Positions 1 through 64,000 of a DNA stretch of 64,000 bases are shown here, in pieces (the first letter of the stretch is position 1; each line of letters starts with the position of its first letter). The translations under genes were made by a program, and so were the position numbers. Source of the DNA: Bdellovibrionales bacterium (GTDB taxonomy: Bacteria; Bdellovibrionota; Bdellovibrionia; Bdellovibrionales; JAUICD01); assembly GCA_965262715.1 (NCBI GenBank), contig OZ253553.1, forward strand, positions 2,304,001 through 2,368,000, in the 5' to 3' direction. The notes beneath the pieces were generated by a model. It was not told the DNA's origin. It saw nothing but the letters and a program-made list of their open reading frames with translations, and did no database searches.

Positions 1-64
1 AAAAAATCAAAAATGTATCTCTTCATTATTATAAATGAGCTCTGGTTTTAAGGTGTTCAACGAC

Positions 65-301
65 CTTGTTGCGCAAACATCGGTTGTAACTTCTTATATA
101 TACTAAGATTTGTAACAAGCTTATTCACTAGCAGCAGAAGGTCCCTGTGCCATCACACCCTAATACAACATTAATACCATTATAGAATTACATTTCTTAA
201 ATCCATTTCTCTCATAAGGCACTGGCCTGAGCTAGTTCAGTTCATAAGCCTGTTACAAATCTTACATATACTCATTGGCCATTAAGTATTTGTGCAACAA
301 G
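65..301. mobile_element. MITE-like palindromic element with nested inverted repeats
   Basis: Terminal IR cttgttgcgcaaa / tttgtgcaacaag (12/13) and inner IR taagatttgtaacaagcttat / ataagcctgttacaaatctta. The right end (266-301) recurs exactly, reverse-complemented, at 22926-22961. Confidence 0.55.
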
Positions 302-411
302 ACCGCATTCAACTCTTACAGTTTAAGTCAATTTGTGGTGTTCCAGAGAGAGAAGTTTTAAGTTTTCGTTCCATTAGGCCGATCTAAAGTAAAAGAAGAG
401 GGTTTTGAAAG

Positions 412-3400
412 GTGGGTTACTTAAAAGCTTTTTTAAGTCCAGATTATTGTATTCTGTATTTATTATGTGTGTTTCTTATATCTTGTGGTGAGACTGGTAC
501 AAACACGAATCCTTCTGTTAATGATACACTGCAAGTTATAAATCTAGAAAACGACTTGATGCCTAAGTCATCTAAAACATGGACTTGGAGCTGTAACGAT
601 ACACCTTGTACGTATCGTCATAAAATCAATCAAAATGCAACTCCATATAGCTTTGATGATAATACTGATATTTTTAATAGTACTGCAACAGCTACACAAG
701 ACGTAAGAAATGGCGGAGAGGGAACTTATTATTTACATGTACAGGCTGAAGATTCAGAGGGTAATAAATCAGAAGTTCTTCTCGTGTTTGCAATTCTCAA
801 TAATTTAGGCAATAAAATAGAAATCACCGATATTGACCACGACCTCATTCCAAAGAAATCTAAAAAATGGACTTGGAGTTGTAGTAAACCCCATTGTGTT
901 TATCGGTATAGTATCACCACATCACCTCAGCACGATTTTTCTGAAAATGACTCATATGTCACAACAGCTACAGCTGCCCAAAGTACAGGAGATGGCATAT
1001 TTTATATTCATATACAAACTAAAGAAAGTGAAGATTCAGATATAGCCTCAGAAGTTGTCTCTTTTTCAGCAATTTTGGATAATACCCCTCCAGACGCTCC
1101 TAACGCCAGTTCTTTTTCAGTATCTTCTCCCAGCAATCTAAGGGTACCCGATATCACAGTATCGAATCTTAAAGAAGGTGATCATGTTGAGATTTATACA
1201 AGCAGTGATTGTTCAGGCTCCTCTGTAGGAGATGAAGTTGTAGGAAACTCTCAAACCTCTGTGTCAGTTAAGTTGCAGCAACTAATAACAGAAGATAGTT
1301 ATAAATACTACGCAAAGATTATAGATGTTGCCGGAAATGCTAGCTCTTGTTCTAAAGAACCTGTTTTGACATATGTTCTGGATCAATCAGCACCAGAGGT
1401 TACAGGATTAGAACCTGATAATGTTGAAAAAGGTGCTAAAACATGGTTATGGTCTTGTAATGAGAGTTGTACTTACCGACATCATATTAATAATCAACCT
1501 CAGCATATTTTTCAAACAGATGAAGCTTATACTCTTACAAATTCAACTTCTCAAGTAGAAGGACAAGGAACTTATTATCTTCATGTTCAAGCTAAAGATA
1601 TTGCGGGGAATGAATCTCGAGTGAGGTCGGTATCTGCTGTTTTAGTCAACAAGCCTGGAGTGATCGGTCTTGTAAGTAGCAAGCTACCTCAAAAATCTGT
1701 CACTTGGACTTGGGGTTGTAATAAAGAAAACTGCACGTATCGTCATAAAGTCAATCAAAATACAACTCCATATAGCTTTGATGATAATACTGATATTTTT
1801 AATAATGTTGCAACAGCATTACAAAATACAGGAGATAGCACTTATTATTTACATGTACAGGCTAAAGTTATACAAGATGGACAAGAGTTGCTTTCTACTG
1901 TTGAAGTGGTTTCAGCTATTTTGGACAACACGCCTCCCTCAGCTTTAGCATTAGCTCATTTTTCTACTCAATCTCCTAGTAATGATAGAACTCCAGAAAT
2001 AACAATTTCAGGTGTCACTGAAGGAGATACTATAAATCTTTATAGGCAAAGTAGTTGCACAACTTCTGTTGGAACTGCAACAGTATTGGCTGGAGAAACC
2101 TCTGTTGCTATTGAAGTGAATGAACTTCCTAATGTAGATAGTAGTTATGATTTTTATGCTACAGTGACAGATCAGGCTGGAAATATATCTGATTGTTCAA
2201 CAGATAAAATCACTTATGTATTGGATGTAACAGCTCCAAGCTCTCCTTCAAATGTAAGTCTTGTGACAGCATCTCCAAGCACAGATCCGCAACCTTATAT
2301 CAAAGTTGATGGAATAGCTATTGGAGACATAGTCAGGTTATTTATGGATAATAGGTGTAGTGAAACCAATGAAATTGCTTCTGCCTCTGCACAATCAGGG
2401 AGTATAGATATCCAAGTTTCCTCACCTTTAACAATAGCTTCATCAGACAACCAAAAAACATTTTCTATTTACGCAAATACAAGAGATACAGTAGGTAATA
2501 TCTCCTCTTGTTCTACAGCATCAGCTTCATATGATTTACAAAAACCAGCAGCTCCTACAGCTTTGACTTTAGTGGTTCCAACAACTAATGCAAAAGATCT
2601 TTATGTAGATGCAACTCCAACAATTCGTGTGGGAAGTGTTGTGAGTGATCAAACTGTAAATATTTATAATATGGCTGGTTGTGGAGGTGACTCTGTTGGT
2701 TCAATGAATGCATCTGCTTCAGGGACAGTAGATGTAAAACTATCTCGTTCTTTATTTCCAGGGGCACATAAATTTTATGCGAGTATCTCACATGGAAGTA
2801 ATGTGTCGAGCTGTAGTAATGCCAGTGGGTTTGAATATGTATTTTATAAACCAGTAGCAAATGGAGGGTTTCACACATGTTTTTTATTTCCAGATGGTCG
2901 TGTGAAATGTTGGGGGTACAATCTTTTTGGACAATTAGGGTTAGGTGATACAAGTAGTCGTGGTGATGATAAAAGAGAAATGGGTAGTGCTCTTGGGTAT
3001 ATCAATTTAGGTAGTGGCCGTACAGCTAAGGCTATTTCTGCAGGAAATTCCCATACATGTGCTATTTTAGATAATGACACGGTAAAATGTTGGGGCACAA
3101 ATAGTCATGGTCAATTAGGGCTTGGTAATAAAGTAAACACTAATACTCCAGGTAATTCTACTGTTAGCTTGGGGACTAACCTTACAGCTAAAGCTATTTC
3201 TGTGGGGAATGATCATGCTTGTGCCATTTTAGATAATGACAAGTTAAAATGTTGGGGTAGAAATAGTCATGGTCAATTAGGGCTAGGAGATACAAGAGAT
3301 CGTGGCGGAGCCAATACTGAAATGGGAGATGCTCTTCCTTATGTAGAGATAGGTAATCATACTGCAAAGGCTGTCTCTGCAGGGGATAGCTATACCTGTG

Positions 3401-4080
3401 TGATTTTAAATGATGATCAGGTAAAGTGTTGGGGATTGAACAATTATGGTCAGTTAGGACTTGGGCATACAAGGGTTATTAATCAAGCTCAAAATCGGAG
3501 TATTTCATTGGGGGCAAGCCGTAATGTAAAAGCTATTTCTGCAGGCAGTTTTCATACCTGTGTGATTTTAGATGATGATAGTTTAAAATGTTGGGGTAGG
3601 AATGACTCTGGTCAGTTAGGTTTAGAAACTGATACAAATAGTACGAGTCCTCCTAATAATCCAGTTGATTTAGGTACAGGTCGAGCTGTAAGGCAGGTAT
3701 CTACAGGTTTTGCTCATACTTGTGTGGTTTTAGATAATGATGAAATGAAATGTTTTGGAAATAATGGACACGGTCAATTAGGATTAGGAGATACAGAAAA
3801 TCTTGGTGATGAAGCTGGAGAGATGGGCAGCGCTCTTCCTGCAATTAGCTTAGGTAGCGATACAAATAATCTTACATATACAGCTAAGTCTGTCTCTATA
3901 GGCAGCAAAGCTATTCACATTTGTGCCTTACTTACAACAAGTGGAACCAATGCAGATGCTAAGCATATTAAGTGTTGGGGAGATAATAATTATGGTCAAC
4001 TAGGGCAAGGTGATACTCAAGATCGAGGAGATGGCACAGGAGATGATGTAGCAGATACAGAGATTATTGATGTGGATTGA
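412..4080 (+). CDS. Large surface lipoprotein: repeated Cys/Trp beta-domains, Ig-like repeats and C-terminal RCC1-like beta-propeller
   Basis: Lipobox-like LISC. Four W-x-W-x-C..C-x-YR..YY(L/I)H(V/I)Q repeats, four P-x-I-x-V..GD..Y...C Ig-like repeats, and about seven RCC1 repeats (HTC-x-I-L-D..KCWGxNxxGQLGLG). Confidence 0.8.
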   Translation: MGYLKAFLSPDYCILYLLCVFLISCGETGTNTNPSVNDTLQVINLENDLMPKSSKTWTWSCNDTPCTYRHKINQNATPYSFDDNTDIFNSTATATQDVRNGGEGTYYLHVQAEDSEGNKSEVLLVFAILNNLGNKIEITDIDHDLIPKKSKKWTWSCSKPHCVYRYSITTSPQHDFSENDSYVTTATAAQSTGDGIFYIHIQTKESEDSDIASEVVSFSAILDNTPPDAPNASSFSVSSPSNLRVPDITVSNLKEGDHVEIYTSSDCSGSSVGDEVVGNSQTSVSVKLQQLITEDSYKYYAKIIDVAGNASSCSKEPVLTYVLDQSAPEVTGLEPDNVEKGAKTWLWSCNESCTYRHHINNQPQHIFQTDEAYTLTNSTSQVEGQGTYYLHVQAKDIAGNESRVRSVSAVLVNKPGVIGLVSSKLPQKSVTWTWGCNKENCTYRHKVNQNTTPYSFDDNTDIFNNVATALQNTGDSTYYLHVQAKVIQDGQELLSTVEVVSAILDNTPPSALALAHFSTQSPSNDRTPEITISGVTEGDTINLYRQSSCTTSVGTATVLAGETSVAIEVNELPNVDSSYDFYATVTDQAGNISDCSTDKITYVLDVTAPSSPSNVSLVTASPSTDPQPYIKVDGIAIGDIVRLFMDNRCSETNEIASASAQSGSIDIQVSSPLTIASSDNQKTFSIYANTRDTVGNISSCSTASASYDLQKPAAPTALTLVVPTTNAKDLYVDATPTIRVGSVVSDQTVNIYNMAGCGGDSVGSMNASASGTVDVKLSRSLFPGAHKFYASISHGSNVSSCSNASGFEYVFYKPVANGGFHTCFLFPDGRVKCWGYNLFGQLGLGDTSSRGDDKREMGSALGYINLGSGRTAKAISAGNSHTCAILDNDTVKCWGTNSHGQLGLGNKVNTNTPGNSTVSLGTNLTAKAISVGNDHACAILDNDKLKCWGRNSHGQLGLGDTRDRGGANTEMGDALPYVEIGNHTAKAVSAGDSYTCVILNDDQVKCWGLNNYGQLGLGHTRVINQAQNRSISLGASRNVKAISAGSFHTCVILDDDSLKCWGRNDSGQLGLETDTNSTSPPNNPVDLGTGRAVRQVSTGFAHTCVVLDNDEMKCFGNNGHGQLGLGDTENLGDEAGEMGSALPAISLGSDTNNLTYTAKSVSIGSKAIHICALLTTSGTNADAKHIKCWGDNNYGQLGQGDTQDRGDGTGDDVADTEIIDVD

Positions 4081-4309
4081 TGTTTGGTAAGTGTGGAAGA
4101 TATCTTGTATAAGCCATTTTTGATAGAAAAACATAACAGGTTCCTGGTAAAAATTGATTTCATACAATAAAACCATTTTTAAGAACAACAAACCAATTGC
4201 TGCAGGAAAAAGCTTCGTAGAAAAGTACAAAAGAGAGAAATAACTGGACAAATGGCCTAAGTAAATATAACACTCTCAAAGAGAGTTTCGTTCTAACTTT
4301 AAGGGTGCT

Positions 4310-5770
4310 TTGTTTATGGAGTCTAAAACACAAGGGGTTTTTAACTTTCAAAAGCACCTTATAAAGGAATCGCCGGTTGAAAATTTGCAGACGAGTGAAA
4401 ACTTTTCTGATCCAGAAGAGCTTCATTCACCTGATGGTGTTCAGGTTTATTCTGTCACTGATTTAAGCTTAGCTATTAAATCTCAATTAGAAGGCAGCTT
4501 TCCTCAAGTTTGGGTGAAAGGAGAGATTTCTAATTTTGCAACCCCTCCTTCTGGGCACTTTTACTTTTCTCTTAAAGATAGCAAGTCACAAATAAAAGCT
4601 GTTATGTTTAAAGGCTTTAATAATCAATTAAGATTTCGTCCTGAAAATGGTATGGAGGTAATTGTTAAGGCCAATGTCAGCACTTATATGCCAAGAGGGG
4701 ATTACCAATTAATTTGTCAGCAAATGGATCCTGTGGGTCAAGGAGCGCTACAAGCGGAGTTTGAACAGCTTAAGAAAAAACTTCAAGAAGAAGGGCTTTT
4801 TGATGAAGATCGTAAAAAGCCATTACCTGCTTTTCCTCAAAAGATTGCGCTTGTGACATCTTCTACAGGAGCTGTTATCAGGGACTTGCTCAATGTTTTA
4901 AGACGTAGATTTAAAGGCTTGGATATCACATTGATTCCTACTCTTGTTCAGGGAGAGGCTGCAGCTGATGAAATTATTAACGCTATTGACTTAGCTCATA
5001 AAGTACTTCCCACCTTTGATGTTATTGTTGTTGCCAGAGGTGGAGGGTCTATAGAAGATCTTTGGTGCTTTAATAACGAAGATGTTGTAAGATGTATAGC
5101 ATTGAGCAGTATTCCTATTGTTTCAGCTGTAGGGCATGAGGTTGACTTTACGCTTTCAGATTTTGTGGCTGATAAAAGGGCTCCAACGCCTTCTGCTGCT
5201 GCGGAACTTATTGTTCCAGATAGATTGGATGTGAAAGCGACCGTCAATCACCTAGAATCTAGGATCAAAGCTGCTATGTATTCTGATCTGGAAAAGCATC
5301 AACAAAAGTATTTAGGATTATTTAAAAGATTAAAAGACCCACAAAAACTATTGCAAGAGCTCTCTCAAAGAAATGATGAACTTCTACAAAGAATGCAAAG
5401 AACCTTTCAACACCAGATAACTTTTATAAGAGAAAAACACCATAATACACATCAGAGGTTAAATTGTATCAATCAAGTCTGGGAAAAAGAATATCAACGT
5501 ATTAAAGTGTTATTTCAAAGCCTTATAAAATATATAGATATATTTTTAACTCAAAAAAGAGTCTTCTTAAAAAATCAAATAGAGCTTTTAGATTCTTTAG
5601 ATCCACAGAAAGTTGTGGCGCGAGGTTATTCCATTGTTAAACTATCTCGTGGAAGTGGAAAAGTTGTAACTTCTGTTTCTCAGATTAAACCGAATGATGT
5701 TATACATATTACTTTTTCAAAAGGAAAAGCAGAAGCTCAAATTAAAAACATCATTAATAAAAATAAGTAA
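4310..5770 (+). CDS. xseA: Exodeoxyribonuclease VII large subunit (true start probably downstream)
   Basis: VWVKGEISNF, SGHFYFSLKD, ARGGGSIEDLWCFN, SAVGHEVDFTLSDFVADKRAPTPSAAAE motifs. Confidence 0.97.
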   Translation: MFMESKTQGVFNFQKHLIKESPVENLQTSENFSDPEELHSPDGVQVYSVTDLSLAIKSQLEGSFPQVWVKGEISNFATPPSGHFYFSLKDSKSQIKAVMFKGFNNQLRFRPENGMEVIVKANVSTYMPRGDYQLICQQMDPVGQGALQAEFEQLKKKLQEEGLFDEDRKKPLPAFPQKIALVTSSTGAVIRDLLNVLRRRFKGLDITLIPTLVQGEAAADEIINAIDLAHKVLPTFDVIVVARGGGSIEDLWCFNNEDVVRCIALSSIPIVSAVGHEVDFTLSDFVADKRAPTPSAAAELIVPDRLDVKATVNHLESRIKAAMYSDLEKHQQKYLGLFKRLKDPQKLLQELSQRNDELLQRMQRTFQHQITFIREKHHNTHQRLNCINQVWEKEYQRIKVLFQSLIKYIDIFLTQKRVFLKNQIELLDSLDPQKVVARGYSIVKLSRGSGKVVTSVSQIKPNDVIHITFSKGKAEAQIKNIINKNK

Positions 5771-5781
5771 AAGGAGGGTTT

Positions 5782-6003
5782 ATGGAATTTGAAAGTAATT
5801 TAAGTAAGTTAGAAAAAATTGTGGAAAAGATGGAAGCAGGCAATTTATCTCTTGATGAGTCTCTGGTTGCTTTTGAAGAAGGGATTCGTCTTTCTAAAGA
5901 TTGCAATAAAAGATTGAATCAAGCTGAGGAAAAAGTGAAAAAGCTTCTTAGTGTGGATAAAGATGGTAAAGCGGAAACCACAAATTTTGAATCCATCGAA
6001 TGA
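5782..6003 (+). CDS. xseB: Exodeoxyribonuclease VII small subunit
   Basis: FE..L..LEKIVEKME.G.LSLDESL..FEEGI.L motif, AGGAGG RBS, follows xseA. Confidence 0.97.
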   Translation: MEFESNLSKLEKIVEKMEAGNLSLDESLVAFEEGIRLSKDCNKRLNQAEEKVKKLLSVDKDGKAETTNFESIE

Positions 6004-6965
6004 CATCTTTTTTTGAAGTTGCTTTTCAAAAAGAACTGGATCTTCTCGATCGTTTTTTACAAAGTTGGATCGAAAATTACAGAAAAAACGTTCCGCCTGA
6101 AAATAAACAATTAGTAGAGGCTCTTAAGCATGCCCTTGTTGGAGGGAAAAGATTCCGGCCTTTACTTGCCCTCTTAATAGCAAAAGCCTTCAAGCAAGAT
6201 ATGAAATGTGTTTTGCCTTATGCTTGTTCAATAGAGTTTCTACACTCTTATTCTTTGATTCATGATGATCTGCCAGCAATGGACAATGCAGAAAAAAGAC
6301 GTGGTCGCCTTTCCCTTCATAAGGCCTTTAATGAAGGTACTGCTATTTTAACAGGAGATGCCTTATTAACAGAGGCGTTTGAACTTGCTGTTTCTCATAA
6401 GTCTAGGTTTTTACAAGACACCTCATCTCTTATTTGTCTTTTAGTGCAAGCAGTTGGTGGGAGAGGAATGATAAGTGGTCAAATGCTAGACCTTCAGGCC
6501 GTAGACCTTCAGGCCGTAGACCTTCAGGCCGTAGACCCTCAGGCCGTAGACCCTCAGGCCGTAGACCCTCAGGCCGTAGACCCTCAGGTCGTAGACCTAC
6601 AAGTTTCAAATAATAAATCAATTAACTTAGAACGTCTTTATGATTTGAAAACAGGAGGATTGATTTGCGCTTCTATTATAGGGGCAGCCATGATTTCTGG
6701 AGTTAAAGAACTAGACCTCTTAAAGTTGAAAAGCTTTGCACACAAATTGGGAATTGCATTTCAAATTGCAGATGACCTAGAGGATTTCAATGAGCAAAGC
6801 GATAAAAGTGCTAACGTCATCAACTGCGCACACCAGTGGGGGGTTCAAGTGGCTAAAAAAAAGCTTTATAAGCTTTTTAGCCAATCTTTAGAGATTTTAA
6901 AATCTATCGAAAATACAAAGGGCCTTCAAATGTTAATGCGGTTGCATTTTGAAAAGCAACTTTGA
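6000..6965 (+). CDS. ispA: Polyprenyl (farnesyl/geranylgeranyl) diphosphate synthase with in-frame tandem-repeat insertion
   Basis: GGKRFRP, LIHDDLPAMD..RRG, GQMLDL, FQIADDLED motifs and the xseB-ispA gene order. Confidence 0.93.
   Translation: MTSFFEVAFQKELDLLDRFLQSWIENYRKNVPPENKQLVEALKHALVGGKRFRPLLALLIAKAFKQDMKCVLPYACSIEFLHSYSLIHDDLPAMDNAEKRRGRLSLHKAFNEGTAILTGDALLTEAFELAVSHKSRFLQDTSSLICLLVQAVGGRGMISGQMLDLQAVDLQAVDLQAVDPQAVDPQAVDPQAVDPQVVDLQVSNNKSINLERLYDLKTGGLICASIIGAAMISGVKELDLLKLKSFAHKLGIAFQIADDLEDFNEQSDKSANVINCAHQWGVQVAKKKLYKLFSQSLEILKSIENTKGLQMLMRLHFEKQL
6487..6603 (+). repeat. 15-bp coding VNTR (tagacc[t/c]tcagg[c/t]cg), 7 full copies plus a partial
   Basis: Units start at 6487, 6502, 6517, 6532, 6547, 6562, 6577 and a partial at 6592. 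They encode DLQAV/DPQAV. Confidence 0.97.
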
Positions 6966-6997
6966 TGTTGTTTGATGAGCTGATATCTAAGCATGCC

Positions 6998-7543
6998 TTA
7001 CTTTATTTCTAAGGGTTTATTGGTTAAAAGGTCTTTGGCCTTTTCTAATTTCAATAAAAATATCTTTTTTGTCATACCCCCTGTAAAGCCGCCTAATTTC
7101 ACTCGAATTTTATTTATTTTTGCTTGTTTTTGAGGAGTGTATTTTGAAATCACTCTATGGCAAGGGATAATAATAGGAATAGGATTTTTTCCGTTTGCAT
7201 TTCCTATTGCTCTATAACCTTTAGGACATTCTGCCATCTTTGCTTGTTGCTGGTAGGATATTGTATTTCCATAAGGAATTTGTCGCAAAGCGCGCCAAGC
7301 TTTTTGTTGAAAATCAGTTCCTTGATAAAGGTCTAAAGGTATAGAAAAGACCCTTCTTTTGCCTTGAAAGTATTCATTAAGCTGTCTTTTCGCTTTTTGT
7401 AAGATAGGGCATCTTGTATTTTTCTTAAGAGATGTTATAAAATCAGGAAGCTTGTTCCAAAAAACATGTTTTAATCCTTTATTTGAAGCAATAAGAGTTA
7501 ATTTACCAAGTGGACTTTGAAAGGTTATATAATAATCTTGCAT
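6998..7543 (-). CDS. ogt: Methylated-DNA--protein-cysteine S-methyltransferase
   Basis: GTDFQ..W..L.QIPYG.T.SY and NPIPIIIPCHRVI active-site motif. Confidence 0.95.
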   Translation of the reverse strand: MQDYYITFQSPLGKLTLIASNKGLKHVFWNKLPDFITSLKKNTRCPILQKAKRQLNEYFQGKRRVFSIPLDLYQGTDFQQKAWRALRQIPYGNTISYQQQAKMAECPKGYRAIGNANGKNPIPIIIPCHRVISKYTPQKQAKINKIRVKLGGFTGGMTKKIFLLKLEKAKDLLTNKPLEIK

Positions 7544-7760
7544 ACCGTTATATTCTTATAGTTTAATCAAGTTTTTATGAGGCCGGTTTATATAAAATTT
7601 TAAAAAAGAAACAAACTATTGATATCTTTGTTATTGTATTTAATATATTGAATAATTCTTATAAGTAGGTATATTACTGAGCAAGCCGTGTCAATAGCTT
7701 CTTTAAATGGTAGGTAAATTATTAAGAGTTATAGAATTAAAAAAATTTTGAGAGAGATAC

Positions 7761-8300
7761 ATGAGACAAAAATCTAGATGCCTATTTTTCAATCAACCAA
7801 TATTTTATGGTTTTGTTTTTTTATTCATTTTTTCTGGCTGTGGATTGCCTACAGACTCTATTAAAAATATCGATAAAAATATAGAGGAGATCAAAGAAAG
7901 TGTGACAGATAGTGGCGTACAAATCGTAATTAAAGATGCTGATTTTGATCAACTGCCTTTAGAAGAATTAAAAGAACTTATTGAAAAGCTCAACAGTATA
8001 TTGAATAGTATATTGAATAGTATATTTAATAATGATAAAGATGCAGTTGATGAGCCTTTGGAGCCCGGCATTGATAAACAACCTGAAGAAGGTGTAGCTG
8101 ATGAGATAGCAGATTTTGAGGTAGATCCTGAAGATCTGTTTAATGATAGTGATAGTGAAAGCATAAAAGTTGTATTAGAACAAATTAGGACAGATCTTAT
8201 AGAAGCTCTTAAAGAAATGGAACCAGAAGATGACAGGAGGGATGATATAGAAGGATTTATTGAACAAATCACACAGATTTTAGGAGACGAGGGTCAATAG
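7761..8300 (+). CDS. Acidic hypothetical lipoprotein
   Basis: Hydrophobic N-terminus with FSGC lipobox, D/E-rich, short 12-bp LNSI tandem repeat. Confidence 0.65.
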   Translation: MRQKSRCLFFNQPIFYGFVFLFIFSGCGLPTDSIKNIDKNIEEIKESVTDSGVQIVIKDADFDQLPLEELKELIEKLNSILNSILNSIFNNDKDAVDEPLEPGIDKQPEEGVADEIADFEVDPEDLFNDSDSESIKVVLEQIRTDLIEALKEMEPEDDRRDDIEGFIEQITQILGDEGQ

Positions 8301-8397
8301 CCTTGGGTTAAAATAGTTAGTTACTTCTCTAAATAAAGGTTCATTAAAAGATATTAAATCATTAAAGGGTTAACTTAGGTGGGAATAAGGTATAAAT

Positions 8398-9153
8398 ATG
8401 CATTGTAACAAAGTAAATAGGTATTTAGTGAGAAAAACTTTATTTTTTAACATTCTTTTTGTCTTATGTTCTTCATCTGCTATGAGTTTTTCTTCTTTAG
8501 AAAATAGTGTTAAAATTGAATCAAACAGTAATGGATGCATAGATGTAAATTATGAAGAAATTCTAACACGAATAGAAAACTTTGCCTCTTATCGAGAAAT
8601 TGATGATCACATTGTATGGCCTAATGTGCGGTCATGGCTATCTGCTGCTGTTGAGAGCGTGTTGCCAGGAGTTTTGGAGCGGTTTTTAGATATAAAGCCT
8701 TTAGATATGACAATGTCTGAGGAAAGGGAGTGTGAAAGTTCACAAGGAAATGAATCAGGACGTTCTAGAGCATGCAAAGTATGGATGGCTTTTTCGCCTT
8801 TAGAATTGCCTAGGAGCTTACATGCGTTCTATCCTAAAATACCTTTAATGTGTAGTATACGAGAAGATGGAGAAGGCCATGTCATTCATAGATGTGATCA
8901 GGTAGAGGGTTTAACTTATGCTGTTCAGTCGTTTTCTTCTTTGTTGCAGATATCGAAACACGATTGTGGTGTAAAGTCATTTTTTAGAATTGTTTTTAAT
9001 CTTCATAGGGATCATGTGGAGGCTATTTATGAATCAATTATTGATTATTACGAGTGGCCTACGGTTGTTTTAAGAATTATGCAAAGAGCTGATAAAACCG
9101 AACTGTTTTCACTTTATTTTCAAAATCTTTATAACCAGCTTCTTTTGTTATAA
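8398..9153 (+). CDS. Hypothetical secreted protein
   Basis: 251-aa ORF with signal-peptide-like N-terminus, no recognised motif. Confidence 0.6.
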   Translation: MHCNKVNRYLVRKTLFFNILFVLCSSSAMSFSSLENSVKIESNSNGCIDVNYEEILTRIENFASYREIDDHIVWPNVRSWLSAAVESVLPGVLERFLDIKPLDMTMSEERECESSQGNESGRSRACKVWMAFSPLELPRSLHAFYPKIPLMCSIREDGEGHVIHRCDQVEGLTYAVQSFSSLLQISKHDCGVKSFFRIVFNLHRDHVEAIYESIIDYYEWPTVVLRIMQRADKTELFSLYFQNLYNQLLLL

Positions 9154-9353
9154 TGAGCTTCAGTATTTGCAAGCTATTTTGATGAGAGTATTAAAAGCTA
9201 AGCTCATAATAGTTATAGAGTGGGTCACTTTTAAACTTAATAATATTCTTTTGGCAAGATGCTTTTAATTGCTAACGAATCAGATAAAAGGCAGAAATTG
9301 ACAATAAGCATCATAATAAAAAGAGATTGTTTTGTTAGACTACATAACTGATC

Positions 9354-9962
9354 TTGACTTTAACAAGTAAAACACTGTTTATTCGAGGCATGAGTGTGAA
9401 ATGGACAAAAGAGCAAATAAAAAGGGTAGCTAAAGGTGTTTTTAGTGATTTAAAAGCTAATAATATTGTCACTTTTAAGGCTCCAGAAGACTCAGTGATG
9501 ACAAAGGTTGTTAGTTATGTTATAGCAGATCAAAATAAGGATAAAGAGATAGACAAAGAGGCGCGAAGAATGGTAGAAGACCTAGAAAGCAAGGCCTCGG
9601 ACACCATTGATAGGCATAAGTTATTTCAGTTGGTGAAGAAAAAGCTTATGGCTGAGAAAAACAGACCTGACAGTTGGAAATCAAAGGGTGGAGTTATTGA
9701 AGAGCTACCCATACATTTTGCTCATCTTATAATTGATGCTGTTTGGAAAGATGATTTGGTAGATTATACTGATGATAATCGGGCTTTGAAGGTAGCAAAG
9801 CAATCAGTTGCAAAGTTTTTAAATGAAGTAGAAGTTTTAAATGAGCAGGTGAGACATAAAATACAATCAATTAAAAGAACCATCCCCGAAGGAAGTGATG
9901 AGTGGAAGGCTTTATATGATAGATTTTACAAAGAGGAATTACGCCGTCGAGGATTTTTATAG
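9354..9962 (+). CDS. DUF507-like protein (start probably ATG 9390)
   Basis: Two similar helical halves. The C-terminal I.EGS.EW..LY...Y.EEL.RRG pattern is typical of DUF507. Confidence 0.75.
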   Translation: MTLTSKTLFIRGMSVKWTKEQIKRVAKGVFSDLKANNIVTFKAPEDSVMTKVVSYVIADQNKDKEIDKEARRMVEDLESKASDTIDRHKLFQLVKKKLMAEKNRPDSWKSKGGVIEELPIHFAHLIIDAVWKDDLVDYTDDNRALKVAKQSVAKFLNEVEVLNEQVRHKIQSIKRTIPEGSDEWKALYDRFYKEELRRRGFL

Positions 9963-9972
9963 AGTTGAGTTA

Positions 9973-10130
9973 GGTTAAGAATTTTCCTTAACATGGTGTT
10001 AGCTGATAAGAAGAGTCTTGCTACTCAAAGTAAACGGATTTTTGAGACAGCCAGCATTTTTTTGACGGTGTTAACCGTCAGGTTGGCTGTCCAAAAACAG
10101 CTAGGAGCTGGTTTATTTTGAGTGAGACAG
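9973..10130 (+). ncRNA. Dispersed multi-stem element (structured RNA or ssDNA/MITE), version A; repeated in each array unit
   Basis: Nested stems actcaaagtaaac/gtttattttgagt, gacagcca/tggctgtc, tgacgg/ccgtca and cagct/agctg. Homologous to 32710-32857, 34974-35142 and 39639-39789. Confidence 0.6.
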
Positions 10131-10626
10131 AGAGTGGAAGGCTTTATATGATAGATTTTACAAAGAGGAATTACGCCGTCGAGGATTTTTATAGAGTTGA
10201 GTTAGGTTAAGAATTTTCCTTAACATGGTGTTAGCTGATAAGAAGAGTCTTGCTACTCAAAGTAAACGGATTTTTGAGACAGCCAGCATTTTTTTGACGG
10301 TGTTAACCGTCAGGTTGGCTGTCCAAAAACAGCTAGGAGCTGGTTTATTTTGAGTGAGACAGAGAGTGGAAGGCTTTATATGATAGATTTTACAAAGAGG
10401 AATTACGCCGTCGAGGATTTTTATAGAGTTGAGTTAGGTTAAGAATTTTCCTTAACATGGTGTTAGCTGATAAGAAGAGTCTTGCTACTCAAAGTAAACG
10501 GATTTTTGAGACAGCCAGCATTTTTTTGACGGTGTTAACCGTCAGGTTGGCTGTCCAAAAACAGCTAGGAGCTGGTTTATTTTGAGTGAGACAGAGAAAT
10601 GGCTTAACACATGAGGAGGGGGTAAT

Positions 10627-10767
10627 ATGATTGAATTTTTAAAAGTTTTTGCAAAGGATGTTTTTTGTGCGATTTTCGAAAAACGTCCTGAAGATGAAAT
10701 TCGTGAGAATATAAAAGACATTATTCACGAAGTGCTAGACGAGAGAGAAGATAGTGATTTTGATTAA
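10627..10767 (+). CDS. Small acidic ORF (46 aa, MIEFLKVFAKDVFCAIFEKRPEDEIRENIKDIIHEVLDEREDSDFD) in the array insert
   Basis: Strong RBS (gaggagggggt) before ATG 10627; translated by hand. Confidence 0.55.
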   Translation: MIEFLKVFAKDVFCAIFEKRPEDEIRENIKDIIHEVLDEREDSDFD

Positions 10768-10912
10768 ACTTATTTTTCTTTGTTTATCAATTGCGATAAT
10801 TATTGTATTTTTTCCTATCGCGATTTTAATTTCATTAGTAAATTTCTTGAGGTGGAAGGCTTTATATGATAGATTTTACAAAGAGGAATTACGCCGTCGA
10901 GGATTTTTATAG
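10754..10912 (+). CDS. Small hydrophobic chimeric ORF (52 aa) ending in the DUF507 C-terminal peptide
   Basis: GTG start overlapping the previous ORF. About 32 hydrophobic residues read in frame into WKALYDRFYKEELRRRGFL of repeat copy 4. Confidence 0.45.
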   Translation: MILIKLIFLCLSIAIIIVFFPIAILISLVNFLRWKALYDRFYKEELRRRGFL

Positions 10913-11126
10913 AGTTGAGTTAGGTTAAGAGTTTTCCTTAACATGGTGTTAGCTGATAAGAAGAGTCTTGCTACTCAAAGTAAACGGATTTTTGAGACAG
11001 CCAGCATTTTTTTGACGGTGTTAACCGTCAGGTTGGCTGTCCAAAAACAGCTAGGAGCTGGTTTATTTTGAGTGAGACAATGGATTGTTTTTTAGAAAAA
11101 CAATGGAAAAAATCTTTGGAGGCAAT

Positions 11127-11225
11127 GAATTGATGTTTTAAGCCAAACCTCGAAGTCCTCGAGCAAGCTGCTTGAGAGCAGTTTGCTCTGCGGAAGATAT
11201 CGTTTTTAGCTTAAAACATCAATTC
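11127..11225. repeat. REP-like long hairpin, family 2, copy 1
   Basis: 17-bp perfect terminal stem gaattgatgttttaagc/gcttaaaacatcaattc, conserved internal loop, inner stem gagcaagctgct/agcagtttgctc. Confidence 0.7.
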
Positions 11226-11424
11226 TTAAGTTGCTATTATAAAGATTTGAGGCGATTTGTTTGAGGAAGAGAGTAGGAGAAAGTTTTCCTTAGAGTTATG
11301 TTAAGAAACAAAGAGAGTCTCTCTACTTAAAATGAGTGGATTTTGAGGGAATGAGGATTTTAAAAAAGCGTTAGTCGTCTTCGGTTATTGATCAGAAGTG
11401 GAGACAGTAATGAAAGAGGTTTTT

Positions 11425-12897
11425 ATGAAAAGTTATGTTGTTATTGTAATGTTAAGCCTATTAGGGTTATCTCATGCAGGTGCTTCTGCTGTATTAGATT
11501 TAGAAGGTCAGTATTCTCTAGAGGGATTTTTTATAAGGAATGCTTTATTAAATAACAGTTCTTCAAAGTTTTATTTTTTACATCAATTACGTCTTAAACC
11601 TGAAATTAAAGTAACCGATGGTCTCTCTGTTCATGGAAGGTTGGATTTACTGACAAATCCTTGGACTTATAATTTTAAGTATAAAGCTGGCAGTGTGATG
11701 GGAATGAATGAAATATCTTCATCTCAATTTCAGAACAGTTTTTTTCAGCCTGGGTTAGATATCACTAATTTATATTTTAGTTGGAATAATGCATTTATAA
11801 AGCTTATGGGTGGCCGTATGCCTTTGCATTTTGGTTTAGGCCTTTTGTTTGATGAAGGAGAGGATTCTTTAGATCATTTTGCAGATTATATAGATGGTAT
11901 AGGTGTAGAGTTTAAAATAGGTAACTTAGAGATTCACCCTGTATTTGGACTATTAAGTGAAAATTTAAGTGGGGGTGTTAACGCTTATGAAATCTTGTTA
12001 CAATTACAATATGAGCTTGTAGATTCTGGACTGTTATTTAGTTTAATGTATGATACACGAATAGCTACTCAAAGTGGCAGGCAACTTTCTTATGGCCCTT
12101 TAGTTCCTGAGCCATCAAGAGATCTATACTTTCCAAGAGATAGGCCTTCTAGCCCTACCTTTCCTTTTCCTGATACAGTCAATACAGGTGTGGAAAGATG
12201 GAGCAGCCAAACTATTGGAACTTATGTTAAAAAAGACTTTTCTTTTGGAAGTATTAGTTTAGAAGCCGACTTTATTTTCAGTAGCACAGTTGGTCTTAGA
12301 GCAGACAATAATAGTGATCAGGCTTTAGAGTTTTCAGGATATGGAATAGTGGCAGAAATTGCAAGTCATCCATCTGCTTCATGGAATTGGGGATTAAAAA
12401 CAGGTTACTTGTCAGGAGATGATCCAAATACAAATCAGAGATATGAAGGATTTATTGCAAGTCGTAACTATAATGTAGGCATGTTGATGTTTAATCACGC
12501 GATAGGTTATCAAGATACAACAGGTGGTTCTTATCGTGTTTATAATCAAAATGCACAGCAATCTAGCAATGAGAATGTGACTAATTTTTATAGAGAGGAC
12601 TTGCCTGATGTTGAATACTTAACAAACGCATTATTTATTGCTCCTAGCTTAAAAAAATCTCTTTTTAAAAATGGTTACCTAACAAGCAATGTGGTATGGG
12701 CTCGGTTAGTTCAAAACTCGATATGGGCTGAAGGGACTAATCTTGGATTTGAAGTGGACTTAGGGTTTCTTTATGAAAGTAGTCGATATTTAGCTCTAGG
12801 CATTGAAGGAGGATTGCTTTTTCCAGGAGCAGGCTTTGTTGGAGAGTCAAAAAGAATGGTTTATGGTATTCAGGGGAATGTCGTTGTTTCATTTTAA
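11425..12897 (+). CDS. Outer-membrane beta-barrel protein
   Basis: Signal peptide from ATG 11425 (gaggt RBS), alternating aromatic beta-strands, GRMPLHFGLGL motif, C-terminal Phe. Confidence 0.75.
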   Translation: MKSYVVIVMLSLLGLSHAGASAVLDLEGQYSLEGFFIRNALLNNSSSKFYFLHQLRLKPEIKVTDGLSVHGRLDLLTNPWTYNFKYKAGSVMGMNEISSSQFQNSFFQPGLDITNLYFSWNNAFIKLMGGRMPLHFGLGLLFDEGEDSLDHFADYIDGIGVEFKIGNLEIHPVFGLLSENLSGGVNAYEILLQLQYELVDSGLLFSLMYDTRIATQSGRQLSYGPLVPEPSRDLYFPRDRPSSPTFPFPDTVNTGVERWSSQTIGTYVKKDFSFGSISLEADFIFSSTVGLRADNNSDQALEFSGYGIVAEIASHPSASWNWGLKTGYLSGDDPNTNQRYEGFIASRNYNVGMLMFNHAIGYQDTTGGSYRVYNQNAQQSSNENVTNFYREDLPDVEYLTNALFIAPSLKKSLFKNGYLTSNVVWARLVQNSIWAEGTNLGFEVDLGFLYESSRYLALGIEGGLLFPGAGFVGESKRMVYGIQGNVVVSF

Positions 12898-13220
12898 TTT
12901 ATATATTATATAATATTTGGTAGTGTTGACTTTTAAGAAAAATAATATAATAATAATGTAAGACCATGAAACTGAAACATAAATTCCCTTAAAACCGTAA
13001 TATGATACAATTCAATGAGTTCTAAGCACATCTTTTGTACAAAGAAAAAAGTGGTTTAAGATAATAAATATATTTGGTCAAACAAGTAAATGTTAAATAA
13101 GAATTAATCTATAGAGCAAATAGCTTATAATAAGAGACATAAAAATTATAATTAAAGTTTTTTTTCAAGATTCATTTTTCTATCTCATATTTTTAACTCA
13201 ATAAAAAGGAGTCAGTTATT

Positions 13221-14864
13221 GTGTCAGATTCTTCTAAAGTAGAGGATGTCAAAACAGAAAGTTCTAAAACAAGCACAGGTAGTGGTAGATCAGATTCTGC
13301 ACATAAAAAAACAGAGTCAGGATCTTCTTATCGAGATAGAGGAGGAGATCGAGATCGAGATCGAGACCGAGATTATCGAGGAGATCGAGATTATCGATCT
13401 CATAGAAGCGGTGGACCTCGTAGACAGAGTGGTCCTAAAAGGCAGTCTAATAGTAATCGTAATAATCACCGCAGCAGCAGGCCATCATCTTACAGGAGAT
13501 TTGAACCTCACAGCAGTACAAATGCAGGAGATGAGTCTGGAGTTCATGCTCCACCTGAATTGACAGAAGAGCAAATAGAGAAAATCAAAAATTCTTTAAC
13601 AGAAGATGAGAAAAAATCGCTTAATTCCAAAGATTTGAAATCTAAAAAAATTGAGGCATTAACTGATTTGGCGGTAAAGCTACAGATAGAGCATGCAGCT
13701 GGCCTGCGTCGTCAAGACCTAGTTTTTGAAGTGCTAAAACGTGCCGCTCGATTTGGGGATATTTTTGGTAACGGTGTTCTTGAGATTTTACCAGATAGCT
13801 ATGGTTTTTTACGTTCACCTGATTATAACTATTTACCTGGGCCAGATGATATTTATGTGAGTCCTTCACAGATCAGACGTTTTGGATTGAGAACGGGTGA
13901 TACTATTGCCGGTACTGTACGGCCTCCTAAGGACAATGAACATTACTTTGCATTGTTAAAGGTAGATACTCTTAACAAAGAGCCTTTAGAGCAATTTAAA
14001 GATAAAATTCTTTTTGATAATTTAACTCCTCTTTATCCTGATGAGAGATTGAGATTAGAACACAATCCTTCAAATTACACCACTCGTATTGTTGATATGA
14101 TGGCTCCATTAGGAAAGGGTCAAAGGGCTCTTATTGTAGCTCCTCCAAGGACAGGTAAAACTGTTTTATTGCAAGATGTCGCTAATGCCATTTCTATCAA
14201 TCAGCCAGAGGCTTTTTTGATTGTGTTATTGATTGATGAAAGGCCAGAGGAAGTTACAGATATGTCTCGCAATGTTAAAGGAGAGGTGATCAGCTCTACA
14301 TTTGATGAACCACCGACAAGACATATTCAAGTTGCAGAAATGGTACTTGAAAAAGCTAAAAGGTTAGTGGAGCACAAGCATGATGTTGTGATTCTTTTAG
14401 ATTCTATCACTCGTCTTGCAAGGGCTTATAATACAGTAGTTCCACCGTCTGGTAAGATTTTATCTGGGGGTGTAGATTCAAATGCTCTTCATAAACCAAA
14501 GAGGTTTTTTGGAGCAGCTAGAAACATTGAAGAAGGCGGTAGCTTGACCATTGTAGCAACAGCTTTGATTGACACAGGCTCACGCATGGATGAGTTGATC
14601 TTTGAAGAGTTTAAGGGTACAGGTAATGCTGAGATAAACTTAGACAGAAAGCTTATGGAAAAGCGTATCTTTCCTTGTATGGACATCAATAAATCTGGCA
14701 CAAGAAAAGAGGATTTACTTTTAGATAATAATTTACTGCAAAAACTTTGGATTTTAAGAAAAGTTTTAGCTCCTATGAATGTTGTGGATAGCATAGAATT
14801 TCTTTTAAAGAAGTTGCAGAGCACAAAAACCAATGAAGAGTTTATTGCCAGCATGAACTCTTAA
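13221..14864 (+). CDS. rho: Transcription termination factor Rho with low-complexity N-terminal extension
   Basis: [60 protein letters not shown]. Confidence 0.99.
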
Positions 14865-14943
14865 TCTTTTATTGATCAAACAGTTTTTAATATACTAAAA
14901 ACATATTAAAAAGAGCCTAAAAATTTTTATAACACATAACACA

Positions 14944-15033
14944 AACATTTTAGGCCAAAGCCTCAAAGTCCTCGATTAAGCTGCTTGGTAGCAGCTTAAT
15001 CTGCGGAAGATCTCGTCTTTGGCCTAAAATATT
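14944..15033. repeat. REP-like long hairpin, family 2, copy 2 (downstream of rho)
   Basis: Stem attttaggccaaag/ctttggcctaaaat, same internal-loop sequences as 11127-11225, inner stem gattaagctgct/agcagcttaatc. Confidence 0.7.
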
Positions 15034-15189
15034 AGTTTTTGACCTAAATAGATTGAATGGTATATTGAGGAAAAATTTCATAAAAATAAATACTTTTTAA
15101 AGTTTGGAAAATGGCATGACCGAAATAACTGAAAAAATATTTGGTTCATAACTAGTTGAGTTGACTTTTAGAGGAGTTAACTTATTGTT

Positions 15190-15906
15190 ATGACTATGAA
15201 AAACAAGTATTTTGTCCGTTCCCACATTTCTGAGAAGAGATTTAGAGAAATTATACGTTATTTTTCAATAGATTTAACAGCTACTCAGATATCATCTTTA
15301 ACAGGTCTTAATATAAATACTGCTAATAGTATCTTGATGAAACTTCGTAAGAGAATAGCTGAATTTTGTGAAAAAGAAAGTGTATTTTCAAAAGGAGAAG
15401 TTGAGATTGATGAAAGCTACTTTGGAGCTAAGAGATTACGTGGAAAGAGAGGAAGAGGAGCAAGAGGAAAGGCTATTGTTTTTGGATTAAAAAAAAGAAA
15501 TGGTAAGTCTATACTCAGGTGATCAGCAACTGCTCTCAGAGCATCCTCCTGCTCATTATAAGTGACAGGATAGGTAAAGGCATCTACTGTGTACACAGAT
15601 GGCTTTAAATCCTATGATAGCCTTGTAAGTATGGGCTATAAGAAGCACTACCGTGTTCATCATGGTAAGAATGAATTTGCTAAGAAAGAGAAGATAGAAA
15701 GCAAAGGTAAGAAACTTCAAGTGAGAAATCATATTAACGGCATAGAAAACTTCTGGGGCATTTCTAAGGTAAGGCTTTCTAAGTTTAGAGGCATGAATAA
15801 AAAAACATTTTATTTACACCTTAAAGAATGTGAATTTAGATTTAATTATAAGAGTAAGGTGTACCCAATGTTGTTAAGTATGTTGAGAGAGGATCCTTTA
15901 AGATAA
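15190..15906 (+). pseudogene. IS1595-family transposase, disrupted
   Basis: VEIDESYFG, RGRGA.GK, VYTDG and HINGIENFW motifs are split over two ORFs. The linker KVYTQVISNCS reads in another frame (1-nt loss near 15507, 1-nt gain near 15577, intervening TGA). Confidence 0.9.
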
Positions 15907-15907
15907 G

Positions 15908-15969
15908 GCCTAAGAGAGTGCCACTTAAAGGAGACCTTTAAAAGTCTCTAGGTGGCACTCTCTTAGGCA
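15908..15969. terminator. Long hairpin immediately after the transposase stop
   Basis: gcctaagagagtgccac ... gtggcactctcttaggc, 17-bp perfect stem. Confidence 0.5.
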
Positions 15970-16169
15970 AAAATAGGCTTGTAAGTTGTAGTGACATCTG
16001 CTAAAAGATGAACTTAAGTGAAATGAGTTTTTATAATTTTTCGATGCTGAACACAATGTTTATATAAGATTTTCTTATAATAAACCAGGTCTAAAAAGGG
16101 ATAATTACAAGGTGTTTTAATGCAATTTGACTTAACTATTTTGATAACGAAAAGACCTCTCAACTAGTT

Positions 16170-16697
16170 ATGAACCTAAAATATTCTCTCTATGATGTGT
16201 TTAGAGATAAATTAGAAAGAGAGATTTTTTCTGGTCGTAGAGATTCTCGGTTTCAAGTTGTAAGAAAAATGAGACTTGCTATTATCGCAGCTTTTCCAGA
16301 GACCTTTTTAGATTTTGTTAAAGGAGAAGCTGTAGACGCTGGTGATGATAATAAAAGAATTTTGGGATTAGAAACTAATGAACAACGCCGTAGGGTTATC
16401 AATAAAATCATTGAAGAACTAGATAATGTAGCACGTGAGATAGATCAAGAGCAAGAGGTTCGAAAACATGAAAGAATTAGAAGAATCATGGAACTTGTAG
16501 AAGGTGGTAGTAATATAGATGAAATAAGTGCAAGTGTAAGTGCACAAGATATGGAAACCTTAAGGACAATTGATGGTAGATTACCTAAGAATAGTGAAGG
16601 AGGAGATCATCTTAGGAATAGTATACTTAAAGGTCGATTATCCCAAATCATCAAAGAACTTAATATAGATGGTTTAACTCCATTCCGTTATCTTTGA
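16170..16697 (+). CDS. Hypothetical protein or gene fragment whose ATG lies inside the IS right TIR
   Basis: 175-codon open frame; ATG at 16170 is within the TIR. Confidence 0.4.
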   Translation: MNLKYSLYDVFRDKLEREIFSGRRDSRFQVVRKMRLAIIAAFPETFLDFVKGEAVDAGDDNKRILGLETNEQRRRVINKIIEELDNVAREIDQEQEVRKHERIRRIMELVEGGSNIDEISASVSAQDMETLRTIDGRLPKNSEGGDHLRNSILKGRLSQIIKELNIDGLTPFRYL

Positions 16698-16818
16698 TTA
16701 GCTGGTTGTAACTGATGAAAGTAAAGCTGTGTCTAGTTGACCCTTTTTAATATTTCCAATCACTATAAATTAAATTCAAAAACTTATTTTAGAAGCTTAA
16801 TATATTAATTTGAACTAG

Positions 16819-16874
16819 TTCACTCAAAATAAACCAACCTCTCGAGGCAAGCCTCTGGTTGCTTTCTGGCAATG
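16819..16874 (-). repeat. 3' fragment of the dispersed multi-stem element
   Basis: Reverse complement reads cattgccagaaagcaaccagaggcttgcctcgagaggttggtttattttgagtgaa, matching the 3' half of 34974-35142. Confidence 0.65.
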
Positions 16875-17264
16875 AAATAGATGCGAAAATTCAAGTTACA
16901 GATGCCGGATATTTTGATTCCGTGTACAGTATGCCAGGTCCCGGAAAAAAGGATGCTTAAGTAGTTATGAACCTAAATTTATGTAATTTTTATATCTTAT
17001 TGTAAAAATTACATGATGAGGATTGTTTTTGTTTTAAATAAAAATCTTTTTGGAAAGAAAAGATATTAATTTTTATTTTTAAATCATAACTCTTGTATAA
17101 GTAAAGGTTTTTAAAAGTAAATAAAATTAATGATTTATTAGCTTATTCATAAATGGATATTACTTAAACTTCATTTATTGTTTGTATTAATTGAAATCTT
17201 TGATTCAAGTTATTGAGGAATTTTATTTGGCTTAAGTATTGCATAATATTAAAGAAAGGCTCTC

Positions 17265-18815
17265 ATGAAAAAAATAAAATTTTTATTTTTTGTAATTATT
17301 TTACAGTGTTCTTCTTTATATGCAGATGCAAATCTACAAGCTTATGTAGAATCCGTATCTTATGAGAAAGGAGAGCTTCTTTGTTATAGTGTTGCTTACC
17401 CTCTTTATCTTCAGATACAGTCTGGGAGAATATTCTCTGGTCCTCCTATAAGTTCACGTCAGCACTTATTTTGGAGAGATGTTAAGTATAGAAGAGCTAT
17501 GCTGGAATGGATGTTTTTAGCAAAAGATGCATTTGAAATGTCTTTGGGCTCTAGAGCAGATGAATCGCTTGCAACGTTATATGCGCAATACCCTATGTAT
17601 CTTGTAGCTTCAGAAGGATTTCAACACGCTATCGAAGATTGCTCAAAAAAATACTATCCGAAAGGTGCAGTATATAATGAAATGGAGCCTAAAGAATATG
17701 AAGATTTTTTACAAAATCAAATAAGAGAAATGGTTTTATTTTCCAATAAATATATTGATATGACTGCAAGAGTTGTAGCTGTGGAAGTTTCTGCTATTGT
17801 TGGGTTATTTAGAGTTATAAGAGGTTTGTGGAGAGGCATAAAATGGCTTTATAGAATAACAGGAAATGGTTATAGGCACTTAAGAGGAATCACATCTACT
17901 CAAACTGCTATCCTGCAAACGCAGAAACAGCAGTTTGAATCTATGACAAGAAGCTTTTTTCATTTTACAAGAGGTGAAATTGCTTTAGGATTAGTGCCTC
18001 TTTTAGGTATGAGTCGTCAAGTTAGTGTAAATGTAAGCGCGCATTATGAAAGTGTACAAGAGGAAGTCTTTGAACAAGAGATCAGGGATCGTCCTAGTAC
18101 AAGGCTTTCACCTCTACCTGAAAGATTGTTCCATCATCGTATCGATGAAAGTTTATACACAAGGTTGGAAGTATGGTGGAATACAAAAATTGAAGACTAT
18201 CGTGTTTTGTTGATTCAAAAAGGATTGGATGTTCAAAGATTAGAAGTTCAAACAACTTCAGAAACTCATCTTCAAAGTGCAGAATTTTATATTGCTCTCA
18301 ATGAATATAGGGTATGGGTGGATATGTATTTAGTAGATTATTGGTTAGTAAAAGGAGTAGTGGAGTGGTTTCGTAAAGAGATTGCAGAAAATCAGGTTAT
18401 CTTATTTCATCATAGAAGGTCTTATGAAATTCTAAGAATGACTCTTCAAGTTCTAGAACTAAGAAAAGGACAATTAGAAAAACGTATGGAAGAGTTAGAA
18501 AATGGCCATGCTGTTAATGTGAATTATGATTTAGAACACTTAAAAACCATTTTTACTATTATAGATCAATCTAGAGATTCTCGCTACTCACCTTACAATA
18601 TACTTAATTACTTGCCTTATGGGTATTGTCTCAGTATGGAGGATTATAGGAGGTTTGTTTTTACAGATATGTCTGACAGAGAAATTTCAGAAATGCAAGA
18701 ATGGCAACTTTGTCGGCTTCATAAACTGCAAACAACCAGGCGTCTTGGTAAGGAGTTAAATGATTTTGAGGAGAGGGAATTTAGACAAATACTTCAAATG
18801 GTGAGAGAACTTTAA
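17265..18815 (+). CDS. Hypothetical secreted protein
   Basis: 516-aa ORF with MKK-type signal peptide, no recognised motif. Confidence 0.65.
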   Translation: MKKIKFLFFVIILQCSSLYADANLQAYVESVSYEKGELLCYSVAYPLYLQIQSGRIFSGPPISSRQHLFWRDVKYRRAMLEWMFLAKDAFEMSLGSRADESLATLYAQYPMYLVASEGFQHAIEDCSKKYYPKGAVYNEMEPKEYEDFLQNQIREMVLFSNKYIDMTARVVAVEVSAIVGLFRVIRGLWRGIKWLYRITGNGYRHLRGITSTQTAILQTQKQQFESMTRSFFHFTRGEIALGLVPLLGMSRQVSVNVSAHYESVQEEVFEQEIRDRPSTRLSPLPERLFHHRIDESLYTRLEVWWNTKIEDYRVLLIQKGLDVQRLEVQTTSETHLQSAEFYIALNEYRVWVDMYLVDYWLVKGVVEWFRKEIAENQVILFHHRRSYEILRMTLQVLELRKGQLEKRMEELENGHAVNVNYDLEHLKTIFTIIDQSRDSRYSPYNILNYLPYGYCLSMEDYRRFVFTDMSDREISEMQEWQLCRLHKLQTTRRLGKELNDFEEREFRQILQMVREL

Positions 18816-18986
18816 TTTGTCAATGAAGTCTAAAATAAGCTAGGCTTTTCTTATAAATTCATATAGAGCTTGATATTTGTTACTTGATAGAATAAATATA
18901 TCTTTTATTTGATAAAATTTGCTAAGGTATATTGTTCTTTGTAAAAAATCGCAATAATATTTAATGCATCAAAGAGATTTTATCTT

Positions 18987-19925
18987 ATGTTATTTGAAGG
19001 TACAGAAAAGAAGTTAGAATTTTTTATTTCAAAGGATGTTAAGTCTCTTAGAGACTTTGATCCATCTGTATGGGAAAATGTGGTCAAAATATCAAAAGCT
19101 CAAATTATATCATCTTTGCATAATGATTATTGTACAGCTCATTTATTGTCTGAATCTTCTTTATTTATTTATGATAACTTTTTAACAATGATCACCTGTG
19201 GAAATACATCCTTAGTTGATGCTGCATTTGAAATTTTAAAGTTTGTTCCTAAAGATAAAATCCTTTCTTTTTTCTATGAACGTAAAAATCCCATATTTCC
19301 TAACAAACAGTCTACAAGTTTTTATGATGATATAAAGAAACTAAAAAAACATTTTAATGGAGCAGCTTATAGATTTGGAGATTTAACAGAACATCATATT
19401 TGTCTTTTTCATAAAAATGTTGAAGGTGTATTAAATCTTCAGGATATGACTTTTGAAATTCTTATGCATGAAATAGATGACAGCGTTAAAAATCTTTTTT
19501 GTTCAGGGAAAGATGTAAGACCTTCTTTAAAATTACTTGGTGTTTATGATCTCTTTGCTGCAGATTTTCAAATTGACGATTATTTTTTTCAACCTTATGG
19601 ATATTCTTTAAATGCAATAAGGAAAGATGAGTATTATACCTTTCATGTTACTCCAGGAGATTTAGGGTCTTATGTGAGTTTTGAAACAAATCATAGATTC
19701 ACAAATGACTATCAAGAAACTATTGAAAAAATTTTGAATATATTTAAACCTAAATTATTTGATGTCTTTCAGTTTCAAATTACAGATAATCCAAGTGTGA
19801 ACAGCTTGTATTTGCCTAAGAGAAGAGTGCGTAAAAAGTTGAACTTTGGTTATGACGTTCAATTTTATAACTTCTATAAAAAGCAAAATGGATTTCTAGA
19901 GCCATTTCCAATTTCACTAGACTGA
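18987..19925 (+). CDS. speD: S-adenosylmethionine decarboxylase proenzyme, eukaryote-like (class 2) type
   Basis: FEGTEKKLE, LLSESSLFIY (pyruvoyl self-cleavage E-S), TCG.T, F.PYGYSLN, HVTP, SYVSFETN. Confidence 0.88.
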   Translation: MLFEGTEKKLEFFISKDVKSLRDFDPSVWENVVKISKAQIISSLHNDYCTAHLLSESSLFIYDNFLTMITCGNTSLVDAAFEILKFVPKDKILSFFYERKNPIFPNKQSTSFYDDIKKLKKHFNGAAYRFGDLTEHHICLFHKNVEGVLNLQDMTFEILMHEIDDSVKNLFCSGKDVRPSLKLLGVYDLFAADFQIDDYFFQPYGYSLNAIRKDEYYTFHVTPGDLGSYVSFETNHRFTNDYQETIEKILNIFKPKLFDVFQFQITDNPSVNSLYLPKRRVRKKLNFGYDVQFYNFYKKQNGFLEPFPISLD

Positions 19926-20572
19926 TCTTTTTACGGGGAGCATGCTTGAGCTTGCTAAAGAATAATCTTTTTGAGGAATGTTTTCTTGTATACATCGATC
20001 GATATTAATATTTAATTTAATCTTTGCTTCTTCTATAACATCTATTGCTGTTTGAGTGCTAGAGAGAAAATTAGCAGAGGAATTATTGATTATGAAATCG
20101 TTAAAACCTTGCTCAAGTTCCTCAAGTTGTTGATGAATACGATTTAAACTGTCAGCGATCCTATCTTGTGTTTTTTGTGCACATTTAAAATCAGAACCAA
20201 ACATATTTAAAGTGATAAACATATCCATAACATAGATTTTAGTATTTGTTATAAAGCATGAGAGATATCTCTAATTTCTGCAATATTATCAATGTATGTA
20301 GAGTCTTCTGTTTCTTCTTTCGTGTACAAATCAGGAGAGCCATAAGAGTCAGAGTAGGGGCTAGAAGAATCAGGAGGGTCAATGGAGTTAGTAGAATCAA
20401 TAGGTGGCTCGTAAGAAAAATCAGAGTCAATGGAACTAGTAGAGTCAGAAGGTTCATAAGAATTGTCAGGGTTGTAATACTCATAAAAATATTCTGGTTC
20501 TTCAACACATCCTGTGATTATTAATAATGTAGTTATTATCAAGCTTTTATAAGTGTTTTTAATTAATTTCAT
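19917..20572 (-). pseudogene. Frameshifted lipoprotein (ORFs 20249-20572 and 19917-20228 appear to be one gene)
   Basis: Lipobox ITGC and acidic repeats. The second frame is open back to about 20255. The 656-nt span is not a multiple of 3. Confidence 0.55.
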
Positions 20573-20747
20573 ATTTTTGTTCCTTTTTTAGGTGAACACT
20601 TAAGATATTGTCAAATTTGGCGTTAAATATTTTAGAATAAATTAGATTCTTAACTTATGTTATGTGAAACTTAAAAGCTGCATTTTAAGCTAAGTCTATT
20701 CTTTTAAAATATATAAGAACCTTACTTTCTACCTATGCTTTTTTAAT

Positions 20748-21246
20748 TTATTTTTTCCACCCATCACTTTCTTTGTCTTCATATCTCCAATCAGGTTTTT
20801 GGTTTTCATATTGGACTTCTTCATAATGAATTTCATAATTATTATCCATGCCAACTGGAGCTCTGTTTAGTTTGCAGTTTTCTGTTCTTAAATCAATAAC
20901 TTGTGCTCTTAAATTGTTTAGTCTCATTTCGAATAACGTGAAATAAGCTTCTGAACTATCATTAAAAAACTCTAAGGCATTTTCTCTCAATTCTTCTCTT
21001 AGAAGTATAACTCCATCTTTGATATCTAATGCTTCTATATAAGAGTGGTTATTGCAAACGAAGGGAGAGGTTTTTCGTTCTACTAAAGTGTCTACTTTAT
21101 AAAGAAGTATTTTAATGTCGTTCTAAATCAACAAGAATGGTGTCTACAGGAGGATCTTCAGAATAACTATATACTTCTTTAGAGAAGCCTGTGATGAATA
21201 AAGTAGTGATGATTGTAAAAAAAATAAAGTTTTTAAATAATTTCAT
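20748..21246 (-). pseudogene. Frameshifted secreted protein with a similar leader to the neighbouring gene
   Basis: aaggag RBS and ATG 21246 (MKLFKNFIFFTIITTLFITG...). Frame break near 21120, then continuous with ORF 20748-20990. Span 499 nt. Confidence 0.6.
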
Positions 21247-21517
21247 ATTGTTCTCCTTATATAATTCAACACCATAAAATAGCAATACTTATACCAATTA
21301 GAAGTAAAGTCATTTAATAAGTTTTTAAAGCTTGTTTGATTAATTATTAGAGTTATAGACTCTTATTTTTTGTCTTTAGAAGGGCTTTTTGAAATAGTAA
21401 CCTCAACAGAAAAAGATGTAATGTTGGTAGAAATTACAAGCTTTAAAAAGATTATTGAAAATTTTACACTATAAACTAGATGGAACTTTATAAATGATTA
21501 ATTCTAATTAGAAAGAT

Positions 21518-21594
<77 letters not shown>

Positions 21595-21693
21595 ACAGTA
21601 ACCACGTTCTAATCAAATTTGATGCAGTAGTCAAGGATATTAGTTATTTTACCACAAAAATGACCCTACAAATTCTCAAAGAGGACTTAGTAG

Positions 21694-22227
21694 TTATTTA
21701 GCACTCTCTTTTATAAAACGGCTTAAATAATACCTTACCAGATAAGATATATCAACAGTTTGATTTCTATGAGTCCATTGCAATTGACCAAAAGAACCCC
21801 ATTTAGCTTCTAAAATATCTTCATTTGTTGTGTTTTGCAGCTTAGTGGCCTGTCCATCTTTGGGATCTTTAGGCATAATGCTTGTTGTTTGATAGGAAAA
21901 ACAAATTCTTATAGCTCCCGGTTTTTTCATAGAAAACAATAGTTTATAGCCATTTCGAAAAAGCATGAAATCAGATTCTGTATTAGAAATACCATAAATC
22001 TTAACACCTCCCACAGTTAATCCACGCATTTGATTAAATAGAGAAGCAGAATCAATAAATAAATTCTTGATATCTAGTAAAAATTTTGTAGTTTCTTGCT
22101 TGAGATTTTTATCATCAAACCCTGTTGATATATCAAGCATGCCAGTTTCTTCAATTTTACGCTCAGCACTGACAAGATCTTTAATCCAATCCATTTCACC
22201 ACCCCCTTGTTGACCATTTATCTTCAT
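21694..22227 (-). CDS. Conserved-looking hypothetical protein
   Basis: Clean ORF with normal composition upstream of the tRNA; likely start at MDWIK. Confidence 0.7.
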   Translation of the reverse strand: MKINGQQGGGEMDWIKDLVSAERKIEETGMLDISTGFDDKNLKQETTKFLLDIKNLFIDSASLFNQMRGLTVGGVKIYGISNTESDFMLFRNGYKLLFSMKKPGAIRICFSYQTTSIMPKDPKDGQATKLQNTTNEDILEAKWGSFGQLQWTHRNQTVDISYLVRYYLSRFIKESAK

Positions 22228-22286
22228 TTTTCACTAATTCAATTCAAATATCAAGGTTTTAGAATAAAAACAGTTGGGCTTTCAAG

Positions 22287-22586
22287 CTAAGAATAGTTAT
22301 AAATTTCTGTGAATGGATCTGAAACTTCTTCACCTTCTGAATAAATAGTTTCAGGATCGATGTCTATACAATCTGACTCAGAAAAGCATCCACTGCTATC
22401 CCATGCAAGGGTTCCTCCCATAACTGTGCATTTATTCATAAATTCATCGATTTGAGAGATTTTTTGAAATATTCCACCATTACTGATTAAAGGATTTACA
22501 TCATATAACTTAATTTTTCCATCATCAAAGTAAACATAGACTTTAAAGTCCTCTCTCGGCTTAACTTGAACGACTGTTTTTAGCAT
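22287..22586 (-). CDS. DUF2442-family protein (putative antitoxin)
   Basis: V..VKP..DF...V.FDDG..K.YD...GTLAW....DIDPETIY pattern, paired with DUF4160. Confidence 0.85.
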   Translation of the reverse strand: MLKTVVQVKPREDFKVYVYFDDGKIKLYDVNPLISNGGIFQKISQIDEFMNKCTVMGGTLAWDSSGCFSESDCIDIDPETIYSEGEEVSDPFTEIYNYS

Positions 22587-22598
22587 ATTAAGACCTTT

Positions 22599-22859
22599 TT
22601 ACTTTAGGGGATCAATTTTCTTAATCATACCATTTTTCTGAGCTGATTTCCAATTTTGAATAAGTTCTTGTTTATGTATTTCACACCAAGCCAGTACTAA
22701 TTTAAGTTGTTTTGTGGGGAGCAGTCCTTTTATAACAGCGGCTTGTTCGATAGATATAATAGCCTTAGCACTTTTATGCTCAGCATGAAAGTGCATTGGC
22801 AGATGATCTGCCCAGTGCATATATATTTTGATTCCAAAGAATTGACTTATAAGCGGCAT
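22599..22859 (-). CDS. DUF4160-family protein (putative toxin)
   Basis: MP.IS.FFGI.I.M...DH.P.HFHA...G.LP.KQLKLVLAW..IH..EL..NW pattern. Start reassigned to ATG 22859. Confidence 0.88.
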   Translation of the reverse strand: MPLISQFFGIKIYMHWADHLPMHFHAEHKSAKAIISIEQAAVIKGLLPTKQLKLVLAWCEIHKQELIQNWKSAQKNGMIKKIDPLK

Positions 22860-22978
22860 AATTAAGCTCATTTTATATGGTTCATTATAATCTTTATTAT
22901 TTGTAAATTTAACATAAAAAAGGGACTTGTTGCACAAATACTTAATGGCCAATGAGTATATTAAGCTTAGATGGAGAT

Positions 22979-25900
22979 TTAAACAGAGCGGCGATATGCA
23001 CCGCCGACTTCATACAAGGCTTTAGACATTTGCCCTAAGGAACAATATCTAGAAGCTTGCATAAGTGCCTCAAAAATATTTTTTCCAGATAAAATATGTT
23101 CCTTTAAATATACTAGTTCTTTTTTAGCTTGTTTTTGATGTTTTTGTTGATAAAGCTCAAGATGTTTTAATTGTTTATCTTTTTCTTGTTTGCTTGATCT
23201 TGAAAGACCTTCTTCATTGATATCAGGGACATCATCTTCTTCAGAAATATAAGTGTTTACACCTATAATAGGTAGCTTGCCTGAATGTTTTAAATGCTCA
23301 TAATGAAGAGATTCATCTTGAATTTTTCCTCTTTGGTAGCCATGTTCTATAGCTGGTAAGACACCGCCTCTTTCGCTAATGCGAATAAACTCGCTTAATA
23401 TAGCCTCTTCTACTAAATCTGTGAGCTGTTCTAGCCAGTAACTACCTTGAGTAGAGTTTTCGCATTTTGTCATTCCAAACTCACGATTGATAATCATCTG
23501 AATGGCCATAGCTCTTCTTACAGACTCTTTAGTGGGTGTTGTAATGGCTTCATCATAAGAATTGGTATGTAGGCTGTTGCAGTTATCGTAAATAGCAATC
23601 AGGGCTTGTAGAGTCGTTCTTATATCGTTAAAACTCATCTCTTCACTATGTAGAGAACGTCCACTGGTTTGAATATGGTATTTGAGCTTTTGGCTGCGAC
23701 TACTGCCTCCATAAAGATATCTGATGGTAATAGCCCAGATGCGTCTGGCAACGCGCCCAATAACAGCATACTCAGGGTCTAAGCCATTAGAGAAGAAAAG
23801 GGAAAGATGAGGGGCAAATTGGTCAATTTGCATGCCTCTTGATAAATAATATTCTACATAGGTAAAGGCATTTGCTAAAGTAAATGCTGTTTGAGTAATC
23901 GGGTTAGCACCAGCCTCAGCAATATGATACCCAGAAATACTGACAGAATAAAAGTGACGCACTTTATTTAAAATAAAGTATTCTTGAATATCTCCCATCA
24001 TTTTCAGTGCAAAATCTGTTGAAAAAATACAAGTATTTTGGGCTTGTTCTTCTTTCAAAATATCTGCTTGAACTGTTCCACGGACAGAAGAGAAAGTTTT
24101 AGCTTTGATATCTTCAATTTCTTTTTTTGTTAAATTTCGTTTTAATTCTTTTTCTCTTTTTTCAAGTTGTTGATCGATAGCTGTGTTCATAAAAAAAGCT
24201 AAAATAATAGGAGCAGGTCCATTAATAGTCATGCTCACGCTTGTAGAAGGATCACAAAGATCAAAGCCAGAATAGAGAGTTTTCATATTGTCTAATGTGC
24301 ATATACTCACGCCGCATTCTCCTATACGGCTATAAATATCAGGTCTCAAATCAGGGTCTTCTCCGTAAAGAGTCACGCTATCAAAAGCTGTGGAAAGCCT
24401 TTTGGCTTTTGTGTTTTTACAAAGATAGTGAAATCTCTTATTTGTTTTTTCAGGAGTTCCTTCACCTGAAAACTGTCTTTGAGGGTCTTCATCTTGACGT
24501 TTTAGAGTCCATATTCCTGCTGTGTAAGGGAACTCTCCTGGCACATTTTCAAGTTTTAAGAACTTGAGTTTTTCTGACATATCTTTAAAACGAGGAAAGA
24601 CCACGCGTCTGATCATTGTTCCACTTAAAGAGGGTTGCTTCAATGAATAAGATTTGGTTTTACCCATAACAGAATAAGGAATGTTATCCTGTTGATAGGT
24701 TTTTTGTTTATCATTCCATGATTTTAATAACTGATAGTCATCATCTAATTTTTCTATAAGGTCTTTTATTTTAGGTTCTATTTCTGTTTTAAGATGGGGG
24801 AGAAGTTTTAGAGTTTCTTCTAAAGCTCCTAGTTGGTAAGCTAAATCTGCTTTTTGCTGTACTTCTTCTTTATACTTGCGGACAGTTTGGGCTACTTGTG
24901 TTAAATAAGCCTTTTTTTCTGTAGGTATAATTTGTTGATGCTTTGAGTGAGAGGAAATGTTTTTGGAACATGGTATATTTATTTTTTTTAAGAGGGCAAA
25001 AAATAATTTATTCATTCCTTCGTCGTTAAAACAAGAGGCTTGTGTTAAAAAAACAGGTAAGTTGCTGTCTTCTTCTTGAAAAAGCTTTCTAGAACGCTTA
25101 TATTGCTTTCTTACATCTCTTAGTGCATCTTTAGAGCCTTGGCGGTCAGCTTTGTTGATAGCAATGAAATCTGCAAAGTCAATCATGTCAATCTTTTCAA
25201 GCTGTGAGCTTGCTCCAAACTCAGAGGTCATTACATAAAGACTGAGATCAGAAACTTCTGTGATGGCCATATTGCCTTGTCCAATTCCAGATGTTTCTAC
25301 AATGAGCAAGTCAAAACCTTGATTTTTCATTTGGTTGACAATGAGCCTTAAATTATCAGAGATTTCTTTGCCTGAATTGCGAGAAGCTAAAGATCTCATA
25401 AAAAAGTGGGGATAAGAAAGAGCATTCATTCTAATGCGATCTCCTAAGAGGGCTCCGCCAGTTTTCTTTTTAGTAGGATCTACACAAATAATGCCTACTT
25501 TAATATTGTCGATATTTCTTGCCATACGGAAGAGTAATTCATCAACAAGGGAAGATTTCCCAGCCCCACCTGTTCCTGTTACTCCTAATACAAGAGGACA
25601 TTTTTTATAAGTAGCATAAGGTAAATGAGGTAATTTAAGTGCTTCTGTATTTTTATTCTCAAGTTCACTTATTTTAAGCCCTAGATCTCTGTCAGCTAGA
25701 AGAATTGTGTCTGCTAATTTTGTGTCTTGGGATTTGCTTTTTTGATAGGCAGTGCATACATCAAAGTCAGACGCTTTTACAATTTCTTGGATCATGCCTT
25801 CTAGTCCAAGGCGTTTTCCATCTTCTGGTCGAAAGATGCGAGAGATGCCATAAGCTTCTAACTCTTTTTTCTCGTTAGGTGTGATGAGGCCTCCACCTCC

Positions 25901-26173
25901 GCCAAATATTTTGACGTAGGTAGCTCCATTTTGATCTAAGAGATCTCTGGTATATTTGAAATAGGCGATATGACCACCCTGATAATTACTTATACATATT
26001 GTTTGTGCTGCTTCTTGCAAAGCTGTGCGCACTACATCTTTTACAGAGCGGTTATGTCCTAGATGAATGACTTCACATCCTGCATCTTGCAACATTCTTC
26101 TGATGATGTTGATGCTCACATCATGTCCATCAAATAAACTTGCAGCAGTGACAATACGTATAGGATTTTTCAT
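22979..26173 (-). CDS. icmF: Fused isobutyryl-CoA mutase / MeaB-like GTPase
   Basis: N-terminal B12-binding SLFDGHD, GTGGAGKSS GTPase, mutase motifs RLSTAFDSVTLYG and GTVQADILKE. Confidence 0.95.
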   Translation of the reverse strand: MKNPIRIVTAASLFDGHDVSINIIRRMLQDAGCEVIHLGHNRSVKDVVRTALQEAAQTICISNYQGGHIAYFKYTRDLLDQNGATYVKIFGGGGGLITPNEKKELEAYGISRIFRPEDGKRLGLEGMIQEIVKASDFDVCTAYQKSKSQDTKLADTILLADRDLGLKISELENKNTEALKLPHLPYATYKKCPLVLGVTGTGGAGKSSLVDELLFRMARNIDNIKVGIICVDPTKKKTGGALLGDRIRMNALSYPHFFMRSLASRNSGKEISDNLRLIVNQMKNQGFDLLIVETSGIGQGNMAITEVSDLSLYVMTSEFGASSQLEKIDMIDFADFIAINKADRQGSKDALRDVRKQYKRSRKLFQEEDSNLPVFLTQASCFNDEGMNKLFFALLKKINIPCSKNISSHSKHQQIIPTEKKAYLTQVAQTVRKYKEEVQQKADLAYQLGALEETLKLLPHLKTEIEPKIKDLIEKLDDDYQLLKSWNDKQKTYQQDNIPYSVMGKTKSYSLKQPSLSGTMIRRVVFPRFKDMSEKLKFLKLENVPGEFPYTAGIWTLKRQDEDPQRQFSGEGTPEKTNKRFHYLCKNTKAKRLSTAFDSVTLYGEDPDLRPDIYSRIGECGVSICTLDNMKTLYSGFDLCDPSTSVSMTINGPAPIILAFFMNTAIDQQLEKREKELKRNLTKKEIEDIKAKTFSSVRGTVQADILKEEQAQNTCIFSTDFALKMMGDIQEYFILNKVRHFYSVSISGYHIAEAGANPITQTAFTLANAFTYVEYYLSRGMQIDQFAPHLSLFFSNGLDPEYAVIGRVARRIWAITIRYLYGGSSRSQKLKYHIQTSGRSLHSEEMSFNDIRTTLQALIAIYDNCNSLHTNSYDEAITTPTKESVRRAMAIQMIINREFGMTKCENSTQGSYWLEQLTDLVEEAILSEFIRISERGGVLPAIEHGYQRGKIQDESLHYEHLKHSGKLPIIGVNTYISEEDDVPDINEEGLSRSSKQEKDKQLKHLELYQQKHQKQAKKELVYLKEHILSGKNIFEALMQASRYCSLGQMSKALYEVGGAYRRSV

Positions 26174-26448
26174 AGTTTATATCAGATATTTCTTTAAATA
26201 TCTGAGCCTTTGTGGGGTTGTGTTGTTATGGTTATATGTCATATAAAAAACATAAGTCATTATAGCATGTGAAAAATAGTATTTCAATTTCAGTTCAGGT
26301 TATATATACTGTGTAAATTTTTCAAAAACATGTAATAATTTCTCAACTATTTTATATTTAAGTTTATGGCAGGAATATCAGTAGATATTTTTTCAAATCT
26401 ATGTTAGTTAGTTAAAGGCTTGATTAACTATAGGAAGGAGATTTAATT

Positions 26449-27126
26449 ATGAATTTATTTAAGCATTTATTTATTCTATCCATATTATGTTTGATCACAA
26501 GCACTTTCAGTATATCGGCTTTAGCTCAGATGTCTCAGGACGAGTTAAACAGGTTCTTTCTTAATGCAAGCCGCTCTGGTGATGTAGAAAGTGTCAGAGC
26601 AGCACTTGAAGGAGGAGCAGATGTAAATGTGGCTGATGAAGAAAATGGCTGCACAGCTTTAATGTATGCGACTAGTCTTCATGAGGAATGGCGTGAAGAT
26701 AGTAGTGGTCGTAGGGCTGACAGTCCCTTCATATGTTCTCGAGGTCAGTATAATCATGAGGTATTGGAGCTATTGTTTGATAAGGGATTTGACTTAAATA
26801 AATTAAGCCAACACAGAATAGCTGAGTTTTTACTTAAAGCAAGCGAAGTTGGAGATGTACAGAATGTTGTAAAAGCACTTGAAGCAGAAGCAGATGTAAA
26901 TGGAGGTGGTCGCTACCCACCTTTACTTCTAGCAAGTGAAAATGGGCATGAAGATATCGTAAGAACATTAATTATAGCTGGAGCTGATATAAATCAAATA
27001 GTGAACAGCATAGATGGGCAAAAAACAGCTTTAAATATTGCAATAGAGAGAGGTCATGAAGGTGTTGAACGTGTATTGCGTGATGCAGGAGCTCTTACTG
27101 TAGAGTTTATGGCGATGAAAAGATGA
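26449..27126 (+). CDS. Secreted ankyrin-repeat protein, copy 1
   Basis: Signal peptide and ankyrin motifs GADVN..GCTALMYA, PPLLLASENGHEDIV..L...GADIN. Confidence 0.9.
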   Translation: MNLFKHLFILSILCLITSTFSISALAQMSQDELNRFFLNASRSGDVESVRAALEGGADVNVADEENGCTALMYATSLHEEWREDSSGRRADSPFICSRGQYNHEVLELLFDKGFDLNKLSQHRIAEFLLKASEVGDVQNVVKALEAEADVNGGGRYPPLLLASENGHEDIVRTLIIAGADINQIVNSIDGQKTALNIAIERGHEGVERVLRDAGALTVEFMAMKR

Positions 27127-27129
27127 AAA

Positions 27130-27181
27130 GGTTCAACAATAAGTTAACTCCTCTAAAAGTCAACTTAAGGTGTCATGAACC
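27130..27181 (-). mobile_element. 52-bp mini-element derived from an IS1595 left end (duplicated at 30308-30359)
   Basis: Bounded by ggttca...tgaacc. The core is the reverse complement of agttgacttttagaggagttaacttattgtt at 15159-15189. Confidence 0.7.
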
Positions 27182-27313
27182 TATATTATAAACCAAAGGT
27201 TATTAGTTCAATCTCTTTATTTTCAAGTTAGTAATTAAAAACACCTTTTGAAGTTTTTCTGCCGAGAAAACCAGCTTCAACATATTTAGTTAGAAGAGGA
27301 CTTGGTCTGTATT

Positions 27314-29309
27314 CCTGACTTCAGCGTTTTTGTTTAAAGAGGAAGTTTTTTTCAAGTTTTTTCATTAAATTTCGTTATTGAGAGCGGGTTTATTTTGATT
27401 TGAGGCTGAAACAGCTATTTATTTTTATTTTGTGTGGCCCTAAGCCCTTGACAGATTTTGAGAGTTACTTCATAGTTATTTTATGTATATCAAAGAGACT
27501 AAAAAAGCCAATGGTAAGATATCCATACGGATCATGAAGTCTATCCGTAGAGGTGAGAAAGTGACTCATCATACAGTAAGTAGTCTTGGTTGCTGTTTTG
27601 AGAATCAATTGGATTTTTATAAAAAGAATGCAAAGACCTTATTAGATCGTTTAGAAAAAGAAGAAGCAGAAAAAATGTCAATACTTCTTCCAGGAATGAA
27701 AGAATATTGTGACAGCATAGAACCGGTTTCTAAACAACCAAGGTCAAGAAAAAAGAGTGTTAAAGTTAAAAAGAAAGCATCTTCTCATTTTAAAATCATA
27801 CTTTCATCAGAAGCAAAAGAGCGATGTCGAGTGATTAGTGGCATACAGAGTGTTTTTGGAACAATATATAATCAATTAGATTTTAATAATCTTATAAAAG
27901 GTAAGAGTCAAAAAACGAAGCAATATAATGAGTTATTAAAGCTGTGTGTTTTATCTCGGATAGCTCAACCAGAGTCTAAGCGAAAGACAGTAGATACATT
28001 AGGATTAGATTATAACAAAGAGATTTCTTTAGATCAGGTTTATCGGATGATGGATAAACTTCATACTCGTATACCTGAATTAAAAAAGCAAATTTCAGAT
28101 CATACATTAAGTCTTTTCAATCAAGAGGTGGATGTTTTATTTTTTGATGTAACGACATTATACTTTGAAAGTTTGACAAAAGATGATCTGAAGGACTTTG
28201 GATTTAGTAAAGATTGTAAGTTCAAAGAAGTTCAAGTGGTTTTAGCTTTAATAACAAATTCAGAAGGTCATCCATTAATTTATCAGTTATTTCCTGGAAA
28301 TACGAGTGAAGGCAGCACTCTTATTCATGTGATTCAAGATTTAAAGAAACACTTTAGTGTTAAGAGAGTTATCTTAGTAGCGGATCGAGCTATGTTTACA
28401 GATAAGAATTTAAGTTTTATGGAGAAAGAGAATATCCAATATATAGTTTCAGCCAAGCTCAAGCAATTTTCAAGAGATAAGAAAGCAGAGATTTTATCAG
28501 CTTCTAAGAAAGGTGAAGATGTCAGTATATTCAATGAATCACAAAGAATGAAAGAGTTAGATCATAATGGTCGCAGATTATTAGTGAGTTATTCTATCAT
28601 GAGAGCTAAGAAGGATAAAGCAGATAGAGATAGACTCATTGATCGATTAATGAAGAAAGCAATAGATGATAAGATTTCCACTAAGTCTCTTATTTCTAAT
28701 TATGGAACTAAGAAGTACATAAAGATAGAAGATAGCAAAGCGACTATCAATAGGAATAAGATTAAAGAGGATTCTCACTGGGATGGTCTCTACGGAGTTA
28801 TAACTAATATTAAAGATCAAAGTATGCAGAGTTTATTTACTCGCTATAGAGGCCTCTGGAAGATAGAAGAGGCATTTAGAGTGAATAAACATACATTGAG
28901 AATGAGACCGATATATCATTGGAAGAAAAGAAGGATAGAGTCTCATATAGCGATATGTTTTTTAGCCTATGCTTTATCGTATCATATCAAGCACAGACTT
29001 AAGACAAAAAATATTAATTTAAGTATTCAAAAGATTAAAGAGATCTTAAAGAGGGATCAGTATTCAATTATAGAAGACCCAAAGACTCATCAATTATATC
29101 AATTAGCATCTTCATCAACAAAAACTTTAGAAGCTATATACAAGATTTTTGAGCTTAAAAGAAAGACAGGACTTACAAAAATAACAGAAAACCCGCAAAC
29201 CCTTAATACATAAGCCTTTTAAGTAACCTCGATGTCAAATGTGTGGCCCCAAGAAAATCGTAAGTGCTTGATTATAAAGAACTTTGCCTTTCAAAATGCT
29301 GAAGTCAGG
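27314..29309 (+). mobile_element. IS1634-family insertion sequence (1996 bp)
   Basis: TIR CCTGACTTCAGC / GCTGAAGTCAGG enclosing an intact transposase. Confidence 0.92.
27483..29213 (+). CDS. IS1634-family DDE transposase
   Basis: FFDVTTLYFES, GFSKD.K..EVQVVLAL, FPGNTSE, VADRAM, Y..LWKIEEAFR..K..L..RPIYHW. Confidence 0.92.
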   Translation: MYIKETKKANGKISIRIMKSIRRGEKVTHHTVSSLGCCFENQLDFYKKNAKTLLDRLEKEEAEKMSILLPGMKEYCDSIEPVSKQPRSRKKSVKVKKKASSHFKIILSSEAKERCRVISGIQSVFGTIYNQLDFNNLIKGKSQKTKQYNELLKLCVLSRIAQPESKRKTVDTLGLDYNKEISLDQVYRMMDKLHTRIPELKKQISDHTLSLFNQEVDVLFFDVTTLYFESLTKDDLKDFGFSKDCKFKEVQVVLALITNSEGHPLIYQLFPGNTSEGSTLIHVIQDLKKHFSVKRVILVADRAMFTDKNLSFMEKENIQYIVSAKLKQFSRDKKAEILSASKKGEDVSIFNESQRMKELDHNGRRLLVSYSIMRAKKDKADRDRLIDRLMKKAIDDKISTKSLISNYGTKKYIKIEDSKATINRNKIKEDSHWDGLYGVITNIKDQSMQSLFTRYRGLWKIEEAFRVNKHTLRMRPIYHWKKRRIESHIAICFLAYALSYHIKHRLKTKNINLSIQKIKEILKRDQYSIIEDPKTHQLYQLASSSTKTLEAIYKIFELKRKTGLTKITENPQTLNT

Positions 29310-30491
29310 AAATAAACTTGCAGCAGTGACAATACGTATAGGATTTTTCATAGTTTATATCAGATATTTCTTTAAATATCTGAGCCTTTGTGGGGTTGTG
29401 TTGTTATGGTTATATGTCATATAAAAAACATAAGTCATTATAGCATGTGAAAAATAGTATTTCAATTTCAGTTCAGGTTATATATACTGTGTAAATTTTT
29501 CAAAAACATGTAATAATTTCTCAACTATTTTATATTTAAGTTTATGGCAGGAATATCAGTAGATATTTTTTCAAATCTATGTTAGTTAGTTAAAGGCTTG
29601 ATTAACTATAGGAAGGAGATTTAATTATGAATTTATTTAAGCATTTATTTATTCTATCCATATTATGTTTGATCACAAGCACTTTCAGTATATCGGCTTT
29701 AGCTCAGATGTCTCAGGACGAGTTAAACAGGTTCTTTCTTAATGCAAGCCGCTCTGGTGATGTAGAAAGTGTCAGAGCAGCACTTGAAGGAGGAGCAGAT
29801 GTAAATGTGGCTGATGAAGAAAATGGCTGCACAGCTTTAATGTATGCGACTAGTCTTCATGAGGAATGGCGTGAAGATAGTAGTGGTCGTAGGGCTGACA
29901 GTCCCTTCATATGTTCTCGAGGTCAGTATAATCATGAGGTATTGGAGCTATTGTTTGATAAGGGATTTGACTTAAATAAATTAAGCCAACACAGAATAGC
30001 TGAGTTTTTACTTAAAGCAAGCGAAGTTGGAGATGTACAGAATGTTGTAAAAGCACTTGAAGCAGAAGCAGATGTAAATGGAGGTGGTCGCTACCCACCT
30101 TTACTTCTAGCAAGTGAAAATGGGCATGAAGATATCGTAAGAACATTAATTATAGCTGGAGCTGATATAAATCAAATAGTGAACAGCATAGATGGGCAAA
30201 AAACAGCTTTAAATATTGCAATAGAGAGAGGTCATGAAGGTGTTGAACGTGTATTGCGTGATGCAGGAGCTCTTACTGTAGAGTTTATGGCGATGAAAAG
30301 ATGAAAAGGTTCAACAATAAGTTAACTCCTCTAAAAGTCAACTTAAGGTGTCATGAACCTATATTATAAACCAAAGGTTATTAGTTCAATCTCTTTATTT
30401 TCAAGTTAGTAATTAAAAACACCTTTTGAAGTTTTTCTGCCGAGAAAACCAGCTTCAACATATTTAGTTAGAAGAGGACTTGGTCTGTATT
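29310..30491 (+). repeat. 1182-bp direct repeat, right copy
   Basis: Begins at the first base after the right TIR; matches 26132-27313. Confidence 0.95.
29627..30304 (+). CDS. Secreted ankyrin-repeat protein, copy 2
   Basis: Translation identical to 26449-27126. Confidence 0.9.
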   Translation: MNLFKHLFILSILCLITSTFSISALAQMSQDELNRFFLNASRSGDVESVRAALEGGADVNVADEENGCTALMYATSLHEEWREDSSGRRADSPFICSRGQYNHEVLELLFDKGFDLNKLSQHRIAEFLLKASEVGDVQNVVKALEAEADVNGGGRYPPLLLASENGHEDIVRTLIIAGADINQIVNSIDGQKTALNIAIERGHEGVERVLRDAGALTVEFMAMKR

Positions 30492-31269
30492 TAGAATCTC
30501 CAATATCTTCATGTAAGACTTTCATAATGGCTAAACATACATCAAGCCCAATAAAGTCAGCAAGCTCTAAGGGTCCCATAGGTTGATTTGTTCCTAGCTT
30601 CATAGCTGTATCAATATCTTTTGCAGAGGCGATACCTTCATCTAAAGCAAAAAAAGCTTCGTTAATCATGGGCATTAAAATACGATTGACGATAAAGCCG
30701 GGAGTGTCTTTTAAAGAAGCTACAAAAACCTTCTGCATTTTTTCAGCTAATTTTTTAGCTTGTAAAAAAGTGTCATCTGAAGTTTGTAGTCCTCTGATGC
30801 CTTCTACCAAACGCATAACAGGAACAGGGTTCATAAAATGTAAGCCCACTACTTTGTCTGGGCGTTTTGTAGCTGCTGCTAAGCGGGTTATTGAAATAGA
30901 AGATGTATTAGAACATAAGATCACATCTGAGGAAGTTATTTTATCTAATTGAGTGAAAAGTTGAGTTTTTGCATTAACATCTTCTATGATAGCTTCTATG
31001 ATTATTTGGCATTGGTCTATTTTGGTTGTGTTATTAGATAATACTAACCATGTGATGCGATTTGTAATTTGATTTTTCTGATCTTTTGTGATTTTTTGTT
31101 TTTCAATCATTCTTGTTAATTGTTTGTCTATTTTGAGTTTAGCTTTCTTTAAAGCTTCTAAAGAGGCATCAAAACAAATCACAGGTAGGCCACTTGTTGC
31201 TGCCATCTGAGTTATACCTTGACCCATTTGACCAGCACCAATAATTCCAATAGATTGAACGTCTTCCAA
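30406..31269 (-). CDS. hbd: 3-hydroxybutyryl-CoA dehydrogenase
   Basis: GAGQMGQGI, SNTSSISIT, GLHFMNPVPVM, PGFIVNRIL, PMGPLELADFIGLD. Confidence 0.95.
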   Translation of the reverse strand: MEDVQSIGIIGAGQMGQGITQMAATSGLPVICFDASLEALKKAKLKIDKQLTRMIEKQKITKDQKNQITNRITWLVLSNNTTKIDQCQIIIEAIIEDVNAKTQLFTQLDKITSSDVILCSNTSSISITRLAAATKRPDKVVGLHFMNPVPVMRLVEGIRGLQTSDDTFLQAKKLAEKMQKVFVASLKDTPGFIVNRILMPMINEAFFALDEGIASAKDIDTAMKLGTNQPMGPLELADFIGLDVCLAIMKVLHEDIGDSKYRPSPLLTKYVEAGFLGRKTSKGVFNY

Positions 31270-31320
31270 AATTTCCTCCTTTTATATAAAATTCCACTTA
31301 CCTTTTATTTTATGCAAAAG

Positions 31321-32478
31321 TCATAAACTTGGAAGTTTGTCATCTACTTTTCTTAAAAGAAGTTGATAAAGAAAAACCAATTGAGGTTGATAGAATTTTG
31401 TAATTACATAAGGTGTTTCATAAAAGATAGAAAAGATGCTTTGTTTATGATGAAATGCCAACCCAAGAGTTATCTTTTTTTGTACATCAATAAGATTAAT
31501 ATTATTATTCATAGATAAATATTCCCATCTACCGAATATGGAGAGCTTTTTGGTTAAAGGATGTTCTAAATCTATATGCCAAGCAGATATAGGTATTTTG
31601 TTTTCATCGAAATAAATCTCACCAAAGTGATATTCGCTTTTAAAGGACATTTGTTTGATCTGAAAAGCCAAAAAAGCATTTCCAACTCTGCGTGCATGGC
31701 TATAATAAGGCCATAAATTGCGACCTATAAACTCTCCCACAGATGCTGACATGCCTATATCTATGCCGTAATTCGCTTTCCAGCCCCCTTTAGTTGTCCA
31801 CCATAGCCTCTGGGATGCTATAGGGTTAGAGAAGGTGTTTCCTTGAAAAGCTCCATTGTGCAGTGCAGATTCAACATAAAAGCCTTTGTAAGAAGCTAAA
31901 TAAGATAGTCCTAAATCATAGTTAGGGATGAATTGAGAAAAGATAGATCGAGGTAATACCAACTGAGAATCTCTTACACCACCTTCAAGTCCATAAGATA
32001 AAGGAATTAATCCGGCTCTTAGCCGGCCATAGACAGGCCATTTAGCTTGAATGAAGACAGATGTCATCCCGTAATTGTATCTCATGCGTGAAGGGTTATA
32101 TTGATGTAAAAAGAAACTTCTTAGAAAAGATTGGTTTTCGGAAAAAAGAAAATGAGCAGAATAATAATCTTTTCCGAGCGATAAGTACAAGGAAGATGGA
32201 AAAAGTTGAAACCTATTTTTCTTTGAAAGAACAAAAGCAGGTTGTAAGAAAATTTCACCAATAAATCCTTTCTCTTCCTGGAATTCATCATCTGCTAGGC
32301 GTTCGAATTCTTTGCTATGAGGATCTATATGAGCATAAGTAGGTGAAATGATAGTAATGCAAGTCATTATAAACAGAGAAAGTATTTTTATGAATTTGAG
32401 GTAAAATATAGGCTTAAGAAGCAACAAATGAAGAAGAGAATAGAAGATTGGATATATTTTTAAAATGGGTGACTTCAT
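31321..32478 (-). CDS. Hypothetical outer-membrane or porin-like protein
   Basis: Hydrophobic leader and aromatic-rich beta-strand pattern. Confidence 0.55.
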   Translation of the reverse strand: MKSPILKIYPIFYSLLHLLLLKPIFYLKFIKILSLFIMTCITIISPTYAHIDPHSKEFERLADDEFQEEKGFIGEIFLQPAFVLSKKNRFQLFPSSLYLSLGKDYYSAHFLFSENQSFLRSFFLHQYNPSRMRYNYGMTSVFIQAKWPVYGRLRAGLIPLSYGLEGGVRDSQLVLPRSIFSQFIPNYDLGLSYLASYKGFYVESALHNGAFQGNTFSNPIASQRLWWTTKGGWKANYGIDIGMSASVGEFIGRNLWPYYSHARRVGNAFLAFQIKQMSFKSEYHFGEIYFDENKIPISAWHIDLEHPLTKKLSIFGRWEYLSMNNNINLIDVQKKITLGLAFHHKQSIFSIFYETPYVITKFYQPQLVFLYQLLLRKVDDKLPSL

Positions 32479-32709
32479 AAAAACCCTCGTTAATTGGCTA
32501 CTATACTTTATGTTTAGTCAAAAAGTCTATACTATAAAGTTCTTTTTATTTCCATAATATCCCCTTAATATCTTAAAAAATTCATTTTGAAGGGTATTTG
32601 ATAATTTCAGGAAAATGGATTAAATAGAAATAGTCTCTAAATTTTATTAGAACCGGTCTCAAAAATAAAGATTTGATAAACATTGCTAGCGGTTCATAAC
32701 TTTATCTAA

Positions 32710-32857
32710 CTATTTTTACTAAAATGCATCTTGCCTCTGGCGACTTTCTGGTAGTCAGCCTGACGATTCACATCGTCAGCAAATAGCTGACTACCTAGAA
32801 AGCCTGAGGCATTTTAGTAAACGAGATACTTCTCATTGGTTAATATCATGTTAAGGG
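32710..32857 (-). ncRNA. Dispersed multi-stem element, version D
   Basis: On the minus strand: ccttaacatgatattaa, then stems actaaaatgc/gcattttagt, ctttct/agaaag, ggtagtcagc/gctgactacc, ctgacgat/atcgtcag. Confidence 0.6.
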
Positions 32858-33081
32858 AATCGTCTATGTCTTTCTATAAACGTTTGTACCTATTACCTCT
32901 AAATTCTTGTATAAAGGGTTGTCTTCCTCAAAATGAATGACCCCACTGGCGTGCTTTCTGGCACTGGCCTGAGGTGGCTTGCTACAACTAGATCAAAAGC
33001 CTACTGTAGGACCTATGAAATTTTTGTGTAACAATGCTTAGAAAAATTATACATTTGCGTGTATTTTAATAAAAGAATGTT

Positions 33082-33615
33082 TCAGTTTTCACATTCAAAT
33101 ATCTGTAAAATTTGATCTAGCAAACGAATACCTCTTCTTTTTGTTTCTAAAATAGATTTTGTAAAATGTTTATTATAAGACTCATACTTTAGTTTTTCTT
33201 TTGCATTTAATATCTTGGATTCAAAGGTCTTTTTACAGGCCTTACTTGTTTGTGGTTTTAGATGTCCTAAAATATCTAAAAGAAACCCTTCTAGACAAGG
33301 TTTAGCAATCCAAACATCTTCATTTATTTTATTTTCATCTTCTGGCTTGATCCTATCTCCATTTAAAAGGATGTAGGATTTATCAATACTTAGACAGGTT
33401 TCTTTTTTGCTAACAGTCTTTTGCATACTTGATAGGCTACCGCCATCTTCAGATGTTATTTGAACGAACTTTTTATTTCCTGCATCTCCTTTTAGATACA
33501 AGGTTTTTATATACTTAAGAAATGCAACTTCTGTTTTGCCTTCACAGTGAATAAGGATGGACTTCTTAGTGATTTTTTTGTTTTTCTTAGGACTTTTCAT
33601 AAATTCAAATATCAA
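33082..33615 (-). CDS. RloB-like protein
   Basis: ILIHCEGKTE..FL and PCLEGFLL motifs; overlaps the stop of the upstream AAA ATPase. Confidence 0.75.
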   Translation of the reverse strand: MIFEFMKSPKKNKKITKKSILIHCEGKTEVAFLKYIKTLYLKGDAGNKKFVQITSEDGGSLSSMQKTVSKKETCLSIDKSYILLNGDRIKPEDENKINEDVWIAKPCLEGFLLDILGHLKPQTSKACKKTFESKILNAKEKLKYESYNKHFTKSILETKRRGIRLLDQILQIFECEN

Positions 33616-34787
33616 TAATCAATATCAGGAAAACCGCCGTAAACCCCTGACATATAATTCTTAAATAGATTATCTTTATCCTTTATATCTTCAAATTGAT
33701 CTAATCTATAGGTTGAAGATTTATTGTCCTTAGTCTTTTTTACTAAATGTACCTGATATTTGTTTAAATCCATTAAGATGGGACTCATGTGGGATGTAAA
33801 TAAAATTTGCCCTTGATTCTTTTGTTCTGTAAATAAGTGTAAGATTCTAGAGACGGCTTGAGGATGAATTCCTAATTCCAATTCGTCAATCACTATTAAT
33901 AATTTATTTTTAAGACTTTTGAGAATTGGATATAGTTTTGTAAAAAGGTTTTGAGTGCCATGTGATTCTGCAAATAGAGGTAGTGTGAAAGGGTTGTTTT
34001 GTTGATCAGGACGTGACATAAATGGTATTGTAATCATTATAGACTTACTGTGTTTATCAAGTGCTTGCCCTTTTTCGAGTGTTAAAGTGTGTTCTCCTAA
34101 GTCTAAGTTTTTTAAAATGTCCTTCATTTGATCTAGTAGGTCATCATCTTTTTGATACTTTCTTGAAAATTTGTTTAACTCTAAGATTAGATCGGGATTG
34201 GGTTGCTCCAAAGACATTTGGTGTTCCCAAAAATTTTTAATTTTTTGCATTTCTGGTTCATTGATTTGAGCAAAAGTAGAAATGATAGAAGCATTTGCGC
34301 GAGTTAAGTGGATGTTTTTTTTAAGTAGAGGTTCTGTTTTTTTGTCTTCAAAGTTTGTCTCTATAAAATTTTGTTTTTTTCTCTTAAAAATCATCACATT
34401 TTCTTTAGGAGATATTTTTTGAAGTTTTTCCAATAGAACTCCCTGTCTATTTAATTCAAAAGAATAATCATAATATAAATTATTAATAAAAAAGCCTACA
34501 TTGAATGAGCTTTTATCTTCGTTGGACATATATGGTTGATAAATTGGGGACCCCGGGTTTTTATCGTGAAAAGAATTAACAATGAAATATCTTATAAAAT
34601 CAAGAGCTTTTATTACATTTGTTTTACCGGAAGCGTTTGGGCCTAAAATAGCTGCTATTTTAGAAAGTCTTGTGTCAGCACATTTGGTGAACGCTCCTGT
34701 TTTTGGAGCATTTTCATCTACTTCAAAAGAGATCATGCCCTCATCTTTAAAAGAGAGAAAGTTTTTCCAACTAAAATATTTAATCAT
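33612..34787 (-). CDS. ABC-type/AAA_21 ATPase (RloA/AbiEii-like)
   Basis: NFLSFKD, Walker A GPNASGKTN, ESHGT, Walker B VIDELELGIHP, QILFTSH, Y..G.YGG.P tail. Confidence 0.85.
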   Translation of the reverse strand: MIKYFSWKNFLSFKDEGMISFEVDENAPKTGAFTKCADTRLSKIAAILGPNASGKTNVIKALDFIRYFIVNSFHDKNPGSPIYQPYMSNEDKSSFNVGFFINNLYYDYSFELNRQGVLLEKLQKISPKENVMIFKRKKQNFIETNFEDKKTEPLLKKNIHLTRANASIISTFAQINEPEMQKIKNFWEHQMSLEQPNPDLILELNKFSRKYQKDDDLLDQMKDILKNLDLGEHTLTLEKGQALDKHSKSIMITIPFMSRPDQQNNPFTLPLFAESHGTQNLFTKLYPILKSLKNKLLIVIDELELGIHPQAVSRILHLFTEQKNQGQILFTSHMSPILMDLNKYQVHLVKKTKDNKSSTYRLDQFEDIKDKDNLFKNYMSGVYGGFPDIDY

Positions 34788-34973
34788 TGTCTTTCCTTAT
34801 TAACGATATCTTATAAATTAAAATTCATTTAACAACATAACATAGAGTTAAATAGATAAAAAGTCAAACAAGCAATATTAAAATAGGCTTCCAGTATCTT
34901 TATCTAAAGAATCTTTTTCTGTGATTCTGCTGTCTAAGAGGGTTTAAATAGAATGTATTATTTATATTGCCAG

Positions 34974-35142
34974 GGTTAAGGTTTCCTTAACATGATGTAA
35001 AAAAAGAGAAATATCTCCTTACTCAAAATAAACGGATTTTTGAGGTAGTTAGTATTTTCTTGAAGGCGTAAGCCTTCAGGCTAACTGCCCAAAAATGGCC
35101 AGAAGCTCGCCTCAAGAGGCCAGTTTATTTTGAGTGAAACAG
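34974..35142 (+). ncRNA. Dispersed multi-stem element, version B
   Basis: ggttaag..ttccttaacatg, then stems actcaaaataaac/gtttattttgagt, ggtagttag/ctaactgcc, tgaaggc/gccttca; ends gaaacag. Confidence 0.6.
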
Positions 35143-35143
35143 G

Positions 35144-35839
35144 TTAGAATATTTCTTTAATACTAGCATCTTCAACAGAAGTTGTTTTTAAAATACGTTG
35201 GAGTTCATTATTAGCTAGGGTTTTATCAGAGTATACACCAGAACTGACTCTATACCAAGTTTGATCATTATCATCAGTAAAGGACATGTAAAAAGCATCA
35301 ATTCCTTGATCCTTTAAATTTTTTAAATAAGAAATAGCTTGATCTTCCTTTTTGTAAGTTCTTAGTTGTATAGTGTATTTAGCAGAAAGAGTTTTTTTTA
35401 CTTTTAAAGGCAAATTATTATACGAAGAACTTTCCATTTGAGGTGTTTCTGAAGACTCTAACTCATTTTTCTCTGGTATTTTTTTGTCTTGATGTTTTTG
35501 AACCTCTTCTGTGTCAGAAGAAGGTTTTCTTTGAGAAGGATTGGTTGTGGTGGTCGTATTTGTTTGGGAATGCACTTCTTGTGGAGGTTTTTTTTCTGAA
35601 TGAATATCCTGTACTTCTGAATGGGTATCCTTGACTTGCTTTTGATCAGGTTGAACTTTTTTAGTGTTAGAATCTAATTCTGAAGATATATTAACTGATT
35701 GAGGGTCAGTATCACTCCATTGTTTACCTAAAAATATACCAAGAGAAAAAGTCATTAGGCAAACAAAACACATGCTTGTCCATTTGATAGTTTGAATAAT
35801 ACCAGACTTCCAAAGATTTATTTGTTTTTCATTTCTCAT
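35144..35839 (-). CDS. SPOR-domain membrane protein (FtsN-like architecture)
   Basis: N-terminal TM helix, disordered linker, YTIQL..Y....A...WYRV..G.Y C-terminal domain. Confidence 0.85.
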   Translation of the reverse strand: MRNEKQINLWKSGIIQTIKWTSMCFVCLMTFSLGIFLGKQWSDTDPQSVNISSELDSNTKKVQPDQKQVKDTHSEVQDIHSEKKPPQEVHSQTNTTTTTNPSQRKPSSDTEEVQKHQDKKIPEKNELESSETPQMESSSYNNLPLKVKKTLSAKYTIQLRTYKKEDQAISYLKNLKDQGIDAFYMSFTDDNDQTWYRVSSGVYSDKTLANNELQRILKTTSVEDASIKEIF

Positions 35840-36267
35840 AAATATCCTTTTTAACTTCTAAATAAAAAATTATCAATTTTATTTGTATTATTTTTTTTAA
35901 TACTAATAATTAAAATCTTTTGAGTTAAAGTTATTCTAAATTAATTTGGTAGAACATACTATCAACCTTAAGATTTTTAGCTTTTCAAATGACATCAAAA
36001 AAGTCAAAACTTTAGTAAGGTTATAGAATATCTTTCGTTGTGTCAAACCGTGTCAAAAATTTGGTGAAACCTACTCTTAAGGTTATATTTTTTGTGTCAT
36101 TTTTGACATGTCTATTCTCTTAGTATTTCTAGCATTTTTAACCTATCGGCTGCTTTTATTGTTTTATGTTATAAAAGGGTTAGATTTTTTAGATAAAAAA
36201 ATATTTTTCCAATTATGAAACATTATAACTATCCATAAATCTAAAAAACATAGGGACAGAGCACTAG

Positions 36268-36879
36268 TTGGTATTTTATTTGCCCTATAAGTCAATAAGA
36301 CACATCTCATTAGACGAAAGGAAAATAATTATTTTAAACCAAAGCATTGAAAATAATATAACAAAAAAGTGTCAAGATTTAGAACATTTAAAAACTGTAT
36401 ATATTAAAACACTTTGGCTAGCTCTATCTCTAGTTCTTTCTCTATTTATAGGTTTGTCCGGAGAGTATTTATACCTATTAAAAGACCAAAAGACCTTGAT
36501 GAGCTCCATTTCAATTCAAAAGAATAAGCAAAATACAACAAATTTTATTTCTATAGATAATGTTTTGGTTTTAACTTATGAAGAAAAGAGTGAGAAAAAA
36601 ACAGTGTACTTGGATAAAAAAGTTAATGAATATAGGGTGTTAGCAAAAGTGCAAATGCAATTAGAAATGGATAATTATGAGATGTTAAACCAAGTTAAAG
36701 ATCAAAAACAATATATAAAGGATATGATGGCAGTTATTTTATCTGGTATGACATATAGAAAAATTTTACAGGAAAAGTCACAAGTTACTTTAAAAATAAA
36801 TATTAAAAATAAAATAAATAAGTTTCTCTCTAGAGGTAAAATTAAGGATATTCATAATATAAATATTATAAATTTGTAG
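36268..36879 (+). CDS. fliL: Divergent FliL-like protein
   Basis: TM helix plus C-terminal IKD....ILS..TY......LK..I...IN.FL..GKI pattern of FliL; very AT-rich, start uncertain. Confidence 0.6.
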   Translation: MVFYLPYKSIRHISLDERKIIILNQSIENNITKKCQDLEHLKTVYIKTLWLALSLVLSLFIGLSGEYLYLLKDQKTLMSSISIQKNKQNTTNFISIDNVLVLTYEEKSEKKTVYLDKKVNEYRVLAKVQMQLEMDNYEMLNQVKDQKQYIKDMMAVILSGMTYRKILQEKSQVTLKINIKNKINKFLSRGKIKDIHNINIINL

Positions 36880-37080
36880 ATAGTGGTTATTAATTGTACA
36901 CATTAATTGTCATTTAAATATACACTTTATAAAAAATGACTAAATAGTATACAAAATATTTGAAATAGAAAAATATTAAAAAATATTTTAAAAAAATGAA
37001 AAATTGGCATGAAAAAGTTTGATCTTTTTTGAGAATTATATGTCTGATAAGATTATATTAATGAGACAGGAGGGATAAGG

Positions 37081-37932
37081 ATGTCATCTAATAAAACAAA
37101 AGCGTCAGCATTGCTGAGAAAGTATAAGGAAGATCCACAACAACTTACAAGTATGCAAAAAGACAAATTAATTATGGAGTATGCGCCATTAATTAAGTTT
37201 ATTGCATATAAAATTTCTGTTAGATTACCTTCTAATATTGAATTAGATGACTTAATTGCTAGTGGAGCAATTGGCTTGATGGATGCTATAGAAAAGTATG
37301 ATCCATCTAGAGACAACACATTCAAAACTTATGCCGAATTTCGTATACGTGGAGCTATTCTAGATGAGTTAAGAGCTCAAGATTGGGTTCCACGTAGTAT
37401 TAGAGATAAAGCTAAATTGCTAGAACGAACTTTTTCTCAACTTAAAAATCAATTAGGAAGAGATGCAACAGATCAAGAGGCTGCTGAAAAATTAGGTTTA
37501 AATATGGATGAATTTCACGAATTAACTTATCAAGTCTGTCCTGTAAGCATGATATCTTTAGATCACCAAACAACATTTAGCAGTATAGATAAAAAGTCTA
37601 TGCTAAACTTTTTAGAAGATTTTAAGATAGATAACCCTTTTAATGAATTAGAAACAAAAGCTATTAAATCTATTATAACAAAATCTATTAACAACTTGTC
37701 TGAAAAGCATAAAATCATTCTTTCTCTCTATTATTATGAAGATTTAAATTTAAAAGAAATAGGACGTGTTCTTCGTATCACAGAAAGCAGAGTATCTCAA
37801 TTGCATGCTCAAGCCATATTACGGCTCAAGGCTAAGTTATCAGTCTATCTTGATAAAGAGGTGCAAAAGCAAAAGGATGTGTCAAGAAATATCAACAGTT
37901 GTAATAACCAAGAAAAATATTTACAACATTAA
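37081..37932 (+). CDS. fliA: RNA polymerase sigma-28 factor FliA/WhiG
   Basis: FKTYAEFRIRGAILDELRAQDWVPRS, LSLYYYEDLNLKEIG.VL.ITESRVSQLH. Confidence 0.96.
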   Translation: MSSNKTKASALLRKYKEDPQQLTSMQKDKLIMEYAPLIKFIAYKISVRLPSNIELDDLIASGAIGLMDAIEKYDPSRDNTFKTYAEFRIRGAILDELRAQDWVPRSIRDKAKLLERTFSQLKNQLGRDATDQEAAEKLGLNMDEFHELTYQVCPVSMISLDHQTTFSSIDKKSMLNFLEDFKIDNPFNELETKAIKSIITKSINNLSEKHKIILSLYYYEDLNLKEIGRVLRITESRVSQLHAQAILRLKAKLSVYLDKEVQKQKDVSRNINSCNNQEKYLQH

Positions 37933-38004
37933 GTAATGTGGCTTATGTTTGTTATAATGTAAATAAGAAATATTCACATTATTAACAAAAGCACAAGAGT
38001 CAGT

Positions 38005-39192
38005 TTGAAAAACTTAAATCATCTTGAAGAGTTTATACGGATAAATTATCCTTTTTGGAGAGAAGCTCTAAAAAACTACCCTATTCAAAAAGACTTATTA
38101 TTTAGTCGATCTATTCCTTTAAATCAAAAAATTTTTGAGGCATGTCATCTTATTATTAAAGCTTTTTGGCAATTAAGAAAGAATATTGCTTATCAAAACT
38201 ATATCAAAACTAATTATTCTATTGGTTGTGATCCTTGTAATTACTCTATACTTATGTGCTATGACTTTCACATAACAGGTGAAGATGTTAAATTGATCGA
38301 AATAAATACAAATGCTTCATTTGCGATAATTGCTGGAGTTTTAAGTCGTATGAATAAGCAGACATTACCTTTTGATTTATCTATGAAAGATTATGATGGG
38401 CATGAATTTTTAAGAAAGGCTATTGAGGAAGAAATAGCACTTTGTAAATTAGATGCAGGAGAGATAAATATCGCCATTATGGATGATCATCCTGAAAAAC
38501 AAAAAGCGTATTTTGAATTTCATTATTATAAAAATCTTTTTGAACATTGGGGTTACAATACTGTGATTTGTGATCCTTCAGAATTAGAATGGGATTCAAA
38601 GCATAAAGTGTTAAAGCACCATTTAGGCCAAACAATTCACTTTGTTTATAATCGTTGCTGTGATTTTTTATTAGAAAATCCTAAAAATAGACATTTAAAG
38701 CAGGCCTTTATTCATACGAAAACATGTTTTAGTCCTAATCCTTATGAATATTGCTTATTAGCACATAAACAGAGATTAATAGATCTTTCAAATAAAGATT
38801 TTTTAAGTTCATTAAACTTATCTAGAGATGAGCTGGAAATTATAAAGAAAGGTGTACCTTTTTCTTCTTCAATACGAGATATATCAAAAGAGCAATTATG
38901 GTCACAGCGTAAGAATTTATTTTTTAAGCCAAAAACTCTTTATGGTGGTAAGGGTGCTTTTAGAGGCGCCTCTATTTCTAGGAAAAAACTTGAATCTATA
39001 TATGATGAATCTTATATGGTTCAAGAATATTTTCCACCATCAATTTTTGAAGGTTACAAGTATGATTTGAGAATTTATACTTATAAGTCAAAGCCTTATC
39101 TTGCGCTAGCAAGATTGTATCGTGGTCAAGTGACAAATGCCAGTACAGTAGGTGGAGGACTTGCTAGCATAGATTGGCTGTTGAATGAATAG
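38005..39192 (+). CDS. Circularly permuted ATP-grasp ligase-like protein (glutathionylspermidine synthase-like fold)
   Basis: YDFH....KLIEINTN, VYNR..DF, FFKP...YGGKG, VQE..PP, KYDLR.Y, ARLY.GQ.TN. Confidence 0.65.
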   Translation: MKNLNHLEEFIRINYPFWREALKNYPIQKDLLFSRSIPLNQKIFEACHLIIKAFWQLRKNIAYQNYIKTNYSIGCDPCNYSILMCYDFHITGEDVKLIEINTNASFAIIAGVLSRMNKQTLPFDLSMKDYDGHEFLRKAIEEEIALCKLDAGEINIAIMDDHPEKQKAYFEFHYYKNLFEHWGYNTVICDPSELEWDSKHKVLKHHLGQTIHFVYNRCCDFLLENPKNRHLKQAFIHTKTCFSPNPYEYCLLAHKQRLIDLSNKDFLSSLNLSRDELEIIKKGVPFSSSIRDISKEQLWSQRKNLFFKPKTLYGGKGAFRGASISRKKLESIYDESYMVQEYFPPSIFEGYKYDLRIYTYKSKPYLALARLYRGQVTNASTVGGGLASIDWLLNE

Positions 39193-39638
39193 ACACCAAT
39201 CTTCCATTTGAATGATTTCCAGATTCTCAGAAAATGAAATGTCTGAAAGTCTTATTTCAAAGGGCTAGCTTAAGAAGGATCAAGTCATGATATTGAAATC
39301 ACTTGATGTTTGCGCAATATAGTCGTTTTTATGTGCTGCCAATATATTTATATCAAATATTTTACAAGGTCATCTTTTTTAAGGATAATTTTTAATATAA
39401 AGACATAAGTTCAAATAGCAAGAGCTGGAAGTTTTCTCAGAGAGAAACAAAAGTAATACCTATAAAGATAGAAGTAATAAATATAAATGATAAAAGTTCT
39501 CAAAAAAACCCACTTCTCAATAAGAAAATCTATTTTTTCATAAGGGACGTGAGACTTCATTATTTTATATTTTGAGGAGTTTGACAAAGACTTAGTGAGA
39601 CAGCCCTTTTATGCGAAGCTTAAATTAATAAAACAATG

Positions 39639-39789
39639 TCCTTAACATTGTGTTAAGAAATGAGGAGGTCCTTTCTACTAAAAATGCCTCAGACTTTTTA
39701 GACATTGCCCTATTTGCCAGATGGTGTAAGCACGCATGGGGGCAATGTCAGAAAGTTGCTAGAGGCAAGAGGCATTTTTAGTGAAACAG
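39639..39789 (+). ncRNA. Dispersed multi-stem element, version C (about 130 bp upstream of cas9)
   Basis: ccttaacattgtgttaag, then stems actaaaaatgcctc/gaggcatttttagt, gacattgccc/gggcaatgtc; ends gaaacag. Confidence 0.6.
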
Positions 39790-39918
39790 ATTATTTTAAA
39801 AACGTGGACATTAGAAGTCATTTTGAGATGAGTTTTAAGTATTGCTTGCGGTATTAAATAATGTTCTATCTTGATACGGTTGACAAGATAGATAAATCTT
39901 TCTAAAATTAAAAGTACT

Positions 39919-42900
39919 ATGTCAACAAAAGACAAAAAACTGGTCAGTCCTATTGCCATCGATCTAGGTGCTAAAAACACTGGAGTTTATTATGCTCATT
40001 ATCAAGCTGGTACAAAACTAAGTGCTATTAAGAAAGAAGGTGAAGTTTTAGAGTGGGGTAAATATACGTCCCTTTTGAAAGATCGTACTGCAAATAGGCA
40101 TATAAGACGTAATTACCAACGTAGAAAACTAGCTAAAAGGCTTTTATATTTAATTTTAGAAAATTATTTTCAATTTCCTGTGAAAAATCATATTCAAGCA
40201 TTAGGATTTTTTATGAATAGGAGAGGGTTCAATCGTTTAGAAGCAAATTACTCAGAAAAATTGCTCAATGAATTGCCTGATGGAATTTGGAAATTATTAC
40301 CTCTTAAGTTCAAAGAAAAATTAGATAAAGGTCATCTAGCAGAGAGCCTTGAAAATCTTGCTAATCAAAAAGAGTTAAAAGCAATTGAAGATTTAAAGAA
40401 ATCCGTTGAAGACAAAACGAAGCTTATTAAAAAAAAGACTTCTTACTGGAAGACTCTAAATCAAATTGATGATGCTATTTGTAATAAATTGAATGGAAAA
40501 GAAATAATAGGAAACAAAAAAGACAAGTCATTTAAAATTTCAAAATGGATCATTGAACGTGCTGTTCAAGAAGGAATAAAAATTGAGGCACTTATTGATG
40601 AAATCCAAGAACCAAAAAAGCAAGAAGTAGATATGTTAGAGTTTCTCAAAAAAAATGATGACTCTAAATTTTTAAAAGATATTCAAAGATCTTTACCAAA
40701 CAATATCGAAATCAAAGAACAAAAGAAAAAATTAAACAATAATGAATGGAATTTTGATCCATGGTCATTTGATCTAGGGAAGAATGAGGATTGTCTTGGT
40801 GATCCAGAATATAAAGATCATGTAAAACTTCACCTCCAACATTTGTGTTTTGCTATTTATAAAATTTATGATGAGTTATCATCAGGGGGTCGTCATCGCA
40901 ATTCATTTTTTAAAGAAATTAAAAAGGATTTAGAAAATTTAGGTAAAAGTCAAATTACTTATTTAAAAGATTTTGGAGATGCTATTTCTAATAGTCCAAG
41001 TCTTGATATAGATAAAATATTCCATCTAATAGCTCATATCAGTAATTTAGAACTCAAGCCACTAAGAGTTTATTTTAATGATAAAACTCACCTTAAATCT
41101 GATCAGTGGGATCTAAAAAAAATAAGTGACATTTTTAAAAAATGGTTTTCCAAGCAATGGAGAGTTAGCTTAAGTGATGGCGAAAAGAAAAAGCAAGAAT
41201 ATAAAGAGTTAAAAAACCTGTGGACAAAACACAAGAAAAAAGATGATGTGATCTCCTTTTGGATCAAAGCTTGTCCAAGTTTAACTATTCCACCCTATCA
41301 AGATATAAAAAATCGTAGACCACCAAGATGTCAAACTCTACTTTTAAACCAAGAATATCTTGATGACAAATACTCTGATTGGAGAAAATGGATTGAGCAA
41401 TTGATTAAATATAGAGAAAATAGCTTTTTAAAAAGATATGAAGATAAACTCAAAGAGCTTAAAAGTCAAAAGCAAAAACCGCAGCAAAAACCGCTTATAA
41501 AAACTAATGAAATTGACTTGCGAAAATTACAACTACTTTTGGATACAAGTAAAGCTTTAGATGCTTATAAATTAAATGATATATGGAGTACATATCATCA
41601 ATTACATCAAATAGATAGAGAAAACAACTTAGGTAAAAAAGGACTTATTAAAGAATATAAAGAAAAAATTAATAAAAGTAATTTACCAGAGTATTTTAAG
41701 AAAGATTTATTATTAGGTATTGAAAATCTATTTGAGAAAGAAAGCTTTGGTCATTTCATAAACAAATATTATCAAACAAAAAGGAAAGCTCGTGATGGCA
41801 GATACTTTCTACATCAAATTAAAAAAAATAAATGGTCTGACAAAGACAAGCTTCTGAAAATTTGTATTCATAAACCTAGGCAAAAAAAATATCAATTGAT
41901 ATATGATCTCATAGCTATTTTTGGTATTGAACTTGATGTTTTTAAAAACCTTATAGATTGGGACGACACTGTCTTAATAGCTACAAATATTAAAGTTCTT
42001 GAAAAATGGCTTGAAATAAAGTTAGAAAATTTTAGCAAAAAATGTGCCGATGCACAAAAAAAATATCGTGGTAGCCTTAAATATAAGATAGATATAGCAA
42101 TAAAACAACAGAAGAATGGCCATTTAAAACATGAAGATGGAGAATTAATTAATCTAGATAAACAAGCTAAAAAATTTTCCAAAGAAATAGCTCAAAAACT
42201 TTGGCCTGATAAAAGTCAAAAAGATCAAGATCAGCAGGCTCAACGTTTTGAGAGTGTCTTTAGTTTTGCTCAAATATATAGTGTTGTGTTTAAGGATCGC
42301 AATGGATTTTCAAAAACTTGCCCTGTCTGTAGCTTAGATAATAGCAGAAGAATGGAAGTTCTACAAGATAGTTTTGCTTATGCTTCTCGTCTTTCGGGAT
42401 TATCTATTAGGTTAATTGATGGGGCTGTGATGCGAATTTGTGATCGTCTTGGAAGTTACATTGTTCAAAAAAAATGGCCTATTATAAAAACTGCTTTGAA
42501 ACAAGAACAAAAGGTTTGTATTCCATTAATTATGGAACAAAACCACTTTGCTTTTGAACCTACATTAAATCAGATAAAAGGTAATAAAAATAGCAAGAAA
42601 CAAGATAAACAAACAGATGATCGAGAAACAAACTATAATGAAAAGATAGGTCGTATTAAAAAAGCATCTAAAGGTATTTGCCCATACGAAGGAATAAACC
42701 TCAGTAATTCAATGGAAATAGACCATATCATCCCACAGGCTTCTAAATATGGTACTCTCAACGACGAGGCCAATTTGATCTATGCTAGCAAATTAGCCAA
42801 TTCTGGAAAAACAGATACTCAATATTCTTTATCAGATATTCATAAAAAATATAAAATAGAAATTTTTGGCACTGATAATAATGAGGAGATTAAAAACTAT

Positions 42901-44853
42901 ATCCATAAATCCTTATTAGGAGATTATAATGATAGAGAAGAAAATTTAAAAAACAAAACATTTATTTTTGGGAAATACCAAAATTTTATCCAACTTAATG
43001 AAGACCAGCAAAAAAGCTTTCGACATGCTTTATTCTTAAAAGGTGATCTTACTAGAGAAATGGCCATCAATGCTATTTCAAATAGAAATCGTGCTATTGT
43101 TAATGGAACACAAAGATATTTTGCTCAATGCATAGCAGATAAATTCTATCAAAAAGCTAAAAGTATTCAGAAAGAAAAAAAAATTAGCTTTGATTATTTT
43201 GAATACTCTAGTGAGTCTAATAGAGAAAAAAGTATTTATGAGTTAAGGAATTTTTATTTAGAATCATCACAAGAAGGCTCAGATCTGAAAAAAAATAACA
43301 AAGAAAGAGGTGCTAAACAAACGCCTTATTCTCATCTCTTAGATGCCCAGATGGCTTTTTTACTTGCCTGTGATGAACATAGGGATAATGGATCAATGGG
43401 AGTTTGCTTTGACTTCAATGAAGAAACATCTCGTCAAGGTATTGATATAAAAACAGGTGAAGTTTTACCACTTAAATACTTTTGTCAAACTAAGATTCCA
43501 GAAGAAGATATACAAGTTATTTCTATAGATCGCAAGAAATCGAATAATCGACCTCATCGTAGTTATACTCGTGATTCATTTTATGCTGATCATTATCTAC
43601 CACTTCTAATTAAAAAGGATAGTAAAAGAATTTCTATTAAAGTTGGATTTGATTGGCAAAATAGTATAGATTTAAAAATAAATGAGATACTAAAAAATAA
43701 AAATTCAAAGAAAAAATCTATTAATATAAAGCCAATTTTAAATTGTCTAAAACTTGCCAAAAGTAAAGATATCGCTAAATTTTATATAAATGAAGATGAT
43801 GAGCTTGAAGAAAACATAAACAGGTTATATCAATTATTAGAAAATAAATATGGAAAATCTAAATCTTTTTATTATATCTCTTGGGATAAATACAAAATTC
43901 ATAATTATTTTATTGAAAATTTTTCCAATACTAAATTTGTCAATCGTGAATCAAATGTTTGGTGGGATGATACAACTCAATTTTTTATGAATAAGCTACA
44001 TTATCGAACGGAAAGGAAAAATATCCTTGATAATAAAGAAAACAAAAAGAAAAATGATTTGTTTCCATTTTTCCAGGGAGATAAACAGTGTGAAATTAAA
44101 ACAAAAATAGGGAAACTTAAACTTCCTACCTTGAAAGATTGGAAAAGACTAAAAACAGATTGGATAAATTGTAAAAAAGAAAATATAAGTGAAGAATTAA
44201 AAAGTTTTATAGAAAAACACCTTATTTTTAAAAATCAAAAGTACTATCAACATCAAAAAACAAGAAAGGTTTTTTCTTTGCCAGTTGTAACTAAAGAAGG
44301 AAATACACTTCAAAAAAGAACATCTTGGAATAAGGAAAAGATTTTTCAAATCTGGAGTGATTCAGAATCAAGAGAGGATAACAATAAGTTTTCTAGGTTA
44401 GTATTTAATCGCTTCACAGAAGAATTAAAAGAAGTTGTCAATAAACCTTTTATTTCTAAAAAACAATTCAAGTTGGATCTAAAATCCGAAAAGTTTATTC
44501 TTAAGCAAGATAGTTATCAAAAGTTTAATCCTAATCATTGGTACGAGATCATAGTACCTGAAAATCTTAGAGAATGTATAGAGAGATTAGAATACCAGAT
44601 TGACAATGTGACTCGACCAAAAATCAAATTAACTCCTAAAAAAGAATTATCCACAAAAGATATTAATAAGATTAAAAGCGAATCCTTAACAAAAGCAAAA
44701 GATAACAATGAAGTTAAAAAATTAGATAAACTGAAAGAATCTTCTAGATCTATTGAATATACAGGCTCAGGATTTAACAAAGATGTAAGAGTAAAGCTTA
44801 TAGAAGCTATTAGAAATCAAAACAAATCGAATTGTAGTGTATATAAGCAATGA
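39919..44853 (+). CDS. cas9: Type II-B CRISPR nuclease Cas9 (Csx12/FnCas9-like)
   Basis: RuvC-I SPIAIDLGAKNTG, Arg-rich bridge helix, RuvC-II IMEQN, HNH EIDHIIP...YGTLNDEANL, RuvC-III SHLLDA; 1644 aa; followed by cas1-cas2-cas4. Confidence 0.96.
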   Translation: MSTKDKKLVSPIAIDLGAKNTGVYYAHYQAGTKLSAIKKEGEVLEWGKYTSLLKDRTANRHIRRNYQRRKLAKRLLYLILENYFQFPVKNHIQALGFFMNRRGFNRLEANYSEKLLNELPDGIWKLLPLKFKEKLDKGHLAESLENLANQKELKAIEDLKKSVEDKTKLIKKKTSYWKTLNQIDDAICNKLNGKEIIGNKKDKSFKISKWIIERAVQEGIKIEALIDEIQEPKKQEVDMLEFLKKNDDSKFLKDIQRSLPNNIEIKEQKKKLNNNEWNFDPWSFDLGKNEDCLGDPEYKDHVKLHLQHLCFAIYKIYDELSSGGRHRNSFFKEIKKDLENLGKSQITYLKDFGDAISNSPSLDIDKIFHLIAHISNLELKPLRVYFNDKTHLKSDQWDLKKISDIFKKWFSKQWRVSLSDGEKKKQEYKELKNLWTKHKKKDDVISFWIKACPSLTIPPYQDIKNRRPPRCQTLLLNQEYLDDKYSDWRKWIEQLIKYRENSFLKRYEDKLKELKSQKQKPQQKPLIKTNEIDLRKLQLLLDTSKALDAYKLNDIWSTYHQLHQIDRENNLGKKGLIKEYKEKINKSNLPEYFKKDLLLGIENLFEKESFGHFINKYYQTKRKARDGRYFLHQIKKNKWSDKDKLLKICIHKPRQKKYQLIYDLIAIFGIELDVFKNLIDWDDTVLIATNIKVLEKWLEIKLENFSKKCADAQKKYRGSLKYKIDIAIKQQKNGHLKHEDGELINLDKQAKKFSKEIAQKLWPDKSQKDQDQQAQRFESVFSFAQIYSVVFKDRNGFSKTCPVCSLDNSRRMEVLQDSFAYASRLSGLSIRLIDGAVMRICDRLGSYIVQKKWPIIKTALKQEQKVCIPLIMEQNHFAFEPTLNQIKGNKNSKKQDKQTDDRETNYNEKIGRIKKASKGICPYEGINLSNSMEIDHIIPQASKYGTLNDEANLIYASKLANSGKTDTQYSLSDIHKKYKIEIFGTDNNEEIKNYIHKSLLGDYNDREENLKNKTFIFGKYQNFIQLNEDQQKSFRHALFLKGDLTREMAINAISNRNRAIVNGTQRYFAQCIADKFYQKAKSIQKEKKISFDYFEYSSESNREKSIYELRNFYLESSQEGSDLKKNNKERGAKQTPYSHLLDAQMAFLLACDEHRDNGSMGVCFDFNEETSRQGIDIKTGEVLPLKYFCQTKIPEEDIQVISIDRKKSNNRPHRSYTRDSFYADHYLPLLIKKDSKRISIKVGFDWQNSIDLKINEILKNKNSKKKSINIKPILNCLKLAKSKDIAKFYINEDDELEENINRLYQLLENKYGKSKSFYYISWDKYKIHNYFIENFSNTKFVNRESNVWWDDTTQFFMNKLHYRTERKNILDNKENKKKNDLFPFFQGDKQCEIKTKIGKLKLPTLKDWKRLKTDWINCKKENISEELKSFIEKHLIFKNQKYYQHQKTRKVFSLPVVTKEGNTLQKRTSWNKEKIFQIWSDSESREDNNKFSRLVFNRFTEELKEVVNKPFISKKQFKLDLKSEKFILKQDSYQKFNPNHWYEIIVPENLRECIERLEYQIDNVTRPKIKLTPKKELSTKDINKIKSESLTKAKDNNEVKKLDKLKESSRSIEYTGSGFNKDVRVKLIEAIRNQNKSNCSVYKQ

Positions 44854-44922
44854 AAATTGTAATCTCTAACAAATTATTTTGATCGAAAGGTCAAAAATCA
44901 AACAAAAAAAGAGAGGTAAACT

Positions 44923-45125
44923 ATAAAAATTCATTTTGATGAAAAATTAGAGGCTGTTTTTATTTGACTCAATGATCGTAAAAAATTATTAATTTTCAAG
45001 AAGTAGAAAAAGGAGTTATACTTGATCTTGAAGGTGATGGTAAAATGATTGGTATTGGAACACTAAAATCTAAAGAACACATTTCCTTAAAGCAATTAAA
45101 AGAGTTAAAACTTCAAATTGTTTAA
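44923..45125 (+). pseudogene. DUF2283-family remnant
   Basis: After a gagaggt RBS it reads IKIHFDEKLEAVFI*LNDRKK / INFQEVEKGVILDLEGDGKMIGI, with start ATA, an internal TGA and one frameshift. Confidence 0.65.
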
Positions 45126-45299
45126 AGTACTCACTTTGATTTTTCATTCCTGCTTTTCTCATAATAAAACAATATGAAGTATACCTGAAGTAAATTTAAA
45201 TCTTTTATAAAATCAACCTCTTTTTATCCGATAATCAATTATATATACGCTATAGATATTACATCCTTAATCAAAGAATAATAATATAAGGGCATTCAG

Positions 45300-46256
45300 A
45301 TGAAACATTTGACCATTAGCACATACGGCAGTTTTATAGGAGTTGAGGCCAATCGCTTGTTAGTGCGTGAAGGCGATCAGAAACGTCATTTTCCATTAAA
45401 TCGTTTATCCACAATCAACATTGCTAAACGTGGCGTGAGCTTTTCAAGTGATTTGATCGAAGCGTTAAGTTTGCGGGGGATTAAATTATTTTTCTTAGAT
45501 TTTCGTGGTGTTGCTCACTCTGCTATTATTGGGCAATCACAACATGGTGTAGTGGCTGTCCGTCAGGCACAGCAAGAGTTTTGTAAGTCAGAAGATATTA
45601 GCTTAGCCATTGAGATTGTGGTTGGAAAGATCAAAAATCAACGAGCTGTGCTTAACTATCTTGGCAAATATCACCATCATCCTGTCTTGCATTCTTCTGT
45701 TGAAACACTTCTATTGAATGCAGATAAAGCAAAACAAGCAAAGAGTATAGACACATTGCTTGGCTTTGAAGGAGCTAGTGCTTCTGCCTATTTTAAAGCA
45801 TTGAGTGAAGCTTGTTTCTTTTCTTCTACTTTTACACATCGAGAAGGCAGAGGTAGCCAAGAAATCAACAACTCCATGTTGAACTTAGGTTATGCAGTAC
45901 TTAGTAGCTATATATTAAATGCAATTATTAATGCTGGTTTAGAACCTTACCTTGGTGTGTTGCATAGTAAGCGACCTGGCAGGATGGCTTTGGTGTTGGA
46001 TTTAATGGAAGAGTACCGTGCATGGGTCGTTGACAGAGCTGTGATTAAGTTACGTCAACAGAGTGAAGGGAAATTGCATTTGGACACAAAGCTTAAAAAG
46101 GCATGTATCAAAGAGATTCAAAATACATGTTCTAAAAAATATTTGTATCGGAAAAAGAAGCTCAAATTGGAACATATCATTCAACGTCAAGTGTATCGAT
46201 TGTGTGGTTATTTTTATGGCGAGAAAAAGTACAAACCTTATTTATTCAAGTGGTAA
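45300..46256 (+). CDS. cas1: CRISPR-associated endonuclease Cas1
   Basis: LLGFEG..A..YF, NSMLNLGY, GLEPYLGVLH, LVLDLMEEYR. Confidence 0.97.
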   Translation: MKHLTISTYGSFIGVEANRLLVREGDQKRHFPLNRLSTINIAKRGVSFSSDLIEALSLRGIKLFFLDFRGVAHSAIIGQSQHGVVAVRQAQQEFCKSEDISLAIEIVVGKIKNQRAVLNYLGKYHHHPVLHSSVETLLLNADKAKQAKSIDTLLGFEGASASAYFKALSEACFFSSTFTHREGRGSQEINNSMLNLGYAVLSSYILNAIINAGLEPYLGVLHSKRPGRMALVLDLMEEYRAWVVDRAVIKLRQQSEGKLHLDTKLKKACIKEIQNTCSKKYLYRKKKLKLEHIIQRQVYRLCGYFYGEKKYKPYLFKW

Positions 46257-46556
46257 GTGATGGATCGATTAAGACAAGAGTATTTAGTCAGTTATGATAT
46301 TGAAGACAATAAAGCTCGCACCCAATTATATAAGGAATTGTTGGGATTTGGATTGCGAGCTGTGCAGAAGTCAGTTTTTTGGGGATGTTTAACTATAGCT
46401 GAACTGCATGCCATAAAAAGAAGTTTGCAAAAATATTTAGATACTCAAGATAAAGGTTTTGTGATTCGTAGCAATTTTCATAGTAGAGGGCAGAGCTATT
46501 TTATAGGCCATGACAAAGAAGACTTTGAAGATTGGAGAGAAAGCGATGTCATTTAG
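46257..46556 (+). CDS. cas2: CRISPR-associated Cas2
   Basis: YLVSYDIEDNK.R and VQKSVF motifs. Confidence 0.96.
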   Translation: MMDRLRQEYLVSYDIEDNKARTQLYKELLGFGLRAVQKSVFWGCLTIAELHAIKRSLQKYLDTQDKGFVIRSNFHSRGQSYFIGHDKEDFEDWRESDVI

Positions 46557-47121
46557 TGTTCCTGTCAATTTGATCCGTCAATGGTGTTATTGTCCACGAG
46601 TTGTTTATTATATGGAGTTGACTGATACGCCAATTCATCGACCAATTTGGGTCAAACAGGGGGAAGACTTTCATCAGTTGGAAGAAAATCTTTGGGAGCG
46701 ACGCAATTTATCTCGCTTTGGATTACAACAAGGAAAGAAGCATTACAATCTTTCTATAAGAAATGATGATTTTGGATTACATGGCATTGCTGATATGGTG
46801 ATTGAAACTCAAGATGCTGTTTACCCTATTGAGTTCAAGTTGTCAGCTCGCAGTAAAAAACGCAGTGATATCTTACAGCTGGTAGCTTATGGCATGCTTG
46901 CAAAAAATTATTTTAAAAAACCTGTCTCTATAGGCTTTTTAGTTGGTAAAGGGAGGGTGTTGCACAAGATTTCTATTGATGAAGAAAAGTGCCAGCAGGT
47001 TATAGCAACTGCACAGAAAATTCGCACAATGTTACAAAATGGTCGAAAGCCAGAATCCAGTGCTTCCCTTGTGCAATGCAGTGCTTGTGAATATGTGAAT
47101 TTTTGTAATGACCGTTTGTGA
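46510..47121 (+). CDS. cas4: CRISPR-associated Cas4 (start probably ATG 46546)
   Basis: YCPR, G.AD, PIEFK, QLVAY, C..CEY..FC Fe-S cysteines. Confidence 0.95.
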   Translation: MTKKTLKIGEKAMSFSVPVNLIRQWCYCPRVVYYMELTDTPIHRPIWVKQGEDFHQLEENLWERRNLSRFGLQQGKKHYNLSIRNDDFGLHGIADMVIETQDAVYPIEFKLSARSKKRSDILQLVAYGMLAKNYFKKPVSIGFLVGKGRVLHKISIDEEKCQQVIATAQKIRTMLQNGRKPESSASLVQCSACEYVNFCNDRL

Positions 47122-47136
47122 TTTGTGGTGTAGTAA

Positions 47137-47262
47137 ATAAAAAAACCGCTAAGAAAGCGGTTTTTTATCCCTTACTATGAAGGGCAGACGTGCATAATGC
47201 AGAGGTCTGTTCAAAATACTTTTAGATGATTACAGATCATCAGTAATGGTTATATAATGAGG
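47137..47262 (-). ncRNA. tracrRNA (type II-B)
   Basis: Minus strand: anti-repeat cctcattatataaccattactg, then ctgtaatcatctaaaagtattttgaacagacctctg..cacgtctg (closely resembles the Francisella tracrRNA core), then a hairpin with poly-U. Confidence 0.88.
47139..47166. terminator. Bidirectional intrinsic terminator shared by the cas operon and tracrRNA
   Basis: aaaaaaaccgct-aagaa-agcggtttttt. Confidence 0.85.
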
Positions 47263-47391
47263 ATATCACGTAAGATGCTATTTTTCAATACCTTTCGCAA
47301 AAAAGGTTGGTTTTTTAACAAGCAACCCATTTGCGAAAAAATATCTATTCCAACCTACGTAACCACTTGTTTTAACAAGTAAAAATTTGAG
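47263..47391. promoter_or_regulatory. AT-rich CRISPR leader-like segment / tracrRNA promoter region
   Basis: Non-coding, adjacent to repeat 1, contains the IR ttcgcaaa..ggttg / caacc..tttgcgaa. Confidence 0.5.
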
Positions 47392-48507
47392 CTCTCATTA
47401 TTATAACCCATTACCTAGAAACTGAAACTTATTGATAAGTGCCACTCTTTCGGCCGCCTTCATCTCTCATTATTATAACCCATTACCTAGAAACTGAAAC
47501 TAGTAGCAAGATCTTCATGTGTGGGGTACTAATCCACTCTCATTATTATAACCCATTACCTAGAAACTGAAACAATTCACATAAACCAGAGTTTCTAACA
47601 TCTTCCCTCTCTCATTATTATAACCCATTACCTAGAAACTGAAACTACCTCTCAAGTATCCAGCAACAGCCCCTATACCCTCTCATTATTATAACCCATT
47701 ACCTAGAAACTGAAACGTTTACCTGTATTATGATAATATCCACTATTATAACTCTCATTATTATAACCCATTACCTAGAAACTGAAACGACCTTAGAACA
47801 AAATCACTACCAGATTCAATAGCTCTCATTATTATAACCCATTACCTAGAAACTGAAACCTCTCGAATTGAGCAAATAAGATTGCGTTGTTTACCCTCTC
47901 ATTATTATAACCCATTACCTAGAAACTGAAACAATTCACATAAACCAGATTCTCTGACATCTTCCCTGCCTCTCATTATTATAACCCATTACCTAGAAAC
48001 TGAAACCTAGCCATAGTAAGAAAATCAGGACTGCTTGATTCCTCTCATTATTATAACCCATTACCTAGAAACTGAAACATTCCTACGGTTGGAGCAATAC
48101 CTCTTTTATTTTCCTCTCATTATTATAACCCATTACCTAGAAACTGAAACTAAGTATATATATGTTTGTACAGAACTAATTAAAGCTCTCATTATTATAA
48201 CCCATTACCTAGAAACTGAAACTAAAAATAGACTCTTTTTCATCATCTTCTTTTGCTCTCATTATTATAACCCATTACCTAGAAACTGAAACCTCTCTAT
48301 ATACACCAAGTGCATCTATGTCTTTCCTCTCATTATTATAACCCATTACCTAGAAACTGAAACCAGCCATACTATAAACAAGCTAATACACTTACTCACT
48401 CTCATTATTATAACCCATTACCTAGAAACTGAAACTCTAGATCCGCTCCCGACTAGGGGGTTTTTCTCCCCTCTCATTATTATAACCCATTACCTAGAAA
48501 CTGAAAC
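47392..48507 (-). CRISPR. CRISPR array: 16 identical 37-bp repeats, 15 spacers of 33-37 bp
   Basis: Repeat CTCTCATTATTATAACCCATTACCTAGAAACTGAAAC (crRNA sense GTTTCAGTTTCTAGG... on the minus strand), starting at 47392, 47464, 47537 ... 48471. Confidence 0.99.
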
Positions 48508-48551
48508 GCTTTATAAAATTCTTTACGGCTTGGGAGGTAAAATTATTGATA

Positions 48552-50726
48552 TTAAAGCATTTGTAGTGGATCTATATCAAAATCAACGGTAACCTTATGT
48601 TGATTTCTTTTATTACTATTTTCTTTTTTGTGATTTTCTTTAACTGAAGCGTCTTTTACAAATGCAAGATCAATTTGCACTTTTTGTTTTTTTGATGAAG
48701 AAGGATTTTTTGGGGAAAAATTATTTTGATTATTTATAAATTCTCTTGAACCAACAGAAGTTAATTGATCTGAGGAGATGTTGATAATAGAATCAATGTG
48801 AGATTTAAGGTAATGGCAAAACTCTGAGAGCCATGGACTTTTTGAGCTTTTAATAAGTATTTGATAACGATATTGACCTTTAACCTTACTTATTGGAGCA
48901 GGAGCTGGTCCCAAGATATCAATATATTTTTCTTTACTTTCCTTTGCTTGTTTTCTAGCAAAGTTGGAGATTTTAATAAGGACAGACTCTACTTTTTCAA
49001 TGGAACTTCCTCGGACGCGGATGAGGGCCATACGGTAAAAGGGAGGATAATAAAGTTTTTTGCGTATATTTAATTCTCTTTGGGCAAAGGCTTCATATTG
49101 ATGTTTAATGGCTTCTTGAATGACAAGATTTTTATGGTTAAATGTTTGTATGACAACCTCTCCTTTGGTGTCATGTCGACCTGCTCGACCTGCTACTTGT
49201 ACTAAAAGTTGAAATGTCTTTTCTGAAGCGCGAAAATCAGGTAAATTTAAACTCATATCTGCTGAAACCACTCCTACCAATGTTAAATGTTTAAAATCTA
49301 ATCCTTTTGCGATCATTTGTGTTCCAACTAAAATATCAACTTGTTTGGAAGAAACTTGATCTATAAAAGACTGCATGTCTTTTCTATTTGATATTTGGTC
49401 TCTATCTGCTCTTAAGATTTTTTTGTCATGAAATAGCACTTCTAGATCTTTTTGAATACCAGCAGTGCCTATGCCTATATTTTTCATAGTATCTGTATGG
49501 CATGTTTTACATTGAATTTCATAATTTTTGTGATAATTGCAGTAATGGCAAACAAGATGCACTTGATGATGTACAGTCAAAGATACAGAACAATTTGGAC
49601 ACATAGCGCATTCTCCACATTGGGTGCAGATAATGGTTTGTGCATCTCCTCGTCTGTTTAAAAAAATAGCGATCTGGTTTCCAAAACTCAAATGTTCTTT
49701 TATCTTATCATAAAGTGTTTGACTTAACCAAAACGGCAGACTTAATTTTTTCTGAGAACTATGTGCCATATTCTCTATAGTCACTTGAGGTAAGCTTGCA
49801 GAGCCAAATCGTTTAGAGAGTTGATGAAGTTGATATTTACCTTGCATGGCATTATGCCATGTTTCTAAACTAGGCGTTGCAGAACCTAAAACAATGGGAC
49901 AATTATGCAGCTTTGCCAACATAACAGACGCATCTCTTGCGTTATAATGGAGTCTTTCCCATTGTTTAAAACTGCTTTCATGTTCTTCATCGACTATGAT
50001 CAATCCTAAATTTTTCATAGGGCAAAAAATAGCAGATCTTGCTCCAATTAAAACTGATTGCTTTTTATCAATTATATTCCACCATTGATTTGTTTTTTCT
50101 CGATTTGTTAAATCGCTATGGAGAATAGCTGTTTTTTGTCCAAATTTTCTAATAAATCTTTCTATAATTTGAGGTGTTAATGAGATTTCTGGCACCATCA
50201 TTAACACCTGTTTTTGTTGTTCAATGACTTTTTCTATAAGGCTAAAGTAAACTTCTGTCTTTCCAGATCCTGTGATGCCATGAATAAGATGAGTTTGAAA
50301 TCCTTTTTGTTGAATAATTTTTTTAAAAATAGCTCTTTGTTCTTCTGTTAATATAAAAGAAGCCTGTTTTATGTTTTGTGGTAATATAGATTTTTTTTTA
50401 TTAGTGCTTTTTTTTAAAGGAGGGAACGTGGGTTTAAATATCTGTCCAATAGGATATACATAGTATTGCGCAAGCCATTCAATCCATTTTAAGTAAGGCT
50501 CTGGTAGTTTAGGTCTGTCATCTACAATAGATATAATATGTTTGTATTTTGGGACTTTTTTCAAGTGTGGCTTAGAAGGACCTAATATCACACCTAAAAC
50601 TTTTCTAGATCCTAATGGCACTAGAACAGAAAAGCCTCTTTCTAATTCTATGCTATCTGGGTTTTTTAAATAAGCTAGTGGTTTTGTTAGGGGAGCTTCA
50701 ACGGCAACATTCCATAATTCCTTCAT
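48552..50726 (-). CDS. priA: Primosomal protein N' (replication restart helicase)
   Basis: GITGSGKTEVY, VPEISLTPQ, DEEHE.SFKQ, Zn-finger cysteines, GTQMIAKGLDF, QVAGRAGR. Confidence 0.97.
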   Translation of the reverse strand: MKELWNVAVEAPLTKPLAYLKNPDSIELERGFSVLVPLGSRKVLGVILGPSKPHLKKVPKYKHIISIVDDRPKLPEPYLKWIEWLAQYYVYPIGQIFKPTFPPLKKSTNKKKSILPQNIKQASFILTEEQRAIFKKIIQQKGFQTHLIHGITGSGKTEVYFSLIEKVIEQQKQVLMMVPEISLTPQIIERFIRKFGQKTAILHSDLTNREKTNQWWNIIDKKQSVLIGARSAIFCPMKNLGLIIVDEEHESSFKQWERLHYNARDASVMLAKLHNCPIVLGSATPSLETWHNAMQGKYQLHQLSKRFGSASLPQVTIENMAHSSQKKLSLPFWLSQTLYDKIKEHLSFGNQIAIFLNRRGDAQTIICTQCGECAMCPNCSVSLTVHHQVHLVCHYCNYHKNYEIQCKTCHTDTMKNIGIGTAGIQKDLEVLFHDKKILRADRDQISNRKDMQSFIDQVSSKQVDILVGTQMIAKGLDFKHLTLVGVVSADMSLNLPDFRASEKTFQLLVQVAGRAGRHDTKGEVVIQTFNHKNLVIQEAIKHQYEAFAQRELNIRKKLYYPPFYRMALIRVRGSSIEKVESVLIKISNFARKQAKESKEKYIDILGPAPAPISKVKGQYRYQILIKSSKSPWLSEFCHYLKSHIDSIINISSDQLTSVGSREFINNQNNFSPKNPSSSKKQKVQIDLAFVKDASVKENHKKENSNKRNQHKVTVDFDIDPLQML

Positions 50727-51607
50727 CGAAACCTCGAATAGAAGTCTCTAATTAAAGAAGAAGTTTCACTTTCACCCCATTGAGTTGTGTTTTTTTGAGA
50801 TTTACGAAAATTTTGGAGAGAAAGCTTTTGTTGTAATTTTTTATTATCTGATAACCTGCTTATATTGATTGTTTTAATTGGAATAGAGGTGTCCTCATAG
50901 ATAAGAACTCTATGTTGAGGGAATTTTAAATATCCAACATGTTCAATATATCTACTAGCTAGAACTTCTACAGATGTTTTAAGTTTTATTTTCCTGATAA
51001 CAAATTTATCTTGTTCAATCCATAGCCCAGGACCTTTTGCATTTTTTTGATATGCGTACATGACTTGTCCTTGGTTAATGGAAAGATTTATAGGCATTTG
51101 AACATGGCTTAGACTTTTTTTGTTTTCTTCAAACTTTGTTTTAGAAGAGGATACAAATAAAGAAGGATTCCAGTTAAGTGTTGAAGCTTCTGCCATTTTA
51201 TGATTTAAGATAGTATTTTGTAATTTTTGTAGTGATCTTCCTATAAACCAAGGTTCAATGAACTCTAATGACCATTTATTTTTCTTTAAAGATTTTTTAT
51301 TATCTTTATGATAGACTCTGTTATTGGTATAAAGACGTTCGATATGCAACCCTTCGGATGTGGCTAAAAGATGTAATTGTAAATCTTGGTTTTTATTAAC
51401 AGTTATATACCATGTCTCAAGGACAACTTTTTGTGTTTTCTCTATAGGAAATGTTAATTCTTGTTGGATTAAATAATTGGATCTGCCATGATTTTTTAAG
51501 ACTTCTTTAAGAATAAAATCAGAACTAGGTATATATGACAAGGCTTCTGTAATTATAAAAAATGCTAAAATTACAGGGATAGAAGCTTTAATAGCTTGTT
51601 TGGTCAT
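50723..51607 (-). CDS. Hypothetical exported protein
   Basis: Signal-like N-terminus; translationally coupled to priA. Confidence 0.7.
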   Translation of the reverse strand: MTKQAIKASIPVILAFFIITEALSYIPSSDFILKEVLKNHGRSNYLIQQELTFPIEKTQKVVLETWYITVNKNQDLQLHLLATSEGLHIERLYTNNRVYHKDNKKSLKKNKWSLEFIEPWFIGRSLQKLQNTILNHKMAEASTLNWNPSLFVSSSKTKFEENKKSLSHVQMPINLSINQGQVMYAYQKNAKGPGLWIEQDKFVIRKIKLKTSVEVLASRYIEHVGYLKFPQHRVLIYEDTSIPIKTINISRLSDNKKLQQKLSLQNFRKSQKNTTQWGESETSSLIRDFYSRFR

Positions 51608-51620
51608 ATTTTGTTTTCCT

Positions 51621-52499
51621 TTATAAGTTATTTTTTAAGCTCAAAATATATTTTTTTAGTTGAGGAGCGATCGTTGGATGTCGTAAGCCAAGTTCTATAT
51701 TAGCGTGTAACAAACCTAGAGGAGCCCCTATATCGTACCTATTTTGTTGAGAAAAGTGAACTGCTAATAATGCATTTTCGTTTGCAAGTTGATTCATAGC
51801 GTCTGTTAAATTTTTGTTTGAACTGCTGTTTTCGAGACATTTAAAAATTTGAGGATTAAAAATATAACGTCCACAGCAAGAAAAAAGACTAGGAGCTTTG
51901 TCTTTTTGAGGTTTTTCTAAGATAGATAACACTGAATGGATATTAGGTGGAAAATGACTTTCTTCTTTAAGTGATGCTATACCATATTTTTCAACATCGT
52001 CCTTATCAACTGTCATAAGTCCTACTAAGGATTTATTGAGATCTTTGAAATGGGAAAGTAAAACTTTTGTAGCATTAGAAGAACCTATAAGAAGTTCATC
52101 TGGTAATAGTACAGCAAAAGGTTCATCTTCAAGAAGGGGCTTAGCACAGTAGATAGCATGTCCTAACCCTAGAGGTTTTTGCTGGCGGATGGAGAAGATA
52201 GAAATGTGTTTTTTGATTTTTTGGATAGATTGAAGGACTGTATCTTGACCTTTTTTTGTTAAGTGGGCTTCTAGTTCAAAAGATGTGTCAAAAAAGTCTT
52301 CTATGGCTGTTTTACCACGGCCTTGTATAAAGATGACTGTTTGGATGCCTGCTTCCATGATTTCTTCTAAAATATAGAGTATGGCTGGTTGATTAACAAC
52401 AGGAAACATTTCTTTAGGGATGGACTTACTGGCAGGTAACAATCGAGTTCCAAGTCCTGCGACAGGTATAATGGCTTTTTTTACTTTTGTTGAGTTCAC
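51621..52499 (-). CDS. galU: UTP--glucose-1-phosphate uridylyltransferase
   Basis: KAIIPVAGLGTRLLPASK.IPKEM.P, RQ..PLGLGHA, FAVLLPD. Confidence 0.95.
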   Translation of the reverse strand: MNSTKVKKAIIPVAGLGTRLLPASKSIPKEMFPVVNQPAILYILEEIMEAGIQTVIFIQGRGKTAIEDFFDTSFELEAHLTKKGQDTVLQSIQKIKKHISIFSIRQQKPLGLGHAIYCAKPLLEDEPFAVLLPDELLIGSSNATKVLLSHFKDLNKSLVGLMTVDKDDVEKYGIASLKEESHFPPNIHSVLSILEKPQKDKAPSLFSCCGRYIFNPQIFKCLENSSSNKNLTDAMNQLANENALLAVHFSQQNRYDIGAPLGLLHANIELGLRHPTIAPQLKKYILSLKNNL

Positions 52500-52879
52500 G
52501 TTAGCACCTCATGTATATCTATAATAATGTAGGTTTAAATAAAAAACACAACTCTTTTAGAGTTATAAGTGCTTTTTAAAAGTTTTATAATGTTAAAATT
52601 AAGATTCCAATAAAAACTTGAAATGGTCAGCTAAAAAGATAAAGTGAAGTAAATTCAATATATTATGATAAGAGTGGCAGAATTTTGCAGCACTATCTTT
52701 TTGTTTTGTGGCCTGGCTTTAGGAAAGATTTAAGTTAATGGCCTTTATCAGAGTCTTTCTATATTTTAATTTTAGGCTAAGCCAACAGATAAATAGATTT
52801 TTTGGTTTGACAGAGAGCATTTATTGATTAATCACAGTAACCTTGTGGCCTTTTTGTGCCTAATTCTGTTTCTTAGAGG

Positions 52880-53944
52880 TTACATCAATGAGCTATGACA
52901 ATTAGGGTTGGTTATAATTGTTTGTGTAAGTATAAGACCCTGACGAGCCTTGGCATGTTTTGGATTGAGTCTTAGGGTTTCATTAAAATCAGGGATAGCC
53001 TCTTGATACTTACCTAATTCTACTTTTGCAAGTCCACGATTGTAATAGGCCTCAGCGTCTCGTGGATTGATTTTTATAGCCTCATCAAAATCTTCGATAG
53101 CCTCTTGATGCTTACCTAATGCTGCTTTTGCAACCCCACGATTACCATAGGTCTTAGTAAGTCGTGGGTTGATTTCTAAGGCTTTATTATAATCCGCAAG
53201 GGCCTCTTCAAACCTGCCTAAATTTGCTTTTGCATTCCCACGATGATAGTATATCTCAGCAAGTTGAGGGTTGATTTCTAAGGTTTTATCAAAATCCGCA
53301 ATCGCCTCTTCAAACCTGCCTAATGCTGCTTTTGCAATCCCACGATGACAATAAGCTTCCGCAATTTGTGGATTGATTTCTATGGCTTTATCATAATCCG
53401 CAATCGCCTCTTCCAGTCTGCCTAATGCTGCTTTTGCAATCCCACGATGACAATAAGCTTCCGCAATTTGTGGATTGATTTCTATGGCTTTATCATAATC
53501 CGCAATCGCCTCTTCCAGTCTGCCTAATGCTGCTTTTATGATCCCCCGATAATAATAGTCCCATGGATGTTGTGGATTGATTTCTATAGCCTTATCAAAA
53601 TCGGCAACGGCTTCTTGGTACCTACCTAAGGTTGCTTTTGCAATCCCACGAGCGTTATAGGCTTCGGCAAATTGTGGATTGAGTTTTATAGCTTTATCAA
53701 AATCAAGGATAGCTTCTTTATACTTTCCTAATTCTACTTTTATAAGTCCACTAATATAATAGTTCTTTGCTGCTTTTATTTGAGAAGTGGATGATTGAGT
53801 TTGCGCTTCTAAGTTATATCCAATAAAGCAGGCACACAATAAAAAGTAAATAGATATTACATGTAAGTTTGTGAAATTCATTGTGATAAATAGCCTTATT
53901 ATAAGGGTCAGAAATCTAAGATTATCATCTCTGGTAAAACACAT
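52880..53944 (-). CDS. Secreted tetratricopeptide-repeat protein (about 8 TPRs; start probably ATG 53881)
   Basis: Repeated AY..RG.AK..LG...EAI.D.DKAIE.NP units; near-exact 102-bp internal tandem. Confidence 0.92.
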   Translation of the reverse strand: MCFTRDDNLRFLTLIIRLFITMNFTNLHVISIYFLLCACFIGYNLEAQTQSSTSQIKAAKNYYISGLIKVELGKYKEAILDFDKAIKLNPQFAEAYNARGIAKATLGRYQEAVADFDKAIEINPQHPWDYYYRGIIKAALGRLEEAIADYDKAIEINPQIAEAYCHRGIAKAALGRLEEAIADYDKAIEINPQIAEAYCHRGIAKAALGRFEEAIADFDKTLEINPQLAEIYYHRGNAKANLGRFEEALADYNKALEINPRLTKTYGNRGVAKAALGKHQEAIEDFDEAIKINPRDAEAYYNRGLAKVELGKYQEAIPDFNETLRLNPKHAKARQGLILTQTIITNPNCHSSLM

Positions 53945-54130
53945 TTCATTTTAAAAAGCAAGAGAAAAAAAATAGAAACATCGATGTAAGCTCGAATTAC
54001 CTTAAGAATATATGTTACTAAGTTATGGGAATGTTATTTTGATTTTAAGATAGTTTGGGAATTGATTAGACAAAGAATTGCTACTGGTTGATCTAGATTT
54101 TTTATTATACCTAGTTCTGTTTCTTAAAGG

Positions 54131-54511
54131 TTACATTAATGATATAGGACAATTAGGGTTGTTTTTAGATGCTTCTATAAGTGATGCAAGACTATGGCGA
54201 GCTTTGGGATGTTGTGGATATATCTTTATGACTTTGTCATAGTCATCAATCGCCTCTTGGTACTTACCTAATCTTTGTTTTGCAAGCGCGCGATTATAAT
54301 ATGCGTCAGCAAGTTGTGGATCAATCTCTAAAGCTTTATCAAAATCCGCAGTCGCTTCATCAAAAGCACCGCGTTCCATTTTTTCAATTCCACTGCTCAA
54401 ATAAGCCTCGGCTGTTTCTGTTTGAGGTTGTGCTTCTAAGTTATATTCAGTCAAACAGATATAAAATAAGAAATAAACAAAAGTTACATATAAGCTTTTA
54501 AAACTCATCAT
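54131..54511 (-). CDS. Short secreted TPR protein, paralog of the neighbouring gene
   Basis: Two TPRs; shares the YNLEAQ leader end and the NPNC..SLM C-terminus. Confidence 0.85.
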   Translation of the reverse strand: MMSFKSLYVTFVYFLFYICLTEYNLEAQPQTETAEAYLSSGIEKMERGAFDEATADFDKALEIDPQLADAYYNRALAKQRLGKYQEAIDDYDKVIKIYPQHPKARHSLASLIEASKNNPNCPISLM

Positions 54512-55063
54512 GAGCCTTATTGTAAAGATTCAAAAAATATCATTTTATCATTTTTGATAAAATATATCCTTTTAACACAAACTCTTTCGAAAAGCAAGCA
54601 AGTAAAAATAGAAGCTCTGGTGAATTTCTTATAATGTACTTAAGTGAAAGATGCTTTTTGTAAAAAATACAGAGTGATAAGATTTTTGTCCTATAAGTTT
54701 TATAGAGGTTGTGCTGTGAAGAAAAGATAAATATTCAGATAGGATTATTGGCTTTTAATATAGAATGGGGCTCTTTTTACAAAATTTGATAAATCGCTAA
54801 AAGCTATCTTCTCTTTCATGTTCAAGGCTTAGTCTTTATATCTGAATTCATCGGGTGAGTCCAATGATTAAATTAAATAGCTAAGGGTCAAAACTCGTTC
54901 TTTTGTGAGCTTAGGGTTTGTAAAAAATTCACACTAAATGTATACCTATTTTTGTATTTAATGCATTTTCAACACTTCAGTTGAGGATTGCAATAGGTTA
55001 TGGTATGCTTAAGAACTAAGTGAGTATAATAAAAAAGGCAAGAAACTGAATTAGGTATAAATT

Positions 55064-56311
55064 ATGCAATACATTTATTTAGATCATAATGCTACAGCTC
55101 CTCTTGATAGCGGTATTTCTTCTAAGTTAGAGGAGTGGTCTGACATTTGGGGTAATCCCAGTTCAACTCATTTGCTAGGTAGATCTATTAAGTCTGCTGT
55201 GAGGAAAAGTCGCTTAAAAATAGCTGATCTTATAGGGGCAAAACCTTTAGAAGTTATTTTTACATCTGGAGGCTCTGAGTCCAATAACCATGTTATTGAG
55301 GGAGTTTATTTTCATAATCAAAAATACAATAAATCTAAAAATCATTTTTTGGTTGGAGCAGCCGAGCATCCTTCAACTTTGAAAGCTTTTGAATTTATAG
55401 AATCTTTAGGTGCAAGGGTTGAGATCATTCCTGTTGATAGGAAAGGTTATGTTGATCTTGAGGCTTTAAAAGAGGGTATTCGTCCTGATACAGCTCTTGT
55501 TTCGTTTATGTTAGCTCAAAATGAAACTGGCCATATTTATCCTATTAAAAAAATGGCTAAATTAGCTCATCAAAAACAAGCCCTTTTTCATTCAGATTGC
55601 GTGCAAGGTTTAGGTAAAATGCCTCTTTCTGTATCTGATTTGGATTTGGATGTTGATTTTGCTAGTTTTTCATCTCATAAATTTTATGCCCTTAAAGGAT
55701 TTGGAGTAACTTATATAAAGACAGGTCATGTTCTTTCGTCTCTGATTCATGGAGGGAGACAAGAGAGGAGCCGAAGAGCTGGAACAGAAAATACGCTAGG
55801 TATGATGGCACTTGCTTATATGGCTGAAAAAAAGTCACAGATTCAAGAAGCGCGTTTAAGAATGCAAAACATAAGAGATGAGATGGAGAAAAAAATTGCT
55901 CAAATTAAAGGTATTAGTGTTTTACAAGGCTCAAAAAGGCTTTGCAACACCTCTCATTTTAGTATAGATGATATTGATGGAGAGACACTTCTGATTAATT
56001 TAGATCTTTTGGGTTTTGCTGTAAGTACGGGAGCCGCTTGCAGTTCTGGTCAACAAGAATCAAGCCCAGCCTTAAGAGCTATGGGGCTGAGCAATAAGGA
56101 AGCGCAAAATAGTTTAAGGGTGAGTTTAGGGTGGCAGTCTACACAGAAAGAAGTAGATGCCTTTTGTGTGGCACTTCAGAGCGTTATTTGTAGACTTAGA
56201 AGTCATCAAAATGCATCAACAAAGAAGTTATTGCAACCATCATCCAGTGTTAAAAAAATCAAACCATCTGTAGAAAAACATGAACACAAAGAAGATAGAC
56301 CCTATTGTTAA
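55064..56311 (+). CDS. iscS: Cysteine desulfurase (IscS/NifS family)
   Basis: [43 protein letters not shown]; adjacent to mnmA. Confidence 0.9.
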
Positions 56312-57413
56312 TTTTTCCTCAAGCAAAAAAGTGCCTAGAGTGCTTGTGGCTATGAGTGGCGGAGTAGATAGCTCTGTGGTGGCAGCCCTGCTTGTTGAGC
56401 AAGGTTATGAGGTGATTGGTGTGACTATGCAGGTCTGGGATTATTCAAAACACTGTGAAATAGAAGAAGGAAATGGCACATGTTGTTCAAGTATAGATGT
56501 AGAAGATGCTAGAGATGTAGCAGATAAAATAGGTATTCCTTTTTATGTGCTTAATTGTGAAAGTAGCTTTAAAACTAATGTTATTGATCCTTTTATATCA
56601 GATTACTTAAAAGGACGTACTCCACTACCTTGTGTTAATTGTAATACTTTTTTGAAGTTTGATCATCTTTTTCAAAAGATGTGGGATTTAGATTGTGACT
56701 TTTTAGCAACAGGTCATTATGCTCAGAAAACTCGTTTAAAAGATGAAAGTTATGGCATTCAGACAAGTGAAGATTCCTGGAAAGATCAAACTTATTTTTT
56801 ATTTACAATGGATAAGAAGCGTATTTCAAAGTTGCTTTTTCCTATTGGTCATCTACAAAAATCTCAAGTTCGTAAGTATGCTGAAAAGTTTAATTTAATC
56901 AATGCTCACAAAAAAGACAGTACAGGCATTTGCTTTGTTGGTAAGAAAGGTTATGGAGCTTTTATTGAAGAGCATATTAGTAAAGACGATATTAAAAAAG
57001 GAAATATTTGTCTTTACCCTACAGGAGAAGGTTTAGGAAAGCATCAAGGGATACATCACTTTACCTATGGTCAAAGGAGAGGACTTGGTGTGGATTATGG
57101 AAATGACCCTCTTTATGTTATCAAAGTAGATGGTCGTAGCCATACTGTATGGGTAGGTGAAGAAAAATATTTGATGAGTGATCGTATGCAAGTAGAAAAT
57201 GTGAATTTTTTAGATGACATAAAAGACGGTGAGAAATTAAGAGTTAAAGTTCGATATCAACATATCGGAGACTGGGCTTATTGTTCAAAAGATAAAGATG
57301 ACTTAAATAAACTTTCTATTAATTTTGAAAAGCCACAGAGGGCTATCACTCCTGGCCAAGCAGCTGTATTTTACAGGGATAAACAGCTTGTAGGTGGTGG
57401 CTGGATTATTTAA
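56280..57413 (+). CDS. mnmA: tRNA 2-thiouridylase
   Basis: [45 protein letters not shown]. Confidence 0.97.
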
Positions 57414-57487
57414 TTATCCCTAATAAGTATTGATTTGTCAGGATATCGAAGTTAATCAAACATTTTGTTAAAACTATATAATATAAT

Positions 57488-57798
57488 TAGAAGTGGTCTC
57501 AAAAATGCTATGTCTATTATTGGAACTTATCTTATATAAAGATCTCGTAATTGATCTGAAGTATGATTAACAATACAGCTTCTCTCAATGATCTAGGTTA
57601 TAACAAGCTTCTTTTATAGGCAGCAGGCAGTCTCTTGTGTACCTTGTATTGTTGTCATTTTATGATTTTATTATAGAATAAAATATTTTAATGAAGAATT
57701 TGTTTCTTAAGGTACTGTCTCCACGCCTATTGCAGAAGCTTGCCATAACCTATCTTAAGTATTGCAAAATACAAACCTTATTTTTGAGACAATTTCTA
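57488..57798. mobile_element. MITE-like element with 19-bp imperfect terminal IRs
   Basis: tagaagtggtctcaaaaat / atttttgagacaatttcta (17/19); related solo end at about 32648-32675. Confidence 0.5.
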
Positions 57799-58110
57799 TA
57801 TAAAAAAAAGTCTTTCCTTAGTGTGTAAATATTACAAATAACCATGAATGGGTTACATAGTAAGTATGAAGGGTTTACATAACAAAAAAAGACTTTACTT
57901 AATGACTACAAAAAGATATATATGGCTACAATTTTACATAAAGGTTAAGTATATGAGCAATTACCTTGTAAGGAACTGGCCTGAGATAGCTTGCCACAGC
58001 TATATTAAAAGCCTACTACATGCTTATATGTTGAGTGTTCTACATGTATTTACACAGCAAAGTATATATATAACTTAGTTTTTTAAAACTTTAAGAGAAG
58101 GAGATGTGAA

Positions 58111-58707
58111 ATGAATTTTAAGTTGAGAGTTTTTAATAATTTTTTTAGAAATAAAGCCCTTCCTTTGATGGTGCTTATGAGTTTTCTAAGTCAGATTTCT
58201 ATTGCTCAAAATGATATACAAGGCACTATTACTGTAAATGGAACAGAGTTTTCATCGGTAGGAGCATTTAATTATAATTTTTCTTTATCAACCTTACTCC
58301 TTAATCAGATAGGCGAACCCTTTGATGTCGAGAAACTTTATGATGGTGAGGAGATGATGAGTGCAGCTGAAGATATCTATCAACCTTTTATCGAAACGGG
58401 GTTAGATTATCGGCTCTTCTTTCATGAATATTCTTTAACGCCCTTGATATACGCAGTTGTGAATGAAGATGTAGATGCTGTTAATTCTATCATGGAACAA
58501 GAAGGAGTCAATCCTGACTTACAGGATAGTAATGGTTTAACAGCGCTTATATGGGCAGTTATAATAGGTAATGAGGGTATGGTTAGAGCTTTTGTTGATG
58601 CTGGGGCTGATATGTAATTACAAGGGGATGTAGCAATCCAGTATGCAGAGAAAACAGGGAATCGACAGGTTGCTGATTATCTTAGAGAAGTTATGGAGAA
58701 TTATTAA
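58111..58707 (+). pseudogene. Secreted ankyrin-repeat protein with a premature stop at 58615-58617
   Basis: TPLIYAV and GLTALIWAV ankyrin motifs. The frame continues GADM*LQGDVAIQYAEKTGNRQVADYLREVMENY* to 58707, followed by a terminator. Confidence 0.75.
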
Positions 58708-58746
58708 ATGAGATTGCAGAAAGTTTTTGTAAACTTCTCTTAAACT

Positions 58747-58783
58747 GATAAATCCAACCTTTTCGTAGAAGGTTGGATTTATC
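58747..58783. terminator. Hairpin terminator
   Basis: gataaatccaacctt-ttcgtag-aaggttggatttatc. Confidence 0.7.
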
Positions 58784-59268
58784 TTAGAATATGTTATTAA
58801 TAATAGCTTTCAAAAGGTATAATACCCATTTGGATATTCGCTGTTAGTTGGTGTGGTCGCTCTGGTTAACAAGGATATATCTTATATAAGCACAGTAATT
58901 GCTTCTATTACAATCTAAGTCTATTACGTTGAACCTATCTATTGTTGATGGAAGTTTTTCATGGTTTCTATAAAGCGTGCAGTTGAATAACACATTTACT
59001 TTGTAAAGCGAACATCATTACTCCGGTAGATTTTTCGAAAGAAGGACAATTATTTAAATTTATTAGTGGAATATGCTGGCAAATACTTTACTCTGTAGTT
59101 TGATATGAATCAACATATCGTTATGGTAATAATTTTTTAAAAATTATTATATTTTGGCTCAGAGAAAGCCCTTTAAGGCTCATGGTGGTTTAAAAAACAT
59201 CAAAAAACTCTACAAAAATAGGTGATAGTTAGTTATAAAGTAATAGTATGTAAAATAAGAGGGCAATT

Positions 59269-60618
59269 ATGAGTAAGGTATTTGCAGAAGATAATGTAAG
59301 TAAAAGATGGACTTATAAGATTCATACTTTTGGTTGTAAGGTGAATACCTATGATACGAGTTTGTTAGAAGGACACTTTAAAGATTCTTATTTTTCACCT
59401 TCTCAAGATCCAGATATTCATATTTTCAATACTTGTGCTGTTACACATGAAGCCATTAAAAAAGCTCAAAAACAGATACGTAAGATGAAATCTAAAAAAC
59501 CAGATATAAAAGTGATTGTCACAGGTTGTGGTGCTCAAGTGGACACAGATCAATTTTCTCATTTTAAAGAAGTTGACCTAATAGTGGCTAATAGTCATAA
59601 AGGCAAGTTAAAAGAATATCTTTCTTGCTTGATGGAAGGTCAGATGCATCAACGTATTTTAAAATCTAATATTTTTCAAAAGACAGATATGGAGTTTGGA
59701 GGTGGCCTTAAAAGCGGTAGAACAAGAGCCTTTTTAAAAATTCAGGATGGTTGTAATAGCTTTTGCACTTACTGTGTGATTCCTTTTGCTAGAGGAAAAA
59801 GCCGGAGTTTAAGTATTAATCTTCTTTGTGAAAAAATTTGTCAATTTCATAGTGAAGGCATTCAAGAAGTAGTATTGACTGGTGTACATATTGGAGATTA
59901 TCGTTATCAAGATAACGAAGGAAAAGTTTTCTTATTAGAGCATTTATTACAAGCTGTATTAGAGAGGACTTCTATACCTCGCATACGTTTAACAAGTTTA
60001 GAGCCTTTAGAACTGACAGATCATTTGATGGAACTTTATCAAGATCCTCGTATGTGTCCCCATTTTCATATGAGCATTCAAAGCGCATCAACAAAAACTT
60101 TAAATAAAATGCGTAGGAAATACACTGATACAGATGTGCAAAAAGCACTGTTGATGATTGAACGAAAAATTCCAAATGCTTTTGTAGGAATGGATGTGAT
60201 TGTTGGTTTTACTGGAGAATCAAAAAAGGATTTTCAACAAACTTATACAAATCTTCAAAACTTGCCATGGAATTTCATTCATGTATTTCCTTATAGTGAA
60301 AGACCTGGGACAAGAGCTTCTAAATGGTTAGATGATATTTCAATTGTGGAAAAAAAAGAACGCTCTCAAAAGCTAAGAGACTTAAGTCAAAAGCGTTATT
60401 TAGAAAAAGCTTTAAAACAGGTTGGTAGTAAAAAGAAAGTCTTAGCTCTTAAAGAACAGAAAGGATTTCAAAAATTACTTTCAAGAGACTATTGGAAGTG
60501 CATGTTATCAGAAAATATAATAGATTCTAAATATCAAAATCAGGAGTTAGAGGTTCAGGTCACAGGTCATCAAATAGTATCAGGAAATGTATTTCTAAAA
60601 GCTAGAATCTTGTCTTAA
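59269..60618 (+). CDS. mtaB: tRNA t6A37 methylthiotransferase
   Basis: TFGCKVN.YD, NTCAVT, RTRAFLKIQDGCNSFCTYCVIPFARG, HVFPYS.RPGT. Confidence 0.93.
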   Translation: MSKVFAEDNVSKRWTYKIHTFGCKVNTYDTSLLEGHFKDSYFSPSQDPDIHIFNTCAVTHEAIKKAQKQIRKMKSKKPDIKVIVTGCGAQVDTDQFSHFKEVDLIVANSHKGKLKEYLSCLMEGQMHQRILKSNIFQKTDMEFGGGLKSGRTRAFLKIQDGCNSFCTYCVIPFARGKSRSLSINLLCEKICQFHSEGIQEVVLTGVHIGDYRYQDNEGKVFLLEHLLQAVLERTSIPRIRLTSLEPLELTDHLMELYQDPRMCPHFHMSIQSASTKTLNKMRRKYTDTDVQKALLMIERKIPNAFVGMDVIVGFTGESKKDFQQTYTNLQNLPWNFIHVFPYSERPGTRASKWLDDISIVEKKERSQKLRDLSQKRYLEKALKQVGSKKKVLALKEQKGFQKLLSRDYWKCMLSENIIDSKYQNQELEVQVTGHQIVSGNVFLKARILS

Positions 60619-60942
60619 AGAAGAAGGTTCATGATGGATTGTAGGCTTATGGCTTTGTAGTTGACGATGTATCATCCTTGTAATTTTAAAACTATATTTT
60701 GAATTTGCAAGGATAAAATACAACAAAATGCCTGATTTCCTTAATTGAAATCAGTAAATAATGAGGTAATATGTAGTTAAATAGGGTATTTTTTATATTT
60801 TATTACCCTTTTTCAATTTCTGATATCAGGAAGGAATGTCCAGAAATTAGTCATGATATGATCCGTAAATGCCTAAGACTATATAGGAAGCAATACAAAG
60901 TGGATTAAACTTAAATTAATAGGGTAATTAAGAGAAAACAAT

Positions 60943-61644
60943 ATGCAGTCTATAGAAAATTATTTAAATTATCAATTTAAAAACACTGACCTTTTACAAG
61001 AGGCTTTGACTCATAGAAGTTTTGCCAATGAAGAAGGTAATGTTCGAGATAACGAGCGGTTGGAGTTTTTAGGAGATGCTGTTTTGCAACTTGCTATGAC
61101 AGATATCCTTATGGAAAAATTTTCTAAAGATACAGAAGGAGATCTTTCTCAAAAAAGAGCATATCTTGTAGGTGAACCTTGTTTAGCTTCTATAGCTAAA
61201 AGACTTAAAGTACAAGAGTTTCTTTCTTTAGGGAAAGGTGAGATGTTAACAGAGGGGCATAAAAAGCCCCGCTTATTAGCTTCTGCCCTAGAAGCTATTA
61301 TTGGAGCTATTTATATAGACTCTGATTTGTCTGTAAGCACGGAATTTATAAGAAATGTTTTTAATAAAGAATTAGAAAATATCTCTGATGAATTTTCTCA
61401 AACAGATGTTGTAGACTTTAAAACTCAATTGCAAGAACAAGTATGGCAAATTTATCAATGTGTGCCTAAATATGTACTCACAAAATCTGAAGGCCCAGAT
61501 CATAATCGTATTTTTTATATGGATGTGTTGGTTGATGGAAAAGTTATCACAAAAGGGTATGGTAAAAGCAAAAAAGAAGCTCAGCAAATGGCAGCTCAAA
61601 AAGCTCTGCAAATCATACTTAAAGATTCTAAACCTATATCATGA
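60943..61644 (+). CDS. rnc: Ribonuclease III
   Basis: ALTHRS, NERLEFLGDAVL, dsRBD with G.SKKEAQQ.AA. Confidence 0.98.
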   Translation: MQSIENYLNYQFKNTDLLQEALTHRSFANEEGNVRDNERLEFLGDAVLQLAMTDILMEKFSKDTEGDLSQKRAYLVGEPCLASIAKRLKVQEFLSLGKGEMLTEGHKKPRLLASALEAIIGAIYIDSDLSVSTEFIRNVFNKELENISDEFSQTDVVDFKTQLQEQVWQIYQCVPKYVLTKSEGPDHNRIFYMDVLVDGKVITKGYGKSKKEAQQMAAQKALQIILKDSKPIS

Positions 61645-61770
61645 GAATTAATATTTCTTATTGAAAGTGATTGAAATTCCAAAAGCAGCAAAAAAAAGCA
61701 TAAAGAGTAAGTGTTCTATTGACTTTTCTGTCAATTTGAAGTAGTCTTTATGTCCATGAAATAGTTTCTT

Positions 61771-62739
61771 ATGATTATAAAGAAAAATACATATATTTTG
61801 GCTATGCTTTTATTTTTAATTTTAGATAAAAGTTATGCAGAAATAGACACATGCGCAGAGGCTTTAGGATTAGGAGAAGAACTTAGAGCTTTTTATGCTC
61901 AGCGTGAAATTTTTTTAAGGGTTCCCTCTTCTGATAATGTTGATAAGCTTAATAAAAATTATAACGATCTTTGGGAGAAGTCTGACAGTATTCCAAATAC
62001 AGAGCTGCATATAGCTGCTTACGAGAGTGACATTTTTGCAATAAGGTTTCTTATATCTAATGGTATGCCAATAGATATCTTAGGACGAAGAGGTGTAACT
62101 GCTTTAAGTGTTGCCGCTATGTATGGTCGTATAAATGCCATTGATTTCTTGTTAGACTTAGGTGCAAACGTTAATGCTCCTGATGTAGTGGGTACGCCTC
62201 CTCTACATTACGCAGCTGGTGACGGTCATATTGGCGCAGCTCTTCGGTTACTTGAAAGAGGTGCCGATATCAATCAGGCAAATCTTGTCGATGAAACTGC
62301 TATAATGTCTTCAGTTAGGGGTGAATATCAAGATATGCAAGATTGGACTCTTCTTCACATGGCTATCATTTACCCTGAAGTAACAGACCGAGCTGGTATG
62401 GTTGAGGCAATTTTAGATTTGGACAATATATGGCCAGCTATAATTAATTGGCCAGAGCCTGTTTATAGTGGTACTCCACTACATTGGGCTGCCTATGAAG
62501 GTGATATTGATGTGATAAATGTTCTTTTAGAAAAAGGAGCAGTGCTTACTAGTGTTAATAAAGATGGAGAAATTCCTCTTCATGTGGCAGCTCGTGAGGA
62601 TCAAGTAGATGCTTTTTTAATGTTAAGAGATGCTAATCCTGCTTCACTTGATGTTAAAGATAGTGAAGGTTTAACACCTATAGATACAGCAGCAAGACAT
62701 AGCTCTCAAAAAATACTTTCAGTTTTAGGTCTCTTATAA
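61771..62739 (+). CDS. Secreted ankyrin-repeat protein
   Basis: Signal peptide and multiple ankyrin motifs (T.LH.AA, GANVN, GTPLHWAA). Confidence 0.9.
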   Translation: MIIKKNTYILAMLLFLILDKSYAEIDTCAEALGLGEELRAFYAQREIFLRVPSSDNVDKLNKNYNDLWEKSDSIPNTELHIAAYESDIFAIRFLISNGMPIDILGRRGVTALSVAAMYGRINAIDFLLDLGANVNAPDVVGTPPLHYAAGDGHIGAALRLLERGADINQANLVDETAIMSSVRGEYQDMQDWTLLHMAIIYPEVTDRAGMVEAILDLDNIWPAIINWPEPVYSGTPLHWAAYEGDIDVINVLLEKGAVLTSVNKDGEIPLHVAAREDQVDAFLMLRDANPASLDVKDSEGLTPIDTAARHSSQKILSVLGLL

Positions 62740-62756
62740 TCTTTGGTAAATTGATG

Positions 62757-63329
62757 TTATTGGTTTGATAAGAAAGCTAGGGTTTTTTTAACACCTTCTT
62801 CTAATGAAGAGTCTTTAGGGATATGTAAAATAGCTCTTTCTATATCTGGCATTTTATATCCTAAATTCATTAATGCTGAAGCAATAGTTTGGTGTTTTGA
62901 TAAAGCTTCTTTTTTGATATTTTCTATTATACTTAACTGACTTTTTAACTTAAATATAATTTGCTCAGCCATCTTTTGACCCACTTTAGGTAAGGCGCTT
63001 AGACTTTTAATATCTCTTGATTGAATCATTGCAATGATTTGATCTGTTGGCACACTTGAGGATAAGATTTGTATAGCTTTTTTTGGTCCAATGCGATCTA
63101 CCTTGAGCAAAGACACAAAAAGATGTCTTTGCTCTTTTGTCAAAAAACCAAATAAAGTGATAGCGTCATCTCTTACAACTGTATGAATCCAAAAGCTTGT
63201 GTGTGCATCTAAAGTGAGATCATCTAAAGTTACACTAGGCACAAAAACTTCGTAACCAACTCCTTTTGTTAAGAGAGTTACAGAGTCTTTTCCAAGATAA
63301 ATCAACTGACCTTGTAAAAAAGCAATCAG
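62757..63329 (-). CDS. ruvA: Holliday junction branch migration protein RuvA (probable CTG start)
   Basis: GVGYEV, VRDDAITLFGF, IGPK.A, PKVG.K.A..I, AL..LGY. AGGAG RBS precedes CTG-ATT-GCT-TTT-TTA-CAA-GGT. Confidence 0.93.
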   Translation of the reverse strand: MIAFLQGQLIYLGKDSVTLLTKGVGYEVFVPSVTLDDLTLDAHTSFWIHTVVRDDAITLFGFLTKEQRHLFVSLLKVDRIGPKKAIQILSSSVPTDQIIAMIQSRDIKSLSALPKVGQKMAEQIIFKLKSQLSIIENIKKEALSKHQTIASALMNLGYKMPDIERAILHIPKDSSLEEGVKKTLAFLSNQ

Positions 63330-63364
63330 TTTTGACTCCTTTCTCTAAAAGGTATAGTAATCAC

Positions 63365-63709
63365 CTAAAAGAATTTGTATACAAGTGTAAAGATCACCAA
63401 AGATTCAATAAAAGCTAAACCTAAAATCATAGGTGTAAAAATCTTATCCTGAGCCGATGGATTTCTAGCAATACCTTCAAGAGCTGCACTTATAGCTTTA
63501 CCTTGACCAAGTGCTCCTCCAATAGCTGCCAGTCCAAGAGCTATTGCCATAGCAGCACCTTTCCAATCTGGATTGCCACCACTACCTAACATAACATCCA
63601 TCTCTTGAGCTAAAGCTAAAGGGGTTGATAAAAACACTATTAGAAAGCCTGCTAAATAATACGCTTGCTTTAGGATTATTTTTTTAAGTTTTGCCATTTT
63701 TTTCTCCAT
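63365..63709 (-). CDS. atpE: ATP synthase F0 subunit c with N-terminal extension
   Basis: GLAAIGGALGQG, ARNPSA, GLAFIESL (H+-carrying Glu). Confidence 0.95.
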   Translation of the reverse strand: MEKKMAKLKKIILKQAYYLAGFLIVFLSTPLALAQEMDVMLGSGGNPDWKGAAMAIALGLAAIGGALGQGKAISAALEGIARNPSAQDKIFTPMILGLAFIESLVIFTLVYKFF

Positions 63710-63735
63710 TATTTAATTTGTTAGTTATACATTAA

Positions 63736-64000
63736 TTAATGGCTTTCTGCCACTGCCATAGAAACATAAACCATGGAAAGTAGTGTAAAAACCAAAGCTT
63801 GAACAGCACAAACAAAAAGCCCTAAACAATAGAAGATCACAGGGACCCCAATAGGTACTAGTTCCAAAAATGCTCCCAACACTGTATGATCACCTGTCAT
63901 ATTACCCATAAGCCGTAGGCCTAAGGTAAATGGGCGAAATAAGTGAGAGATCACCTCAATAGCAAATAAAAGGGGTGCGATCCACCAAATAGGACCCATA
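63736..64000 (-). CDS. atpB: ATP synthase F0 subunit a (partial, runs off the window)
   Basis: IE.ISH..RP.TLGLRLMGNM.GDH, QALVFTLLSMVY. Confidence 0.95.
   Translation of the reverse strand, partial: MGPIWWIAPLLFAIEVISHLFRPFTLGLRLMGNMTGDHTVLGAFLELVPIGVPVIFYCLGLFVCAVQALVFTLLSMVYVSMAVAESH

Follow-up and report, generated by a model that had tools for sequence, protein, structure and literature searches.

Kilobase-scale direct repeats around an IS1634-family element in a Bdellovibrionales genome are probably target-site duplications

At the locus described here, which lies in a window of 64,000 nucleotides (the whole stretch of DNA that was analysed), an intact IS1634-family insertion sequence (IS) of 1,996 bp, delimited by sequence comparison (27314..29309, forward strand), separates two direct repeats of 1,182 bp each. 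The first repeat (26132..27313) ends on the base directly before the left terminal inverted repeat (12 bp; 27314..27325, forward strand), and the second (29310..30491) begins on the base directly after the right one (12 bp; 29298..29309, reverse strand). The two copies show no mismatches and can be extended on neither side, as expected from an earlier note on this DNA, which had reported matching repeats that abut the inverted repeats without a gap. Each block comprises the first 42 bp of icmF, 275 bp of intergenic DNA, an ORF for a 225-residue ankyrin-repeat protein and the last 86 bp of an hbd-like gene. The ankyrin gene (Pfam Ank_2 PF12796, E 6e-21), whose product has an N-terminus that looks like a signal peptide by eye, is thus present in two identical copies (26449..27126 and 29627..30304, both forward strand).

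Both neighbouring genes are full length, in agreement with the earlier note. The fused isobutyryl-CoA mutase/GTPase encoded by icmF (22979..26173, reverse strand; 1064 aa) scores 1656 bits on NF045497 (cut-off 1500), with its start codon at 26173 inside the first repeat, and the hbd-like 3-hydroxyacyl-CoA dehydrogenase (30406..31269, reverse strand; 287 aa), assigned by profile match, scores 397 bits on PRK05808, below the cut-off of 408. Their orphaned ends lie in the opposite copies, 86 bp of the hbd 3' end in the first (27228..27313, reverse strand) and 42 bp of the icmF 5' end in the second (29310..29351, reverse strand). A sigma-70-like promoter match with an extended -10 (11 of 12 positions; 26259..26287, reverse strand) faces icmF; it is a consensus match only, and such matches in the region are as numerous as the mean of shuffled sequences. 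Its copy in the second repeat (29437-29465) faces the IS, in antisense orientation to the transposase. The duplicated block also carries a short dispersed palindromic repeat (27135..27183 and 30313-30361) with about 20 matches in the genome.

The single ORF of the IS (27483..29213, forward strand) encodes a 576-residue DDE transposase with invariant D222, D301 and E462, which scores 347.5 bits on the NCBIfam model NF033559, 'IS1634 family transposase' (cut-off 100), confirming the family call of the earlier note. In place of the YREK signature it has Y455-x2-L-x3-E462-x6-K469, with L458 where arginine is expected; a DDE triad with a long spacer and a YREK motif without arginine agree with the family, in which this arginine is usually absent according to the 2008 review (PMC2266710). 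The length of the IS and both of its ends likewise fall within the values for the family in Table 1 of that review (1,500-2,000 bp, ends C-----YT; PMC2266710). The typical 5-6-bp target duplication was not found: the two identical copies of the element, here and at C1:261182-263177 of the same genome, have repeats of 1,182 and 164 bp. Since the review lists IS1549 and IS1634 as exceptions to the short duplication inside the family (PMC2266710), we place the element among these exceptions rather than outside the family, and its long, flush repeats, varying in length from copy to copy, are of the IS1549/IS1634 type. Membership of the IS4 family proper was rejected, with only 40.8 bits on NF033592 (cut-off 115) and neither a full YREK motif nor a duplication of about 10 bp. 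A search of solved structures with a 60-sequence transposase profile gave no matches.

Support for the structure from reads comes from Logan contigs of two runs (X2 and X4) of one sample, which is probably the source of the DNA; two further runs with small shares (X1 and X6) were left out. Pieces running from flank to repeat, repeat to IS, IS to repeat and repeat to flank are all present at the window locus, although the junction pieces have only 28-30 letters per side, against a bar of 31 letters for bridging, and none spans the full structure. Depth is 14.4-17.9 in the repeat, 8-9.4 at the two IS junctions and 4.5-10 in the flanks. At a second locus, where a 1,663-bp repeat surrounds an element present in nine copies, the contigs of four runs did not confirm the repeat: in two runs they continue across the site without the IS, and in the remaining two they show only the IS-to-repeat junction. 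Because all four runs represent one sample, the IS-free path is likely due to graph simplification.

Long repeats are the rule for elements of this kind in the genome. Flush repeats of 38-1,666 bp (median 245) were found at 30 of 34 IS1634 end pairs, eight of them longer than 514 bp and five of 1 kb or more, around elements with four types of transposase, three of which are only 33-48% identical to the protein in the window. Two of the four other pairs proved to be repeats of 327 and 345 bp around nested elements, so that 32 of 34 resolve as duplications; the remaining two have no resolved repeat, one showing only 4 bp flush with its ends (1340305). Measurement of the sister copies, which the earlier note had proposed, revealed long duplications and not the short ones that it had named as counter-evidence, and its suggestion of kilobase-scale staggering is supported.

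Across 13 related genomes and an isolate plasmid, where counts rest on the assemblies, flush repeats of 37-3,350 bp occur at 59 of 85 two-ended elements; 13 exceed 514 bp and five, spread over three genomes, are at least 1 kb long. Among the 26 other two-ended elements, a single one has a short exact repeat (8 bp). Several copies without a repeat carry flanks that have been exchanged reciprocally, and matching these up restores repeats of 26-800 bp; one-sided matches of 396 and 1,459 bp were also seen. In the wider flanks of 18 repeat-less copies we found three repeats (190-303 bp) that nested DNA interrupts and one candidate repeat of 5,887 bp ended by a contig edge (1,371 bp seen), while 14 copies had no repeat within flanks of about 9 kb. 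Pooling both sets, 21 of 89 flush repeats are longer than 514 bp and 10 of 89 are of 1 kb or more; kilobase repeats are the routine tail of the length range, a feature that is new here. For a different IS family of the same host, the copy measured by computation is flanked by an 8-bp repeat, and about five more of its nine copies show 8-9 bp by eye. An 11-bp repeat around an IS4-like element was dropped as a control, being identical at both copies and hence part of the element.

The two cut sites share a base preference at all repeat sizes. In this genome 56 of 60 ends have T next to the IS, so that the repeat begins with A (background 0.33), and across all genomes A starts the repeat at 126 of 136 ends for repeats up to 514 bp, at 38 of 42 ends above 514 bp and at 17 of 20 ends for repeats of 1 kb or more. 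A log-normal distribution (AIC 1383) and an exponential one (1388) fit the 99 lengths, which include six flank-swap values (two of these one-sided), and a power law fits far worse (1455); because lengths are filtered by selection and recombinational loss, their spread says little about mechanism. We saw no targeting of promoters: a -10-like box lies close to 20 of 60 cuts, where a matched null gives 24.1 ± 3.7.

The earlier note had also proposed that insertion spares genes and acts as an engine of gene duplication that could expand ankyrin/TPR families. The first part stands as a tendency but not as a rule: six of the 30 insertions break a predicted gene, one of them with a 1,340-bp repeat, compared with 15.3 ± 2.4 for random placement (minimum of 7 in 1,000 runs), and at least one cut lies inside a gene in 21 of the 30. 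As for the second, six repeats double seven whole genes, among them lgt and three ankyrin genes, and one of the three ankyrin pairs has already diverged with both copies intact. That this process explains the wider ankyrin/TPR expansion is not supported. Among about 109 ankyrin-like ORFs detected with a custom profile, the diverged close paralogues form five clusters, four of them tandem arrays, and no mapped IS1634 end lies between genes of the paralogue clusters in this genome. Duplication of ankyrin genes by the IS is thus a real but minor route.

The flush ends, the identity of the copies, the A at both cuts, the lack of outer IS ends and the repeats of about 8 bp made by another IS indicate that these repeats are most likely target duplications made by the transposase, rather than assembly errors or double insertions; the flush repeats at 30 of 34 pairs and the shared A accord with the earlier note's reading of the structure as a target-site duplication. 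For the window locus, we consider it probable that the two 1,182-bp copies represent one target-site duplication from a single insertion of the intact element. The usual picture, in which two active sites cut one bent stretch of target, is ruled out by spacing on the kilobase scale. We infer a single event on one duplex followed by a copying step of the host. Each 3' end of the element would be joined 5' of an A, one per strand of the same target duplex, at a distance that, unlike in ordinary DDE enzymes, is not fixed and would here be 1,182 bp. The two host 3' ends freed in this way could then serve as primers for synthesis across the duplex between them, by strand displacement or by a replisome, and copying of each old strand would yield target-IS-target. 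A gene would be broken only where both cuts fall inside it, and long repeats would double whole genes. If the two copies recombined, the IS would be excised together with one of them without a scar, the loss reported for an IS481 duplication (PMC11708052), yet some pairs persist and diverge.

A related but unlikely route is that, in one event, the IS ends join two sister duplexes behind a replication fork, offset by the length of the repeat, and that repair then gives target-IS-target. Okazaki fragments are of kilobase size, about that of the longest repeats. No tight loop within one duplex would be needed, which is in keeping with the absence of helical phasing among pooled lengths below 300 bp (n=60, jitter p 0.94); a peak at 11.5 bp in this genome alone (p about 0.006, 26 periods scanned) vanished on pooling. 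An IS1634 transposase of Acidiphilium has also been described as binding the beta clamp (PMC4549789), but the transposase studied here has no canonical clamp motif at its C-terminus, a weak objection, as the pattern is loose and the Acidiphilium control ORF likewise has none. Joining of sisters should moreover produce deletions about as often as duplications, whereas nearly all end pairs of this genome are duplications, though selection could hide some deletions, and IS orientation shows no bias relative to replication (16 leading, 14 lagging, with origin and terminus taken from a GC skew that has local reversals).

Quite improbable, in our view, is a two-step history in which an insertion with a short duplication is followed by duplication of the adjacent DNA through transposase or recombination, or in which the IS is captured at the join of a forming duplication, as proposed for IS481 (PMC11708052). 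Such a history predicts many copies at the short-repeat stage, and there is at most one in 34 in this genome (4 bp) and one in 85 in the others (8 bp); it also predicts IS ends at the far edges of the repeats, which are present at none of 30, and breakpoints made by the host would not give the same A preference at both cuts at all sizes. It may nevertheless account for the very largest cases, given that duplications of 60 kb around IS481 (PMC11708052) and 13 kb around IS1634 (PMC1798306) are read as rearrangements in those accounts.

Artificial doubling of the flank next to a repeated element during assembly is very improbable: the assembly is of metagenome type, no read spans the structure and the 1,663-bp locus was not recovered in contig graphs, but all four junctions and doubled depth are present at the window locus, older repeats carry substitutions (6 in 251 bp, 7 in 244 bp and 25 in about 739 bp), other IS families in the assembly lack long repeats, and the pattern recurs in isolate records (680 bp in NZ_CP099557.1 and 406 bp in NZ_AP025293.1). 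At any one locus an identical sequence would result if two insertions had occurred independently, 1.2 kb from each other on separate copies of the chromosome, and had then recombined via the IS. The flank swaps do show recombination between copies, but this origin is extremely improbable, as it needs pairs of insertions separated by 38-1,666 bp at each of 30 unrelated sites in one genome and an unseen pool of short-repeat copies.

No empty single-copy allele was found in the same-genus genome, the metagenome loci or the protein cluster; the same-genus genome is not syntenic upstream of icmF, having a different gene there, the best of 27 metagenome loci give only 24-43% identity to the ankyrin protein, and the 90% cluster of that protein has one member.

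On the preferred reading of a single insertion, each event likely makes a second copy of its target, in many cases of an entire gene, and does so on a scale beyond that published for the IS1634 family, providing a one-step route to whole-gene duplication in genome evolution. Concrete mechanistic predictions follow from the A common to both cuts and from the continuous spread of lengths, and intact elements with identical copies exist in which those on length and A can be tested. Programs that seek short repeats would call such copies repeat-less and may treat their flanks as assembly errors. More tentatively, we suggest that a large IS1634 branch could lack fixed strand-transfer spacing and make programmed duplications from about 30 bp to many kb, the 3.35-kb, candidate 5.9-kb and published 13-kb repeats being the same event; this would be a one-step, mostly non-disruptive and reversible copying of whole genes with their promoters in IS-rich bacteria, seeding lasting paralogues and feeding small secreted-protein families such as ankyrins.

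Comparison with known systems places these findings in context. ISPfe2 of the IS1634 family has 6-bp repeats (PMC3281130), and single plasmid copies of other short-repeat members (Acidiphilium, Mesorhizobium, Geobacillus, Sulfitobacter) have 4-6 bp; these belong to the same family and have similar ends, and a quick tree places them in a separate group, though its support of 88 is not firm and one 5-bp element sits on a long branch in another part of the tree. IS1549 and IS1634 resemble our element in having a single-ORF DDE transposase, short inverted termini that begin with C, and repeats that are long and variable (PMC2266710). Their published range in that review is 8-514 bp, where the earlier note had given 'tens to a few hundred bp'; over a fifth of the repeats here are longer, with room for whole genes. 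According to that review, no mechanistic model had been proposed by 2008 (PMC2266710), and our literature searches found no later one. That note's range is exceeded in print by a tandem repeat of 13 kb that surrounds IS1634-CE in strain PG1 of M. mycoides SC (978,461-991,817 and 993,642-1,006,990), which was lost on passage in one strain (PMC1798306). It likewise has two long direct host copies with IS1634 between them, but, compared by description only, it was published as an IS-flanked tandem duplication with gene truncations between copies (PMC1798306). In the Dup-IS481-Dup of Pseudomonas fluorescens SBW25, a new IS copy also lies between duplicated blocks, and the IS and one block are lost together; that case, as described, is a single 60-kb event that involves another IS family and was explained by integration into a break located at REP repeats (PMC11708052), whereas here such a structure is what almost all copies normally produce.

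The IS1634-family element in the window is real. Two 1,182-bp blocks (26132-27313 and 29310-30491) proved identical on sequence comparison, with no further extension, and each directly abuts one 12-bp inverted end of the element (1,996 bp), as the earlier note had claimed; its family assignment is likewise borne out by the encoded 576-aa transposase, which scores 347.5 bits against NF033559 (IS1634 family; cut-off 100). Residues D222, D301 and E462 are invariant in an alignment of 60 homologues, and the arginine of YREK is a leucine in this protein. The duplicated block, within a 2.94-Mb contig whose host is probably, going by named homologues, a Bdellovibrionota-type bacterium, runs from 42 bp of the icmF start through the divergent intergenic region and an ankyrin gene (225 aa) to the final 86 bp of an hbd-like gene, and the two flanking genes are full length, so that the description of them as intact holds. 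A short palindromic dispersed repeat with about 20 matches in the genome also lies within the block (27135-27183 and 30313-30361).

Elsewhere in the window, a CRISPR-like array (47392-48507) consists of a 36-bp repeat occurring 16 times, spaced about 72 bp apart, and the spacers of its 47537 and 47896 units look nearly identical. A 232-bp unit (9900-11083) is repeated in tandem, three copies being exact and the fourth 97% identical; a diverged, incomplete match lies near 35007, and similar 230-235-bp tandems are found at other sites in the genome. The arms of a 39-bp inverted repeat (266-304 and 22923-22961; 97% complementary) are separated by 22.6 kb, one lying just past the icmF stop, and two small gene pairs (22287-22952 and 33082-34787) are presumably a putative toxin-antitoxin pair and an AAA ATPase with an RloB-like partner.

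A survey of IS copies across the genome containing the window (G000), which the earlier note had proposed, identified 40 related stretches by tblastn and four main transposase types, three of which match the window's protein at 33-48%. Flush repeats, touching the IS end without a gap, were found at 30 of 34 end-anchored pairs; their median length is 245 bp and the range 38 to 1,666 bp. Eight exceed 514 bp and five reach at least 1 kb (1,182, 1,340, 1,593, 1,663 and 1,666), while an identical twin of the window element has a 164-bp repeat. Two further pairs are 327- and 345-bp repeats around nested elements, and the remaining two have no assigned repeat, one having 4 bp flush. An additional element with a 735-739-bp repeat (96.5% identity) falls outside the 34 pairs because one end lacks its final two bases and was missed by the end pattern.

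Outside G000, the survey took in 85 two-ended elements in 13 related genomes and one isolate plasmid, a sample made up of the copies that scored best among 300 genomes of the order plus extra ones from high-copy genomes. Of these elements, 59 have flush repeats, which range from 37 to 3,350 bp; 13 of the repeats exceed 514 bp, and five, spread over three genomes, reach 1 kb. The longest complete flush repeat observed is that of L074 (G237:C1, locus 2237-10869; 3,350 bp, 99.8% identity). Among the 26 copies that lack a flush repeat are several whose flanks have been exchanged reciprocally (L048-L050 in G269, L081-L082 in G108, L067/L180 in G175), which marks recombination among IS copies, the original pairings being readable because the repeats are long. 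In three others, nested DNA interrupts the repeat, and a further copy (L238, G112:C2:98918-108060) has a candidate 5.9-kb repeat (5,887 bp) with a flush start, of which 1,371 bp are visible before the contig ends. The isolate plasmid NZ_CP099557.1 carries a 680-bp flush repeat (L192:3984-7080), with annotated Crp/Fnr-family genes on both sides of the element, and a Mycoplasmopsis IS1634 copy (L230:1053-4785, NZ_LR215032.1) has a repeat about 280 bp long, its left copy interrupted by an IS3 element.

At both cuts, the repeat boundaries at the insertion, the first base of the repeat is A; this holds for 56 of 60 ends in G000, where the background frequency is 0.33. With all genomes taken together, repeats of up to 514 bp show it at 126/136 ends, those above 514 bp at 38/42 and those of 1 kb or more at 17/20. 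No IS end was seen on the outer side of any of 30 repeats, and lengths form a single broad continuum; because of these three features, the kilobase repeats look like the tail of one common reaction in which the transposase picks both breakpoints. Neither helical phasing of repeat lengths nor strand bias of insertions was found. Probably, the element's two 3′ ends join 5′ A's on opposite strands of one target duplex at a distance that would not be fixed, after which free host 3′ ends would prime displacement synthesis, or the replisome would copy the intervening stretch. Joining into two sister duplexes at a replication fork would agree with the absent helical phasing and with the clamp binding known for an Acidiphilium IS1634-family member (accessible text of PMC4549789), but it predicts deletions as frequent as duplications, whereas G000 pairs are duplications in 32 of 34 cases, and we regard it as unlikely. 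Two-step models are very unlikely, as they require outer IS ends or a population of copies with short repeats, both absent.

That the long repeats are an assembly artefact is highly improbable. For the window structure, two sequencing runs from a single sample, which is probably the source DNA, yield contigs with all four junction pieces, each piece having 28-30 letters per side, slightly short of the bridging bar, and none covering the full structure; depth was 14.4-17.9 in the repeat, 8-9.4 at the IS junctions and 4.5-10 in the flanks. For another locus, at which an element present in nine copies has a 1,663-bp repeat, the junction test on contigs of four runs did not confirm the structure: two runs gave a contig via an IS-free path and two only one junction. 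Since all four runs are one sample, we read this path as graph simplification around a high-copy repeat; it may instead be an empty allele. Independently of reads, older repeats have accumulated substitutions, the repeats of a different IS family in this assembly are ~8 bp long, and isolate records contain IS1634 repeats of 680 bp and 406 bp. Double insertion, which also needs a short-repeat pool or outer IS ends, both absent, is scarcely credible.

Our own gene calls for G000 give 2,428 genes, with 79% of the sequence coding. At least one cut falls within a gene in 21 of 30 insertions, but both fall within the same gene in only six, against 15.3 ± 2.4 when identical lengths are placed at random; cuts are depleted in coding DNA (34/60), so part of the effect comes from selection or targeting. 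Seven genes are doubled in full by six repeats: the 225-aa ankyrin gene of the window, a 137-aa ankyrin gene along with an unknown of 233 aa, an ankyrin gene of 175 aa, two unknowns, and lgt (prolipoprotein diacylglyceryl transferase, PF01790; 1,593-bp repeat, L099, G000:C1:1700152-1705290). The 175-aa ankyrin genes lie either side of a damaged element whose right end lacks its last two bases (G000:C1:1133386-1136806); 96.5% identical in DNA, they differ by 5 synonymous and 13 non-synonymous changes and both are intact, direct evidence that duplicates of this kind can persist and diverge. With the window's case set aside, ankyrin genes occur in two of five gene-bearing repeats, where 5-6% would be expected; a hand calculation gives a marginal p of about 0.03. 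The proposal of a duplication engine for ankyrin families thus stands insofar as ankyrin genes are doubled, with one pair diverged and intact, but G000 has about 109 ankyrin-like ORFs by our own profile (142 Pfam matches), and of the five clusters of close paralogues that have diverged, four are tandem arrays in which no IS1634 end maps between the genes; on present evidence the route is therefore real but minor. One tandem ankyrin-gene array, 70-85% identical and with no IS1634 end between genes, lies at about 2,015-2,025 kb of G000:C1.

Long-repeat behaviour of the IS1634 family is already known. In the accessible text of the sources concerned, 13-kb repeats flanking an IS1634 copy in M. mycoides PG1, lost on passage, were interpreted as an IS-flanked tandem duplication (PMC1798306), a 60-kb Dup-IS481-Dup was lost jointly with the IS (PMC11708052), and ISPfe2 repeats are 6 bp (PMC3281130); the accessible parts of PMC11004492, PMC3053259, PMC9330008 and PMC5371812 hold no information on repeat length. 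No report of routine kilobase target duplications was found in the literature outside ISfinder, supplements and most subscription papers, and an earlier one is possible. For IS1549 and IS1634, the accessible text of PMC2266710 gives repeats of 8-514 bp, with no model proposed at that time, whereas those described here extend to 1,666 bp in G000 and 3,350 bp in related genomes; as far as our literature searches reach, the scale, the frequency, the shared cut signature and the whole-gene outcome are new.
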